Virus record (IMG/VR): IMGVR_UViG_2778261179_000021
Coordinates: 1-35,334 of that record
DNA length: 35,334 nucleotides
DNA from: a virus
Lineage: Duplodnaviria; Heunggongvirae; Uroviricota; Caudoviricetes
Strand: one strand, 5' to 3'
Shown here: one piece after another, positions 1 to 35,334 of the stretch
Layout of the letters: each line of letters opens with the position of its first letter
Position numbering within the stretch: position 1 is the stretch's first letter
The notes under the pieces: generated by a model
Databases searched by the model: none
What the model was told of the DNA's origin: nothing
The model's input: the letters and a program-made list of their open reading frames with translations, nothing else
Program-made: the position numbers and the translations under genes

Positions 1-21
1 ATGCGAGGGACAGTCGAAATT

Positions 22-351
22 ATGCGTTATCCCGTCACTCTTACACCCGCGCCGGAAGGCGGTTATATGGTTTCTTTTGTGGATATCCCTGAAGCGTTGA
101 CGCAGGGCGAAACTGTCGCTGAAGCGATGGAAGCGGCAAAAGATGCTTTACTGACCGCATTTGATTTTTATTTTGAAGATAACGAGCTTATCCCTTTACC
201 TTCGCCATTAAATAGTCATGATCACTTTATTGAAGTGCCTTTGAGCGTCGCCTCTAAGGTATTGCTGTTAAATGCTTTTTTACAGTCAGAAATCACTCAG
301 CAAGAGTTAGCCAGGCGAATTGGCAACCCGAATGTAGTCAACCCAAAATAA
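22..351 (+). CDS. hicB: HicB-family antitoxin-like protein; C-terminal HTH appears truncated
   Basis: GAGGGA RBS about 10 nt upstream of ATG at 22 (track ORF 1..351 starts at an in-frame ATG at the window edge). N-terminus MRYPVTLTPAPEGGYMVSF...QGETVAEAMEAAKDAL fits the HicB antitoxin fold. The C-terminal ...SEITQQELARRIG looks like the first helices of an XRE-type HTH, then 8 unrelated residues and a stop. Confidence 0.6.
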   Translation: MRYPVTLTPAPEGGYMVSFVDIPEALTQGETVAEAMEAAKDALLTAFDFYFEDNELIPLPSPLNSHDHFIEVPLSVASKVLLLNAFLQSEITQQELARRIGNPNVVNPK

Positions 352-583
352 CTAAAAATTTTGCAATAAAAAGCCCCATCTCAAGGACAAGGCTTAGAAA
401 TCAACTAATTAACATAGTTTCCAGATCAAAGGGGTTATAATGAAATCCATAAAAGGTGATCTGTTAGCTGGGTGCTGTATATCTAAAATGTTACTTAATT
501 AATATCGTTCTGGTGGTTAGCTTTCATCGCATCTCACCATTTTTGAGTAATCTTCATGCTATTGAATTGCATCATTTCACCTC

Positions 584-1363
584 TTACTCTGCGTCTACCA
601 TGTCACATGCAAATTGAGTGTGTTTATATTCAGAATCAAATTTTGGTTCAATTACTTCAAGACGCATGTCACCTTTTTTGCTTACCCAGATGTTATAAGT
701 GTTAACACGTCCAATAGCATCCTGTTTGGATTTACCTTCCATTGCGTTTGGATTCTCTTTAGATGGCTTGAGACTTGATTTATAAACATCATACTTGTCG
801 GAATACACAAAAGATACAGGAACATCGTCTACCATTTTGATCTTAAGTTTACCGCCGTTATTATCAAAAGTTTTGTTTCCGTAGAGTTTATCTTTTACAG
901 CTTCTGTTTCCTCACCATCGATAACTTTCCATGTAAATTTTGTAGTACATGCGTAAATCGCGGTAACATTCAGTTTCTTTACTTCTTCCTGTTTCGGTTG
1001 TTCTTCTTCAATCTTCGCAGAAGTCTCTGAATCGCTCTCTGACGCGGTTTCTTCTTTAGATAATACATTCATCAAGTTTTGGATTTGAGCGTTGTATACA
1101 GCCTCCAGTGGCTGAATCTGCCCGATATTGATCATTGTATCACGAACAGTTTTATTCCAGTTTCGTTGCTCTTGTTTCAGAGACGGATCAATCTTAACAG
1201 CCTTAACATATACTTCATGAAGTTTAGAATCCAGTGCGGAGATTGACTCATTAGCACAAATAAACTTCTCTGATTTGGTAGTGGCTTTAGCGCAATCAAA
1301 GGACGCAGCATCAGCACCGAAAGCAGTAGCAGAAAGAACGATAGCAGCGATAATGTTTTTCAT
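584..1363 (-). CDS. secreted protein with DUF1311/LprI-like N-terminal domain
   Basis: ATG at 1363 with AAGAGG RBS; N-terminal signal peptide MKNIIAAIVLSATAFGADA; FDCAKAT...FICANESISALDSKLHEVY...QEQRNWNK pattern resembles DUF1311 (lysozyme-inhibitor LprI N-domain). Confidence 0.6.
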   Translation of the reverse strand: MKNIIAAIVLSATAFGADAASFDCAKATTKSEKFICANESISALDSKLHEVYVKAVKIDPSLKQEQRNWNKTVRDTMINIGQIQPLEAVYNAQIQNLMNVLSKEETASESDSETSAKIEEEQPKQEEVKKLNVTAIYACTTKFTWKVIDGEETEAVKDKLYGNKTFDNNGGKLKIKMVDDVPVSFVYSDKYDVYKSSLKPSKENPNAMEGKSKQDAIGRVNTYNIWVSKKGDMRLEVIEPKFDSEYKHTQFACDMVDAE

Positions 1364-1721
1364 TTTATACCTCTTTTGGTATGGACTGACTTTTAGATGC
1401 TTACTTTATTGATTTTTGATATTTTTTCAATTATTGGGATGAGATTTAGTAATTAAATTAAGAAATTAATGCTTGACAAATTAAAAAGGTACTGTTCCAC
1501 GGATGAAATAAAGGGAGTTTTCGGCACCCCGGTATTTGATGTGCGTGTGAGATTCTAAAACGTGATCACTTCACTTATGGCGCGGTCGCTACGCGACTAT
1601 TAACCCACTTCCTAACCCTTACCATTACTGGATCTTTCCCTTCGTTAGAATGCGATTTAGGCGCTTAGATTGTGCGTAAAACCAATAAATAAAATTACGC
1701 AAATTTAATGGAGGATAACCA

Positions 1722-2276
1722 ATGAAAGAAGAATTAACCCTTACAGAAATTTCCCGTTTATATGGCTATACATTGAATGGTGGCGGTAAGCGATGGTTAG
1801 AAAGGGGATTGCCATTTAACACCAATACCCGCCGCGTGCCAGCCAAAGAAGGAACAGAATGGGTCTTGAAAAATATTATCAACCCGCTTAAACAAACTTC
1901 TATCAAAGAACAAATCGACGTAGAGAAATTACGCCGTGAACGTGCTTTGGCAGATGCAGCCGAACGAGAGAACCAGGAAAAAATGAATCTCCTGATTCCT
2001 GTCGGTTATGTAGAACAGGAACTAGCGGAATACTGCGGGAAAGTGAAACAGACTATTTTGCAGATTTGTACGATCGATGCCCTAGAAATTTTAGAATCCG
2101 CCACTGATCAGAAAACATTGAAGAATAAGCTAAGGGAGATCATCGAACGTCGTTTAAATGAAGTAGGGGACTTGTTCGAAAATGCAGATTTGGGAGAAGA
2201 CGAGGAAGAAGAATTAGCATTAATGGATGAACCGGAACAAGAACCAGAAGAAGACGATGAATTTGATGTGTCTTAA
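1722..2276 (+). CDS. putative small terminase subunit (Nu1-like winged-HTH protein) or DNA-binding regulator
   Basis: GGAGGA RBS; N-terminal HTH-like segment LTLTEISRLYGY...RWLERGLPF, then an EKLRRE-containing helical region and a very acidic C-terminus; by-eye resemblance to lambda Nu1 (G-M/L-P-V/F ... EKLRRE). Confidence 0.45.
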   Translation: MKEELTLTEISRLYGYTLNGGGKRWLERGLPFNTNTRRVPAKEGTEWVLKNIINPLKQTSIKEQIDVEKLRRERALADAAERENQEKMNLLIPVGYVEQELAEYCGKVKQTILQICTIDALEILESATDQKTLKNKLREIIERRLNEVGDLFENADLGEDEEEELALMDEPEQEPEEDDEFDVS

Positions 2277-2376
2277 ACATTAGATACTAAATATATACGT
2301 GAAGGATGTTGAGCTGGTCAACGTCTACGGGGGAGAACATCCCCCGCTAACCTTTTTCTTATTTGAGGATTTACCT

Positions 2377-2478
2377 ATGGTTGAATTTTTGATTTATCTG
2401 GCTGTAGGATTAACTATCGTATATTCACTTGCTCACATTGGCATTTCTACTGTGTGTAACGCTTTCAAGTATCATTAA
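2377..2478 (+). CDS. small hydrophobic membrane peptide (33 aa)
   Basis: GAGGA RBS 7 nt upstream of ATG; translation MVEFLIYLAVGLTIVYSLAHIGISTVCNAFKYH is a single predicted TM helix; not in the ORF track because shorter than 60 aa. Confidence 0.35.
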   Translation: MVEFLIYLAVGLTIVYSLAHIGISTVCNAFKYH

Positions 2479-2531
2479 TTAAATCGATGAATTGAACTAT
2501 AGATGATGGTCATTTTCAAAGAGGATTATCT

Positions 2532-2705
2532 ATGGATCTTTTTGTCTACTTTGCTACTCTGCTGTTTTTGACTATCGTCGCTGGCATTAAATTGATTTTT
2601 ATATCGCTGGTGGTGTTTTTCAAATTTCTAATCGGTACGCCTTACGGCTGGGTATGCTTAATCCAGTTTATTCTTTTTAGTTGCTGTAAAAAGGATACTA
2701 AATAA
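2532..2705 (+). CDS. small membrane protein (57 aa, two hydrophobic segments)
   Basis: AAAGAGGA RBS upstream of ATG at 2532; strongly hydrophobic translation MDLFVYFATLLFLTIVAGIKLIFISLVVFFKFLIG...; followed by two plus-strand terminators. Confidence 0.4.
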   Translation: MDLFVYFATLLFLTIVAGIKLIFISLVVFFKFLIGTPYGWVCLIQFILFSCCKKDTK

Positions 2706-2863
2706 TAGTGTAATCTGCCTTTTCTCCTTATGGTTATTAACAGGGGATCTTCTTTGAGGATTCCCGATTAAAAGCCATAAAACACACTCCAGTACAGTGT
2801 TTTCATAGTCAGTGATCTATACAACACAAAAACATAACAAGTATAGATTGAGTATTAATCCTC

Positions 2864-2887
2864 CCGCCCTTCGGGGCGGTTATTTTT
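2864..2887 (+). terminator. intrinsic terminator (CCGCCC-TTCG-GGGCGG hairpin plus T-run)
   Basis: Perfect 6-bp GC stem with TTCG tetraloop followed by TTATTTTT. Confidence 0.6.
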
Positions 2888-2963
2888 CTGGCTTTAAAGA
2901 ATAATGTAGCATTATGTTCATTATAACCTCATCTTTGTTGTGCAAACCTAACCTAAACTTACT

Positions 2964-2990
2964 AGGGACTCTTCGGAGTCCCTTTTTTAT
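2964..2990 (+). terminator. intrinsic terminator (AGGGACTC-TTCG-GAGTCCCT plus T6)
   Basis: 8-bp stem, TTCG loop, TTTTTT run; abuts the stop codon of the convergent minus-strand gene. Confidence 0.65.
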
Positions 2991-3928
2991 TGGCAGTAAG
3001 AAAAGTTAGTACCGTACATTTCATCATGAAGCATTGCAGCATTGCGTTTCTGTTCTTCTTCCTCGTCTACCGCATCACTAGAAAAATGAGATTTGCCCTT
3101 AAAAGAACGAAGCAATTGCAGTGCAGCCATCGGATCACGCATCACATCGATTTTCACTTCTACTTCATCATTTGCGGCCTCATCAGCCGCATTTTCAACT
3201 ACTGCCACCGGAGCAACTTCTTTAGCTTTCAGTTCTTCAATTTCAGCTTTCTGGGCTTCGATAATCTGGTCTTTTTCTTCCAGTGCAGCTTTCAGTTCTG
3301 CGATCTGTGCTTCCAGTGCAGCAAAGCGATCTTCTACAACAGGAGAAACAGCATTAACCTGTGCTTCCAGTTCCAGAAATGCTTCGCAAGATTCAATACG
3401 TTCTTTCTCTTCACCTTCATAAGCAACCAGTTCTACAACTTCTTTTTCGGTAGCGTGGCTGTTAAAGAATACAGCAAAGTAAGGATTGCCGGATTTAGTG
3501 AAGTTCAGTTTAGCTTTTCCGGTAACTTCTTTACGACGACCGAAGGTGATCTGGCAATCAGCGGTATCCTGAAAATCCATGTTAGGAGCGGAAACGATAG
3601 CAGTATCACCAGCAATCACCAGGTGGAACAGTTCAGAAGAGTTCTTAACGGTAAAGGTAACGATGTGGTCTACTGCAACGTCTTTAGCAGGTTTAACGCG
3701 GTCGATTGCTTTACGAATGCCGTTAGGCAGTTTACCGTCAACACCAAAGCCAGCCGCGATCAGTGCTTCACGATGTGCTTTAAAGCCAGCGAAAGCGGAT
3801 TTCTGCTGCGCAAAGGAAACATGAGCAACAACTTTCGGCTGAATCTTCTTGTTTGCTTCGGTGCCAAATTTGATAACTGCTTTAGCGTTGGTTACTTCGT
3901 TAGTGAAAAAGTTAGCGGAAAATAACAT
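2987..3928 (-). CDS. hypothetical protein with central coiled coil and acidic C-terminal region (313 aa)
   Basis: ATG at 3928 with GGAG RBS; long ORF; heptad-like region ...FAALEAQIAELKAALEEKDQIIEAQKAEIEELKAKE...; second gene of a leftward operon downstream of LexA-like boxes. Confidence 0.7.
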   Translation of the reverse strand: MLFSANFFTNEVTNAKAVIKFGTEANKKIQPKVVAHVSFAQQKSAFAGFKAHREALIAAGFGVDGKLPNGIRKAIDRVKPAKDVAVDHIVTFTVKNSSELFHLVIAGDTAIVSAPNMDFQDTADCQITFGRRKEVTGKAKLNFTKSGNPYFAVFFNSHATEKEVVELVAYEGEEKERIESCEAFLELEAQVNAVSPVVEDRFAALEAQIAELKAALEEKDQIIEAQKAEIEELKAKEVAPVAVVENAADEAANDEVEVKIDVMRDPMAALQLLRSFKGKSHFSSDAVDEEEEQKRNAAMLHDEMYGTNFSYCQ

Positions 3929-3970
3929 TATAAATACTCCTGTGGAAAGTTAGTTTTAATTGTTCATCGC

Positions 3971-4004
3971 AAAAGCCCCCTTGTTGCCGCAAGGGGGCTT
4001 TTTT
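3971..4004. terminator. bidirectional intrinsic terminator
   Basis: 9-bp perfect stem GCCCCCTTG/CAAGGGGGC flanked by AAAA on the left and TTTTTT on the right. Confidence 0.6.
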
Positions 4005-4042
4005 ATTTTTAAAGCCATCATATAATTCTCAGTCAAAGTTGA

Positions 4043-4222
4043 TTACCAAACGGTAGCTTCAATCTTCACTTTAATGTCATATCGTTTTAGCAGTTTTCTA
4101 AAATCAGAGGGGTCAATCCCTTCTTCCTTCAAAACCGCCAGCTTGTCACCCTGCATCGCTTCAAAATAACGTTTAGCAATCGGGAGTAATACTTCTCGTG
4201 TGAATCGTACAGGTTTAGCCAT
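4043..4222 (-). CDS. small HTH-module protein (59 aa), paralog of the 7412..7645 and 7675..8280 proteins
   Basis: Internal ATG at 4222 preceded by GAGGGA RBS (track ORF starts further upstream at 4282); motif PVRFTREV...EEGIDPSDFRKLLKRYDIKV...IEATVW is shared with the 77-aa protein (RFTKEQ...HGISIAQFYKNMKKLDIKF...IVEATGF). Confidence 0.55.
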   Translation of the reverse strand: MAKPVRFTREVLLPIAKRYFEAMQGDKLAVLKEEGIDPSDFRKLLKRYDIKVKIEATVW

Positions 4223-4320
4223 TTTTAATCCCTCATTGTTAGGTTTAAAAAATCTTAAAAAAGAGCTTTTCGCTCTGAACAATTCTATTTATAAAATGTT
4301 TTTCGAAAAACCCTGTAAAA

Positions 4321-4342
4321 CCACTGTATATCCGATCAGTGG
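4321..4342. promoter_or_regulatory. LexA-box-like inverted repeat (CCACTGTATATCCGATCAGTGG)
   Basis: CTG-N10-CAG with a consensus-like left half ACTGTATAT; lies immediately upstream of a candidate minus-strand -35 (TTTACA) for the 4222 gene. Confidence 0.4.
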
Positions 4343-4405
4343 GAGCACGAATTGCTAAAGAGAAGATTAATAATTAATCAATCCGTACAATATTCAACCG
4401 AAAAA

Positions 4406-4444
4406 GCACTGTATATCTAACCAGTGCTGTATGAGTTAACAGTG
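4406..4444. promoter_or_regulatory. two overlapping LexA-box-like sites, including TGCTGTATGAGTTAACAGTG (CTGT-N8-ACAG)
   Basis: 4406..4427 GCACTGTATATCTAACCAGTGC; 4425..4444 matches the SOS-box core CTGT-N8-ACAG with the left half CTGTATGAG as in the E. coli recA box. Confidence 0.5.
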
Positions 4445-4580
4445 AGTCAGGAGATTTTCAGAAGTGAACAATCATTTTTCATGCATGTATTTATACACGA
4501 AAAAATCATGCTTATCATCTATATGGGGATTGTTTGGAAAATTTCAACCCTTACCAGTGATAAAAAGTATAAAATAGTTC

Positions 4581-4594
4581 TTGACACATGTCAA
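4581..4594. promoter_or_regulatory. operator-like imperfect palindrome TTGACACATGTCAA overlapping a -35-like TTGACA
   Basis: Outer arms TTGAC/GTCAA perfectly symmetric; TTGACA hexamer at 4581..4586. Confidence 0.3.
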
Positions 4595-4790
4595 CAAACA
4601 TGATCTAAGCGAGAGGTGACTATCAAAATTTTTGTTTGAAAATGGTAGATTAGGATTATCAACCTTTATAATCTATTATGGCACGGAGACCTTTTGATGA
4701 TTCCTTTTAAATCATTAGATTACGCCACTTTTTGGTGATTTTTTGGTTAAATAATATACAATAATTTTCTATCAAAATATTTGATGGGAA

Positions 4791-4986
4791 TTGCCCCCGA
4801 AATTCTGAATTTTTGCCCCCGAACAAAATCCCAAGATTCTACTATCCTATTTTTGCCCCTGAAACCTACTATTTTTGCCCCTGAAATTCTGGGAAACAGT
4901 GATTTTGCCCCTCATTTTTGCCCCTGAAATGCCAATAATTGCCCCTGAAAATCTAATTTTTGCCCCTGAAATTTTCCCCCGAAAAG
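4791..4986 (+). repeat. iteron array: about 9 direct copies of TTTTTGCCCCTGAAA
   Basis: Cores at about 4793, 4815, 4855, 4877, 4907 (degenerate), 4920, 4941, 4962, 4976 (degenerate), all in the same orientation, with spacings of mostly 21-22 bp or multiples; inside a 1.4-kb region lacking credible ORFs. Confidence 0.8.
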
Positions 4987-5118
4987 GATTGGTGAGAAAA
5001 ACTCTTTATAAAACATTAACTTGGGTGGGGGTAAAGGCGGGGGATTCGGCGTGCATAGATATTATATAACACATTCGCTACGCTCATGTGTAAAACCAAA
5101 AATAACCAAAAAGATATT

Positions 5119-5138
5119 AGGAGGGCTTTGCCCGACTG
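5119..5138 (+). repeat. 20-bp direct repeat copy 1 (AGGAGGGCTTTGCCCGACTG)
   Basis: Matches 5508..5527 at 19 of 20 positions; contains internal GGGC...GCCC dyad. Confidence 0.75.
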
Positions 5139-5507
5139 CGCGAAGCGCTAACCAATTACTTCTAGTAACAACTAATTTAAACTAGATGATACTAGATGGT
5201 CTTAGAAGGAATTAACTAGTTTGCTCGCTCGCTTCGCTCACTCTCAAACGTCTGCGACGCCACTGCGTGGCATCGAGAATCACTTTTGAAAGGATTTTCT
5301 TAGAAAGGGATTTAATACTAGTTACTAACTGATTCTAGTAAACGAACGAAGTGAGTAACAATCACTTTCTAGAAAGGTATTGGTATCCCTTCGGGATTGC
5401 AACCTTCGGTTGCTAAATTGCTTCCTGATTATTATTTCTCCAAAAGAAAGATTCTTATATTCTAAAGATACTTCTTCGTTTTGATGATGATTTAATCAAA
5501 ACTATGA

Positions 5508-5527
5508 AGGAGGGCTATGCCCGACTG
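5508..5527 (+). repeat. 20-bp direct repeat copy 2 (AGGAGGGCTATGCCCGACTG)
   Basis: Matches 5119..5138 at 19 of 20 positions; 389 bp downstream of copy 1. Confidence 0.75.
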
Positions 5528-5612
5528 AATACAATCACCTTTCATAATAACAAGAATTTTCTCTTTATAAATAATATTAGATTGATTCACTTTCTTTTAG
5601 AGGATTTCCACT

Positions 5613-6080
5613 ATGAACCATAAAATGACTACCACTACTCCTTTCATCCTGTTAGGTTTTGATGCTGATAGCTTCCACAATGACAAGTTAATGAAGATGT
5701 TCCGTGAACGTGGTTATAACATCCTTTTCAATTCCGATGAATCTCATTTCTCTAGTGCATGGTATGCCTTCCACCGTGATAAGAAGCCGACCATTGTTGT
5801 TAACGTCTTCACCGATGAAGAACGCTTAAAGTACCAGAATCTACCAGCAATTATTGTTCGTGATGATCTTCCGTTTGAAGTCCGTTCCGGTGACATTGAC
5901 CTGGGTAGCTTCGTTACTGTCTATGAACTGGATGAAGCAATGTTTAACTACGGTAAAGAAACCGCTCAGGAAGCCCAAGAACACGATGAAGAGGATGAGG
6001 AAAACGAAGACTACGCACCAATCTGTTTCTCTTCTCAGAATGGCTTCTACGGTTACGATGAAGGCTTAGATATGCTGTAA
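5613..6080 (+). CDS. acidic hypothetical early protein (155 aa)
   Basis: AGAGGA RBS; ORF rich in D/E with an acidic C-terminal stretch EAQEHDEEDEENEDY; first plus-strand gene after the non-coding hub. Confidence 0.65.
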   Translation: MNHKMTTTTPFILLGFDADSFHNDKLMKMFRERGYNILFNSDESHFSSAWYAFHRDKKPTIVVNVFTDEERLKYQNLPAIIVRDDLPFEVRSGDIDLGSFVTVYELDEAMFNYGKETAQEAQEHDEEDEENEDYAPICFSSQNGFYGYDEGLDML

Positions 6081-6115
6081 GTTAGGTCAACCCTTTGGCG
6101 TCTTGTCAAGGGGTA

Positions 6116-6143
6116 TTGACAAAATTTTCTGACTTTTTATGAT
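6116..6143 (+). promoter_or_regulatory. sigma70-type promoter (TTGACA-16 nt-TATGAT)
   Basis: Consensus -35 TTGACA at 6116..6121 and -10 TATGAT at 6138..6143 with a 16-nt spacer, upstream of the 6202 and 6441 genes. Confidence 0.55.
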
Positions 6144-6201
6144 TATCGCACTTGACAACTTTGAACCTATTTGACCTAGATTTGTAAAGAGGATGTTAAT
6201 T

Positions 6202-6348
6202 ATGAACACTACTAAGAAAATTGATGGACGTAAAAACCCGAACCGCAAACCGTGGACCCCAAACCTGAATTTCTCAATGGTTGACTTCCATGAACGCCAG
6301 CGTCGCATTCAAGAAGAAATTGATCGCGCGATTGCTGAATCTAAATGA
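6202..6348 (+). CDS. small basic protein (48 aa)
   Basis: AAGAGGA RBS 7 nt upstream of ATG; translation MNTTKKIDGRKNPNRKPWTPNLNFSMVDFHERQRRIQEEIDRAIAESK; downstream of the strong promoter; absent from the track because shorter than 60 aa. Confidence 0.4.
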   Translation: MNTTKKIDGRKNPNRKPWTPNLNFSMVDFHERQRRIQEEIDRAIAESK

Positions 6349-6440
6349 GATAAAAATTTCTTTATAAATAAAATTGTTCCGGTGATGCTGCCGGAACTAG
6401 GAGGACCAAATCACTAAACCGTTTAAGGGGAATTTTTACT

Positions 6441-7271
6441 ATGAATACTGTTACTACTATGAATACTGCTGTTAAAACTGCTTCCGTGTCTCTGGTTGTT
6501 GATAACACCAAACCGCTGACCATGTCTACCCGTCAGATTGCTGAATTGACCGGAAAGAATCATAAGGATGTTATGCGTGATTTTCGTCGCATGATTGATT
6601 CTCTTGAAAAAGGAAGCGAATTAGCCGGGCGCAATTTTGCGCTGGGGTATTTTGTAGAATCTTCATATTTTGATAAGAATAATCAATCTCGCCCGATGTA
6701 TGAACTGGACGAAGATCTCTGTAATACTCTGGTTATGGGATACGATGCACCGCTTCGCTTCAAAATTGCTAAAGAATGGCGTTTGATGAAAGAAGGGAAA
6801 GCTAATGTTCCGGTTAATCCATATGAACACTTTGAAGAAACAGACTGGATCGAACTGGCGTTAAAGAAAACTCGCGAAAACAAACAACTGATTGAACTTC
6901 ATGTTCGTAAGTCTGTAGATAGCCATTCAATGACGCGTCTGTTAGGCGCTAAAAAGGGCGCTACGAAGGTTAAAGAAGCACTGACGGCCTTGCGTACTGC
7001 TGGATACATTGAGCGCGTCTATGATGAAAATAACAAGCCGTGTGGGTATGTTGCTAATGATTCCGCTTTACCGTTTTGCAGCATGAACGCTCACTATCAG
7101 CTTTCTTTTACTGTTGATGTGCTTCCGGTGTTGGTTGAATTTGGTGTTCTGGAAGAAGAACAAAAAGCAACTCTGAATCTTCCTAAGCCGAACAACACTA
7201 TTCTGATTCAAAATAAAGCGGCTGAACGTCTCCGTCAGAATGTTGGATCACTGGAAGTCTTCGGACTGTAA
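6441..7271 (+). CDS. Rha-family phage regulatory protein (antirepressor-like)
   Basis: N-terminal motif MSTRQIAELTGKNHKDVMRDFRRMIDSLEK is characteristic of the phage Rha domain; 276 aa; followed by an intrinsic terminator. Confidence 0.7.
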   Translation: MNTVTTMNTAVKTASVSLVVDNTKPLTMSTRQIAELTGKNHKDVMRDFRRMIDSLEKGSELAGRNFALGYFVESSYFDKNNQSRPMYELDEDLCNTLVMGYDAPLRFKIAKEWRLMKEGKANVPVNPYEHFEETDWIELALKKTRENKQLIELHVRKSVDSHSMTRLLGAKKGATKVKEALTALRTAGYIERVYDENNKPCGYVANDSALPFCSMNAHYQLSFTVDVLPVLVEFGVLEEEQKATLNLPKPNNTILIQNKAAERLRQNVGSLEVFGL

Positions 7272-7279
7272 TAATTTTT

Positions 7280-7305
7280 AGCCTCGCCTAGTGCGGGGCT
7301 TTTTC
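7280..7305 (+). terminator. intrinsic terminator after the Rha-like gene
   Basis: AGCCTCGC-CTAGT-GCGGGGCT hairpin (one G-U pair) followed by TTTTT. Confidence 0.55.
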
Positions 7306-7379
7306 ATACCTACATCACGCGACTTTTCGCGCCATCTTCCACCAACCCGCCGATGGCGTTTTGGACACCCTACAGATAC

Positions 7380-7403
7380 AAAAAAGCCACTCCGAAGAGT
7401 GGC
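7380..7403 (-). terminator. intrinsic terminator for the leftward HTH genes
   Basis: GCCACTC-CGAA-GAGTGGC hairpin preceded on the + strand by AAAAAA (a T-run on the minus strand). Confidence 0.55.
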
Positions 7404-7411
7404 AAAGAGAA

Positions 7412-7645
7412 TCAAAAACCTGTTGCTTCTACGATCTGACCATCACCGATCTGAACATAGAATTTAATGTCTAACTTCTTCATATTCTTATAGAATTGGG
7501 CGATTGAGATCCCATGTTCACTAAGAATCTGTTCTTTCGCTTCCTTACCACGATCCGCTGTATAGTAAGCGTAGGCAATATCAGCCATCTGTTCTTTAGT
7601 AAATCGTGCCGGACGACCGCGAGTAGCTTTAGTAGTCATAGTCAT
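7412..7645 (-). CDS. small HTH-module protein (77 aa), paralog of the 4043..4222 protein
   Basis: ATG at 7645 with GGAGAAA RBS (track ORF begins at an upstream GTG); TRGRPARFTKEQMADIA...HGISIAQFYKNMKKLDIKF resembles psq/resolvase-type HTH seen in phage DNA-binding proteins and some small terminases. Confidence 0.6.
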   Translation of the reverse strand: MTMTTKATRGRPARFTKEQMADIAYAYYTADRGKEAKEQILSEHGISIAQFYKNMKKLDIKFYVQIGDGQIVEATGF

Positions 7646-7674
7646 TTTCTCCAAATTAAAGTGAATGTTCACCT

Positions 7675-8280
7675 TTATTTAGAGGACTTAGATTTTATAG
7701 GAAAAAGTTCTCCATCGTCAACTGACATAAAGAACTCGACCTTAATCTCGTACTTCTTCAACCGTGAATAATATGTACCCCGACTTATATCAACCTTGCG
7801 AAGCACTTCAAAGAAGGATTTAGGATCGTTGTAATAGTGGCTGTACTTCACGTTAGCGAGTTCTACAAACAATTCCCTTGTATCACCATATCCTTTCTTA
7901 AAAGCTATGTTACGTGGCATTGTAATAGCCATATTATCCCTTGTCTGCTTCAACACTTCTCTGATCGGCTTCCACTGCAAACGATAGATAGGACCGTCAT
8001 CAATGCGATAATAACGCTTGATATCAAAATCAAACCAATCTCGGACTCTCCGAAACTCTGTATGTGATGTTCTATGCTTCTTAAAGAAGTTGTGAACGTC
8101 TCTATAGCCATTATCACGGTAAAATTCTATTAAAATCTCTTTCGCTTCCTCACGGCTAAACCCAGATGTTGTGTAATCGGTCTTTAAGTGCTTATGTTTT
8201 ACTGGCAAACGATATTCATGATCGGTACAACAAGACAAGGCTAATTCTACTTCATCTCTTTGTTGCTGATTAATTAGCAT
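7675..8280 (-). CDS. protein with two tandem HTH-like modules related to the small HTH paralogs (201 aa)
   Basis: ATG at 8280 with AAGGGGG RBS; internal duplication (…FFKKHRTSHTEFRRVRDWFDFDIKRYY… and …FFEVLRKVDISRGTYYSRLKKYEIKVEFF); transcribed divergently from the large terminase gene. Confidence 0.65.
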   Translation of the reverse strand: MLINQQQRDEVELALSCCTDHEYRLPVKHKHLKTDYTTSGFSREEAKEILIEFYRDNGYRDVHNFFKKHRTSHTEFRRVRDWFDFDIKRYYRIDDGPIYRLQWKPIREVLKQTRDNMAITMPRNIAFKKGYGDTRELFVELANVKYSHYYNDPKSFFEVLRKVDISRGTYYSRLKKYEIKVEFFMSVDDGELFPIKSKSSK

Positions 8281-8367
8281 ACAACCCCCTTAAATCTTAA
8301 TACCCGTATTTATCAAAATATCAACAATTTAATAAATACCTTCATATTTCGTAATGAGGGTAATTAC

Positions 8368-10272
8368 ATGAAACTGATTTCGAACAAGGCCAAATTAAAA
8401 AAGATTCTCAGAAATGTTTCTGCTGCAATTCGCCCACCTAAAGCGATGAAACCTAGTGAATGGGTAGAGGCTAATGTAGTTGCAACCGATGGTGTTAAAG
8501 CCGGATCTCTTATTAAATTGCATCACTTCCAACGTGGGATGATGGACGCGATTACCGAAGATAAGCGAAAGATTGTCATGAAATGCTCGGCGCAGTTGGG
8601 TAAAACTATGGTGCTCAACGGTATTATCTTTCACAGGATCGCCACCAATCCAACCAATATAGGTGTTTTACAAGCGAACGTTCGAGAATTGAACTCATGG
8701 ATCGCGGGTAAGGTGAAGCCAGTATTAGAGGCAACCCCAGAATTAAAGGCGATGATCACCGACAAATCGGATCGCAATGCCGTTAATAACACATCGCAGA
8801 TACAGCTTAGAAATGGGTCGTTTCTTTATTTCATGTCATTGAATAGTCCATCCCATCTCCGGGGTAAGACTTTGCCGTTGATCCTTGCAGACGAGGTGGA
8901 TGGTTGCGACGAATCAGACGAAGGGAACCCGATCCAGCTAGCGGAACAACGTGCTTCCACTTTCGGGGAAGATGCAAGGATCGTAATTGCTTCTACTCCA
9001 ACGTCGCGGGATGGGGCGATAAACCAACAATACGAACTCTCAGATAAACGAAAATACTATGTTCCATGCCAGCATTGCGGACACCGACACGTAATGGAAT
9101 GGAGTAACGTTCATTTCGATTGGCATCAAGTTAACGGTAAATCACTGCCTAACCCAGATACAGCCGTTTATCGTTGCCCGTCATGTGAAACTGATTGGAC
9201 AGAAGGGGATCGCCTACGTGCTGTTGCTAAGGGAGAATGGATCGCCACCGAACCTAATGCGGAAGTAATCGGTTTTCATGCTAACCGCCTTATGTCTCCG
9301 TTTAGTTCTATCCGTGCGTGTGTGGTGGATTTTGCTGATAGCTACGCGAATATGTCACTGGCAACGTTCTATAACACTGTCTTAGGTGAAACCTTCGATG
9401 ATCTTAACGAAGACCGCACAGCCGACGAACTGGAAACGCTGAAAACTGACATTAGCCTAGACAACATCCCCGATGATGTTCTGGCTCTGGTTGGTGGTGT
9501 TGACCAGCAAAAAGACCGTCTGGAATCTACCTTGCTGGGTATTTCTCGTAAAGGGCTATGCGTAGTTGATCACCGATCATTCTATGATGTGAACTGCGAA
9601 CGCCACGAATCGCCAGCATACAGCCAGCTTTACAACTTCCTGAAAGCGAAATTCTATACCCGATCCGGTCAACGAATCCCAATGCTATCTGCTTTCGTGG
9701 ACTCATCAAACGGACGAGCTACGCAAGTGATCTACCGATTCTGCACACAATGGCAAAACCTAACAGCCATTAAAGGGGCAAGCAATGTTGATGCACCAAT
9801 CCTTCCGGTAAAAGACACAAGAACGGGCGGTTTTACTCTCAAAATTCTGGGCGTAAACAACCTTAAGACGATGATCCGTGAAATGATTAACCGGAACTTG
9901 AGAGATGGCGATCCTCACACTGTTTTCCAGATTGGCGACGTTCCTGATGACTATTGCGAGCAATTGCTTTCTGAACAGTTGAAACGGCAGGGTAATACCA
10001 CACGTTGGGTAAAAGTTGGTCAGCAACGAAACGAGGCGCTCGACTGCCTGGCTTATTCCTATGCTGCTTCTCGCCATGTACTCAATAAAATGTCATGGGA
10101 AAAACTCGAAGCCATCAAAGATAGTTTGAACCGTGAACCAGAAGAATCCGTAGAAGCTCCTAAATCGCAATCTGACGAGAAAATAGAAGAAACTAAGCCA
10201 ATCACACGACCACAACGTCAAAACATCGCCAGACGCCCAAATAGAGGCCGTAGCTGGGTAACATCGTTCTAA
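8368..10272 (+). CDS. terL: terminase large subunit, lambda GpA family
   Basis: 634 aa; by-eye matches to lambda gpA landmarks: SAQLGKT Walker-like segment, zinc-ribbon-like PCQHCGH...RCPSCETDW, FYNTVLGETFD (lambda FVNTTLGETWE), QRNEALDCLAYSYAA (lambda RRNEALDCFVYALAA). Confidence 0.85.
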   Translation: MKLISNKAKLKKILRNVSAAIRPPKAMKPSEWVEANVVATDGVKAGSLIKLHHFQRGMMDAITEDKRKIVMKCSAQLGKTMVLNGIIFHRIATNPTNIGVLQANVRELNSWIAGKVKPVLEATPELKAMITDKSDRNAVNNTSQIQLRNGSFLYFMSLNSPSHLRGKTLPLILADEVDGCDESDEGNPIQLAEQRASTFGEDARIVIASTPTSRDGAINQQYELSDKRKYYVPCQHCGHRHVMEWSNVHFDWHQVNGKSLPNPDTAVYRCPSCETDWTEGDRLRAVAKGEWIATEPNAEVIGFHANRLMSPFSSIRACVVDFADSYANMSLATFYNTVLGETFDDLNEDRTADELETLKTDISLDNIPDDVLALVGGVDQQKDRLESTLLGISRKGLCVVDHRSFYDVNCERHESPAYSQLYNFLKAKFYTRSGQRIPMLSAFVDSSNGRATQVIYRFCTQWQNLTAIKGASNVDAPILPVKDTRTGGFTLKILGVNNLKTMIREMINRNLRDGDPHTVFQIGDVPDDYCEQLLSEQLKRQGNTTRWVKVGQQRNEALDCLAYSYAASRHVLNKMSWEKLEAIKDSLNREPEESVEAPKSQSDEKIEETKPITRPQRQNIARRPNRGRSWVTSF

Positions 10273-10344
10273 TAACTCGCCGTCCTTCGGGGCGGCTTAC
10301 TCCTAAATATTGTTAATCCAATAACAATTAAATAAGGGGTAATT

Positions 10345-10839
10345 ATGAGTTTAGAACTAATTCCCTTAGTAATTCGTAAAGGCGAAAAAATCACGCTGGC
10401 GAATGAAGAGGGTGTAACAATTCAGGTAGGAAATAGTAAAGGTATCATTTATCAGGTTGATGATACTCCGGCTAATCACGAGATTAAAACCTTAGATTTT
10501 GCCGAGGGTAAATATACCATCGTAACCACGTTGGAAGATGAACTGGTATCAATGCAGGAATTAACTGTTTTACCTATTTTTCAGCGTCAATCCAAAAAAG
10601 AACATCTGCGGGAAACTATCGCCACCATCGAGCAAGTTATTTTCGCCAGGCTATCGGGGGACGAGGCCGCATTATCTCAAATGACAGTGAAAGGGAATAC
10701 TTTCGCCTATGAGTCATTAGGTGTTCTCCAGCAATTAAAGACTGATTATGAACGTCAACTGTCTAAATTAATTCAAGCCGAACGACGTAAACAGGGAATT
10801 AGCCCGATTAAAAATATCAAATTACGTCTTACGCGATAA
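10345..10839 (+). CDS. head-associated protein between terminase and portal (possible head-tail joining protein)
   Basis: AAGGGG RBS; 164 aa; position corresponds to gpW in lambda-like order; no recognisable motif. Confidence 0.5.
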   Translation: MSLELIPLVIRKGEKITLANEEGVTIQVGNSKGIIYQVDDTPANHEIKTLDFAEGKYTIVTTLEDELVSMQELTVLPIFQRQSKKEHLRETIATIEQVIFARLSGDEAALSQMTVKGNTFAYESLGVLQQLKTDYERQLSKLIQAERRKQGISPIKNIKLRLTR

Positions 10840-10849
10840 GGGGTAAATC

Positions 10850-12361
10850 ATGTTTAATCTTTTTCGACGCAAAAAGGCGGTAGAAACTCCAGTTAAAACT
10901 AATCACCGCCAGCAACAACAAAAAATTTTCATCGACAAACAAGTAGAAAAATTCCAGAAAGATTTGTCTAAACGTTCTTTGGGCTTAGTCGGTGATCGCA
11001 TTGATGGATCACTTCAACAAGACACTATTACAGGAACCTTCAATAAGGCTCTCAAATCGAACGGTAAGCGCCTTTATGACCAGGGTCGTACTCTGGCCTT
11101 AAACACTTCCGTAGGTAGTCGCTACACGCAATACATCACCGATATGGTGGTTGGTACTGGTCTAGATCCGAAGCCGTCAGTTGTTAAATCAAATGGCAAA
11201 CTTGATAGCGCACTGAATAAGCAGATCGAGAATGCTTTCTGGAAGTGGGCGCAGAATGCTAAACGCTTCTCTCGTAACGGTCGCTTTAACTTCCGTGAAT
11301 TGCTGGTAATGGCTGAACGTGAGCGCGTTATGGGTGGTGAGTGCTTCATAGTTTTAACCAAAGAAAACAATGAGTTAAATGTTTCTATCCTGTCTGCTGA
11401 TAAGTGCGACTGGACGCTCAACCGTGAAGTAAGCAAAGAACGCGCTATCTATCAGGGGATCGAGTATGACGTAGAAACAATGCGCCCTGTTGCATTTTGG
11501 TTTCGTAAAATCAACCTACTGACTCAGACTTACACAGGTGATAACTATCGCGTAGATGCTTCGCAAGTATGCCATTATTATCAACCACTTGCGGCTGAAT
11601 CTCTGCGTGGTGTGACTGACTTCCTGCCAGTGATTAAGGATATCGCACATCAAGACGCATTCCGCTTAACTGCTATCGTCCAGAAACGTATTGCAGCTAG
11701 CTCTATGGGCTTTATCGAACGTCCGAAAGATTCTGGTGACGATTTTGATACTGGTGAAGAGGATGAACAATATCAAGCGCCGGAAGTAGTACAGGATTTT
11801 GCACCGGGTACTATTCAGGAATTGCCGGAAGGGGCAACGATCAAGAGCATCCAGGCGACGCAAAGCGGTGATGATTTCAATTCCTTCAATGATGCGATGT
11901 TTACTAGCGTATCAATGGGCTTAGGCGTGTTCAAACAGGGCTTGACTGGTGATACTTCCCAGATCAACTACTCAGCCGCGCGTTTTGGGGAACTAACCCA
12001 GCGTAACCGTGTTAAAGCACTGCAAAACAAATTAATTGAAACAGTGGTATTGCCAATTTTCGAAGCGTATCTGCGTCATTATTCCGCGCGTGGTATTGTT
12101 CCGATTCGTATTACTGCAATTCCGCATATTATCGATAACACTACTATTATTCGTCCGCGTTTTGAATCCGTCGATCCATTTAAAGACGTAAGCGCCGAGA
12201 TTGCTTTAATTGATAACGGACTTAAATCACGTACTGCCGTTATATTAGAACGTGGTGATGATCCTGAAAAAGTATTCTCAGAGATTCAAGCCGAAAAGAG
12301 CGCACTAAATATTATCGTTGATGGTGAGGGTGAAGAAAAAAATTCCCCAGCCGATCCCTAA
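10850..12361 (+). CDS. portal protein (lambda gpB-like)
   Basis: 503 aa ORF immediately downstream of terL and upstream of the protease-capsid gene; size and position typical of a lambda-family portal. Confidence 0.75.
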   Translation: MFNLFRRKKAVETPVKTNHRQQQQKIFIDKQVEKFQKDLSKRSLGLVGDRIDGSLQQDTITGTFNKALKSNGKRLYDQGRTLALNTSVGSRYTQYITDMVVGTGLDPKPSVVKSNGKLDSALNKQIENAFWKWAQNAKRFSRNGRFNFRELLVMAERERVMGGECFIVLTKENNELNVSILSADKCDWTLNREVSKERAIYQGIEYDVETMRPVAFWFRKINLLTQTYTGDNYRVDASQVCHYYQPLAAESLRGVTDFLPVIKDIAHQDAFRLTAIVQKRIAASSMGFIERPKDSGDDFDTGEEDEQYQAPEVVQDFAPGTIQELPEGATIKSIQATQSGDDFNSFNDAMFTSVSMGLGVFKQGLTGDTSQINYSAARFGELTQRNRVKALQNKLIETVVLPIFEAYLRHYSARGIVPIRITAIPHIIDNTTIIRPRFESVDPFKDVSAEIALIDNGLKSRTAVILERGDDPEKVFSEIQAEKSALNIIVDGEGEEKNSPADP

Positions 12362-12406
12362 TAACCAACGGGGGCGCAATGCCCCCAATTAATTAAAGGT
12401 GATTAA

Positions 12407-14410
12407 ATGCTTAAATTTCGCCGCGATCTTAACGGTTACGGTGGGGTTATTAATGAAGGGCATAACGATCAATACGAATTTGAAATTGCTTTCTCAAGTA
12501 CACAGCCTTATCAGCGCCAATTTTGGGATGAGCAAAATCAAGAAATGGTGGTATTAGATGAAATTCTGGTACATACACCGGAAGCGGTTGATCTGTCTCG
12601 TCTGAATAATAACGCTCCGTTGCTGTTCAATCACAATTTCGATAATCACATTGGTGTCGTTTGTAACGCTCGAATCGATGCGGATAACGTAGGTCGTGCT
12701 CTGGTTAAATTCTCCAAGCATGGGACTATGGCTAATGATATTCGTAACAAAGTCATTGAAGGTACGATGGAAAAAATATCGGTCGGCTATGACATTAAAG
12801 AGTATCACATCGATTACGCCAAAGGGCAATTGATTGTTACTAAGTGGGCACCCTATGAACTCTCATTTGTCACCGTTCCCGCAGACGATACGGTCGGTTT
12901 AAATCGCTCTCTAAATACTATCACAGTTAATTTGGAGGCTAAACGCGATATGACTAAAGAACAAATTGAAGAAATCAAAGAAGAACAAGAATCCGCTCAG
13001 GTTGAAGAAACTCCGGTAGAAGAAAATAAAGAATCGGAAGTAGAAGAAACTCAAGAGCGCCAAGTTGAAGAGAATAAAGAAGATGAAAATCTCGAAGACG
13101 GAAAAGACGCTGAACATCCTGAAAGTGTTGATGATGATAGTTCAACTGTTCGGGAAGCAGAAGAAGTAAAAGAAGAACGTGAAGCCGCTCCGGTTGAAGA
13201 AGAAAAAATCGAAGAAGTGGCTGAACGTTCCGAAGAAGACGAATTAGAAATTCGCGAGATCGCTCGCGAGCTAAATATTAACGACGAAGAATTAGAACGC
13301 GCATTGGCAGTTAAAGATATGACGCCGGAAGCATTCCGCACTAAGGCACTAAATAACATTACCAATGCTCAACGTATTAACGAACAACAAATTAAGGACT
13401 CTAAAATGGAAAAAACTTTTGACCTGAACAACGTAATTCGCTCTCTGGTAGATGGTGAAGCTCTGGGTGCTAACGAAGCCGAGTTTTCTGCAATGGCTGC
13501 TACTGCAACTATGCAGCGTGGTCGTGCTGCTCGCGGTGGCTCTGTATTCGTTCCGACTGCTGCTATGCGTGCTGCTGCTGATGGTAACACCAAAGCTACT
13601 CTGACCGCTGTAACCGACGAAAAACTGCTGAATGATTCCTATGTAGCGATGCTGATGCCGGAATCCGTTCTGGGTCGTCTGGGTGTGAAAGTCCTGTCTG
13701 GTCTGACTTCTCCGACTGCTATTCCGAAAATGACCGCTTCCAGCGTTGAATCTTTCGGCTTCGTTGATGAAAACGGTGCTGCACCGGAAGGTAAAGCTGA
13801 ATTTGCAAACGTGAAAATGGCTCCGAAAACTTTTGCTGGTGGCAACCCGATCAGCCGTCAGTCTCTGAAAACCGTTCCGGGCATCGCTACCCTGATCACT
13901 GATCACATTAACCAAGCTGTTCGTGTCAAACTGGAACAACTGATTCTGTCTGATAAAGAAAATGCTCGTGGTCCGGCTGGTGTGATTAAGCAACTGGTTG
14001 ATGCAAGCCGTGTTGAGAAGAAAGCTGCTTTCTCTTACAAAGACTTCCTGAAAGAAATTGCTAAACTGACCGACGCTGGCGTTCCTGCTCAGGCGATCAA
14101 GTTTGCGATGAGCGGTGCAACTGCTGCTGAACTGGAATCTACCCTGAAAGATAACGGTGTTTCCGGTTATATCATCGAAAACGGTAAACTGGCTGGTTAC
14201 GACGTAGTTACTTCTGGTGTTATTCCGGTAGACCACATCGTTCTGGGTGACTTCTCCGCTATTACCATCGGTGAATGGGGCGGTCTGGAACTGGACATTG
14301 ACGACACTACCTACCGCGCACAGTCCGCAATTGTTCCGCGTATCTGGGTAGATCTGGATTATGTAGTTACCCAGCCGGAAGCTCTGAAAGTTCTTCACGT
14401 CTCTGAATGA
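12407..14410 (+). CDS. fused prohead protease (HK97/S78-like) - acidic scaffold-like linker - major capsid protein
   Basis: 667 aa; N-terminal domain ends with the protease-family signature ...YELSFVTVPADD; about 130 residues of E/K-rich low-complexity linker; C-terminal about 330 aa consistent with an HK97-fold capsid protein; ends in TGA. Confidence 0.8.
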   Translation: MLKFRRDLNGYGGVINEGHNDQYEFEIAFSSTQPYQRQFWDEQNQEMVVLDEILVHTPEAVDLSRLNNNAPLLFNHNFDNHIGVVCNARIDADNVGRALVKFSKHGTMANDIRNKVIEGTMEKISVGYDIKEYHIDYAKGQLIVTKWAPYELSFVTVPADDTVGLNRSLNTITVNLEAKRDMTKEQIEEIKEEQESAQVEETPVEENKESEVEETQERQVEENKEDENLEDGKDAEHPESVDDDSSTVREAEEVKEEREAAPVEEEKIEEVAERSEEDELEIREIARELNINDEELERALAVKDMTPEAFRTKALNNITNAQRINEQQIKDSKMEKTFDLNNVIRSLVDGEALGANEAEFSAMAATATMQRGRAARGGSVFVPTAAMRAAADGNTKATLTAVTDEKLLNDSYVAMLMPESVLGRLGVKVLSGLTSPTAIPKMTASSVESFGFVDENGAAPEGKAEFANVKMAPKTFAGGNPISRQSLKTVPGIATLITDHINQAVRVKLEQLILSDKENARGPAGVIKQLVDASRVEKKAAFSYKDFLKEIAKLTDAGVPAQAIKFAMSGATAAELESTLKDNGVSGYIIENGKLAGYDVVTSGVIPVDHIVLGDFSAITIGEWGGLELDIDDTTYRAQSAIVPRIWVDLDYVVTQPEALKVLHVSE

Positions 14411-14542
14411 ACTAACGTAGAACCTTCTGAACCTTCCCCCGATTTGGGGGAAGAAAATCTGATTCCATCTCAGGAAGAAGAAGTTCAAGAGGTTACGGCG
14501 AAAGCCACAGTTAAAAAAGAACGTAAGACTAAAGCAAAATAA
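14411..14542 (+). other. in-frame 43-codon extension downstream of the capsid TGA stop (candidate readthrough product)
   Basis: No stop codons in the capsid frame from 14411 to TAA at 14540..14542; encodes TNVEPSEPSPDLGEENLIPSQEEEVQEVTAKATVKKERKTKAK; near-identical module follows the major tail gene. Confidence 0.5.
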
Positions 14543-14547
14543 TAATT

Positions 14548-14575
14548 AGCCCTGCCTAACGGTGGGGCTTTTTTG
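14548..14575 (+). terminator. intrinsic terminator after capsid gene and extension
   Basis: AGCCCTGCC-TAAC-GGTGGGGCT hairpin followed by TTTTTT. Confidence 0.7.
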
Positions 14576-14604
14576 TATGTAAATACTCCATAAAGGGGGT
14601 AACT

Positions 14605-14895
14605 ATGTTCAAATTATCAGAATCACAATTATCAAGAATGTTTAAGAGTGCTCCTGTATTTGTGGTGGAAGGTGGTAAATCAATTCGTGCTTACCATGAA
14701 ATTACTACTACCGACGAACAAGGGGTAATTACAGAATCAGAATTTCTATTTTGTCGTGAGGGAGACTTAAATCAGGGTGATGTTGTCATTGTAGACGGTG
14801 AACGCTTCAAAGTTCAATACGTTAAGCGCAATGGTGATAATACTTCTGATTGCTTTATTGCTCGTGCAGGGGGTACACATGCTCGCTACCGTTAA
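14605..14895 (+). CDS. putative head-tail adaptor / head completion protein
   Basis: AAAGGGGG RBS; 96 aa; first gene after the capsid terminator; function inferred from position only. Confidence 0.45.
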   Translation: MFKLSESQLSRMFKSAPVFVVEGGKSIRAYHEITTTDEQGVITESEFLFCREGDLNQGDVVIVDGERFKVQYVKRNGDNTSDCFIARAGGTHARYR

Positions 14896-15301
14896 TAATA
14901 TGCCTAGACTGAAAATCAAACGCGCCTTGCAGGATATTATCGAACAAGATTTAGGTCTGGCTTTAAACGTAGAACAAACTCAGCAAGGCTTTAGTGATGA
15001 TGTGGTTTGTTGGATTACCGGAATGAATGAGACTTACAATAGGGTCCGTGGTGGTAATGCAATGCAAGCTGAATGCGTTATCGAAATGCAGTTGTATTCT
15101 CAGAATCATGAAACCAAAATTCATGAGGGTATTTGCCAGATAATCCAGATTCAGCCGGATAATCCACGTTTTAAAGATTTGGGCTTCTCTATTTCAGATA
15201 TCACTCCAGTAGCTTCTAATACCGATTATGACGATGATTCTAGTGATGGGGGTATCGTTGGGACACTTAGCCTTAAATTTTCTTATCTAGCGCGTTTTTA
15301 A
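14879..15301 (+). CDS. putative neck / tail completion protein
   Basis: Track ORF 14798..15301; preferred start ATG 14879 with AGGGGG RBS, overlapping the upstream stop (ATGCTCGCTACCGTTAA); function inferred from position. Confidence 0.45.
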   Translation: MLATVNNMPRLKIKRALQDIIEQDLGLALNVEQTQQGFSDDVVCWITGMNETYNRVRGGNAMQAECVIEMQLYSQNHETKIHEGICQIIQIQPDNPRFKDLGFSISDITPVASNTDYDDDSSDGGIVGTLSLKFSYLARF

Positions 15302-15310
15302 GGGGTAATA

Positions 15311-16144
15311 ATGAATATTACACAAGATAACTTAGATATTTTCACTGGATCACATGTTGAAGTGTCGATCTCTAACCAGATAGACAATCAGGTCGACTTT
15401 TTCGATCCTAGCTTTAGTTCTATGGAGAACATCGCAGCATTCCCTACGCTAACCGAATCCACAGAGATAGAAACTCTGGAAGAGTACGATCAGGACGCTA
15501 CGGGGAAACTTGCTGGTTATCGTAGACTGGAACCGACAACACTCACATTAAACCGTGTTCTTGACGATGAACATCAAGCAATGTTGATGAAAGCGGTAGA
15601 GGATAAAACACCTTTACGCTTCCGTATGTTCTATGTTGTGAACTCTGGCTATAGTGCTGCTAACACAGGGTACTTTTGTATATTCGATGCTTACGTCACA
15701 TCACATAAAACCCGTGGTAGTGATAACAAAGCTGTAACACTGGAATTTAAACTTGAACCAGATGGCGGGATTCTGGCAAGGGGTATTGCTACCGAAGGCC
15801 GGATCTTACGTCAGGGTGATTTTGGTTTGGGTGCTGGTGTAAATCCATTCACGGGTCCAATTGATAGCGAGGCATTAGCCGGAAACCGTTTCGTAACTTA
15901 CAAGGGAACTGCTAGCGGTAATCCATATTCAACCGACACAGCATTAATTCACCTTCAAGCCAATGAGCATGGCGCATGGCAATTAACCTGTAATACTTCC
16001 GGCGCACCACGTTTACGCGTCCGAAATATTCAGGAAAACGGACGCTCTGAATGGATCAAGGTATATTCCACCAATGAGAAACCGACACCTAGCGAAATTG
16101 GCGCAGTAGCTAAGACTGACCGGATCGATTTCGGGGAGTATTGA
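15311..16144 (+). CDS. virion structural protein (possible tail terminator or tail-tube-like protein with C-terminal beta-rich domain)
   Basis: AAGGGG RBS; 277 aa ORF within the late operon; function from position and composition only. Confidence 0.5.
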   Translation: MNITQDNLDIFTGSHVEVSISNQIDNQVDFFDPSFSSMENIAAFPTLTESTEIETLEEYDQDATGKLAGYRRLEPTTLTLNRVLDDEHQAMLMKAVEDKTPLRFRMFYVVNSGYSAANTGYFCIFDAYVTSHKTRGSDNKAVTLEFKLEPDGGILARGIATEGRILRQGDFGLGAGVNPFTGPIDSEALAGNRFVTYKGTASGNPYSTDTALIHLQANEHGAWQLTCNTSGAPRLRVRNIQENGRSEWIKVYSTNEKPTPSEIGAVAKTDRIDFGEY

Positions 16145-16219
16145 TTCACTTCCTAAATAAAACATGAACGTTGGGAGGTTAACGCCTCCCTTATTCCTGT
16201 TTTATAGTGAGGTGATTCG

Positions 16220-19200
16220 ATGCAGTCGATCCAATTTAAACGCACACAGACGGCTGGTAAAAAACCAACGCCGGAACAATTATCACAGGGTGAGATCGCC
16301 TTACAACTGGCGGACCATGTGATTTACACCAAAGACAAAAATAATAATGTAGTTCAAATTAGTGTTTCTCCAGAAAAACACGCTGAACTGAATACGAAAG
16401 TAGACAATAACAAAACTAGCACTGACCGTGTTATTGCAGCAAATAAGAAAGAAGCTGCTGATAATCTGGCTAGTGCTAAAGCTGAACTTAATCAGACTAT
16501 CACTTCTACCCGTGATACCCTCAATGCTTCAATCACTGCTGGCGATACCGCAGCCAACAAACGAATTGATGCTTTGACTACCACAGTAGGTAACAATAAA
16601 ACCGAAGCGGCTAACGCTCTGGCGGCTGCTAAGACTGAACTGAATCAGACTATTACTTCAACCCGCGATACTATCAACGCGACAATTAACAAGAACAAGA
16701 CAGATATTAATGCGCGAGTTGATCAGACGAATACCAACGTTACCAACTTAACGAATACTGTCGCAGCAAATAAATCAGCAATAGAAAAGACGGTAGCGGA
16801 TAATAAGAAAGATGCGGACACGAAGATCACCAATCTTACTAGTACGGTCTCTGCGAATAAGACAGCCATTGAAAGAACTGTTGCAAATAACAAGGCCAGT
16901 GCCGATGCCGCAATTGCCGCAGCTAATCAGCGAATTGATTCGATTGAAGGTAGTGCCGATGCTGCTTACATCAAGAAGAATACCAACACTTACCATCACG
17001 GGTATTTGTTAAGCAAGACCGCTAACTATTTTGATGATGCTGGCGCACGTAACCTTGATTATTTTGGTGCGTTTCGTCCGAACAATGCCGAAGGTTGGGG
17101 TAACTTAATCCTTAACATTCCTCATTCTGGCGGTAAAGCCCACGGTCGCGGTTTTGAGTTCCACTATGGGTCTAGCTCATCTCAAGTTAAAACCTATGGC
17201 TTTGATAAAGATGGTAATAAGCGATTCAGCTACCGCATGTATCATGAAGGTGATAAGCCGACTCCTACTGAATTGGGTGTGTATAGTAAAGCCGAAGTTG
17301 ATCAGATGTTCACTAAACCCGTTCATATGTCAACTGGTGAAAATGCGGCTGGTTACTTTAAACTGGCAACGGCAACAATTCCACAAGGGGGTCGAGGCTT
17401 TTTCATCCGTATTTTCGGTGGAAATGGTTATAACGTTAATAGTCCTGATCAGTGTGATATTGTAGAAATTGTTATCCGTTCCGGTAATGGAAATCCGAAA
17501 GGTGTAAACGTTGTTGCTTATCGTCGTAATACTAATAACGAGTTTGAAACCTTTGCGGTTAATACTTCGGGTGATAACTATGATATCTATGTGAAATATC
17601 GCAAATACACCGATAAAGTTACTGTAGAGTACGGTAAAAGTGCTGATGTGACTTTAAATGTGTATGATACACCTGAATTAACTCTCGTTAAGCCGTCTAC
17701 TGGTGTTAACGAAGGTCGTGTTATTACCTTGTTTAATACTGAAAATAAACGCGGTACTCTGTCCTTTGATAATAACTCACAAGCAACTTACGATATTGTG
17801 AGTTTGAGCGCCGCACAGGACCGTAACAAAAAATATCTGCGTAAATTCCGTAGTCAAGCGGTAGAGACCATCTGGCATGAAGTTGTTAACGGTAGTTCAT
17901 ATCGTTTAGCTACTGGTGTTACCGATTCTACTGATGTTTTTCAGATTGATTCTACTGGCTCTGTTGCTGGTCCATATAAAGGCAACGTGACTACTGGACG
18001 TATGGAATTAAACGGTGGTAGTAATGCATTAACTTTGCGTCGTCCTGCTGGACAATCTAACCATATTACATTCCAAGATAACCGTAGTGGTAATATTACC
18101 CGTCAAGGCTGGATCGGTTATGGTGACGCTGATACTAACGCATTGCAGATATATAGCGATGTAGGAAGTAACAAATTTGCATTAGAAACTAACGGTCAGA
18201 TCTCTCTGAATGTTGGCGCAACAAAAATTGTTTACTCTAACGGACAATATTATTCCGCTAACTCAGATGCATTCCGTATGATTTACGGTAATTACGGTGC
18301 ATTCTGGCGTAATGATGGCACTAAAGTATATTTGTTATCTACTGCTGAAAATGATCGTTTTGGTGGCTGGAACGGCAACCGTCCGTTCATTTACGATTTA
18401 ACTAACGGTAAAGTTACTTTAGGTGGTGATGGTAACGAAGGTGCATTAGTTCTTGAAAGAGATAGCCGTGCTGCTCGCTTTAGTAATAACGTATTCTTAG
18501 AGAAAGGTTTGCTTACGTTCTCTGCTGGTGGAAATCAGTCGATGGATTCTTTCACGATTAACCATTGGGGGAATAGTAATGCCGATCGATATAACGTTTT
18601 GCAATTCCAGGACACTAGCGGAACTCACTTTACCACTGAACGTAACGGATCTGGCGGTTTGCTTGCTCATTTCCGAGGGGATTTAACTACCGAAGGAAAA
18701 TTAACGTGGGGTAAGGGTACAGCTACTTCTAGTTTCAATATTCGTGCATGGGGCGCTGATGCTCGTAAACAAGTATTTGAATGTGCTGATGAAAGCGGTT
18801 GGCATTGGTATACCCAACGTCCGGGCGGTCCGGGTACTACGGCAATTGAGTTTGCTATCAACGGTACTGTTAAGCCTCAAGCAATTCACACTGGCGGCAA
18901 TATTCTTTTGAACGGTGCTGATATTGAATTTCGTCGCACTGGTAATAAGCATATCTGGTTTAGAGATCCAACTGGATTAGAACTAGGTTTGATGTATTCC
19001 GATGATGCTGGTGTTATTCGCTTCCGTGGTCAGAAACAAGCCCAGACGTGGAAACTTGCGGATAAGATGATCCAGTTGGAATCTGGTACTGTAACCGGAG
19101 GCGGTAATGGCCTGATTCGTGGTGAAGTTGCTGGCGGTAGTTGGGCTAGCTGGCGTGACCGTGCTGCTGGCCTTATGGTTGGGTGTCCTCGATCAACCGA

Positions 19201-19738
19201 TTCCGCTCATAACATCTGGAAAGCGACACATTGGGGTAAATATCACATTGCAGCAATGGGTGTGCATGTTCCTAGTGGTACTATCGGTAACGCTCTTGTG
19301 CGTCTCCATGTTCATGATACTAACTTTGACTTTAACGCTGCTGGTGATTTTACCGCAGGTCGCAACGGTAGCTTTAACGATGTTTACATTCGCTCTGACT
19401 CTCGTCTGAAAATTAACAAGGAAGAATTACAGGACGGCGCATTAGAGAAAGTAAACTCCCTGAAAGTCTACACCTACGATAAAGTTAAATCTCTTTCCGA
19501 TGACACAGTGATTAAACGCGAAGTAGGCATTATTGCTCAGGATCTGGAAAAAGTATTGCCGGAAGCGGTAGGTATTCAATCCACAGAAGATCCAGAACAT
19601 CCAGAAGCAATCAAGACTATTTCTAACTCTGCTGTCAATGCTTTAATCATCAAGGCTATGCAGGAAATGGACGCCAAATATAAAGCGCAGATCGAAGCAT
19701 TACATAAAGAGATTGCCGAACTGAAAGCAACTAAATAA
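16220..19738 (+). CDS. long tail fibre with C-terminal intramolecular chaperone (peptidase S74-like) domain
   Basis: 1172 aa; N-terminal about 51-aa tandem repeats (…AKAELNQTITSTRDT…); C-terminal about 115 aa …IRSDSRLKINKEEL…VGIIAQDLEKVLPEAV…NALIIKAMQEMDAKYKAQIEALHKEIAELK match the self-cleaving chaperone domain of endosialidase/T5-type L-shaped fibres. Confidence 0.8.
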   Translation: MQSIQFKRTQTAGKKPTPEQLSQGEIALQLADHVIYTKDKNNNVVQISVSPEKHAELNTKVDNNKTSTDRVIAANKKEAADNLASAKAELNQTITSTRDTLNASITAGDTAANKRIDALTTTVGNNKTEAANALAAAKTELNQTITSTRDTINATINKNKTDINARVDQTNTNVTNLTNTVAANKSAIEKTVADNKKDADTKITNLTSTVSANKTAIERTVANNKASADAAIAAANQRIDSIEGSADAAYIKKNTNTYHHGYLLSKTANYFDDAGARNLDYFGAFRPNNAEGWGNLILNIPHSGGKAHGRGFEFHYGSSSSQVKTYGFDKDGNKRFSYRMYHEGDKPTPTELGVYSKAEVDQMFTKPVHMSTGENAAGYFKLATATIPQGGRGFFIRIFGGNGYNVNSPDQCDIVEIVIRSGNGNPKGVNVVAYRRNTNNEFETFAVNTSGDNYDIYVKYRKYTDKVTVEYGKSADVTLNVYDTPELTLVKPSTGVNEGRVITLFNTENKRGTLSFDNNSQATYDIVSLSAAQDRNKKYLRKFRSQAVETIWHEVVNGSSYRLATGVTDSTDVFQIDSTGSVAGPYKGNVTTGRMELNGGSNALTLRRPAGQSNHITFQDNRSGNITRQGWIGYGDADTNALQIYSDVGSNKFALETNGQISLNVGATKIVYSNGQYYSANSDAFRMIYGNYGAFWRNDGTKVYLLSTAENDRFGGWNGNRPFIYDLTNGKVTLGGDGNEGALVLERDSRAARFSNNVFLEKGLLTFSAGGNQSMDSFTINHWGNSNADRYNVLQFQDTSGTHFTTERNGSGGLLAHFRGDLTTEGKLTWGKGTATSSFNIRAWGADARKQVFECADESGWHWYTQRPGGPGTTAIEFAINGTVKPQAIHTGGNILLNGADIEFRRTGNKHIWFRDPTGLELGLMYSDDAGVIRFRGQKQAQTWKLADKMIQLESGTVTGGGNGLIRGEVAGGSWASWRDRAAGLMVGCPRSTDSAHNIWKATHWGKYHIAAMGVHVPSGTIGNALVRLHVHDTNFDFNAAGDFTAGRNGSFNDVYIRSDSRLKINKEELQDGALEKVNSLKVYTYDKVKSLSDDTVIKREVGIIAQDLEKVLPEAVGIQSTEDPEHPEAIKTISNSAVNALIIKAMQEMDAKYKAQIEALHKEIAELKATK
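16430..16930 (+). repeat. in-frame tandem repeats (about 153-nt unit) within the tail fibre shaft
   Basis: For example GCTAAAGCTGAACTTAATCAGACTATCACTTC at about 16475 versus GCTAAGACTGAACTGAATCAGACTATTACTTC at about 16628. Confidence 0.6.
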
Positions 19739-19794
19739 TAAAAGTCGGGGGACTAGTTCCCCCGTAATAACAATTTTAATTAAGGGGTAATTCT

Positions 19795-20268
19795 ATGTCT
19801 CAGCAATTTAAAGATATTTTTACTGGTGGTCTGGTAAGTCTGTTCTATCACGCCGACACCACTAATACCGCTCTCGACCACGAAAGCTACGAAGAAATTA
19901 AAGAGTGTGCTGGTTTTCCTGAAACTGGTATCGAGCGCGGTACTGTAGAAGTTAAATCCTTCTCTTCTCAGTATAACCGTAAACTGGTAGGTAAACTGAA
20001 CGTTCCTGATCTGACTCTGACCGTTAACTACATCCCAGGTGATGCGGTACATGAAAAACTGATCAAAGCTGCCGAAGACGGTACTCGTATTCAGATTAAA
20101 GTAGAATATTACGTTGACGCAGCAAAACAGACTGGTATTCGCACCGCTTTCAACGGCTTCATTTCTAAAGTTGCTATGAACGGTGGCGATGAAGAAGTTG
20201 TAACCAAAGAGTTTACCTTCGCGGTGGATGGTGCTCCGCTGAAACAGCAAATCTTCACTGCCGGATGA
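19795..20268 (+). CDS. putative major tail (tube) protein
   Basis: AAGGGG RBS; 157 aa; sits in the V position upstream of G/GT and tape measure; ends in TGA followed by the same extension module as the capsid gene. Confidence 0.5.
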   Translation: MSQQFKDIFTGGLVSLFYHADTTNTALDHESYEEIKECAGFPETGIERGTVEVKSFSSQYNRKLVGKLNVPDLTLTVNYIPGDAVHEKLIKAAEDGTRIQIKVEYYVDAAKQTGIRTAFNGFISKVAMNGGDEEVVTKEFTFAVDGAPLKQQIFTAG

Positions 20269-20388
20269 ACTAACGAAGAACTTCCCGAACCGGAACCACA
20301 GCCGGAACATGAAGCGGTGGTGATTCCAGAAGTAGAAGAAGTTACGGCGAAAGCCACAGCTAAACGAAGCCGCAAGGCTAAAGATTAA
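20269..20388 (+). other. in-frame 39-codon extension downstream of the major tail TGA stop (candidate readthrough product)
   Basis: Open in the tail-gene frame to TAA at 20386..20388; encodes TNEELPEPEPQPEHEAVVIPEVEEVTAKATAKRSRKAKD, sharing EEV-TAKAT-K--RK-K with the capsid extension. Confidence 0.5.
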
Positions 20389-20393
20389 TTATA

Positions 20394-20422
20394 AGCCCTG
20401 CCTTAATGGTGGGGCTTTTTTA
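20394..20422 (+). terminator. intrinsic terminator after major tail gene and extension
   Basis: AGCCCTGCC-TTAAT-GGTGGGGCT hairpin followed by TTTTTT; near-identical to the terminator at 14548..14575. Confidence 0.7.
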
Positions 20423-20436
20423 TTGGAGTAATCAAA

Positions 20437-20943
20437 ATGGCGAATGTCGTTAATAAGCCTGGCTGGGTCGGGTCATCTGCTGTTTCTGTAACTGGTCAAC
20501 GATGGATGAGCGCAGCAATGAACGCATTAAAGGTTAGTCGCCCAGCTAACATGAGTGCGATGTGTGGTCGTGGTATGGATACGGTTGTAGCTACTGCTGC
20601 GTGGTCTACTTCATTGGGTAATAACTGGGGTGTAACTGCTTCAAACTATCCAGTAACTGACATGCGCGGTAAAGGATCTATGGAGAACCCCGAAAACGTG
20701 GGCGTAGGGCGTCTGATTGGCGTTATCGTTGGTCAATTCAATGGCGGTACTCCTACTATGGCTGTATATCTCCAGAACGGTAGAGCGGGGAATATAACCG
20801 TTAATTTGGGTGGTGCTGCTGTCACTGTTCTTTATAACAGTATGCAAAGTGGTTTTCATTACTATTGGTTAAGCAATCCTCCGGCTGCTTTCCTTACCAA
20901 CATTAAGAAGACTGGCACTAAGCAGACTTTGAAAATCTCTTAA
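20437..20943 (+). CDS. hypothetical virion-associated protein (beta-rich, 168 aa)
   Basis: GGAG RBS; ORF between the major tail gene and the G chaperone; no recognisable motif. Confidence 0.45.
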   Translation: MANVVNKPGWVGSSAVSVTGQRWMSAAMNALKVSRPANMSAMCGRGMDTVVATAAWSTSLGNNWGVTASNYPVTDMRGKGSMENPENVGVGRLIGVIVGQFNGGTPTMAVYLQNGRAGNITVNLGGAAVTVLYNSMQSGFHYYWLSNPPAAFLTNIKKTGTKQTLKIS

Positions 20944-20985
20944 ATTCTAAATAAACATATCGAATTAACTTAAGAGGAAACAAGA

Positions 20986-21294
20986 ATGAATATTAATGAA
21001 ATGCTGAAAGCTCTTTCTCCGAAACGTGAATCTCTGACCATCGGCGGATTCACGTTCTATGCTCGCCCTATGTCAGTAAAAGAATTTAACGAACATGTTT
21101 TCAATACTGATAAAGAAGACCGTGATGAACGTTCGATTCTTCGTTGTATTGAAGATGAAGACGGTAAACCGGTATTTGAATCTATGGAACAAGTTAAGGC
21201 ACTGTATACTAACGTCCGCAGTGAATTAATCGGTTTGGTTGCTCAAGCATCATTGATGCAAGATCCGGCAGTAATTGAAAACGAGGTAAAGTAA
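20986..21294 (+). CDS. tail assembly chaperone G
   Basis: AAGAGGA RBS; 102 aa immediately upstream of an overlapping -1 frame ORF and the tape measure gene (canonical G/GT arrangement). Confidence 0.6.
   Translation: MNINEMLKALSPKRESLTIGGFTFYARPMSVKEFNEHVFNTDKEDRDERSILRCIEDEDGKPVFESMEQVKALYTNVRSELIGLVAQASLMQDPAVIENEVK
21286..21294 (+). other. candidate -1 programmed frameshift site (GUA AAG UAA) generating a G-T fusion
   Basis: The T frame (-1 relative to G) is open from 21279; A-AAG immediately before the G stop codon allows tRNA-Lys to re-pair on AAA in the -1 frame. Confidence 0.45.
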
Positions 21295-21323
21295 ACCCGC
21301 TTCTGAATTTCTATTTTCGGCAA

Positions 21324-21674
21324 ATGATGCGATCGGGGCTTAGTAAAGATGAAATGGATAATATGCCAATCACTCTGTTTTGGAAATTATACATTTTCGA
21401 CACCTACTTAGAACCACAAAGCCCCGCGTTTCATGATATGCAGAATGCGATGTTGCAATATTCCATGTATATGACGTCGCAAGGAATGACTCGTGAAACT
21501 GCAAAGAAACTCAAGCCTAGCCAATTCCAATTAATTAGAGAAGAAAAACTCTTTAAAACTAAAGAAGAACTGGAAGAACTTGCACGCAAGAAAGAAGAAG
21601 AACGTAAAGCTGCAACATTGAGCATGTTCGATCCATCTTTGCTTGAGAAACTCAGAAGCGCACAAACGGGGTAA
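21324..21674 (+). CDS. tail assembly chaperone T segment (probably expressed as a G-T fusion by -1 frameshift)
   Basis: 116-aa ORF in the -1 frame relative to G, without a convincing RBS of its own, ending 4 nt before the tape measure start. Confidence 0.55.
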   Translation: MMRSGLSKDEMDNMPITLFWKLYIFDTYLEPQSPAFHDMQNAMLQYSMYMTSQGMTRETAKKLKPSQFQLIREEKLFKTKEELEELARKKEEERKAATLSMFDPSLLEKLRSAQTG

Positions 21675-21677
21675 TTT

Positions 21678-24107
21678 ATGACAAAACATATAGTAACAAT
21701 AGAAGGGGATAATAAAGGTCTAAGGAGAAGTACCAGTGAAGCCGCCGACCTTCTCGATAGTTTGTCTGAAAAGGCAAGTGGTATTGATTTTGGTGGTGGC
21801 TTGTCTGGTTTGACTGGATCTCTTCGTGGGATCGCTGGCTCTGCTGGTTTGGCTGCTGGTGGTATCGGCTTAGTTGCGACCGCAGTGGTTGCAGCCGCTA
21901 AAGCTGGTGCGGAATACGTTAAACAGTATTCAGAAGTATCTAAGGCGACCGGACTCTCGATTGAATCCCTTCAAAGACTAGAAAAGGAATTTTCTGGTAC
22001 TGGCCTAACAGTTGAAAAATTCGGTGATATCAACAAAGACACCTTAGATAAGATGGGTGATGCATGGGCTAACGGTGGTGGTATTGCTGATGACTTAGAA
22101 TCGGTTGGTCTTAAGTTAGAAAACTATGCTCACTTCATGACAGATCCGCAAGGTGGTATGAAAGCGGCGATCCAAGTGTTCTATGACATGAAGAAAGCCG
22201 GAAAATCAATGGCTGAAATCAAGTTCATGATGGAATCTTTAGCCAGTGATTCAAGCCATATGACCAGCCAGCTTGAGAAATATAATAGTGCTCAAGAGGC
22301 GATGATCGCTATTCAGAATCAATCTGTTAACGTCACCGAAGAAAACGCTAAAAAATATGATAAATTTTCTCAAAATATCAATAAGCTGGAAAATAATCTG
22401 AAAGGTGTCGGTATGACCATTTCTGGTCCGCTGGTTGATAGTTTAAACTGGTTATTTGACTGGTTTAATATTGATTGGGAAAAGAGTTCTCTATTCAGGG
22501 CATTAGATCGACTGAATAAAGAAGGCAAGACCGCAACTGGCGGTATTCTTAACGCCAACCATAAAGACGCTCAAAAGATTATTGACAAGTACAATAAAGA
22601 AAAGCGTTGGAATAATCTAGCAGATTGGGAAAAGGCCGCGATCCGTGGTGCTGGTGTCGATCCTCGTACTGCTGGCTTTGATGTAGAAGGATTTAAGAAA
22701 CGTTTTGGTGGGTCTTATAAGAAAAATGGTGCTCTGATTGTCGTAGATGCTGGTGAACATCTGACACGCAAGGCAGATCCTAACACTGATTTAACTCTAC
22801 CAAATAAACCAGTAAGACCAGAATCATTGGGTAAATCTGGCAACGAGAAGAAAGCCGAGGAAGAAGCACGCAAGAAAGCGGAAGAGGCAGCTAAAAAGGC
22901 TAAGGAAGCCGCAGAAAAAGCACAGAAAGAACGTGAGGATGCAATCAAGCGCCTGAATGCACTTGATGTTAAATTGCAAGGGCAAGTTGCAGCGTCTATT
23001 GCTTCTCAAAACAAGCAGTTAGAAGCCAGCTTGAAAGATTTGGATACTGCTTTAGATCTGGGCTTAATCTCTCAGCAAGACGCAGCCGCGAAACGCCAAT
23101 CCTTAATCGATCAGAATACTGAAAACGTATACAAGATGATTTTAGGTGCTGATCCGGTTGATGCTCTGAATGCTTTAACACAATTGCAACAAATCAGGGA
23201 CAATGAGTTAGAAAGCCATAAACGGTTACTTGATGGTAAGGCTATCTCCTACGAAGAATATATGCGTCGTGTGAATGATACCGAACAAAGTTATTCGCAG
23301 ATTGAAGATTCTTTGCATGGAATGGATGGTTTTAAAACCAATCAGTTGACCAATAGCTTAGACTATCAGGACTCAAATAATCCGTTTGCTAAATTTAATG
23401 CAATCGATAAAGAGAAATCGGAAGCCGAACAAGATTATAAAACCGATAAACTCAAGATTGATGGGATCACCGATCCGGCTAAACGGATGGAAGCATTAGA
23501 AAAACTCAATGAAAACCATCAAAAACGAATGGCTGCAATTGAGAAGAAATATGCTGATGCTCGCCAGTCAATAGCCGATGATATGTACGGCGGTTTTGCT
23601 GCTGCAATGACTCTCTTCGGGCAGGAAAACACAAAAGCTATGCAGATGGCTTTCAATGCTCATAAAGCATTCTCAATTGGACAAGCGACGGTGAACATGT
23701 GGACGGCTGCTACCGATGCATGGAACGATCCGACCAACGTAACCACAGGTCAAAAGATCGCTGCTGCTGCATTGGCTGTTTCTCAGAACATGGGGAACAT
23801 TGCAAACATCAAGTCTACTAATGTTAGCGGTATGGCTCATGATGGTATCGATAACATCCCGCGTGAGGGTACATGGTTGCTTGATAAGGGTGAACGAGTA
23901 GTTGATCAGCGTACTAACGGTGATTTGAAAGACTTCTTATCTGCTCAAAAATCAGGCGGTGGTAACTCTCAGCCGATTGAAGTTAATGCGCCTTTGAACA
24001 TTAACGGCAACGTTAATAGCTCAGACAAGATGGTTATGGATGCTATCAAACGTCACGCTAAGTTAGTTGCTCAGGCGGTAGAAGACGCACAGCGTCGTAA
24101 GATGTAA
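21678..24107 (+). CDS. tail tape measure protein
   Basis: 809 aa; N-terminal glycine-rich hydrophobic segment; long alpha-helical/coiled-coil composition with an EEARKKAEEAAKKAKEAAEKAQKE stretch; location after G/T. Confidence 0.85.
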   Translation: MTKHIVTIEGDNKGLRRSTSEAADLLDSLSEKASGIDFGGGLSGLTGSLRGIAGSAGLAAGGIGLVATAVVAAAKAGAEYVKQYSEVSKATGLSIESLQRLEKEFSGTGLTVEKFGDINKDTLDKMGDAWANGGGIADDLESVGLKLENYAHFMTDPQGGMKAAIQVFYDMKKAGKSMAEIKFMMESLASDSSHMTSQLEKYNSAQEAMIAIQNQSVNVTEENAKKYDKFSQNINKLENNLKGVGMTISGPLVDSLNWLFDWFNIDWEKSSLFRALDRLNKEGKTATGGILNANHKDAQKIIDKYNKEKRWNNLADWEKAAIRGAGVDPRTAGFDVEGFKKRFGGSYKKNGALIVVDAGEHLTRKADPNTDLTLPNKPVRPESLGKSGNEKKAEEEARKKAEEAAKKAKEAAEKAQKEREDAIKRLNALDVKLQGQVAASIASQNKQLEASLKDLDTALDLGLISQQDAAAKRQSLIDQNTENVYKMILGADPVDALNALTQLQQIRDNELESHKRLLDGKAISYEEYMRRVNDTEQSYSQIEDSLHGMDGFKTNQLTNSLDYQDSNNPFAKFNAIDKEKSEAEQDYKTDKLKIDGITDPAKRMEALEKLNENHQKRMAAIEKKYADARQSIADDMYGGFAAAMTLFGQENTKAMQMAFNAHKAFSIGQATVNMWTAATDAWNDPTNVTTGQKIAAAALAVSQNMGNIANIKSTNVSGMAHDGIDNIPREGTWLLDKGERVVDQRTNGDLKDFLSAQKSGGGNSQPIEVNAPLNINGNVNSSDKMVMDAIKRHAKLVAQAVEDAQRRKM

Positions 24108-24110
24108 TTA

Positions 24111-24156
24111 AAAGCCCCCATAGTCATAAATAATCATAAAACTATGGGGGCTTTTC
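24111..24156 (+). terminator. intrinsic terminator (long-stem hairpin) after the tape measure gene
   Basis: AGCCCCCATAGT ... ACTATGGGGGCT 12-bp stem with 16-nt loop followed by TTTT. Confidence 0.5.
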
Positions 24157-24157
24157 T

Positions 24158-24718
24158 ATGTTCAAATCCAAGAATATTAAAATCACAGATTTTACTCTTA
24201 AATCAAAACAACCTTTCTTCAAGGCGCAATCTATTTCTGGTAAGTTCCAGCGTCGCTTTACTGGCATTCATTTTTATGAAGCAGAATTTACAGCTAATTT
24301 CATGGCTCAGGATATTAACGAAGTAAAAGAATTTGTAGCACGTCACCTTTTTGGTCGTCCTTTTAGTGTGCCACTGTCTTACTTTTCAAAATATACAGGT
24401 GATGTACGCCAGATGGTTACGGCTGCTGCTGGTACTGCTCGCGGTGGGCGTAAGGTGAGAATCTCCAACTTCACCGGAACACTGAAAGCGGGAACTATCA
24501 TCCAGTTTGAGAACCACAAGAAAATCTACACGATCACCGAAGACGTGAAATCAGGTGGTGAAATGAAACTCTTCCCTAACTTGCGTCAAAACGTCCTGGC
24601 TGGTGAGGTGATCAAGTATCAGAACGTAGAAGGCGAATTTGTTCTCAAAACTGAAAATATCGATTGGAAGATCGCCCAGATTGGCAAGATGAAATTCGAA
24701 TTAGTGGAGAATGTATAA
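24158..24718 (+). CDS. minor tail protein (distal tail / gpM-position protein)
   Basis: 186 aa ORF directly downstream of the tape measure; function by position. Confidence 0.55.
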   Translation: MFKSKNIKITDFTLKSKQPFFKAQSISGKFQRRFTGIHFYEAEFTANFMAQDINEVKEFVARHLFGRPFSVPLSYFSKYTGDVRQMVTAAAGTARGGRKVRISNFTGTLKAGTIIQFENHKKIYTITEDVKSGGEMKLFPNLRQNVLAGEVIKYQNVEGEFVLKTENIDWKIAQIGKMKFELVENV

Positions 24719-25371
24719 TGGCAACTATTCAGGAATCATTCAGCAAACTATGCACTAATCTGGACTTCATCGAGGTCTACAACGACCAGACAGGTCAGAA
24801 TGTGTCTAGATTGACTCTACCGCAGCTTTTCTCTACTGGATCGATGTTTCACATTATCGAAGTAGTAACCGCGTCAGGGGACGTTCTACGGCTTACAGAT
24901 GGGTATTTCGATCTGGACTATAACGGATTTACGTATCTCGCAACGGGTGATTTTCTTCAAATCTCATCGAATACCGAAGAGAAGGAGATCAACAACAACG
25001 GGATCAACGTAACTGTTTCTAACGTTCGCGAAGAATACATTACCCTGATTCGAAACAAGCAATTCGATAAATCTGATGTGAAAATCGAGATGGTTTTCCT
25101 TAACCCCAACACGGGCAAGGTTGAAACTACTTACCCTGTTTTCCGTGGGGTAGTCGATTCCATCGGTATTAACATCGAACATGAAGATGATGAGTGTAAA
25201 AACGAATCAGAATTTCAGCTTAATAGTATCTGGGAAGTTCTAGATAAAAACGCTCGTAGTCATGCCTCCGATGGTATCCACCGATCCTATGTTGGAAACG
25301 AGAACGATCTATTCTTCTCCCGTGCCGGGAAGTGGCAAAGCGAAAGCAAGTGGCATTCATCGAAGAAATAA
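24718..25371 (+). CDS. minor tail protein (gpL-position protein)
   Basis: ATG 24718 overlaps the upstream stop (TAATG); the track ORF begins at an upstream TTG (24664); 217 aa. Confidence 0.55.
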   Translation: MATIQESFSKLCTNLDFIEVYNDQTGQNVSRLTLPQLFSTGSMFHIIEVVTASGDVLRLTDGYFDLDYNGFTYLATGDFLQISSNTEEKEINNNGINVTVSNVREEYITLIRNKQFDKSDVKIEMVFLNPNTGKVETTYPVFRGVVDSIGINIEHEDDECKNESEFQLNSIWEVLDKNARSHASDGIHRSYVGNENDLFFSRAGKWQSESKWHSSKK

Positions 25372-25417
25372 TCCCTTCTCCCTAAGCCTAGTAAATAACA
25401 GCATGGAGGTATTCAAC

Positions 25418-25837
25418 ATGCTAAAAACTAGGCTTATCACCGATTACATCAATTCTTTAATAGGTCAGGAGTTCGTTCAAGGCGAGAATGATTGCAATCT
25501 CATTGCATGTAAGATCATCGATATTCTCGCTGGTACTGACCTATATAATTCTCTTTATAAAAAATATTCAACTAAAGAAGAAGGCTTGAAAATCTGCAAA
25601 GAATTAAGCGGATATTCAAACATCCTTCAACCAATTAAGAAACATTTCAAATTAGTCACTGATGATTTACAGGACGGCGACTTACTGGTCACAGCCCACA
25701 AATTAGGAAACCGTAATTATTATTCCGTAGTTCCTCATTATTCCGGTTATGGCCTCGTTGAAGAAGATGGTATCTGGATGACCATTCCTGTTTCAGACAT
25801 TGACTATGAACAAGTTTATAGATTCGGGGGTGAATAA
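25418..25837 (+). CDS. tail-associated NlpC/P60-like cysteine peptidase (gpK C-terminal-domain-like)
   Basis: ATG 25418 with GGAGG RBS (track ORF starts at 25262 inside the upstream gene); candidate catalytic Cys in GENDCNLIA and downstream His (VVPHYSGYG); stop overlaps the J-like start. Confidence 0.5.
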   Translation: MLKTRLITDYINSLIGQEFVQGENDCNLIACKIIDILAGTDLYNSLYKKYSTKEEGLKICKELSGYSNILQPIKKHFKLVTDDLQDGDLLVTAHKLGNRNYYSVVPHYSGYGLVEEDGIWMTIPVSDIDYEQVYRFGGE

Positions 25838-28800
25838 TGGGATTTGAAATATTGGTAGGCGCGGTTATTGCTGGTGCGTCTGCTGGGATGGCTGCTGCTG
25901 CAACATTTTCTGTTATGACCGCAGTCGCTATCGGTATGGCTGCTGGTGCAATGACCTTGATCGCTTCCACTGTAGGCGCACCAAAAACACCTAAAGTACA
26001 AAGCCCAGATAATGCGGTGACACTAGGAACATCAAACGATCCGAAAGCGGTGATACCAGTCGTTTTCGGTACTACCCGCACTGGCACAAACTGTGTTTAC
26101 AAAGCAGTTTCTAAGCAAGAAAACAATAAGCTAGTGCAAATCTTCTCTGTAGCCGAGGGTGAAATCGACCATTACAAAGCACTCTTTATTGATAATAAAA
26201 ATGTTCTTGTTGGTAAGAACATGACGATCCGTGATGGTATTCTCGATAAGGGCAACATTAAAGAAGAATATCGTAAAGTATTAGAAGTCGAGTTCCGCAC
26301 GGGCAAGAATCCTAACACCGCTTTGTCGCTGGCAAAACGTCATTTAGGATCAGACTGGACCGACGCTTTCAAGGGTAACGGCATTGCAACCATGTGTATT
26401 GTGTTGCGTCGTGATGACAAATCTCTTGCTGCTGGTGTTGATATTCTCCAGCCAAATAGCCAGGTAGCAGTAGACGTTTGCGGGTTAAAGATTCGTAACC
26501 TTGAAACCAATGCTATTGAGGCTAGCACTAACGGCGTGGACCAGATTTTCCACTACCTAACAAATGAAAAATATGGTTTATCAGTACCAATTGAAAACAT
26601 CAACGTTGATTCATTCCTGAAAGTACGTAAACAAGTACGCCAGATGGACCTACATTCAAACGGTGCATGTGATCCGAACGCCAGCTTTAAAGAGAACTTG
26701 ACCAGTCTTATGCAGACTTTCGGCGGGGTGATGTTCGAATCCTTTGGACGTATTACGCTGAAACTGGATGCTCCTGATATTGTTAAGCATACCTTCAATG
26801 AAGACAATATCATGATGGGTAAGGTATCACTGAAAACAGGTGGCACTAACGGTTATTTCAATACCATTAACGCAATGTATCAGGAACCATCAATCGACTA
26901 TTCAGAGCAAATGCTACGTTATCCGGCTGATGCTGAAAACGATGCTACTGTTCGCGCAGATGGTCGAATTATTGCTAAGGATGTAGAATATCGTTTCGTT
27001 AAGTCTAAAGACCAGATTGATAAACTAGCGAGCATTGAACGAAATAAATCTCGTATCACTCAGGTTATCAGCTTTATGACTACTGACGCATTCACTGCCG
27101 AAGTATGGGACGTTATCAGCGTAACCTATGATGAATTGAAGCTGAATAATTCCTTATGGCGTATTACTGCAATTGATCGCTCGATTGATTCTGGTATTGC
27201 TGGGATGATGACTATCACCGCTACAGAATATAATTCTCAGGTTTATACTGACCTGAACTATGCGGCTAACCCAGACAATAGACCAAGTGGTTTACCGGAT
27301 TCAATGACAGTACAGAAGCCTACTAATTTCAGAATTAAGGCAACTGGCGAGACGATTTACGGTAAAAACGTTACTTTGACATGGGATGCACCGGAAGATT
27401 TTAACCGCTACGGCTTCCAGATTGATTACCGTGTAAGCGGATCACCTAACTGGATTAAGTTGGGACAGACTTCACAGCAAATTTTCAGTGTCAATGCACT
27501 GGCAAAAGATCGTTCCTACGATTACCGAGTTTGTGCTTTCGGTATCATCGCGAGATCCGATTGGGTAGAACTGGTTAACCAGAATCCTACCGTTACCTAT
27601 GAATTGCCGACTCCGGTTATTCGAATCAAAAATCAGGGTAGCACGCCAGGAACTTTCGAAGGCAATGATCTGATTATCGAATGGGAAAATCAGCAACAAT
27701 TAGATGTTGAGATCAACGGTGAAACTAACAAGTTTAGTGACCTGTTTGAAGCATACATTATCAAGGTGACTAACAAGGCTGGTAAGTCTATTCAGTACCG
27801 TACCCGCGATCCTGAATCATGGACTTATACGCTTGATATGAACCAATTTAACGGCCTTTCGCGTCAACTGACGGTAGAAGTATCAGCTAAGGGCTATAAC
27901 AACTCAGAGAGCGCCCCAGCGCGTTTAGTGGCTATCAACCCACAACATAAGCCAATGAAAGGTTTTAGTGCGCGTGGTGGCTTTAATACTGCGTTTGTTA
28001 GCTGGGCAGATGACGTAGAACATGACTATGCAGGGTCAATCATCCAGTATGCAACCGATAACACTTTCTCAGATGCAAGGGCAGTAAGCACGAATAGTGT
28101 TAGCCATACTTCCTTTGATATTGCAGACGGTGATTATTATATCCGTGGTGCTCACTACGATATTTTCGGTATGGATGATGCTGTTTGGTCTGAACCGTAT
28201 TTCATGTCTATGAAGTCTACGATTAGTTGGGACGATCAGGACAAAGAAGCACTGGAAGACCTTATTGGTTTACAAGATCGCTTAGATGAAACCATCGCGG
28301 ATGCTATTGCTCAAGCTGGCGCTAATGCCGATGCTAAAATTGATGCAATGCATAAGCAAATCACTACCGAGACGGGTAAAACTGTTCAAGCCTCAGCCGA
28401 TACTTTAAAGAGTCTGATTGCTTCTGGTGATAAGGCAAGTTCAACTAAGATTGATCAGGTTAAAGCTGAACTGAAAGGCGATATCACCAAAGAAGTTAGC
28501 GCCTCCGCTACAACCCTGAAACAAGCTATTGCTACCAGTGAAGCAGCAAGCGCAAGTAAGATTGACCAAGTTCGGGTAGAAATGGATGGCAAGATTGCTG
28601 GTGTGAATCAGGAAGCGGACGTTAAGATCGATGCTTTGAAGGGAACCATTAACAGCAAATACAATCTAGCAGTTAATGCAGATGGTCGCGTGGCTGGCAT
28701 TCACATGAGCGCAACTAACGATCCGGCACAACCGACTAAAATCATCTTTACGGCTGATAAAATTGCTGTAGCTCCGCAGAACGGGACCGATGTTTGCCCG

Positions 28801-29613
28801 TTTGGTATCGAAGGTAACAAGGTTTATCTCGATAATGCGATGATTCGTAATGCTGCAATTGGTACAGCCCAGATTAATGATGCGGCAATTACTACCGCTA
28901 AGATCGGCAATGCTGCAATTAACAGCGCGAAGATTCAGGACGGGGCAATCACTAACGCCAAGATCGTAAACGGTGCTATTGATAATGCCAAAATTGGTAA
29001 CTATATCCAGTCTTCCAACTGGAACGGATCTACCGGATGGCATATCAACAAGAACGGGTCCGCTACGTTCATGAACGCTACCGTTAAAGGTAATATCACG
29101 GCTGATTCTGGTACTCTGAACAACGTCACGATTAACTCTAGCTGTGTTATTAAGGGGATGCTTGAAGCTACTCAGGTTAAGGGTGATTTCGTTAAGGTGA
29201 TTGGTCGTAAGTTCCCGCACCGTGATGTTAACGTTGATAATGGTTATGCTGGCTATCCACAGGGTACGGTCACTGTTCGCGTTGAAGATGATCACAAGTT
29301 CGACCGTCAAATCGTTATTCCGGCAATTAGTTTTGGTGGATTGCGAGCGCGTGAAGGATCGAACAATAATACCTATTACGACACCTGTCGCCTGATTGTT
29401 CGTAAGAATGGGTCAGAGTTGTATAATAGGGCGTATGGCGGTAATACTGGTCTTTACTCTGGTGTTATTGATATGCCAGCGGGTAAAGGTGCTGTGACCT
29501 TGACCTTTGAAGTGCAATCAAGCGCAATCAACAACTGGACGCCTAGCACATGGATCAGTGATTTAACTGTAATGGTAACTAAAAAAGCCACTACGGGTAT
29601 TACTGTTTCTTAA
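25837..29613 (+). CDS. central tail fibre / host specificity protein (lambda J-like), possibly with a fused gpI-like N-terminal segment
   Basis: 1258 aa; N-terminal hydrophobic glycine/alanine-rich segment; fibronectin-III-like region (…NVTLTWDAPEDF…YDYRVCAFG…); C-terminal repeats NAAIGTAQINDAAITTAKIGNAAINSAKIQDGAITNAKIVNGAIDNAKIGN typical of J-type fibres. Confidence 0.8.
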   Translation: MGFEILVGAVIAGASAGMAAAATFSVMTAVAIGMAAGAMTLIASTVGAPKTPKVQSPDNAVTLGTSNDPKAVIPVVFGTTRTGTNCVYKAVSKQENNKLVQIFSVAEGEIDHYKALFIDNKNVLVGKNMTIRDGILDKGNIKEEYRKVLEVEFRTGKNPNTALSLAKRHLGSDWTDAFKGNGIATMCIVLRRDDKSLAAGVDILQPNSQVAVDVCGLKIRNLETNAIEASTNGVDQIFHYLTNEKYGLSVPIENINVDSFLKVRKQVRQMDLHSNGACDPNASFKENLTSLMQTFGGVMFESFGRITLKLDAPDIVKHTFNEDNIMMGKVSLKTGGTNGYFNTINAMYQEPSIDYSEQMLRYPADAENDATVRADGRIIAKDVEYRFVKSKDQIDKLASIERNKSRITQVISFMTTDAFTAEVWDVISVTYDELKLNNSLWRITAIDRSIDSGIAGMMTITATEYNSQVYTDLNYAANPDNRPSGLPDSMTVQKPTNFRIKATGETIYGKNVTLTWDAPEDFNRYGFQIDYRVSGSPNWIKLGQTSQQIFSVNALAKDRSYDYRVCAFGIIARSDWVELVNQNPTVTYELPTPVIRIKNQGSTPGTFEGNDLIIEWENQQQLDVEINGETNKFSDLFEAYIIKVTNKAGKSIQYRTRDPESWTYTLDMNQFNGLSRQLTVEVSAKGYNNSESAPARLVAINPQHKPMKGFSARGGFNTAFVSWADDVEHDYAGSIIQYATDNTFSDARAVSTNSVSHTSFDIADGDYYIRGAHYDIFGMDDAVWSEPYFMSMKSTISWDDQDKEALEDLIGLQDRLDETIADAIAQAGANADAKIDAMHKQITTETGKTVQASADTLKSLIASGDKASSTKIDQVKAELKGDITKEVSASATTLKQAIATSEAASASKIDQVRVEMDGKIAGVNQEADVKIDALKGTINSKYNLAVNADGRVAGIHMSATNDPAQPTKIIFTADKIAVAPQNGTDVCPFGIEGNKVYLDNAMIRNAAIGTAQINDAAITTAKIGNAAINSAKIQDGAITNAKIVNGAIDNAKIGNYIQSSNWNGSTGWHINKNGSATFMNATVKGNITADSGTLNNVTINSSCVIKGMLEATQVKGDFVKVIGRKFPHRDVNVDNGYAGYPQGTVTVRVEDDHKFDRQIVIPAISFGGLRAREGSNNNTYYDTCRLIVRKNGSELYNRAYGGNTGLYSGVIDMPAGKGAVTLTFEVQSSAINNWTPSTWISDLTVMVTKKATTGITVS

Positions 29614-29632
29614 AAATTTAATTTTAATAATT

Positions 29633-29673
29633 AATCCCGCTTAATTCTTTTGAGTTAGGCGGGATTATTTTTA
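29633..29673 (+). terminator. putative intrinsic terminator after the J-like gene
   Basis: AATCCCGC ... GCGGGATT 8-bp stem with a long (18-nt) loop followed by a T-rich run. Confidence 0.4.
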
Positions 29674-29717
29674 TCTAAATAATTCTGCCATGAAATTATA
29701 AAAATATCGGGGGCGTA

Positions 29718-29996
29718 ATGACTGAAATTATATATGGCGGTATCGGTGTTATCGCCTTAATTTGCGGTGGTCTTTGGAGACTTCACCGAAATCAATTAGC
29801 AACTGAAAATAGATTGTCGAAATTGGAATCCAGCGACGCATTGTTAAACCAGAAGTTTGAGACGATGCAGAACAACCATACTCAGATTGCTGAACGTGTT
29901 TACCAAATGGAACAAACACTACACGGTATAGAGAAGAAAGTGGTTGCGATGGACGCCAAATTTGACCAAGTTCTCGACATACTCAAACAAAAATAA
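29718..29996 (+). CDS. membrane protein with one N-terminal TM helix and a coiled-coil tail (holin- or i-spanin-like)
   Basis: GGGGG RBS; 92 aa; IIYGGIGVIALICGGLW TM segment followed by a heptad-like helical region. Confidence 0.45.
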   Translation: MTEIIYGGIGVIALICGGLWRLHRNQLATENRLSKLESSDALLNQKFETMQNNHTQIAERVYQMEQTLHGIEKKVVAMDAKFDQVLDILKQK

Positions 29997-30014
29997 TAAT
30001 AAAGGGGTGAATAT

Positions 30015-30185
30015 ATGAAGAATAAACTTAAGAAATATTTTGGTTATCTCTTGATTGTCGCCCTCACTTATAACGTAGCTATTAGACCTCTGCTAACGTC
30101 CTTTGGGCTTGAACTCCCGGCTATGACCGTGGATGAACAATTGCTAAGGACACTGGCGGGGGTCTTTTCGTTATTAGGGGGCTAA
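30015..30185 (+). CDS. small putative membrane protein (56 aa)
   Basis: AAAGGGG RBS; hydrophobic segment YFGYLLIVALTYNVAI; stop is 1 nt before the next start; absent from the track because shorter than 60 aa. Confidence 0.35.
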   Translation: MKNKLKKYFGYLLIVALTYNVAIRPLLTSFGLELPAMTVDEQLLRTLAGVFSLLGG

Positions 30186-30186
30186 C

Positions 30187-30870
30187 ATGGCAACCAGTAC
30201 CAATAAACGAAACGCTCTAAGGACTAAGAAAGCGTTACGGCAATGGTCTGAAAAGGCAACCGATACATTCGAAAGGGCACTAGGGGAAGGGGCGATCTTT
30301 GCTTCCAGAGCACTCCAGAAGAAGATTAACAAGAATGTTGATAGACCTACTCGCTGGACTCAGCAAGCTGTAGGTAATACCAACTACAAGAACCGATCAG
30401 GGACGAGACACCAAATCTTCATCAAGGGCGCAAGGGATAAGGACAAGAAGATCGGCAGTCAGGATGACTATCTGAAACACTATTTCGATGGGGGCAAAAT
30501 CAATAAGCTAGTTCCAATCGCCAACGGTAAGGTCTTAGACGCCCACGGGAACATTAAGGCCATCAAAGGCGGTAAGATGATGCGTAACATCGAAAATGGC
30601 AACTTCATCAAGGTAGAGAACCAGGAAGGGACTTTTATCATGAAGAAGTACAAGCCTAAGAAATCCCGAACCAAACGCGCTAAGAATGGATCGGCGGTGG
30701 CAAAACGTCGCTTAGAGAAACGCATACAGAAACAGAGTAAGCGAATCGTTGCCGTTAAATCGGATAAAATTTCTACTCGTTATTCGACGCTAGGATCGTG
30801 GGAAAGCAACGAAGCAATGATGCTTGAAAACATCAATAAGCACATTAAATCGCGCATGAAATACGTTTAA
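30187..30870 (+). CDS. lysine/arginine-rich basic protein (227 aa), function unknown
   Basis: AGGGGG RBS; highly basic composition (…KKYKPKKSRTKRAKNGSAVAKRRLEKRIQKQSKR…). Confidence 0.6.
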   Translation: MATSTNKRNALRTKKALRQWSEKATDTFERALGEGAIFASRALQKKINKNVDRPTRWTQQAVGNTNYKNRSGTRHQIFIKGARDKDKKIGSQDDYLKHYFDGGKINKLVPIANGKVLDAHGNIKAIKGGKMMRNIENGNFIKVENQEGTFIMKKYKPKKSRTKRAKNGSAVAKRRLEKRIQKQSKRIVAVKSDKISTRYSTLGSWESNEAMMLENINKHIKSRMKYV

Positions 30871-30908
30871 TCAATAAATACCCTCATAGAATCTTATGGG
30901 GGTATAAC

Positions 30909-31256
30909 ATGGCTAAAAATATTTTCACTGAATTTCCTACTTATCCGGTCGATCAGCTTTCCGGTATTTTTATTAATGGCATTAGCCCAGAATCAATGAC
31001 CTATGATTTTGAGGCGAAGAGAGTTAAACATAAACAATATAAAGAATGTATCCGCGATCATGAAAAAGGGACCGTGTTTTGTGTCGCTACATTGGCTAAA
31101 CGTCCTAAGTATCGTTTTCGTGTCGGGCAAGAAGTCGATGTAGTTAATCCTTATAGCTTTAATTGTCTGGGCGATGCACGCGCGGTGTGTGTAGGTACTG
31201 CTCCTTATTATATCAAGGGTATGCGCTTTATTGGTTATATCTTCGAAATGATCTAA
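30909..31256 (+). CDS. hypothetical protein (115 aa)
   Basis: GGGGG RBS; no TM segment or recognisable motif. Confidence 0.6.
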   Translation: MAKNIFTEFPTYPVDQLSGIFINGISPESMTYDFEAKRVKHKQYKECIRDHEKGTVFCVATLAKRPKYRFRVGQEVDVVNPYSFNCLGDARAVCVGTAPYYIKGMRFIGYIFEMI

Positions 31257-31265
31257 GGGGGTAAT

Positions 31266-31619
31266 ATGTTAAGCAAACATTTTTCTCGCAAGGAATTTAA
31301 ATGTAAATGCGGAAAATGTGATTATGATACAATCGACGCTGAATTACTGGTAATTCTTGAGGATGTACGAGAGCACTTCGGTAAACCAGTGATTATTAAC
31401 AGTGGCAACCGTTGCCCGACTCATAACAAGAATGTAGGCGGGGCAGCCAATAGCTATCACGTTCGAGGCCGTGCGGCTGACATTGTTATCAAGGGTGTCT
31501 CACCTGATATTGTTCATGCTTATCTTGATGGGAAATATCCTACTCAATACGGCTTAGGAAAATATAAAACATTTACGCATATCGATTCCAGATCAAAAAA
31601 ATCACGGTGGAATGGATAA
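31266..31619 (+). CDS. endolysin, peptidase M15-type zinc peptidase (cell-wall peptidase)
   Basis: AAGGGGG RBS; 117 aa; motif …IINSGNRCPTHNKNVGGAANSYHVRGRAADIVIKG…THIDSR fits the His/Asp/His zinc site of M15-family peptidoglycan peptidases. Confidence 0.75.
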   Translation: MLSKHFSRKEFKCKCGKCDYDTIDAELLVILEDVREHFGKPVIINSGNRCPTHNKNVGGAANSYHVRGRAADIVIKGVSPDIVHAYLDGKYPTQYGLGKYKTFTHIDSRSKKSRWNG

Positions 31620-31621
31620 AA

Positions 31622-31650
31622 CAAAAGCGCCTCTGGTGGGCGCTTTTTTG
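31622..31650 (+). terminator. intrinsic terminator ending the rightward late/lysis transcript
   Basis: AGCGCC-TCTGGTG-GGCGCT hairpin followed by TTTTT, immediately after the endolysin stop. Confidence 0.7.
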
Positions 31651-31828
31651 TTAGAATATGCTGGCGACGTTAGCTATATTTCTGACCATTTTTTCATTAT
31701 AGACAAATATACCGCAGACGATAAAGTCGTTTTTGACGAAGTAGATCCGTCTCTGGTTGAAGTAATGAAAGAACCGGAAGACCTAGAGTTTGATTTAAGC
31801 CAATTATAGACTCTCTAACGCAATTAAA

Positions 31829-31853
31829 TTAAAAAGGGGTACGGATGTACCCC
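31829..31853 (-). terminator. intrinsic terminator ending the leftward recombinase operon
   Basis: GGGGTAC-GGAT-GTACCCC hairpin preceded on the + strand by AAAAA (T-run on the minus strand). Confidence 0.6.
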
Positions 31854-31891
31854 TTAAAGCGTTTGGTTCGTTATACGGCGATTTAGGCCGC

Positions 31892-32149
31892 CTATGATTT
31901 ATTTTCTTGTTCTATGAAAATCTTTCTCACCTCATCAGAATAAATGTCTAGTGATTCCTCATAACATTTTCTGTATTCACCGTAATTACTGGTGGTCTTT
32001 TGACATAGCAATTTCAATGTCTTATGTGCTCCATCAATGAAAGCATCTTCTCTATAGGTTAGCGGTCTACGCATTTCTTGGTCTACGGTTGCCAATGCCA
32101 AGCAAGAATTCATAGATAAAATCAAACCTAAAATCTTAATCATCTTCAT
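31892..32149 (-). CDS. small secreted protein (85 aa, signal peptide, two cysteines)
   Basis: ATG at 32149 (track start is an upstream TTG); MKMIKILGLILSMNSCLALA signal-like N-terminus; start is 3 nt from the recombinase stop, suggesting translational coupling. Confidence 0.5.
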   Translation of the reverse strand: MKMIKILGLILSMNSCLALATVDQEMRRPLTYREDAFIDGAHKTLKLLCQKTTSNYGEYRKCYEESLDIYSDEVRKIFIEQENKS

Positions 32150-32153
32150 TAGC

Positions 32154-33833
32154 TTAAATTCCAAATTCTTGTAATGGACCTGGTATTTCTTCTTCTGGTT
32201 TCCAGTTCTTATCTGTCAGCATGTCTAAACATGGATGCAGAACAAGCCCGTTACTCTCCAGAATCTGCCTATCATTGATAGTCTTCAAATCAACGAAGAT
32301 CCGGCCTTTCCTCGGTCCTCTTGAATTTTCTATTACAACTCTCTGGGTCTTGCCATCGATGTATTCCAGTACAAACAAGTTTTTGTACTTGTCAATCCTG
32401 CTACACCCGATCCGTTTTAGAGCTTGCTTAATCTTAAACCGGACCTTAATGCGATCCTCGTTGTAAACATCTTCTAAATCAAATTCTACGAGCTTCTCCC
32501 AGCCTTGAGAGTCAACAGAATACATTTCCTCTTCTGCCATCTTAATTTGATTGTAGAGTGTTTCACGCTCGCTATTGAGGGTAGTAATCTGATCGGCTAG
32601 CTCCTTCGTTGCTCCTGTCATAGCAGAAAGGGTAATCAGGTTATCAATCTTGCGTGATATTTCATCAATCTGTACTTTCAAAGCCGGAACCGGATTAGCC
32701 TTATCTTCAGCAATCCAGATTTTATCAGCCAGCAATTGCAATACAGCTTTCTCTAATTGGTCGCCGCGAAAACTCCAGTTTGTATGCACACATTCAATAC
32801 GACTAGAGCGCATTGCATCGCATGAATAACGATATTGGTTAGGCCGTCTGTTTGTTCCTTTCACCTTAACCATAGCGGAACCGCAATGTTCACATTTCAA
32901 TAGACCAACACCACTAAGCAAGGGAATAGGTTTAACTTCTTCTTTGTCTCCAAAGTTACATGCTCTAACACCAATGCTTTTCTTAAGGTGATAAAACTCA
33001 GCGTCATCTAGCACACGAGGATAATAATCCTTTAACTCATACTTAACGCCATCTACAGAGATTTCCTTGATACCAATCAAAGCGCGGGTATGGAACAACC
33101 TTTCAATCATTGCCCGTGACCAGTTTGAATGCCTCTTGTGACTTGCGGCTGGTGGTGGTGTGTATGTCGCGTTAAGGTGATCCAGTATCTCGGCGGTTGA
33201 CCGTCCATTCCTGCGTAATTCCACAACTTCCTGAACAATAGGGAAGAAGACCGGATGAGGAAGCACATAACCAGATGTGGTATCAGTCCACCACATATTC
33301 TTTCCAATTTCCTCGATTGCAACAGCCGGATTTTGTGGATTTTCTTGATGAGCTTTAATCTTAATCAGTGCGCTTGAGTTAGTACGATTGCGCTTAGTCT
33401 GGCTTTCCTCATTACCACGGATGAATAAAAGGATGGAGAACATCAGGTCCATCGGGTTAGCGGTAACAGTATCCAGCGAGTAGATCTTGTTATCCATGCC
33501 AGTAACAATGGTTATCCCCCTACGGATGATTGAAAGGAATAACTCCTGCGCACTGACAATATCGGCACGGGATAAACGGTCCAAGTTTTCGATGAATAGC
33601 CAGCTACCAACAGGAACGGATCTACCTATTGCATCAAGGAAACGAGATAGCGCCCCTGTTTTGGAGTTAGCACCCTTAAACGCAGATACACCCAGATCCT
33701 GATAATCATTTACCAGTTCAAGGTCATACTTTACCGCAATCTCTCTAGCCATCCTGATTTGTCGTTCATAACTCGAACCATCATTCTGACGCATAGACGA
33801 GAAGCGAATATACGAATACAGTTTAGTTTTCAT
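32154..33833 (-). CDS. large serine recombinase (probable integrase)
   Basis: 559 aa from ATG 33833 (track start is an upstream TTG); N-terminal resolvase-type catalytic domain with YIRFSSMRQ (serine nucleophile) and …ENLDRLSR…; C-terminal extension with zinc-ribbon-like cysteines (CEHCGS…YRYSCD) and a coiled coil. Confidence 0.9.
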   Translation of the reverse strand: MKTKLYSYIRFSSMRQNDGSSYERQIRMAREIAVKYDLELVNDYQDLGVSAFKGANSKTGALSRFLDAIGRSVPVGSWLFIENLDRLSRADIVSAQELFLSIIRRGITIVTGMDNKIYSLDTVTANPMDLMFSILLFIRGNEESQTKRNRTNSSALIKIKAHQENPQNPAVAIEEIGKNMWWTDTTSGYVLPHPVFFPIVQEVVELRRNGRSTAEILDHLNATYTPPPAASHKRHSNWSRAMIERLFHTRALIGIKEISVDGVKYELKDYYPRVLDDAEFYHLKKSIGVRACNFGDKEEVKPIPLLSGVGLLKCEHCGSAMVKVKGTNRRPNQYRYSCDAMRSSRIECVHTNWSFRGDQLEKAVLQLLADKIWIAEDKANPVPALKVQIDEISRKIDNLITLSAMTGATKELADQITTLNSERETLYNQIKMAEEEMYSVDSQGWEKLVEFDLEDVYNEDRIKVRFKIKQALKRIGCSRIDKYKNLFVLEYIDGKTQRVVIENSRGPRKGRIFVDLKTINDRQILESNGLVLHPCLDMLTDKNWKPEEEIPGPLQEFGI

Positions 33834-33846
33834 ACCATTTCCAAAC

Positions 33847-33882
33847 AAAAACGCCCCTACCGCGTATTATAACGATAGGGGC
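33847..33882 (-). terminator. putative intrinsic terminator between the secreted-protein gene and the recombinase
   Basis: GCCCCTA ... TAGGGGC 7-bp stem with 16-nt loop, preceded on the + strand by AAAAA. Confidence 0.35.
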
Positions 33883-33896
33883 TAGGTGATTAAAGA

Positions 33897-34316
33897 TTAA
33901 AGAATTTCACGGCAGCTAATCAGGGAATAAGACGTATCACCTTTTTTAACATCAAATATAGGCGCACCATCTACAGAATGCAGATATTTGATGTAGGATT
34001 TACCATCTTCGGAACCATAATATTCTTCTTTCTCGTTCTTATCTTCTTTCAGTTTTGGGCTTTTGATTGTTTTATCAAATACCGGATCGTTGAAAGCAAA
34101 TTGACTATTATCATCATTCACTCGAACCTTTACACCGATAAAACCACGGTATTTGCCAGACGGCGCATGATAATAACGATCGCCATCACTCAGGTAGCGT
34201 GTATCATCTCCTTTATATTCGAAGTAGGAATTGCACACATAATAGGTATAGGTATTAGCATTCGCAGCACCAACCAAACCCAGAGCAAGAACAACACCAG
34301 CGATAATCTTTTTCAT
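33897..34316 (-). CDS. secreted hypothetical protein (139 aa, signal peptide)
   Basis: ATG at 34316 with AAGAGGA RBS; MKKIIAGVVLALGLVGAANA signal peptide; Tyr/Asp/Lys-rich mature region. Confidence 0.6.
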   Translation of the reverse strand: MKKIIAGVVLALGLVGAANANTYTYYVCNSYFEYKGDDTRYLSDGDRYYHAPSGKYRGFIGVKVRVNDDNSQFAFNDPVFDKTIKSPKLKEDKNEKEEYYGSEDGKSYIKYLHSVDGAPIFDVKKGDTSYSLISCREIL

Positions 34317-34361
34317 AGTAGAATTTCCTCTTGTTGTTTGAATTACGATATATTTATATCA

Positions 34362-34484
34362 TTAAAAGTTAATGCTAATAATCAGACCAAACACAACCGC
34401 ACCAATCAAATCAATCCAGTTAATACACAGCGAATATTCTTTCTTGAATGTCTTAGATGAAATGCCATCATGAAATTGTTTCAT
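34362..34484 (-). CDS. small hydrophobic peptide (40 aa)
   Basis: GGGGTGAG RBS 5 nt upstream of ATG at 34484; MKQFHDGISSKTFKKEYSLCINWIDLIGAVVFGLIISINF with a C-terminal TM-like segment; absent from the track. Confidence 0.35.
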   Translation of the reverse strand: MKQFHDGISSKTFKKEYSLCINWIDLIGAVVFGLIISINF

Positions 34485-34487
34485 TGC

Positions 34488-34568
34488 TCACCCCATACTA
34501 ACGACAATATAAGAAAGACTAATCATGGTTGTGAGACTACCTCCCACGAATGAGATAAAAGCTAACAT
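34488..34568 (-). CDS. small hydrophobic peptide (26 aa)
   Basis: GGAG RBS 9 nt upstream of ATG at 34568; MLAFISFVGGSLTTMISLSYIVVSMG; its stop lies 3 nt before the next micro-ORF start. Confidence 0.3.
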   Translation of the reverse strand: MLAFISFVGGSLTTMISLSYIVVSMG

Positions 34569-34583
34569 GTTTGATTCTCCATT

Positions 34584-34610
34584 TAAAAAGCGGTGGGAAT
34601 TACACCCACC
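34584..34610 (-). terminator. intrinsic terminator downstream of the 145-aa gene
   Basis: GGTGGG-AATTACA-CCCACC hairpin; on the minus strand it is followed by GCTTTTT. Confidence 0.5.
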
Positions 34611-34624
34611 AAATTAGAAATTAA

Positions 34625-35062
34625 TTAAGCGCGAACGATGGTCAGAGTATCCAGCAAACCTTTTTCGTATAATTCGAAACACGTTTTATATTGCTCAATC
34701 TTCCAACCGTAGCGGGTGATCTTATTCAGTAGAATAATCACGGTATTCTCATCTAGGTATTGTCCTTGCTTACCAATTACATATGACTCGCGGGATAGTC
34801 TCAGCTTACGGAAACCTTTAACACCTAATTCCTTAGCCACCGCTTTAACCTCGTTAATCTCACCTTCTGCGGCTACATATTCAGCGTCGATAATCTCAGT
34901 TGATGATCTCAGTGCTACCAGAACTAAGGCCATTGCTTCTTCTTCGGTACGAGCAACACCAGCTTTCTCGAAAGTCATCTCACCAAATTTACGAGTCATA
35001 ATATTGAACATTGTCTGTATTCCGTTTAAATCGGCGGGAATAGTACCCGCCAAATTAGACAT
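34625..35062 (-). CDS. hypothetical protein (145 aa)
   Basis: ATG at 35062 overlapping the upstream stop (TAATG coupling); no recognisable motif. Confidence 0.6.
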   Translation of the reverse strand: MSNLAGTIPADLNGIQTMFNIMTRKFGEMTFEKAGVARTEEEAMALVLVALRSSTEIIDAEYVAAEGEINEVKAVAKELGVKGFRKLRLSRESYVIGKQGQYLDENTVIILLNKITRYGWKIEQYKTCFELYEKGLLDTLTIVRA

Positions 35063-35334
35063 TACTTCTTGCTGATAAACTCTTTAGCGATAAAGTTGAT
35101 TACTTCTTTCAGCTTCTTGTCTGTATCGATGCACGCTGGTAATTCTTCTTTAATATCCTGCGGCAGATACACATTGCCTTTAAAGTGGAGGAAACCATCA
35201 TTACCAATCATGTAGGAGAACATCCATTCACAATCGTTATCCGCTTCCCAGAACGCCACGGTCTCATCCCCAATCAAGGTAATGTCCATGTTGCGACGCG
35301 CTGCGTAGTTGATGATTGCTTTACCGATGTTCAT
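35062..35334 (-). CDS. hypothetical protein (90 aa or longer; start codon at the window edge)
   Basis: ORF runs to the last base of the window (…GATGTTCAT is the reverse complement of ATGAACATC); may extend upstream beyond the window. Confidence 0.5.
   Translation of the reverse strand: MNIGKAIINYAARRNMDITLIGDETVAFWEADNDCEWMFSYMIGNDGFLHFKGNVYLPQDIKEELPACIDTDKKLKEVINFIAKEFISKK

What the first reader, a model, noticed from the sequence alone, without database searches (positions are those of the whole stretch)
16220..19738. Tail fibre combining N-terminal 51-aa tandem repeats with a C-terminal self-cleaving chaperone domain
The C-terminal about 115 residues carry the hallmark motifs of the intramolecular chaperone (peptidase S74) domain (…SDSRLKINKEEL…GIIAQDLEKVLPEAV…), predicting autoproteolytic release after trimerisation; the receptor-binding tip would be the region just upstream (about residues 900-1050). 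The N-terminal shaft has near-identical 153-nt repeats that could drive length variation by recombination.
Basis: partly seen in the sequence, partly recalled or inferred. Interest (0 to 1): 0.4.

Follow-up and report, generated by a model that had tools for sequence, protein, structure and literature searches.

The report
Prophage T-even-type tail fibre, self-cleaving end
This gene encodes a side tail fibre of an E. coli prophage that is a full-length relative of the long-tail-fibre tip protein (gp37) of RB49-like T-even phages. It carries the known self-cleaving C-terminal chaperone and probably works with a small cap protein encoded two genes downstream, so it is an ordinary kind of fibre in an unusual setting.

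Summary
The ORF (16220..19738, +, 1172 aa) is real. Its C-terminus is a Peptidase_S74 intramolecular chaperone (Pfam E=8e-14; profile against solved S74 chains down to E=2e-23). Ser1059 and Lys1064 sit at the catalytic positions, so cleavage is predicted between Arg1058 and Ser1059.

The "near-identical 153-nt repeats" are overstated. There are two diverged copies (62% nt identity over 153 nt, 30/51 aa) and Tandem Repeats Finder reports nothing. They lie in a proline-free segment (aa 52-245) whose hydrophobic period of 3.63 suggests a coiled coil.

The fibre is colinear with RB49 gp37: aa 262-1169 are 66% identical and aa 1-51 are 37% identical. Published work says RB49-type gp37 is cleaved and then capped by a gp38 adhesin. 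The window encodes a short Gp38_N protein at 20437..20943, so the receptor-binding element is more likely this cap than fibre residues 900-1050.

The upstream gene (15311..16144) is a tail-tube paralogue with a fibre module resembling the C-terminus of RB49 gp36. It may be the fibre's socket on a lambda-like tail.

The kind is known and the context is new. Interest is modest.

The parts
16220..19738 (+). Side tail fibre gene, 1172 aa (127.8 kDa precursor)
   Evidence: ORF list. PHROG 1699 long tail fiber distal subunit, E=1e-135. 100% identical NCBI protein. Mass.
16220..16372 (+). N-terminal domain, aa 1-51. Inferred docking end of the fibre, equivalent to the N-terminus of RB49 gp37.
   Evidence: 37% identical to RB49 gp37 aa 4-54. 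Conserved at the start of the fibre gene that follows the tube paralogue in Salmonella, Proteus, a metagenome and the DCP80 record. 98-99% conserved among the 120 closest homologues. The docking role is inference.
16373..16954 (+). Segment aa 52-245, absent from RB49 gp37. Probably an alpha-helical coiled-coil rod.
   Evidence: No proline and 3 glycines in 194 aa. Hydrophobic periodicity peaks at 3.63 residues (power 100.6; shuffles 51 +/- 11, maximum 115). Weak Pfam Filament and Apolipoprotein matches. RB49 gp37 aligns only to aa 1-51 and 262-1169.
16439..16744 (+). Two copies of the 51-aa (153-nt) repeat, aa 74-124 and 125-175
   Evidence: 30/51 aa identical. 62% nt identity over 153 nt, 76% over 92 nt. 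Longest exact run 11 nt. No Tandem Repeats Finder array.
16745..16918 (+). Two copies of a 29-aa repeat, aa 176-204 and 205-233
   Evidence: 19/29 aa identical, 61% nt. One homologue (P0054, 1145 aa) lacks exactly one 29-aa unit.
17003..19393 (+). gp37-like shaft and tip, aa 262-1058 (the mature distal part)
   Evidence: Together with the chaperone, aa 262-1169 align to RB49 gp37 aa 71-977 at 66% identity with 7 gaps in 911 columns. 71-82% nt identity to Krischvirus gene 37.
18155..18394 (+). Gp34_trimer-type fibre domain, aa 646-725
   Evidence: Pfam PF21446, E=4.7e-25. PDB T4 gp34 chains 4UXE/5NXF, E about 1e-15.
19394..19738 (+). Peptidase S74 intramolecular chaperone, aa 1059-1172 (12.7 kDa fragment predicted to be released). 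Ser1059 codon 19394-19396, Lys1064 codon 19409-19411. Predicted scissile bond Arg1058|Ser1059.
   Evidence: Pfam E=8e-14. Ser and Lys invariant in 18 diverse S74 tails. Profile matches to solved S74 chains; the released GA-1 domain 3GUD_A starts at the equivalent Ser. MyRF is cut immediately before the equivalent Ser587 (PMC8326128). Cleavage itself is not shown here.
20437..20943 (+). Short gp38-like protein, 168 aa. Inferred cap or adhesin for the cleaved fibre end.
   Evidence: Pfam Gp38_N aa 4-42, E=1.9e-15. PHROG 1121 'tail fiber adhesin', E=1.7e-33. PDB 6F45_D (S16 gp38), E=2e-4. aa 9-48 are 73% identical to JSE gp38. Present in all 14 E. coli genomes that match the fibre 3' end.
15311..16144 (+). 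Tail-tube paralogue (aa 1-163) fused to a fibre module (aa ~180-277) resembling the C-terminus of RB49 gp36. Inferred socket for the fibre.
   Evidence: 30% identical to the window's 157-aa tube protein, E=1e-14. AlphaFold2 pLDDT 68, Foldseek top match lambda tube 8K36_A, E=1.3e-7. hhalign of the family against the RB49 gp36-position protein: probability 87.6%, E=3.5e-6, both alignments ending at the C-terminus. Relatives carry Pfam Phage_T4_gp36.
19795..20268 (+). Tail tube protein, 157 aa, lying between the fibre gene and the gp38-like gene
   Evidence: PHROG 158, E=3e-21. Pfam Phage_TTP_11/12, just below their cut-offs.
20393..20417 (+). Terminator-like hairpin between the tube gene and the gp38-like gene
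   Evidence: 10-bp stem with 6 G-C pairs followed by a T run. Nearly the same sequence as the hairpin after the capsid gene at 14548-14569. Function not tested.

Best explanation
The gene encodes the side tail fibre of a temperate, lambda-like (non-contractile-tail) E. coli prophage. The fibre is a complete RB49-type gp37, the distal long-tail-fibre subunit of T-even-like phages, with about 200 extra residues (aa 52-261) after the N-terminal domain; aa 52-245 of these look like a coiled coil.

Proposed mechanism:
1. Three chains associate through the C-terminal S74 intramolecular chaperone (aa 1059-1172), which templates folding of the trimeric beta-helical tip.
2. Once the trimer is formed, the Ser1059/Lys1064 dyad cuts each chain between Arg1058 and Ser1059. 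This releases a 12.7-kDa fragment and leaves a 1058-aa (115-kDa) mature fibre.
3. The newly exposed end is then capped by one copy of the 168-aa Gp38_N protein encoded at 20437..20943. The non-homologous C-terminal ~120 residues of that protein, rather than fibre residues 900-1050, would make the main receptor contact.
4. At the other end, the conserved N-terminal 51 residues dock onto the gp36-like C-terminal module of the tail-tube paralogue encoded just upstream (15311..16144), which would place the fibre on the tail tube.

Shown here: the homologies, the catalytic residues, the gene order and the co-occurrence. Inferred: cleavage, capping, the receptor role of the cap and the attachment site.
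For: - S74 domain with catalytic residues. The cut position follows from 3GUD_A starting at the equivalent Ser and from MyRF being cleaved between P586 and S587, with S587 and K592 equivalent to endoNF S911 and K916 (PMC8326128).
- Colinear homology to RB49 gp37: 66% identity over aa 262-1169 and 37% over aa 1-51. RB49 gp37 has the same Pfam pair, Gp34_trimer plus Peptidase_S74.
- Literature: RB49 and most T-even-like gp37 carry a self-cleaving chaperone, and after its removal one gp38 monomer attaches and binds the receptor (PMC9569957). T2 and T6 gp37 is cleaved and then capped (PMC3157838). The S16 structure 6F45 shows the gp38 N-terminal bundle docking on the gp37 base (PMC6851490).
- Both partners of 6F45 are the best PDB matches of the two window proteins: fibre tail to 6F45_A and the 168-aa protein to 6F45_D.
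- Gp38_N Pfam E=1.9e-15, and 73% identity to the N-terminus of Krischvirus JSE gp38. This matches the Krischvirus-like fibre tip.
- Co-occurrence: all 14 complete E. coli genomes that match the fibre 3' end also carry the gp38-like gene, and about 0.7 kb separates the two in the pairs checked. Gene order is the same in L003 and L004.
- Independent recurrence: Stx phage 75/02 has an S74-ended fibre (...NGSFNDVQIR|SDKRNK) immediately followed by a 45%-identical short gp38-like protein.
- Related Salmonella and Proteus prophages, whose fibres have a more diverged tip (Salmonella) or no detected S74 end (Proteus), show no match to the gp38-like protein among the genes around the fibre.
- Anchor.
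Against: - No experiment or multimer model links any of these proteins.
- The AlphaFold2 monomer of aa 923-1172 was unusable (pLDDT 38), so the S74 fold is supported by sequence only.
- The 168-aa protein lacks the polyglycine-sandwich receptor domain (Pfam GP38, PF05268) of T2-, S16- and RB49-type gp38.
- That protein is also more conserved among prophages (89.6-99.4% nt) than the fibre 3' end (84-93% nt). This is unusual for a specificity determinant. Fibre residues 931-990 are the most variable part of the distal end.
- The gp38-like gene is separated from the fibre gene by the tube gene and a terminator-like hairpin.
- The Salmonella relative has an S74-ended gp37-like fibre, and none of the genes tested beside it matches the gp38-like protein.
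- The gp36-like match of the upstream protein is modest (31% identity; hhalign probability 87.6%). It rests partly on the widespread 'KPTP..(I/L)G' fibre motif, and tblastn against all phage records did not recover Krischvirus gp36 at E<=0.01.
Confidence: 0.7

Rival explanations
1. T5-like reading, which is the first reader's. After the chaperone is released, the fibre's own distal end (about aa 900-1058) binds the receptor directly. The 168-aa Gp38_N protein is then not the adhesin: it could be an assembly factor, a remnant, or serve another fibre.
For: - The distal fibre segment aa 931-990 is the most variable part of the C-terminal third among close homologues.
- The fibre 3' end is more diverged between prophages than the gp38-like gene.
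- The 168-aa protein lacks the canonical GP38 receptor domain.
- A Salmonella relative has an S74-ended fibre, and none of the neighbouring genes tested matches the gp38-like protein.
- S74-ended fibres that bind receptors directly are known, for example the T5 lateral tail fibre (discussed in PMC11990801).
Against: - aa 991-1058, immediately before the cut, are 93-99% conserved, and the whole distal end is highly similar to RB49 gp37. In RB49 the receptor is read by gp38 (PMC9569957).
- Gp38_N is a dedicated gp37-docking domain (PMC6851490). Here it is 73% identical to the Krischvirus one.
- The gp38-like gene is found with this fibre in every E. coli genome checked.
- The same pairing recurs in Stx phage 75/02.
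Confidence: 0.2
2. The fibre is a non-functional or uncleaved relic in a defective prophage. The S74 domain is retained in the protein, or the gene is not expressed.
For: Nothing here shows expression, induction or cleavage. One relative carries an IS5-family element within the matched stretch (H64).
Against: - The ORF is intact, and more than 120 full-length homologues at 83-100% identity keep the Ser and Lys.
- The complete head-tail module is intact in the window.
- The backbone is conserved across E. coli, Shigella, Salmonella, Proteus, Edwardsiella and Providencia. This argues for purifying selection.
Confidence: 0.07
3. The 277-aa upstream protein is simply the major tail tube protein with a decoration domain, like the Ig-like C-terminal domain of lambda gpV. 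The fibre would then attach elsewhere, for example at the tail tip.
For: The Foldseek matches include full-length lambda gpV, which also has a C-terminal extra domain. The gp36-like similarity is weak.
Against: - A second, minimal tube gene (157 aa) occupies the canonical position before the tail chaperone genes. It is followed by a terminator-like hairpin like the one after the capsid gene.
- The closest relatives of the 277-aa protein's C-terminal module continue after it into fibres of up to about 1200 aa.
- A gene with the conserved fibre N-terminus always follows the paralogue directly.
Confidence: 0.3

Closest known systems
gp37 of RB49-like phages (Krischvirus; Straboviridae), with its displaced gp38 adhesin
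   Same: - Colinear over almost the whole protein: 66% aa identity over 908 residues and 71-82% nt identity.
- Same Pfam pair, Gp34_trimer plus Peptidase_S74.
- Same sequence around the cut, NGSFNDVYIR|SD(S/A)RLKINKEE.
- The partner protein has a Gp38_N domain 73% identical.
- In both, the gp38 gene is not adjacent to gene 37 (PMC3157838).
   Different: - The host virus is a temperate lambda-like siphovirus prophage, not a T4-like myovirus.
- About 200 residues (aa 52-261) are inserted after the N-terminal domain.
- The gp38-like partner is 168 aa and lacks the GP38 polyglycine domain.
- No gp34 or gp35 is present. The gp36-like element is fused to a tail-tube paralogue.
Salmonella phage S16 gp37-gp38 adhesin tip (PDB 6F45) and T2/T6 gp37/gp38
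   Same: Best solved-structure matches for both window proteins: 6F45_A at E=2e-23 with the profile, and 6F45_D at E=2e-4. The logic is the same: chaperone cleavage, then a monomeric cap on a trimeric end (PMC6851490, PMC3157838).
   Different: - Sequence identity to S16 is low outside the S74 and Gp38_N parts.
- Aligned against the conserved Trp-bearing helices of S16 gp38, the third Trp position is Met in the window protein (aligned residue Tyr in JSE).
- The receptor-binding domain of the cap is unrelated.
Phage T5 L-shaped (lateral) tail fibre pb1
   Same: A side fibre of a siphovirus that ends in an S74 intramolecular chaperone which is removed after trimerisation. This rests on my own knowledge of Garcia-Doval et al. 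2015; the T5 chaperone domain is also mentioned in PMC11990801.
   Different: - In T5 the receptor-binding tip is part of the fibre itself and no gp38-type cap is known.
- No T5 pb1 chain appeared among the PDB sequence matches.
- T5 fibres attach through a collar, not through a tube paralogue.
Endosialidase (endoNF, K1F) C-terminal chaperone and the MyRF ICA domain (MEROPS/Pfam S74)
   Same: Ser-x4-Lys dyad at the start of the domain, the G-x-IAQ(D/E) motif and a C-terminal helix. MyRF 7DC3_A matches the profile at E=1e-12 (PMC8326128).
   Different: The cargo is a fibre shaft rather than a sialidase or a transcription factor. No enzymatic domain was detected in the fibre.
Lambda side tail fibre Stf with its assembly protein Tfa
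   Same: A lambda-like tail carrying a side fibre that shares ancestry with T-even gp37. This is classic fibre-gene mosaicism, cited from my own knowledge.
   Different: - Stf uses a separate T4-gp38-type chaperone (Tfa), not an S74 domain plus a T2-type cap.
- stf lies downstream of J, whereas here the fibre gene sits between a tube paralogue and the tube gene.

Membership tests
Peptidase S74 / intramolecular chaperone of endosialidase (Pfam PF13884) | Significant match to the family model above its curated threshold | tested here: met
   aa 1059-1117, E=8e-14, 52.1 bits against a cut-off of 22, model positions 1-57 of 58.
Peptidase S74 / intramolecular chaperone of endosialidase (Pfam PF13884) | Catalytic Ser and a Lys five residues later at the start of the domain (endoNF S911/K916, MyRF S587/K592) | tested here: met
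   S1059-D-S-R-L-K1064. Both are invariant in 18 diverse S74 tails and in 37 close homologues. Equivalence comes from the alignments and from PMC8326128.
Peptidase S74 / intramolecular chaperone of endosialidase (Pfam PF13884) | Located at the extreme C-terminus of a trimeric fibre or spike and ending in a helix that can form a triple coiled coil | tested here: met
   The domain is the last 114 residues of a fibre protein. The profile aligns through the terminal helix of 6F45_A and MyRF. The low-confidence model also has a long terminal helix at aa 1136-1171.
Peptidase S74 / intramolecular chaperone of endosialidase (Pfam PF13884) | Three-dimensional fold like solved S74 domains | tested here: inconclusive
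   The AlphaFold2 monomer of aa 923-1172 with a shallow 37-sequence alignment had mean pLDDT 38.
Peptidase S74 / intramolecular chaperone of endosialidase (Pfam PF13884) | Autoproteolytic release after trimerisation | not testable with these tools
   Needs SDS-PAGE or mass spectrometry of the expressed protein or of virions.
RB49-type gp37 (T-even long tail fibre distal subunit with chaperone) | Colinear homology over shaft, tip and chaperone | tested here: met
   aa 262-1169 align to RB49 gp37 aa 71-977 at 66% identity with 7 gaps. PHROG 1699, E=1e-135.
RB49-type gp37 (T-even long tail fibre distal subunit with chaperone) | N-terminal domain equivalent to that of RB49 gp37 (the end taken to join gp36) | tested here: met
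   aa 1-51 align to RB49 aa 4-54 at 37% identity, pairwise E=4e-9.
RB49-type gp37 (T-even long tail fibre distal subunit with chaperone) | Encoded in a T4-like long-tail-fibre locus (genes 34-35-36-37) of a contractile-tailed phage | tested here: not met
   The neighbours are a lambda-like tube protein, G/T-type chaperones, a tape measure protein and a J-like tip protein. The rest of the window has no DNA match to T4-like phages apart from one short segment.
T2/S16-type gp38 adhesin (for ORF 20437..20943) | N-terminal gp37-attachment domain (Pfam Gp38_N, PF21721) | tested here: met
   aa 4-42, E=1.9e-15, 57 bits against a cut-off of 25. 73% identical to JSE gp38. 6F45_D at E=2e-4.
T2/S16-type gp38 adhesin (for ORF 20437..20943) | C-terminal glycine-rich (polyglycine sandwich) receptor domain (Pfam GP38, PF05268) | tested here: not met
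   There is no PF05268 match and no glycine-rich motifs appear in the alignment with JSE gp38. JSE gp38 matches PF05268 at E=1e-72. The window protein belongs instead to PHROG 1121, together with a Stx-phage 'tail fiber adhesine'.
Siphovirus tail tube protein (for ORF 15311..16144, N-terminal part) | Tail-tube fold and homology to the phage's own tube protein | tested here: met
   30% identity to the 157-aa tube protein, E=1e-14. Foldseek against lambda gpV tube 8K36_A: E=1.3e-7, target-normalised TM-score 0.60. BFVD matches are tube proteins.
T4 gp36-type fibre connector (for ORF 15311..16144, C-terminal part) | Homology to the C-terminal end of gp36, the end taken to join gp37 | tested here: inconclusive
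   - Against the RB49 gp36-position protein: pairwise 31% identity, E=1e-5; hhalign probability 87.6%, E=3.5e-6, both ending at the C-terminus.
- No Pfam match in the protein itself.
- Two relatives carry Phage_T4_gp36 further along the protein.
- tblastn against all phage records did not recover Krischvirus gp36.

The most novel reading that the evidence does not exclude
A whole T-even distal half-fibre (gp36 C-terminal connector, gp37 with its self-cleaving chaperone, and a gp38-type cap) has been transplanted onto a lambda-like non-contractile tail. The adaptor would be a duplicated tail tube protein that carries the gp36-like connector, so that one or more tube rings act as sockets for side fibres. 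The fibre cassette between the tube paralogue and the true tube gene would be swapped freely across Enterobacterales prophages. The cap would be a previously uncharacterised short class of gp38 adhesin, shared with Stx phages.
Probability: 0.35. Interest if true: 0.55.

Novelty: new variant of a known kind. Interest (0 to 1): 0.33.

Why it matters
The fibre and its chaperone are ordinary on their own. Self-cleaving S74 ends are common, and T-even and lambdoid fibre genes are known to exchange.

Three things are useful here:
- The receptor-binding element of this widespread E. coli/Shigella prophage family is probably a separate 168-aa cap, not the fibre end. This matters for anyone predicting host range or engineering these fibres.
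- The locus suggests a concrete and testable way of mounting a T-even fibre on a siphovirus tail, through a tail-tube paralogue.
- The short Gp38_N proteins, also present in Stx phages, are an uncharacterised adhesin class.

Tried and rejected
- Tandem Repeats Finder on 15000-21000 found no array.
- AlphaFold2 of fibre aa 923-1172 with 37 close homologues gave pLDDT 38 and was unusable. I substituted a profile search against solved chains.
- A direct PDB sequence search with the whole fibre found only gp34-type shaft domains. With the N-terminal 367 aa it found nothing meaningful. With the 277-aa protein it found nothing.
- The homologue search with the gp38-like protein returned only 7 proteins, too few for a structure prediction.
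- Base composition shows no step at the fibre borders (GC 40-48% throughout), so it gives no signal of recent acquisition.
- DNA searches of the rest of the window against phage records found no close cultured relative. The nearest record, 'phage DCP80', shares 44% capsid identity and looks like a mixed record.
- A literature search for tube-paralogue fibre anchors found nothing relevant.
- Rejected: recombination between the two 153-nt copies as a ready source of length variation. The longest exact shared run is 11 nt, and no homologue differs by 51 aa.

Full report
**1. The observation**

The ORF is exactly as stated: 16220..19738 on the + strand, ATG to TAA, 1172 aa. An identical protein is already in NCBI as an E. 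coli "tail fiber domain-containing protein". More than 120 homologues at 83-100% identity exist in E. coli, Shigella and E. marmotae assemblies, all with precomputed Pfam PF21446 and PF13884.

The quoted motifs are present. SDSRLK starts at aa 1059 and GIIAQDLEKVLPEAV at aa 1103. Pfam Peptidase_S74 matches aa 1059-1117 at E=8e-14, 52 bits against a cut-off of 22, covering the whole model.

The repeats are real but overstated:
- The 51-aa period has two copies (aa 74-124 and 125-175) with 30/51 identical residues.
- Nucleotide identity is 62% over 153 nt and 76% over the best 92 nt. The longest shared exact run is 11 nt.
- Tandem Repeats Finder reports nothing.
- Periods of 29 aa and 11 aa also stand out against shuffles.

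**2. What the repeats are**

Residues 52-245 have no proline and three glycines. Their hydrophobicity is periodic at 3.63 residues (power 100.6; shuffles 51 +/- 11, maximum 115). The periods 11, 29 and 51 aa correspond to 3, 8 and 14 helical turns at that pitch. I read the segment as a trimeric alpha-helical coiled-coil rod; this is an inference, since no structure was obtained.

Among the 120 closest homologues the segment is 193 aa in 108 proteins. It is 164 aa (exactly one 29-aa unit fewer) in one, 218 aa in ten with a rearranged repeat pattern, and 190 aa in one. Length does vary in this region, but rarely, and never by a 51-aa unit.

**3. What the protein is**

At the DNA level, nucleotides ~800-3450 of the gene (aa ~270-1150) are 71-82% identical to gene 37 of Krischvirus phages (RB49, Phi1, JSE and relatives).

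At the protein level the fibre is colinear with RB49 gp37 (979 aa). Residues 262-1169 align with RB49 71-977 at 66% identity with 7 gaps, and residues 1-51 align with RB49 4-54 at 37%. RB49 gp37 has the same Pfam pair. The fibre is therefore a complete RB49-type gp37 with about 200 extra residues (aa 52-261) between the N-terminal domain and the shaft.

**4. The chaperone**

I built a profile from 18 diverse S74 tails: the window, RB49, and long fibre proteins that turned up. Ser, Asp, Arg and Lys of the S-D-x-R-x-K motif, and G, A and Q of the G-x-IAQ motif, are invariant in it.

The profile matches solved S74 chains:

| Chain | Protein | E-value |
|---|---|---|
| 6F45_A | S16 gp37 tip plus chaperone | 2e-23 |
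| 7DC3_A | MyRF | 1e-12 |
| 8JOV_1 | putative tail fiber protein | 9e-10 |
| 3GUD_A | GA-1 neck appendage chaperone | 1.4e-4 |

The released GA-1 domain begins at the equivalent Ser. MyRF is cut between P586 and S587, and S587/K592 are equivalent to endoNF S911/K916 (PMC8326128).

By homology, cleavage here is predicted between Arg1058 and Ser1059. That gives a 115.2-kDa mature fibre and a 12.7-kDa fragment.

The AlphaFold2 monomer of aa 923-1172 had pLDDT 38, so the fold is supported by sequence profiles only.

**5. The surroundings change the interpretation**

The window is a lambda-like head-tail module: large terminase, portal, protease-capsid fusion, tube protein, G/T-type chaperones, tape measure protein and a J-like tip protein with a GpJ C-terminal receptor domain. 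It occurs as a chromosomal prophage in E. coli and has no close cultured relative.

Two genes downstream of the fibre, after the 157-aa tube gene, lies a 168-aa ORF (20437..20943):
- Pfam Gp38_N, aa 4-42, E=1.9e-15.
- PHROG 1121 "tail fiber adhesin", E=1.7e-33.
- Best PDB match 6F45_D, the S16 gp38 adhesin.
- Residues 9-48 are 73% identical to Krischvirus JSE gp38. The rest is unrelated and lacks the glycine-rich GP38 domain.

The literature is explicit on how this type of fibre works. In RB49 and most T-even-like phages gp37 carries a self-cleaving chaperone, and after its removal one gp38 monomer attaches and its C-terminal domain recognises the receptor (PMC9569957). T2 and T6 gp37 is cleaved and then capped, and RB49's gene 38 is displaced from gene 37 (PMC3157838). 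In S16 the gp38 N-terminal helical bundle docks on the base of the gp37 beta-helix (PMC6851490).

Both halves of that interface are Krischvirus-like in the window. Further support:
- All 14 complete E. coli genomes that match the fibre 3' end also carry the gp38-like gene, as a single copy, and about 0.7 kb separates the two in the pairs checked (same gene order).
- The unrelated Stx phage 75/02 has a collagen-like fibre ending in an S74 domain (...NGSFNDVQIR|SDKRNK), immediately followed by a 170-aa protein 45% identical to the window's.
- Related Salmonella and Proteus prophages have fibres with a more diverged tip (Salmonella) or no detected S74 end (Proteus), and show no match to the gp38-like protein among the genes around the fibre.

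I therefore think the fibre end is a docking platform and the 168-aa protein is the cap and likely adhesin.

Caveats:
- The cap lacks the canonical receptor domain.
- It is more conserved between prophages (89.6-99.4% nt) than the fibre 3' end (84-93% nt).
- Fibre residues 931-990 are the most variable distal stretch.
- The Salmonella relative has an S74 fibre without a recognisable cap.

A direct or additional receptor role for the fibre itself remains possible. I put that at about 0.2.

**6. How the fibre may be attached**

The gene immediately upstream (15311..16144, 277 aa) is a paralogue of the phage's own tube protein over aa 1-163 (30% identity, E=1e-14). Its model (pLDDT 68) matches lambda gpV tube structures (8K36_A, E=1.3e-7, target-normalised TM-score 0.60).

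Its C-terminal ~100 residues resemble the C-terminal end of the RB49 protein in the gp36 position. The pairwise match is 31% identity at E=1e-5. The family profile gives hhalign probability 87.6%, E=3.5e-6. Both alignments run to the last residue...IDFGEY against ...IDFGTF.

An exhaustive search with this module found 134 relatives. Most are long fibre proteins with several copies of the module. In the closest ones the module follows a tube-like N-terminus at about residues 160-275, and the protein continues to 342-1209 aa. Two of those carry Pfam Phage_T4_gp36.

Across the lineage (E. coli, Shigella, Salmonella, Proteus, Edwardsiella, Providencia, a metagenome and the DCP80 record) the order is conserved: capsid, two small genes, tube paralogue with fibre module, variable fibre cassette, tube, chaperones, tape measure. 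The gene after the paralogue always begins with the same N-terminal motif, M.SIQFKRT..G.KPT...GEIA. In Proteus that N-terminus plus the repeat segment is a separate 198-aa protein, followed by a gp37-like protein.

This pattern fits a conserved socket (the paralogue's gp36-like end) and plug (the fibre N-terminus) with an exchangeable distal part. It is an inference. The gp36 similarity is modest and partly motif-driven, and a database-wide tblastn did not recover Krischvirus gp36.

**7. Comparison with what is known, and verdict**

The chaperone meets the sequence-level criteria of S74. Fold and cleavage remain untested.

The fibre meets the homology criteria of RB49-type gp37 but not its genomic and virion context. 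The cap meets the Gp38_N criterion but fails the GP38 receptor-domain criterion, so it is a short variant rather than a canonical gp38.

The closest functional analogues are the RB49/T2/S16 gp37-gp38 system and, for a siphovirus side fibre with an S74 end, T5 pb1.

Overall this is a known kind of fibre in a new arrangement. The repeat description and the receptor-tip inference do not.

Noticed in passing
window 15311-16144 (+): A 277-aa protein with a tail-tube paralogue at aa 1-163 and a fibre-type module at aa ~180-277. The module resembles the C-terminus of RB49 gp36. The protein is conserved as a 'hypothetical protein' in prophages of E. coli, Shigella, Salmonella, Providencia, Edwardsiella and Proteus. 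In some relatives the same N-terminus continues into fibres of about 1200 aa.
   Followed up: yes
window 20437-20943 (+): A short (168 aa) Gp38_N protein without the glycine-rich GP38 domain. It is highly conserved (89.6-99.4% nt) in 19 of 5426 complete E. coli genomes. Stx phage 75/02 has a 45%-identical homologue directly after an S74-ended collagen-like fibre (L006 3415-5498). The fold and receptor of its C-terminal ~120 residues are unknown.
   Followed up: partly
window 14548-14569 and 20393-20417 (+): Two nearly identical terminator-like hairpins (AGCCCTGCCT...GGTGGGGCT followed by a T run). One follows the protease-capsid fusion gene and the other follows the 157-aa tube gene. They may be partial terminators that set high expression of the capsid and tube genes and lower expression of the gp38-like gene behind the second one.
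   Followed up: no
window ~983-1363 (gene 584..1363, - strand, 259 aa): A second segment with about 80-86% nt identity to Krischvirus genomes, in their region between gene 37 and the holin gene t. It encodes a protein with a signal-peptide-like N-terminus (PHROG 14799, function unknown). The prophage thus shares two separate pieces with the same Krischvirus neighbourhood.
   Followed up: partly
L007 8882-11516 (Proteus mirabilis prophage): In the Proteus relative the fibre N-terminal domain plus repeat segment is a separate 198-aa protein. It is followed by a 675-aa gp37-like protein that has its own RB49-like N-terminus. This suggests the window's fibre is a fusion of two such pieces, or the Proteus arrangement is a split of one.
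   Followed up: partly
L005 (PQ671644.1, 'Escherichia phage DCP80'): This record is labelled Gaprivervirus (Straboviridae) and is 141 kb. It nevertheless contains a head-tail module of the same siphovirus-like lineage as the window (capsid 44% identical; a tube-fibre fusion of 698 aa). It may be a chimeric or mis-assigned record.
   Followed up: no
window 12407-14410 (+): A protease-major capsid fusion protein (667 aa; Peptidase_S78 plus Phage_capsid in relatives). The nearest cultured relatives by protein are telomere-phage-like and Rhodobacter phages at about 28-30% identity, so this prophage lineage has no characterised isolate in the collection searched.
   Followed up: partly

Follow-up and report, generated by a model that had tools for sequence, protein, structure and literature searches.

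A shared in-frame 3′ module behind putatively leaky UGA codons of the capsid and tail tube genes of a tailed phage

The capsid and tail tube genes of a tailed virus were found to end in the same stop context, UGA followed by A, and to be continued in frame by related, uninterrupted extensions of 43 and 39 codons that specify a charged tail and close just before an intrinsic terminator. The window analysed, a stretch of 35,334 nucleotides that makes up the IMG/VR record IMGVR_UViG_2778261179_000021, contains two copies of this 3′ module and no third. Readthrough of the UGA, which would yield a minority of capsid and tube subunits carrying a charged surface tail, is considered the probable explanation, and coding of the extensions by readthrough is well supported by comparative genomics. 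An earlier sequence-only reading of the tail copy had named three alternatives: a recoding signal, an RNA element, or a shared C-terminal tag that only some of the subunits receive. The comparative data favour a recoding signal whose product would be such a tag, and an additional RNA-level role may exist beside translation.

The tail tube ORF comprises 157 codons at positions 19795..20265 of the plus strand, on which all features of both modules lie. Its 157-aa product matches PHROG 158 (major tail protein) with an E value of 3e-21, and weak matches to the Pfam families Phage_TTP_11/12 were also obtained. In addition, the lambda gpV tube domain (7t2e_A/7t4f_A) and the core of its AlphaFold2 model (pLDDT >80) can be superposed with an rmsd of 2.8-2.9 Å over 163 columns. 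The ORF ends GCC GGA TGA, and this TGA (20266..20268), the candidate leaky stop, is followed by A in the context UGA ACU. The in-frame extension behind it, TNEELPEPEPQPEHEAVVIPEVEEVTAKATAKRSRKAKD, spans 39 codons (20269..20385) and consists of an acidic, proline-rich spacer with a net charge of -9 and a basic tip, formed by the last 15 residues, with a net charge of +5. The extension was predicted by AlphaFold2 to be disordered, with pLDDT values of 33-41 and no secondary structure (39-45 aa). It is closed by a tight TAA (20386..20388), located 4-5 nt 5′ of the stem of an intrinsic terminator (20393..20423) that has a 10-bp stem, a 5-nt loop and a T-run (AAGCCCTGCC-TTAAT-GGTGGGGCTT). Two antisense ORFs in this region, 19780..20310 and 20109..20375, were discarded, as they are unannotated throughout the related RefSeq prophages inspected.

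The first copy of the module follows a prohead protease-scaffold-major capsid fusion ORF of 667 codons (12407..14407), which carries the Pfam domains Peptidase_S78 and Phage_capsid and whose 667-aa product matches the PHROG 617 major head protein (E=7e-90). Its candidate leaky stop (14408..14410) reads GAA TGA, again in the context UGA ACU, and the in-frame extension of 43 codons (14411..14539) closes with tandem TAA TAA (14540-14545), 5′ of an intrinsic terminator at 14548..14575. The stretches 20393-20417 and 14548-14569 are the two best terminator-like sites between positions 12000 and 25000, the tail copy scoring top, and the stem variants seen in relatives are still paired. The identities assigned beforehand, major tail and capsid genes, are thus borne out by PHROG 158 and the gpV-like model in one case and by Peptidase_S78 and Phage_capsid in the other. 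Likewise, the coordinates and sequence of the tail copy (GGA TGA, 39 open codons, TAA at 20386 and a terminator hairpin) were confirmed, as was the existence of a second copy with a near-identical terminator at the capsid gene.

It had further been claimed that the two genes share this module at both the nucleotide and the peptide level. When the copies were aligned with each other, the likeness proved to extend beyond the terminator hairpin, since both share ATGAACTAACGnAGAAC around the stop (starting at 14407 and 20265) and an exact 19-mer, GTTACGGCGAAAGCCACAG, which codes for VTAKAT, is located at 20341..20359 in the tail copy and at 14492 in the capsid copy, with 0 matches expected in shuffles. 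Outside the stop context, the 19-mer and the terminator, the DNA of the two copies differs and the peptides are similar in character. Gaps of 9 nt in total, of 3 nt within the open frame and of 1 nt in the loop of the terminator separate the tube and capsid copies.

Copies of the module were gathered from RefSeq E. coli genomes, IMG/VR, metagenomes and contigs carrying homologous tube proteins, which resulted in 84 copies, 37 of them unique at the time of the frame count and 42 unique after later additions. The window is an E. coli prophage: its tail region was present in 22 and its capsid 3′ region in 55 of 5,426 complete E. coli genomes, and among the lysogens MEI003 and H2 match the tail region at 97-98% identity. 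The anatomy of the module, its conservation and its coding signature can be read directly from these copies. TGA-A stands in frame and directly 5′ of the extension in all 84. The ORF closed by this TGA has ~667-691 codons in the case of the capsid and ~161-166 in that of the tube, and neither a sense codon nor TAA replaces the junction TGA in any module copy. The extensions vary between 25 and 45 codons. Frame 0 is free of stops in 37/37 unique extensions and the +1 and +2 frames are blocked in 37/37, and among the 42 unique extension ORFs no in-frame stop or frameshift was found despite 10 indel events. A length divisible by three was seen for each of the 10 distinct gap runs in the extension, compared with only 1 of 9 in the adjoining 67 nt on the 3′ side (p=1.2e-4, Fisher test). 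These sequences are not independent, as the copies come mostly from one recombining E. coli prophage population.

The annotated gene stops at the TGA in every one of the RefSeq records inspected. One apparent natural fusion, a protein of 198 aa (P0001), was rejected because its DNA has TGA at the junction and the protein is an artefact of gene calling with TGA as Trp. No fused capsid-plus-extension protein was found when a database of 5.8 billion proteins was queried with the capsid end plus extension. The lack of sense-codon variants suggests that a tail on every subunit would be selected against.

The choice of stop codon is closely associated with the presence of the extension. TAA closes 29 of the 33 genes of the window, often as TAA-T or tandem TAA, and TGA closes 3; within the window TGA-A is confined to the capsid and tube genes, although these encode the most abundant virion proteins. 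Alleles lacking the extension, on the other hand, all end in TAA: this was verified for the E. coli tube alleles L002, L003, L083 and L110, for both genes in Salmonella, for the Providencia tube gene, and for Hafnia, Yersinia and phage DCP80. The E. coli TAA tube alleles end in ...QKVV followed by one stop and in ...FSAE followed by two.

The peptide is conserved in character. All TGA-gated alleles keep an acidic, proline-rich N-terminal part with a net charge between -3 and -9, their last 15 aa are basic (+5 to +6), and this charge pattern holds over six different C-terminal sequences. The pN/pS ratio of the extension was 0.49-0.65 versus 0.23-0.38 in the upstream 60 codons, indicating moderate amino-acid constraint, which fits a putative disordered tail in which composition would outweigh exact sequence.

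Beyond E. coli, the capsid gene of Providencia sp. JUb39 reads GCG TGA ACT AAC GAA GAG TTG CCG, in frame and in diverged DNA, and the extension peptide behind this TGA is TNEELPEEEPLPVATEKSTKRRKSK. In Edwardsiella tarda, a related tail is fused without any stop to the tube protein of 175 aa (P0024), which ends ...NVIPEAVAAKEK / ...DAPLATYHMNVIPEAVAAKEK. Hafnia retains a 5-codon remnant, AKSKD, behind TAA.

Under the proposed readthrough, the weak UGA-A at the end of the tube and capsid genes would halt most ribosomes, and a small share, probably a few percent, would insert an amino acid there, most likely through near-cognate tRNA-Trp. These ribosomes would then translate 39 (tube) or 43 (capsid) codons up to the tight TAA before the terminator, so that the tube junction would read ...QQIFTAG-W-TNEELPEPEPQPEHEAVVIPEVEEVTAK. 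UGA-A is said to have been placed by Poole and colleagues, in 1995, among the weakest termination signals of E. coli. The stop context of the window, UGA ACU, is identical to that of the Qbeta coat gene (UAC UGA ACU), for which the annotation gives ~5% readthrough (NC_001890). Reporter measurements of UGA readthrough in E. coli K-12 gave ~2% at 37 °C and 4% at 25 °C, the outcome depending on the competition between Trp-tRNA and RF2 (PMC10570021). The window contains no tRNA gene, and no SECIS element or other Rfam family was matched at E<=5 between positions 14000 and 21000. RF2 is more active in natural E. coli isolates than in K-12, and the level of readthrough, which we infer along with readthrough itself, could therefore be well below 2%.

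The structure of the RNA downstream of the stop differs among alleles, and in some capsid alleles it may be stimulatory, as is the case in part of the known readthrough systems. In the short capsid allele an 11-bp stem, AAUUGCCGGAA-GAAA-UUCCGGUAGUU, starts 10 nt 3′ of the UGA (z=-5.2), and the Providencia capsid allele has a 12-bp stem in the same place (z=-5.0), with one compensatory A-U to G-C pair. In the capsid copy of the window, an 8-bp hairpin (CTTCCCCC-GATTT-GGGGGAAG; 14433..14453; folding z=-2.4) is situated 22 nt 3′ of the TGA, and every long capsid allele has this hairpin. In the tail copy, folding 3′ of the UGA is not significant (z=-0.3), so that readthrough there would depend on the UGA-A context alone and would occur at a basal level. 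In E. coli and Providencia the extension lies in frame 0 behind the TGA, and the route would accordingly not be that of a frameshift.

Several alternatives to a translated extension were weighed. It is unlikely that the module is an untranslated 3′ RNA element, such as an mRNA-stabilising end, a 3′-UTR small RNA or a terminator modulator, with an open frame present by chance or as a relic. Some conservation does appear at the level of nucleotides: the coding sequence on the flanks shows a synonymous divergence (pS 0.42-0.48) roughly twice as high as the module (0.21-0.23), and the 19-mer is almost invariant, no synonymous variant of it occurring in IMG/VR. A mini-hairpin within the 19-mer, GGC-GAAA-GCC (20346-20355), is replaced in relatives by the variants GGA-GAAA-TCC and GGT-GAAA-GCC, which retain pairing. 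Additionally, folding of the entire region is stronger than that of shuffled sequences (z=-3.2 and -5.5), largely through the terminator. The low synonymous divergence and the near-invariant 19-mer mean that part of the conservation may be at the RNA or DNA level or may result from recent spread by recombination. An RNA element, however, leaves unexplained why all ten indels keep the frame and just one of nine immediately downstream does so, why only frame 0 is open in every unique copy, and why TGA is strictly paired with the extension and TAA with its lack. Nor does it account for a charge pattern preserved over different C-terminal sequences or for the fused homologue in Edwardsiella, and Rfam offers no match. 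Judged from the aligned copies, an RNA role could therefore accompany translation but cannot replace it.

Slightly less likely still is a decaying relic, in which a formerly fused tail was cut by a nonsense mutation and the dead sequence was then moved along with the terminator by recombination. The directly fused version in Edwardsiella and the AKSKD remnant after the TAA of Hafnia would be natural companions of such decay, a pN/pS of 0.5-0.65 could be read as relaxed constraint, and most copies derive from a single recombining population of E. coli prophages. This explanation, however, would need the same TGA to have arisen or persisted at two genes and in Providencia, and would have to leave 42 unique ORFs without a second stop or a frameshift after 10 indel events. 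Moreover, TAA is the normal stop of the phage, yet it never replaces the TGA.

A regulatory role by attenuation is very improbable. In this case, ribosomes that read through as far as the TAA, 4-6 nt short of the terminator stem, would mask this stem, the frequency of readthrough would set downstream transcription and the peptide would be irrelevant. The constant distance of ~4-8 nt between the extension stop and the terminator stem, the blocks of less abundant structural genes that follow both modules and the extra conservation at the nucleotide level are all compatible with it. However, in the extension-less alleles the only stop is equally near to the same type of terminator, so that this spacing is not special to the module, and a few percent of the ribosomes could alter termination only slightly; the charge pattern and the fused homologue would also be left unexplained. 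Finally, dedicated UGA decoding (selenocysteine with a SECIS, or a suppressor tRNA) and a separate peptide made by re-initiation are scarcely credible, since the strong hairpin 10 nt 3′ of the UGA in some capsid alleles is absent from the tail copy and lies at another distance in long capsid alleles, the window is devoid of tRNA genes, SECIS and Rfam matches, and the in-frame GTG GTG of the tail copy (20314-20319) is not a conserved start, since GTG ATT of the tail copy corresponds to CTG ATT in the capsid copy. An independent ORF beginning at the GTG GTG at 20314 was likewise rejected because the capsid copy has CTG there, as was a mini-ORF ATG AAC TAA overlapping the stop (ATGAACTAA), which is not conserved, other alleles reading GAG TGA AAT and GAC TGA ACT CCT.

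If UGA readthrough takes place as proposed, a minority of the subunits in both the tube and the capsid of each virion would end in a disordered tail, whose acidic proline-rich spacer would carry a lysine/arginine-rich tip and would project from the outer surface of head and tube. At ~1-5% readthrough, the tails would number from a handful up to a few tens on a T=7 head of 415 subunits and a tube with ~190, a figure that comes from our own arithmetic on an assumed capsid size. The extension begins where the gpV tube domain ends and the Ig-like domain of gpV starts, and this Ig-like domain is located on the outside of the tube. Members of PHROG 158 run ~220 residues past the tube protein of the window, and these longer C-termini indicate that the C-terminus of the tube protein is a usual attachment point for accessory domains. 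On the capsid side, the C-terminus of the HK97-fold protein is exposed in T7, as known from gene 10B display. A low-copy surface tail is thus proposed from the gpV-like attachment point, the exposed capsid C-terminus and the predicted disorder. We also infer that extended subunits would be assembled into the virion, that the tail would point outwards and that it would have a role there.

The function is the weakest step of this account. The tails could act as a low-copy decoration, for instance through weak electrostatic adhesion to anionic polymers of the cell surface or of a matrix, and surface display with adhesion is plausible given the composition of the peptide. No Pfam or PHROG family matched the extension, and the AT-hook family PF02178 gave no match in the two copies of the window, an allele with KKVGRPPKAK scoring 13.2 bits against a cutoff of 17.4. 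It is also conceivable, although doubtful, that the acidic spacer and basic tip constitute a mobile module that is expressed only through recoding (UGA readthrough in E. coli and Providencia, possibly -1 frameshifting in Edwardsiella) and that decorates head and tube at low copy in a manner dependent on host physiology. UGA readthrough in E. coli varies with temperature, growth state and cAMP (PMC10570021), so that the number of tails per virion would follow the physiology of the producing cell. Host translational fidelity would then help to determine the surface properties of the virion.

The closest known systems appear to be Qbeta A1 as regards mechanism, and the frameshift-made long forms of phages PSA, A118, A500 and A2, together with T3/T7 10B, as regards layout. 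In Qbeta, the major coat gene also ends in a leaky UGA, in the same context UGA ACU, and a few percent of readthrough gives an extended minor coat protein that enters the virion. The Qbeta extension, of ~196 aa, is folded and needed for infection. Qbeta is, however, an ssRNA phage, whereas the present case concerns a dsDNA tailed prophage with an extension of 25-45 aa that is predicted to be disordered; furthermore, two genes, capsid and tail tube, are extended here, and a transcription terminator lies behind the extension.

Frameshifting has been described as the source of long capsid or major tail forms in Listeria phages PSA, A118 and A500, in Lactobacillus phage A2 and in T3/T7 10B, and no other form of recoding is known at the ends of capsid and tail genes in tailed phages (PMC5009743). 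These systems resemble the present module in that recoding at the 3′ end of major virion genes provides a minority of C-terminally extended subunits, in that one kind of extension is added to head and tail, and in that the route varies between relatives. These phages, however, use +1 or -1 frameshifts and most of their extensions are folded Ig-like domains, whereas here an in-frame UGA, for which no slippery site is needed, precedes a short stretch predicted to be disordered, in which no folded Ig-like or FN3 domain was found (pLDDT 33-41, no Pfam or PHROG match). SPP1 gp17.1* is another long major tail form made by frameshifting. Lambda gpV, in turn, has an accessory C-terminal appendage exactly at the end of the tube domain, as in the tube gene studied here, but its appendage is constitutive, folded and present on every subunit, whereas here a stop-gated, disordered tail is proposed for a minority of subunits.

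No report of UGA readthrough in the capsid or tail tube genes of tailed phages came up in a literature search of incomplete coverage. The present case, if true, would be the first programmed stop-codon readthrough in tailed-phage structural genes, as far as was found, and would join coat readthrough of the Qbeta type with the 3′-end recoding of tailed phages. The short, disordered extensions would form a new type of virion decoration, one that is never annotated by standard gene callers. They would also offer an easily tested natural system of UGA readthrough in E. coli. Other structural genes that end in TGA and have a long open frame behind them may conceal minor virion components.

A metagenome scan with the TGA-context pattern resulted in 5 real and 6 chance matches, a profile scan with the closer extension alignment recovered only contigs already known, and a scan of genome contigs with the tube-protein alignment added one distant Yersinia locus only, without the module. 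No close cultured relative was detected by blastn against a phage collection; the best tblastn match there was DCP80, which is 43% identical and has no module. The mEp-immI coliphages were set aside as cultured relatives because the phage collection gave no match to the tail region of the window, and the paper on these coliphages makes no mention of readthrough (PMC11893012).

The route by which the tail is expressed seems to vary among relatives. In the same Edwardsiella prophage that has the fused tube protein, the capsid gene has its copy, VIPTGREEVSVKSGRKPKTDN, in the -1 frame, and a heptamer G_GTA_AAG is located two codons 5′ of the capsid TGA. Different relatives would thus seem to arrive at a similar peptide through readthrough, through direct fusion or, perhaps, through a -1 frameshift, and indifference to the route of expression has been described for Ig-like domains added by frameshifting (PMC5009743). 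As a separate observation, G_GTA_AAG also stands in this phage family where the G-T frameshift of the tail chaperone has its conserved site (21285-21291 in the window), and Hafnia has the canonical A_AAA_AAG there.

Around the capsid copy of the module, the short alleles were found to carry an 11–12-bp hairpin located exactly 10 nt 3′ of the UGA, with a z-score of about –5 (L111, 7394–7453; L081, 3676–3735). A single compensatory change, from A-U to G-C, distinguishes this hairpin in E. coli from that in Providencia, and the structure is a candidate stimulator of readthrough. The tail copy lacks this 11–12-bp hairpin at 10 nt after its UGA. In this copy, a 9-bp long-range stem is predicted between window positions 20255–20263 and 20314–20322 (UCACUGCCG / CGGUGGUGA), so that the tail UGA, together with the initial 45 nt of the extension, lies between its two arms. 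This stem cannot form with a ribosome on the stop codon.

A different arrangement was observed at the capsid end of an Edwardsiella tarda contig (SRR5866647_268, L077, 1730–1860), where the capsid ORF terminates in ...CGC TTG GTA AAG CAA GGG TGA, with the heptamer G_GTA_AAG placed two codons upstream of the stop, while the –1 frame of this same region encodes a module-like peptide, VIPTGREEVSVKSGRKPKTDN, followed by a stop. Such an arrangement could allow an extension of this kind to be reached by –1 frameshifting, or could reflect a frame-breaking deletion of 1 nt. The heptamer G_GTA_AAG is also found in the window's tail assembly chaperone pair, composed of an ORF at 20986–21294 and a –1-frame ORF running through 21324–21674. 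In this pair, G_GTA_AAG at 21285–21291, one codon upstream of the TAA, is likely the non-canonical G-T slippery site; E. coli, Salmonella and Edwardsiella all retain this motif, and in its place Providencia has A_GTA_AAG and Hafnia the canonical A_AAA_AAG.

In a Hafniaceae contig (L082, 3996–4020), the capsid gene stops at TAA, and the next codons, GCT AAA TCT AAA GAT TAA, encode AKSKD and a stop; they resemble the 3′ end of the module, as if the rest had been deleted. Additionally, a 21-codon ATG ORF (MSLGAEALDAAPVKKSKSASG) lies between the capsid gene and the terminator of Escherichia phage DCP80 (PQ671644.1). This 141-kb phage is classified as Straboviridae, and its positions 1–18447 hold a siphovirus-type head–tail module related to the family of the window's prophage, with a tube protein of 43% identity; the record may represent a chimeric assembly. 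A public-database protein of 198 aa (P0001, ENA contig k141_243218) comprises the tube protein and the extension with W at the TGA. It was rejected as a natural fusion, since the metagenome gene caller had applied a TGA=Trp code to a short E. coli phage contig.

Stop codons in the window are strongly biased toward TAA, which ends 29 of the 33 genes, often as TAA-T or in tandem. The third TGA (gene 15311–16144) occurs as TGA-T, with a backup TAA three codons later.

The gene order at 16220–20943 is unusual. Within this region, a long tail fibre gene (1172 aa), with a T4 gp34-like trimerisation domain and an S74 chaperone, immediately precedes the tube gene, which is followed directly by a gene for a gp38-like adhesin (20437–20943). 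Relatives vary in this region: they may have different fibres, insertions of IS2 or IS421 or a GIY-YIG nuclease, or may lack the gp38 gene. Finally, in the intergenic stretch at 4791–4990 the motif TTGCCCC(C/T)GAAA is directly repeated at least eight times, with a spacing of about 20–60 nt, in a pattern resembling iterons or operator arrays.

Follow-up and report, generated by a model that had tools for sequence, protein, structure and literature searches.

The window (the whole 35,334-nt stretch of DNA that was analysed) is an E. coli prophage of about 35 kb inserted in the antitoxin gene hicB. Taken as a whole, the block at 31892-35334 is probably best explained as the integration module of a temperate E. 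coli phage, situated at its right end. The phage is uncharacterised, and attB in hicB is a new target for large serine integrases. We predict that its attachment site also contains a promoter that acts as an integration-state switch for small accessory genes.

In several genomes the element is flanked by the 5′ and 3′ parts of hicB. The left end of the window contains the following features:

22..351, plus strand: HicB′, host hicB cut short after its 5′ part and continued into phage sequence (PGAP hicB "missing C-terminus" in NZ_CP026723)
320..326, no strand: attL common core TTGGCAA, from junction comparison, with the dyad centre on AA
327..352, no strand: P′ half-site of attP (phage left arm), from dyad symmetry with the P arm
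336..341, minus strand: -35 hexamer TTGACT of the predicted att-spanning promoter, paired in the reconstructed attP only
371..395, minus strand: terminator of an LprI-like gene, lying ahead of the att promoter when the genome is unintegrated; conserved in L040, L043 and L046

HicB′ retains the HicA-binding domain (Pfam HicB_lk_antitox, residues 3-67) and its HTH is truncated at about codon 101; intact HicB has HTH_3 at 88-134. The attR copy of the core lies 38-44 nt past the window end. The crossover dinucleotide AA is at 325-326 in attL, and its position is fixed by a P-arm polymorphism that begins directly after the TT/AA dinucleotide. In the reconstructed attP, 17 of 25 positions are dyad-symmetric between the P′ and P arms, centred on AA. 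An unintegrated contig (L012) has a natural intact attP with both arms contiguous, which confirms the reconstruction. The hicB attB sequence does not have the crossover position among its four best dyads. The sample of independent P′ arms comprises two, that of the hicB type and that of L012, and pattern searches for further attP sites returned nothing. The 559-aa integrase would recombine an attP of about 50 bp with the site inside hicB, with strand exchange at AA/TT.

The right end of the window contains the integrase gene, the small genes and their terminators:

31834..31855, minus strand: terminator T3, which also serves the convergent lysis operon; conserved throughout the relatives
31892..32149, minus strand: 85-aa orphan ORF with a signal-peptide-like N-terminus, its ATG 4 nt past the int TAA
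32154..33833, minus strand: int, large serine recombinase of 559 aa, from Pfam domains and a PHROG match
33853..33882, minus strand: hairpin T2 and T-run directly 5′ of the int ribosome-binding site (-21 kcal/mol, z=-3.7)
33897..34316, minus strand: 139-aa secreted protein with a signal-peptide-like N-terminus, one allele of a polymorphic slot
34317..34361, minus strand: conserved spacer 5′ of the secreted-protein slot, invariant between E. coli and Salmonella relatives
34362..34484, minus strand: 40-aa micro-protein whose C-terminus has a membrane segment, present in every relative that covers the region
34488..34568, minus strand: 26-aa hydrophobic micro-protein, in nearly all relatives
34591..34611, minus strand: terminator T1, 3′ of the 145-aa gene (z=-3.2)
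34625..35062, minus strand: 145-aa gene, phrog_14908 in its C-terminal half, from pN/pS and relatives
35028..35067, minus strand: cassette scar where the 90-aa and 145-aa genes meet, a decayed copy of the terminator hairpin, from a direct repeat
35062..35334, minus strand: 90-aa gene, phrog_6147, an optional cassette, from pN/pS, relatives and fold

The original prediction placed all of these ORFs correctly, and the terminator that it gave the 145-aa gene is real (34611-34591). It had described a single leftward operon, which T1 and T2 interrupt; three stable terminators instead delimit the 90-aa and 145-aa genes, the two micro-ORFs with the 139-aa gene, and int with the 85-aa ORF. The recombinase does lie away from the left junction, as predicted, but it is near the right one, where attR falls just outside the window. 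The search for att sites beyond the window places the small genes within the element, in the interval from int to attR, which is the opposite of the outcome that would have refuted the original reading.

The prophage integrase (Int), of 559 aa, is typical of the large serine recombinases. Its ATG start gives 559 aa and an upstream TTG gives 564 aa. A catalytic domain (Resolvase, PF00239, E=2.1e-14, residues 11-158) is followed by Recombinase (PF07508, E=1.5e-7) and then Zn_ribbon_recom (PF13408, E=1.6e-9), and the protein matches PHROG 95 "integrase" (E=1.5e-58). The YSYIRFSS and LDRLSR motifs are unchanged in seven relatives (72-89% identity), the zinc-ribbon cysteines C314, C317, C338 and C348 are invariant in the relatives compared, and pN/pS against diverged alleles is 0.21-0.29. 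Residues ~385-440 look heptad-like by eye. The domain order and a length of about 560 aa are shared with phiC31 Int, Bxb1 gp35, TP901-1 Int, A118 Int and SPbeta SprA, and phage large serine integrases likewise have a short dyad-symmetric attP, a 2-bp crossover and insertion within a host gene. Int differs from these in having no close sequence relative and in its new attB. It also lies about 1.5 kb from attP and attR, with three to five genes between, and not directly beside attP. Its best phage matches are about 30% identical. The nearest annotated phage large serine recombinases (LSRs), Burkholderia phage Bcep176 gp53 and the YbcK-like recombinases of E. coli lambdoid phages (4A7, Perceval), have 28-31% identity over 81-84% of the protein and come from different phage types; they are too distant for the target site or partners to be inferred from them. 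No PDB relative of Int was found by phmmer at 1e-5, and no recombination directionality factor (RDF) was identified for it.

The only constant genes among about 35 related loci are int and the two micro-ORFs. The 90-aa, 145-aa and 139-aa genes and the 85-aa ORF each vary between presence, replacement and absence. Neither the 90-aa nor the 145-aa gene is universal among relatives with 87-100% identical integrases, and each is lacking from several loci where the integrases are 87-98% identical: the 90-aa gene is absent in L003, L018, L019, L021-L023, L031 and L035, and the 145-aa gene in L027, L028, L030, L032 and L038. The 85-aa ORF is a precise insertion of 262 nt (31892..32153, minus strand) that begins 1 nt past the int stop; it is carried by 17-18 of 56 related E. 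coli prophages and left unannotated by PGAP. The swappable cargo comprises the 90-aa and 145-aa genes, the secreted-protein slot and the slot that follows int. The scar is a 40-nt direct repeat, 80% identical to 34587-34626, and folds at -16.8 kcal/mol. This turnover, the export or membrane segments of four of the proteins and the occurrence of the 90-aa family in virulent phages bear out the earlier view that the genes flanking the recombinase resemble cargo rather than excision factors.

Apart from the 85-aa and 26-aa ORFs, all of the small genes are under purifying selection (pN/pS against diverged alleles: 90 aa, 0.33; 145 aa, 0.26-0.41; 40 aa, 0.13-0.42; 139 aa, 0.12-0.57). The 26-aa ORF retains its length and hydrophobic character in Salmonella relatives and is replaced by an unrelated 29-aa hydrophobic ORF in L037. 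The 40-aa micro-protein has the conserved pattern MKQFHDGISSKTFKK...GLxxSINF. The spacer downstream contains a palindrome, GATATAaaTATATC, at 34347-34360, which has no second copy in the window, and a relaxed promoter scan gives a weak TTAACT-16-TATCGT there. The 90-aa protein is acidic and cytoplasmic with a predicted alpha-beta4-alpha fold; its family is also found in virulent and large phages, amid other small genes, and homologues occur in large phage contigs lacking any LSR. In Salmonella, too, a homologue comes first at the end of the element and points the same way as an LSR. The usual form of the 145-aa protein has 128 aa and starts at M18 (window 35011).

Secreted proteins encoded in the slot have a single common signal peptide and differ in the mature protein among relatives. 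The 139-aa protein is modelled as a small all-beta barrel of the eight-stranded periplasmic type, and the model is weakly similar to PliC/MliC/PhiA lysozyme inhibitors. The Pfam MliC signature consists of SxSGAxY and YxxxTKG motifs. Assignment to the PliC/MliC family was rejected: the protein lacks the signature, its SGKY segment varies across the family alignment, and the only Pfam match at E<=0.1 is a sub-threshold DUF4352. None of the small proteins has a family match in PADLOC, Pfam or NCBIfam. For the proteins other than Int we infer function from sequence and models; the 139-aa protein, the micro-ORFs and the 85-aa ORF may be involved in lysogenic conversion or superinfection exclusion.

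The predicted promoter lies across attP. The reconstructed attP contains TTGACT-17-TATCAT, a 10/12 match to sigma-70 that is missing from attL, attR and attB. The pair faces the 90-aa and 145-aa genes, with the -35 on one side of the crossover and the -10 (31-36 nt past the window end) on the other, so that integration would split the promoter. In sequence, this is the arrangement of a junction-type promoter, with hexamers either side of a recombination site that are paired only in the joined form. The -10 is about 32 nt from the ATG of the 90-aa gene, which has a strong ribosome-binding site (GAGGGGG), and ahead of the promoter lie an AT-rich tract and the terminator of the LprI-like gene. 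Matches of at least 10/12 are rare; there are four in the whole window on both strands (70.7 kb of strand, 0.006 per 100 nt). The attP of L012 has TTGACA-17-TATCAT (11/12), and the -10 in L003, L019 and L037 is TATAAT. At attR in Salmonella the -10 is retained, and by reading of the sequences the -35 position is host sequence that matches 1/6. No host-side promoter facing the 90-aa and 145-aa genes was found within about 560 nt of attR.

T2 is a strong hairpin that separates the 139-aa gene from int; it has no second copy in the window and is invariant in seven relatives despite a differing upstream gene. Its loop contains an invariant TATAAT (33871-33866), a candidate -10 of a promoter for int (P_int), with other loop bases varying; the -35 is poor (3-4/6). 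The stem never varies, so covariation cannot separate an RNA terminator from a protein-bound DNA palindrome. Upstream of the micro-ORFs and 139-aa gene, no sigma-70 match of at least 9/12 was found except one inside the 26-aa ORF, and the best are 8-9/12. If T1 and T2 are efficient, these genes would have no convincing promoter. In Salmonella relatives they are stop/start-coupled to the upstream unit of the att promoter.

We think it likely that these observations belong to one model: an integration module with landing pads for cassettes and three transcription units, one of them driven from attP. Small accessory-gene cassettes would land in two places, the 1.5-kb interval between attP and int and the stretch just after int, with conserved terminators and leader sequences as the borders. 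In the first unit, the sigma-70 promoter of attP, whose -35 comes from the left arm and whose -10 comes from the right arm, would transcribe the 90-aa and 145-aa genes; polymerase that reads through a moderate terminator would go on to the genes for the micro-membrane and secreted proteins. This promoter would exist only on unintegrated DNA, since integration swaps its -35 for hicB sequence, and Int bound at attP should occlude it; its activity, the occlusion and the read-through are predictions. With the promoter split or occluded, the accessory genes are predicted to be on right after infection or excision and off in the lysogen. In the second unit, T2 would halt transcription from the att promoter before int, and the TATAAT in its loop probably gives int its own weak promoter. 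The int transcript would form the third unit and, in the sub-lineage with the 85-aa orphan gene, would include that gene as well.

We consider it rather unlikely that the small secreted and membrane proteins are instead morons expressed from the prophage, which alter the surface or periplasm of the lysogen or exclude superinfecting phages. The signal-peptide or membrane segments of the 139-aa, 85-aa, 26-aa and 40-aa proteins agree with such a role, and so do the terminators that bound the cassettes (T1, T2, T3), the presence/absence and allele swaps between otherwise near-identical prophages, the differing mature proteins behind one signal peptide, the weak lysozyme-inhibitor likeness of the 139-aa model, the LprI-like gene at the other prophage end, and the place of the 85-aa ORF on an int transcript that may be made in lysogens. 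The prophage morons lambda bor, lambda lom and HK97 gp15 have their own promoter active in the lysogen. They resemble the genes here in being small, variable, terminator-bounded and often membrane or secreted, but here no lysogen-active promoter is evident: the region before the micro-ORFs and 139-aa gene has the promoter matches described above, these genes are coupled to the att-promoter unit in Salmonella, and integration disrupts the only strong promoter. The lack of family matches also argues against morons. For the 90-aa and 145-aa pair, lysogenic conversion, as originally suggested, is unlikely because the sole good promoter straddles attP and is split by integration with no host-side replacement.

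An unlikely alternative is that the attP hexamers are a by-product of the integrase half-sites with no regulatory role, and that the accessory genes are transcribed from elsewhere or hardly at all. Both hexamers are part of the ~50 bp that Int binds and that recombination keeps conserved regardless, so their conservation is not independent of that of attP; just two independent P′ arms were sampled, and AT-rich phage DNA has many partial promoter matches. Against this, the half-sites are not symmetric at the hexamers, the variants shift towards consensus, sites this good are rare, and the orientation, spacing to the ATG, ribosome-binding site, AT-rich tract and upstream terminator all fit a promoter. 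It is very improbable that the 90-aa or 145/128-aa protein is an RDF or other integrase regulator, a role that would explain the position of these genes between attP and int. Serine-integrase RDFs are small, mutually unrelated and sometimes encoded beside int (TP901-1 Orf7, SPbeta SprB), the 90-aa model is a protein-binding alpha/beta fold, and the Salmonella arrangement would suit an RDF. However, the two genes are not co-inherited with the integrase, 90-aa homologues occur in virulent phages and in contigs with no LSR, and the predicted promoter would be inactive in the prophage, exactly when an RDF is needed. The 139-aa, 85-aa, 26-aa and 40-aa proteins were rejected as RDFs, which would be cytoplasmic, on account of their export or membrane segments. 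The original idea of a module coupled to recombination thus survives in a cis-regulatory sense only, through the predicted promoter inside attP; participation of the proteins is unsupported.

A further reading, somewhat less likely than not, is that attP doubles as a promoter, that the accessory block, including the near-universal micro-membrane proteins, reports the integration state and is repressible by Int at attP, and that int is insulated by a promoter-bearing terminator. The attP of mycobacteriophages BPs and Charlie is part of the coding sequence of the repressor, which gets a different C-terminus on integration. There as here, attP is within an expression unit, so that integration alters what is expressed, but here it would be inside a promoter and not a coding sequence. 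Lambda sib retroregulation uses an RNase III site downstream of int. The intS promoter of KplE1 overlaps attL and is repressed by IntS and TorI (PMC2951348). In both the integration state or a recombinase at att alters nearby expression, as proposed here, but these are tyrosine-integrase systems that act on int itself. In IS911, IS30 and IS2, the -35 and -10 from opposite ends join into the promoter Pjunc, which insertion destroys. Pjunc drives a DDE transposase from a transient circle, whereas the promoter predicted here, in a serine-integrase attP, would drive accessory genes with int behind a terminator. If true, this would be the serine-recombinase phage counterpart of IS junction promoters and a new way of timing early or post-excision functions.

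The window is an E. coli prophage of ~35 kb that is complete or nearly so. Of 5,426 complete E. coli genomes, 60 (~1%) have a match to its right-hand 3.5 kb, in the chromosome every time; plasmids have no match to this region and sequenced phages none beyond 42 bp. Since there is no close DNA relative among sequenced phages or plasmids, we consider the lineage uncharacterised. The best match to its terminase is 44% identical. The recombinase gene (int) and the interrupted host gene are located as follows.

32154-33833, minus strand: int, 559 aa from its ATG, with Resolvase, Recombinase and Zn_ribbon_recom domains and a match to PHROG 95 ("integrase")
1-351: hicB fragment, with the crossover at 325-326 and hicB cut at about codon 101

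In sequence, int is a large serine integrase by the defining features tested. Its catalytic-region and zinc-ribbon residues are invariant among relatives of 72-89% identity. Among phage recombinases the nearest reach only ~30% identity, relatives from an integrase-profile scan of species-representative genomes are all at 37% identity or less, and phmmer found no relative among solved structures (E of 1e-5 or below).

The left flank in NZ_CP026723 holds hicA and a hicB fragment "missing C-terminus", and on the right flank ydcR comes after a hicB fragment "missing N-terminus"; NZ_CP062211 and NZ_CP074033 have the same right junction. The window begins in hicB and stops at the start codon (ATG) of its final phage gene, which places attR just outside it. 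Common to both junctions is TTGGCAA, at window positions 320-326 and 38-44 nt past the window end. The phage arm beside its AA varies among related prophages (GCCAA, GCCTA, CACTA, CCCTA), and because the variation begins immediately beside that dinucleotide we fix the crossover at AA/TT. The reconstructed attP is dyad-symmetric at 17 of 25 positions, centred on the last AA of the core; hicB attB has no clear dyad at the crossover. L012, an unintegrated 5.8-kb Logan contig, has both phage arms joined and thus contains a natural attP. Pattern searches of viral, metagenome and genome collections found no further intact attP or P′ (left phage) arm. We regard this assignment of the integrase and its att sites, made by sequence comparison, as highly probable.

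The cut falls inside the HTH_3 DNA-binding domain of HicB (residues 88-134), past the HicA-binding domain (residues 3-67), and the lost C-terminus is not restored by phage sequence. In lysogens the toxin is probably still neutralised and autorepression of hicAB probably lost. No hicB-integrating prophage turned up in a literature search; the hicB of the LF82 paper is part of a different element. A figure of ~20% of E. coli genomes with an interrupted hicB was rejected, the low-coverage matches being mostly a divergent hicB allele and not insertions. No Rfam families or tRNA genes were found in the window.

The original prediction held up in its observation of a recombinase among small secreted and hydrophobic proteins, and its interpretation was partly supported. 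The small genes had been read as cargo and not excision factors. They lie inside the element, which has a 1.5-kb cargo stretch separating attP from int, and they vary across ~35 related loci (from E. coli genomes, IMG/VR and Salmonella assemblies) while int is nearly always present. No cytoplasmic candidate is co-inherited with int, which argues that the recombination directionality factor (RDF) is not among them. The 26-aa and 40-aa micro-ORFs are also nearly always present, and all else varies. The 90-aa gene is present, swapped for a 69%-identical allele, or absent, and the 145-aa gene encodes 145 aa or 128 aa or is absent. The slot before int is occupied by the 139-aa protein or by an unrelated 81-aa protein that has the identical signal peptide (MKKIIAGVVLALGLVGAANA); the alternatives are an additional membrane-anchored protein of 113 aa and a CapR-repeat protein of 348 aa, and the slot can also be empty. 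Against diverged alleles, pN/pS is 0.33 for the 90-aa gene, 0.26-0.41 for the 145-aa gene, 0.13-0.42 for the 40-aa gene and 0.12-0.57 for the 139-aa gene, compared with 0.21-0.29 for int. On these comparative grounds, the small genes are real and mostly dispensable.

The slot after int also turns over. The 85-aa ORF makes up a precise insertion of 262 nt, running from 1 nt past the int stop codon to its own stop codon and carried by 17-18 of 56 E. coli copies, and because the insertion and ORF boundaries coincide we argue for a gene here. It has too few substitutions for a selection test. A search of 1.84 billion representatives gave one true cluster, the other matches being multi-stretch and to long unrelated proteins. 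Other relatives have CapR/T5orf172-type nuclease-like genes, a UvsW-like helicase, UvsY, or an IS with a nucleotidyltransferase in this stretch. In related loci L003 (2616-6004), L009 (8229-12044), L019, L027 and L033, the interval between int and endolysin holds CapR/T5orf172 or GIY-YIG nuclease-like genes and a UvsW-like DEAD helicase, sometimes with UvsY. All of these are absent from the window, and they are genes of T4 type although the phage is temperate. Locus L023 (3213-4768) has an IS-type transposase-like gene and an aminoglycoside-2′′-adenylyltransferase-family gene (PF10706, E=2.4e-24) in the same slot.

No family in Pfam, NCBIfam or PADLOC fits any of the small proteins, and PDB sequence searches with the 90-aa, 145-aa and 139-aa proteins gave nothing significant. 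Fold searches gave generic predicted folds only, with the 90-aa protein RWD/UBC-like and the 139-aa protein a small beta-barrel, and all BFVD matches were uncharacterised phage proteins. The 26-aa and 40-aa products are conserved, unannotated, hydrophobic micro-proteins, with selection measured for the 40-aa one by pN/pS; its MKQFHDGISSKTFKK...GLxxSINF is kept from E. coli to Salmonella.

The block had been described as a leftward operon. It is not one operon: three intrinsic terminators on the gene strand, each significantly stable, divide it, including the one noted earlier for the 145-aa and 90-aa genes.

34611-34591, minus strand: terminator after the 145-aa gene
33882-33853, minus strand: terminator directly before int, 11-bp stem, -21 kcal/mol
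31855-31834, minus strand: terminator after the 85-aa ORF

A decayed copy of the 34611-34591 hairpin lies where the 90-aa and 145-aa genes meet, and the 145-aa protein, in its 128-aa form, comes straight after the leader in L003 and L012; the 90-aa gene thus looks like an inserted cassette. A 45-nt spacer containing a perfect palindrome (GATATAaaTATATC, window 34347-34360) is invariant between E. coli and Salmonella relatives, with flanking genes down to 43-68% identity; the palindrome has a single copy in the window.

The hairpin before int stays unchanged in seven relatives, including those with a different upstream gene. TATAAT is constant in its loop and the remaining loop bases are variable. 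TTTAAT or TTTAAA lies 17-18 nt upstream of this TATAAT, giving a 9-10/12 promoter match (the window's TTTAAT-17-TATAAT came from a promoter scan and the relatives' hexamers were read by eye). The predicted transcript starts within the 3′ arm and so would escape the terminator. Its stem has no covariation, so the hairpin could conceivably be a DNA palindrome acting as an operator; this palindrome has no second copy in the window. An operator hypothesis taking in the palindrome GATATAnnTATATC was set aside, as it and the int hairpin palindrome occur once each and neither recurs.

A second predicted promoter spans attP. Read on the gene strand, attP has TTGACT and TATCAT 17 nt apart; ~25 nt further on come GAGGGGG and the first gene's ATG. 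The left phage arm supplies the -35 (window 336-341) and the right arm the -10, with the crossover in the spacer between them, and attL, attR and attB lack the motif. Only four equally good sites occur in the whole window, both strands included. The -35 is TTGACA in L012, and the -10 is TATAAT in the related loci L003, L019 and L037. Upstream are an AT-rich tract and the terminator of the LprI-like gene. Integrated Salmonella relatives, at a different chromosomal site, keep the -10 and have unrelated host sequence at the -35 position. No promoter facing the operon was found in ~560 nt on the host side of attR. As the motif is confined to joined attP and the host side offers no replacement, the promoter is predicted on unintegrated DNA only, under bound integrase. 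From its sequence context, we give it an even chance of being functional.

The left arm carries the following features.

584-1363, minus strand: LprI lysozyme-inhibitor family gene (PF07007, E=1.6e-5), at the opposite prophage end, adjoining attL
4594-4566, minus strand: best left-arm promoter match, TTGACA-17-TATACT, 11/12
6441-7271, plus strand: Rha-family phage regulatory protein (PF09669, E=1.1e-17), the only recognisable regulator

Part of the LprI-like gene (985-1369) is 96% and the tail-fibre gene (17003-19669) 77% identical in nucleotides to T4-like Krischvirus phages (Shigella phage SSG23, RB49, Phi1), which points to recent gene exchange between temperate and virulent phages. Homologues of the LprI-like gene are found in 150-165-kb T4-like contigs. 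Two ~312-aa ORFs overlap fully on opposite strands (2987-3928, minus, annotated as hypothetical by PGAP; 2990-3925, plus). Positions 4283-5612, where the best left-arm promoter match lies, are 1.3 kb with no ORF of 70 aa or more and no Rfam family match, and may be the regulatory region. Pfam searches with nine left-arm ORFs recognised no CI-like repressor and no replication gene.

After injection or excision, the att promoter would transcribe the accessory genes. Int, expressed from its own weak promoter, would bind attP and integrate the genome into hicB, dismantling the att promoter; in the lysogen only int, and the 85-aa ORF where present, may remain transcribed. Serine integrases do not excise without an RDF, so int transcription in the lysogen would be harmless. 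We consider this overall picture of the module and its wiring somewhat probable.

The module is of the standard large-serine-integrase kind. Three things set it apart: a new target, hicB; the cargo that puts 1.5 kb between int and attP; and the predicted promoter across the att site. This promoter would work like the IS911/IS30 junction promoters. In concept it is close to lambda sib, to KplE1 intS (PMC2951348) and to the integration-dependent immunity of mycobacteriophages, without being a member of any of these.

The large serine integrase is new and, together with its attP and the attB placed precisely in E. coli hicB, makes a candidate genome-engineering tool; the integrase and att definition can be used to annotate ~1% of complete E. 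coli genomes. Insertion strips HicB of its DNA-binding domain while the toxin-binding domain stays, and may alter host toxin-antitoxin regulation in lysogens. If the att promoter is real, it would be a simple, testable case of a phage sensing its integration state.

Follow-up and report, generated by a model that had tools for sequence, protein, structure and literature searches.

Do two very short hydrophobic open reading frames near one end of an enterobacterial prophage specify real proteins and, if so, in what kind of process might these take part? The frames in question, hereafter ORF1 (26 aa, MLAFISFVGGSLTTMISLSYIVVSMG) and ORF2 (40 aa, MKQFHDGISSKTFKKEYSLCINWIDLIGAVVFGLIISINF), lie on the minus strand of a 35,334-nt stretch of viral DNA (IMG/VR record IMGVR_UViG_2778261179_000021, Caudoviricetes), the whole of which was analysed and is called the window below. 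A first-pass annotation, made from the letters of the sequence, had described two tandem micro-ORFs of 26 and 40 aa following a terminator, and both are present exactly where it placed them, with a terminator-like hairpin directly upstream (Table 1). Its account of the initiation signals needs some adjustment: the GGAG before ORF1 is separated from the ATG by 8 nt rather than 9, and the G-rich site before ORF2, thought to lie 5 nt from the ATG, ends 2 nt before it, with its GGGG core 6 nt upstream. The claimed distance of 3 nt between the ORF1 stop and the ORF2 start is correct. At the junction a TGA stop is followed by GCA and then by ATG, and hence the two frames are separated by a 3-nt spacer and share a common reading frame.

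Table 1. Features around the ORF1–ORF2 pair, with positions counted from the first letter of the window
Feature	Position	Strand	Evidence or remark
ORF1, uncharged hydrophobic micro-protein	34488..34568 (including stop codon)	-	Homologues of 25-27 aa in 49/49 loci
ORF2, basic N-terminal motif and predicted C-terminal transmembrane helix (tail-anchor-like)	34362..34484	-	Relatives, codon statistics
GGAG, Shine-Dalgarno-like	34577..34580	-	8 nt before ORF1 ATG
G-rich Shine-Dalgarno-like stretch GGGGTGAG ahead of ORF2	34487..34494	-	Overlaps last ORF1 codons and ORF1 stop
Terminator-like hairpin before ORF1, loop UGUAAUU, then T5	34591..34611	-	7-pair stem, 7-nt loop, tail CTTTTTAAAT
Second copy of the hairpin unit, stem GGCGGG/CCCGCC, no T-run	35032..35059	-	Compensatory stem change
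Strong terminator-like hairpin between cargo genes and recombinase, TATAAT in loop	33853..33882	-	Compensatory stem changes in L013
First cargo gene, 90 aa, phrog_6147 (function unknown)	35062..35334	-	Next to attachment site
Upstream cargo gene, 128 aa from MFNIM, phrog_14908	34625..35011	-	Homologues 128 aa
Downstream cargo gene, 139 aa, signal peptide MKKIIAGVVLALGLVGAANA, predicted secreted	33897..34316	-	Relatives have same signal peptide, unrelated mature parts
Large serine recombinase (integrase)	32154..33848	-	Co-oriented with the pair and linked in every locus

On the evidence of the window the pair is weak, since a tandem pair of hydrophobic ORFs of 20-60 aa arises in 18 of 300 mononucleotide shuffles (6%); a second hydrophobic pair in the window, clearly spurious, is found inside a large real gene. 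What makes the pair more than chance is the comparative evidence from relatives. ORF1, whether queried as a peptide or as an alignment, has no match in Pfam, NCBIfam, PHROGs, PADLOC or the PDB sequences, and for ORF2 the same collections yielded nothing usable (a single hit to phrog_36089 at E=0.089). Rfam scans of the region gave matches at chance level, the phage and plasmid collections contained no relative of the pair region or of ORF2, no ORF2 was recovered from the GTDB species-representative genomes with peptide patterns or a degenerate DNA pattern, and literature searches on the peptide strings and on the prophage type found nothing specific. The ORF1 C-terminus (VY.VVNA) bears a faint likeness to a segment of KdpF (VYALINA); the Pfam scan, whose models include KdpF, lends this no support, and we do not retain it. 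In the databases ORF2 is at most a "hypothetical protein" (e.g. WP_000808558.1), called by PGAP in 2 of 12 RefSeq E. coli loci (L001-L012), and ORF1 is essentially never annotated, having been called once and left unnamed.

At its 3' end the window reaches the boundary of an E. coli prophage about 35 kb long. Of 5,426 complete E. coli genomes, about 60 have the same DNA, in each case on the chromosome. From the attachment site inward, the minus strand carries in turn a 90-aa gene, a 128/145-aa gene, a hairpin, ORF1, ORF2, a 139-aa gene, a terminator-like hairpin, the recombinase gene and a gene for a small secreted protein. We assembled 49 loci with ORF2 (the window and L001-L049 minus duplicates) from E. 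coli and other enterobacterial genera. In every one of them ORF1 comes first and ORF2 second, followed by a co-oriented large serine recombinase, and the pair always lies between this gene and the prophage attachment site. The recombinase is of 559-564 aa with Resolvase, Recombinase and Zn-ribbon domains, and its versions in other genera are 70-75% identical; in IMG/VR, the contigs retrieved with ORF2 as query are those retrieved with the recombinase. The recombinases that come next in similarity (31-35% identical) are found directly at the attachment site, without cargo genes and without ORF1 or ORF2, and some of these adjoin ycdX remnants too.

The genes around the pair are far less constant. 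In the E. coli loci ORF1 and ORF2 are adjacent, and ORF2 is followed by one or two cassettes: some of these specify predicted secreted proteins (75, 81 or 132-139 aa) with a signal peptide in common, and others a 113-aa coiled-coil protein with an anchor or a 348-aa CapR/T5orf172 endonuclease. In the other genera the space between ORF1 and ORF2 is taken up by genes for a cytoplasmic protein of 62 aa, a secreted two-cysteine protein of 75-80 aa, or both, joined through ATGA overlaps, and ORF2 is there frequently followed by the terminator and int with no further gene in between. Further cargo includes a lipoprotein with a lipobox and OmpW-like/OMP β-barrel proteins. The coupling of the frames takes different forms, namely the 3-nt stop-start spacer seen here and ATGA overlaps with the neighboring genes in relatives. 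The initiation signals persist across these arrangements: GGAG or AGGAG is kept before ORF1, also in copies that start with GTG, and before ORF2 the place of GGGGTGAG is taken by AGGAG, AAGGAAG or an ATGA stop/start overlap. Judged by the predicted products of these genes, the cargo operon is directed largely at the envelope; its cassettes exchange, and the pair is what stays constant in it.

The comparison of relatives bears directly on the question of coding. A block of about 308 nt, extending from the 128/145-aa gene to the 139-aa gene, is 93-100% identical across 55 E. coli genomes, among which the genes flanking it are exchanged for unrelated ones. Within the E. coli-type copies the variable sites of ORF1 are distributed over codon positions 1/2/3 as 1/1/7 (binomial p=0.008). 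For ORF2, which we divided into a 40-codon and a 41-codon form, they fall as 6/3/15 (p=0.003) and 4/3/15 (p=0.0009), respectively, and the change in length between the two forms is a single 3-nt in-frame indel (SLC versus SGLC). The pN/pS ratio of ORF2 is 0.08-0.48, with pS near saturation. Its first 13 residues, M[KR]QFH[DE]GISSKT[FY], are kept across relatives including those of other genera, with Gly7 written by four codons and Ser10 by TCT, TCC, AGC and AGT, that is, by both serine codon families; the helix that follows keeps its length and hydrophobic character while its sequence drifts. An exhaustive ORF2 profile search against 1.84 billion representative proteins recovered nine clusters in total, all of 39-41 aa except for one gene-caller extension. 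The non-E. coli hosts of the cluster loci belong to other genera, since their csgG-ycdX segment is only 71-78% identical to that of E. coli. ORF1, being too short for database tools, was located in relatives by eye and script; it is present in every locus as a frame of 25-27 codons with an ATG or GTG start behind a GGAG-type site, under the consensus M..L[IL]SF......T..S.VY.VV.A., of which the motif SF...T..S.VY.VV is kept at about 40% identity.

Conservation at the peptide level in relatives, named beforehand as the point on which the proposal of a coding pair could fail, is thus observed across genera for both peptides. The codon-position bias, synonymous saturation, in-frame indels and constant ORF lengths across genera show that both frames are under protein-level purifying selection. 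We consider ORF1 and ORF2 very probably to be real, translated, membrane-directed micro-proteins. Genes of this kind are already known: a survey of Enterobacteriaceae ("The Cryptic Bacterial Microproteome", PMC11188072) catalogued 67,297 clusters of intergenic ORFs of 15-70 codons under purifying selection, the products of which are mostly hydrophobic or transmembrane. The pair is an instance of this class, its two families being themselves uncharacterized; peculiar to this case are the strict co-occurrence of its two members and their link with a serine integrase. With it, the prophage gene set gains two micro-protein families that have good support. In most genomes both genes escape the annotation pipelines, and codon statistics across relatives offer a way to recover genes of this sort.

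The composition of both peptides fits the earlier description of them as predicted single-helix membrane peptides. The Kyte-Doolittle maximum over 19 residues is 1.67 for ORF1 and 2.14 for ORF2. ORF1 has no charged residue at all, and by its composition it appears to be an uncharged single-span inner-membrane peptide. ORF2 has four lysines within its first 15 residues, all N-terminal of the helix, and its hydrophobic stretch reaches the last residue. By the positive-inside rule a basic segment is expected on the cytoplasmic side. ORF2 is accordingly predicted to be a tail-anchored single-span peptide with its basic N-terminal 13-15 residues, M[KR]QFH[DE]GISSKT[FY]KK, facing the cytoplasm; since the helix is at the very end, its membrane insertion would be post-translational, as in tail-anchored proteins.

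Several natural variants of the pair are informative. In an in-frame fusion of ORF1 to ORF2 the TGA is changed to GGA, giving a protein of 69 aa (WP_096837455.1) that is found on 5 contigs from several E. coli strains (L049 2501..2710; Logan ERR3062202 and others). The ORF2 start is retained in this fusion, and the G-run before it is even stronger. The common reading frame had suggested programmed read-through of the TGA; we rejected this as a conserved feature, the spacing between the frames in other variants being +5, +9/+10 or -4 nt. A single-sequence AlphaFold2 model of the 68-aa read-through fusion (P0002) has helices at residues 2-35 and 39-67 (pLDDT 76, pTM 0.47) and says nothing on packing or function. 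A divergent form of ORF1, MKLLELLILSIFSAF[VF]LAVYIVVIV, occurs in three loci. This variant type (MKLLELL..., L005/L006) lacks an obvious Shine-Dalgarno site. In L042 (988..1077) it has lost 1 nt from a T-run and with it the original frame; the new frame, of 29 codons, remains hydrophobic, and an ATGA overlap connects its end to ORF2. In E. coli 23CRST001 (L004 2313..2396) a third hydrophobic micro-ORF of 27 aa, MKQVIACASVLLVTVYCSAGLVWVIAH, comes after ORF2; its spacer and start context are the same as those of the secreted-protein cassettes, and it might be what is left of a signal peptide, or else a further micro-protein.

As to expression, the T5 hairpin before ORF1 is kept in all the E. coli-type loci fetched but one (L049, with a variant copy) and is absent in 8 of 8 loci from other genera. 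Promoter scans returned sites no more commonly than in shuffled sequences, with none before the E. coli-type operon; in the E. coli form neither the operon nor ORF1 is preceded by a convincing promoter. A promoter-like site before ORF1 was detected in L045 only. In the E. coli forms the hairpin stands so close to ORF1 that a promoter would not fit between them. This suggests expression by limited read-through, and the hairpin would hold expression of the pair to a low level.

What might such a pair do? In our best explanation, ORF1 and ORF2 are two genuine, co-inherited micro-protein genes of an enterobacterial prophage lineage that uses a large serine recombinase. The N-terminal motif of ORF2, being invariant while the helix drifts, suggests contact with a conserved partner, on which it would most likely dock at the inner face of the inner membrane. 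Since ORF1 is always co-encoded with ORF2 and occasionally fused to it, it is the obvious candidate for ORF2's partner within the membrane; in the fused protein, the two helices would be joined by the motif as a loop on the cytoplasmic side. We speculate that, within an envelope-directed accessory module, the two small proteins modulate a larger protein of the inner membrane, a role that we favor because of the surrounding cargo, and the favored sub-case is superinfection exclusion, that is, a block to the entry of incoming phage DNA. Taken as a whole, this chain of real membrane micro-proteins, docking, and envelope or exclusion modulation is offered tentatively, its probability falling well short of even. 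Against it stand the terminator-like hairpin directly upstream together with the failure to find a convincing promoter, the MKLLELL type of ORF1 without an obvious Shine-Dalgarno site and its frameshift in L042, and the want of homology to any characterized protein.

The envelope or exclusion role, taken by itself, is possible but doubtful. In its favor, neighboring cassettes carry signal peptides, a lipobox or OmpW/OMP β-barrel domains, and the pair, as would be expected of an exclusion gene, specifies predicted membrane products from a site away from the structural and lysis genes, in the envelope-directed cargo that lies between att and int. Small membrane proteins that serve exclusion or modulate the host are familiar from phages. 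Known exclusion proteins such as T4 Imm, T4 Sp, HK97 gp15 and P22 SieA are small phage inner-membrane proteins that are encoded by accessory or lysogeny-side genes and act at the envelope, and the setting of the pair among genes for secreted, lipoprotein and outer-membrane products is comparable. These proteins are larger, however, at about 80-160 aa or more, with periplasmic or multi-span parts; they share no sequence similarity with the pair, and the predicted form of ORF2 is a cytoplasmic motif with one helix. Several known exclusion proteins act from the periplasmic side, and the predicted lack of a periplasmic part in ORF2 speaks against this role, as does the presence of the pair in every member, which is the behavior of a core gene and not of a dispensable moron. 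A second parallel is with MgrB, AcrZ, KdpF, MgtS/MgtR, PmrR and Caulobacter SidA, which are often unannotated peptides of 26-50 residues with one helix that bind a larger membrane protein. Unlike these chromosomal peptides with known partners, the pair is prophage-borne, consists of two peptides and has no match in Pfam or NCBIfam. If it is indeed an exclusion or envelope-modulating device, this would explain why it is the sole constant element of an exchanging operon. An invariant 13-residue motif on a membrane anchor, tied strictly to one integrase lineage, is in any case a defined handle for a partner search.

Among the three functions that the first-pass annotation had put forward, an exclusion factor appears the most plausible on present sequence evidence, and the other two fit poorly. 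A membrane-damaging toxin—a type I toxin-like peptide, an abortive-infection effector or an addiction module that depolarizes the inner membrane when expression rises—would accord with products of 26 and 40 aa, below the roughly 60 aa of the type I class and with one predicted membrane helix each. They resemble ShoB, TisB, Ibs, Ldr and Hok in size and hydrophobicity, ORF2 is ShoB-like in its order of charged N-terminus and C-terminal helix, the T5 hairpin just upstream would keep expression low, and a weak antisense promoter-like site (TTTATA-18-AATAAT) is present at the ORF2 3' end. Yet this site has no counterpart in the other genera, where ORF2 runs directly into the terminator, and unlike those stand-alone, silenced type I loci the peptides are translationally coupled in an operon, in places by ATGA overlaps, and are not accompanied by an antisense RNA gene. 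Neither Rfam nor PADLOC yields a match, and an invariant, predicted cytoplasmic motif of 13 residues points to specific binding rather than to general membrane damage; hence we regard a toxin as unlikely. The proposal of holin/antiholin-like modulators of lysis timing draws on the tandem occurrence of small, phage-encoded, predicted membrane peptides, and meets with difficulties of place and of form. The pair is about 3 kb from the endolysin gene (31266..31619, plus strand), on the opposite strand and beyond the integrase in the att-int module, and there are better candidates near the lysis genes at 29718..29996 (one hydrophobic segment) and 30015..30185 (two). Holins are typically of at least about 60 aa, and we know of none as short as ORF1 or ORF2; in addition, both peptides end inside the hydrophobic stretch without a charged C-terminal tail, and in place of a dual-start motif there is a single N-terminal ATG per ORF and two unrelated products. 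A role in lysis is thus highly improbable.

The tight association with the recombinase raises a different prospect, namely that ORF2 regulates the lysogeny machinery, either by tethering or titrating the recombinase as a directionality factor or anti-factor, or by inhibiting a membrane protease such as FtsH in the manner of lambda CIII, so that integration, excision or the decision between lysis and lysogeny would be biased. Every locus shows ORF2 in strict synteny and in the same orientation as the recombinase, the ORF2 motif equals the catalytic domain of the recombinase in conservation, and several genera have no gene between ORF2 and the terminator that precedes int. Yet ORF2 and int can be set apart by a terminator together with one or two unrelated cassettes, the recombinases of 31-35% identity lie directly at the attachment site without cargo and without ORF1 or ORF2, the small cytoplasmic proteins of the operon are more conventional candidates, and we know of no membrane-anchored directionality factor. 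Lambda CIII is a soluble, amphipathic, lysogeny-side peptide of 54 aa that acts on FtsH; it shares with the pair its small size and its place on the lysogeny side of a temperate phage, without sequence similarity to ORF1 or ORF2, and a link of these to FtsH is hypothetical. Such a regulator is quite unlikely in our estimate. A more elaborate version, in which the ORF2 13-mer would bind Int or an Int cofactor and hold Int at the membrane with ORF1 as co-anchor, thereby coupling integration or excision to the state of the envelope, is a very long shot; to our knowledge, envelope-coupled directionality control has not been described for serine integrases. There is finally the reading in which the frames are not functional proteins at all, the block being kept as RNA or DNA (a terminator, processing site or recombination linker) or the peptides serving as leaders for translational coupling. 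The block does border the points of cassette exchange, a hairpin with a conserved loop and covarying stem is found at its 5' end, and other genera insert cassettes between ORF1 and ORF2. Against this, the codon bias, synonymous saturation, in-frame indels and constant lengths bespeak selection on protein; the RNA fold of the region is unremarkable (z = -1.6), and Rfam has no match. A leader peptide is free to vary in sequence and has a fixed place before the gene it regulates, whereas different genes follow ORF1 and ORF2 in different loci. We accordingly give the non-protein reading very little credence.

Some further features of the region deserve mention. The hairpin before ORF1 belongs to a 28-nt unit, TCTAATTTGG[Y]GGGT...ATTCCC[R]CCG, that occurs twice on the minus strand (34591..34618 and 35032..35059), each time between the end of a cargo gene and the ribosome-binding site that comes next. 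The loop of this unit is conserved and its stem covaries (GGTGGG/CCCACC, GGCGGG/CCCGCC, AGCGGG/CCCGCT in L005 and a G-U variant in L006/L042), with a T-run only at the copy before ORF1; instead of simply terminating transcription, the unit could bind a protein or serve as a processing site. The 145-aa reading of the upstream cargo gene, which begins at 35062 and is also that of PGAP, probably starts too early, because the 128-aa homologues start at MFNIM (35011) and the extra 17 codons correspond to the inserted hairpin unit. The hairpin at 33853..33882 has a perfect TATAAT in its loop, and may be a terminator in which an int promoter element is embedded; the compensated stem of L013 comes from another genus, and the loop differs in L045.

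With regard to the cargo, MKKIIAGVVLALGLVGAANA and the spacer after ORF2 are joined to unrelated mature domains of 55-120 aa in L005, L008, L017, L025 and L047, a pattern that suggests cassette exchange by recombination within a conserved 5' linker. The 348-aa endonuclease cassette with CapR homology and the T5orf172 domain directly follows ORF2 in L007 (1812..2858) and in L027. The small secreted two-cysteine family is represented in the window at 31892..32164 (minus strand), where its gene and the end of the recombinase gene overlap; the members from other genera lie between ORF1 and ORF2 with ATGA overlaps (L016 4777..5004, L043 2145..2378, L045 3777..4004). The plus strand opposite the 139-aa gene and the 3' portion of ORF2 has a very hydrophobic 160-aa ORF (33978..34460), which is probably spurious because the DNA beneath it is replaced in relatives.

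Elsewhere in the prophage, a segment at about 9019..11670 (plus strand) is 71-82% identical in DNA to the distal long-tail-fiber gene (gp37) of T-even-like phages, and it is the only part of the prophage that matched the phage collection. The window opens at 1..351 (plus strand) with the 5' part of a host antitoxin gene, hicB (phrog_497), and its last position, 35334, is the start codon of the first cargo gene, which abuts a truncated hicB. Hence, the prophage splits hicB, with one part at the start of the window and the other next to its end; its close relatives split ycdX or codB instead.
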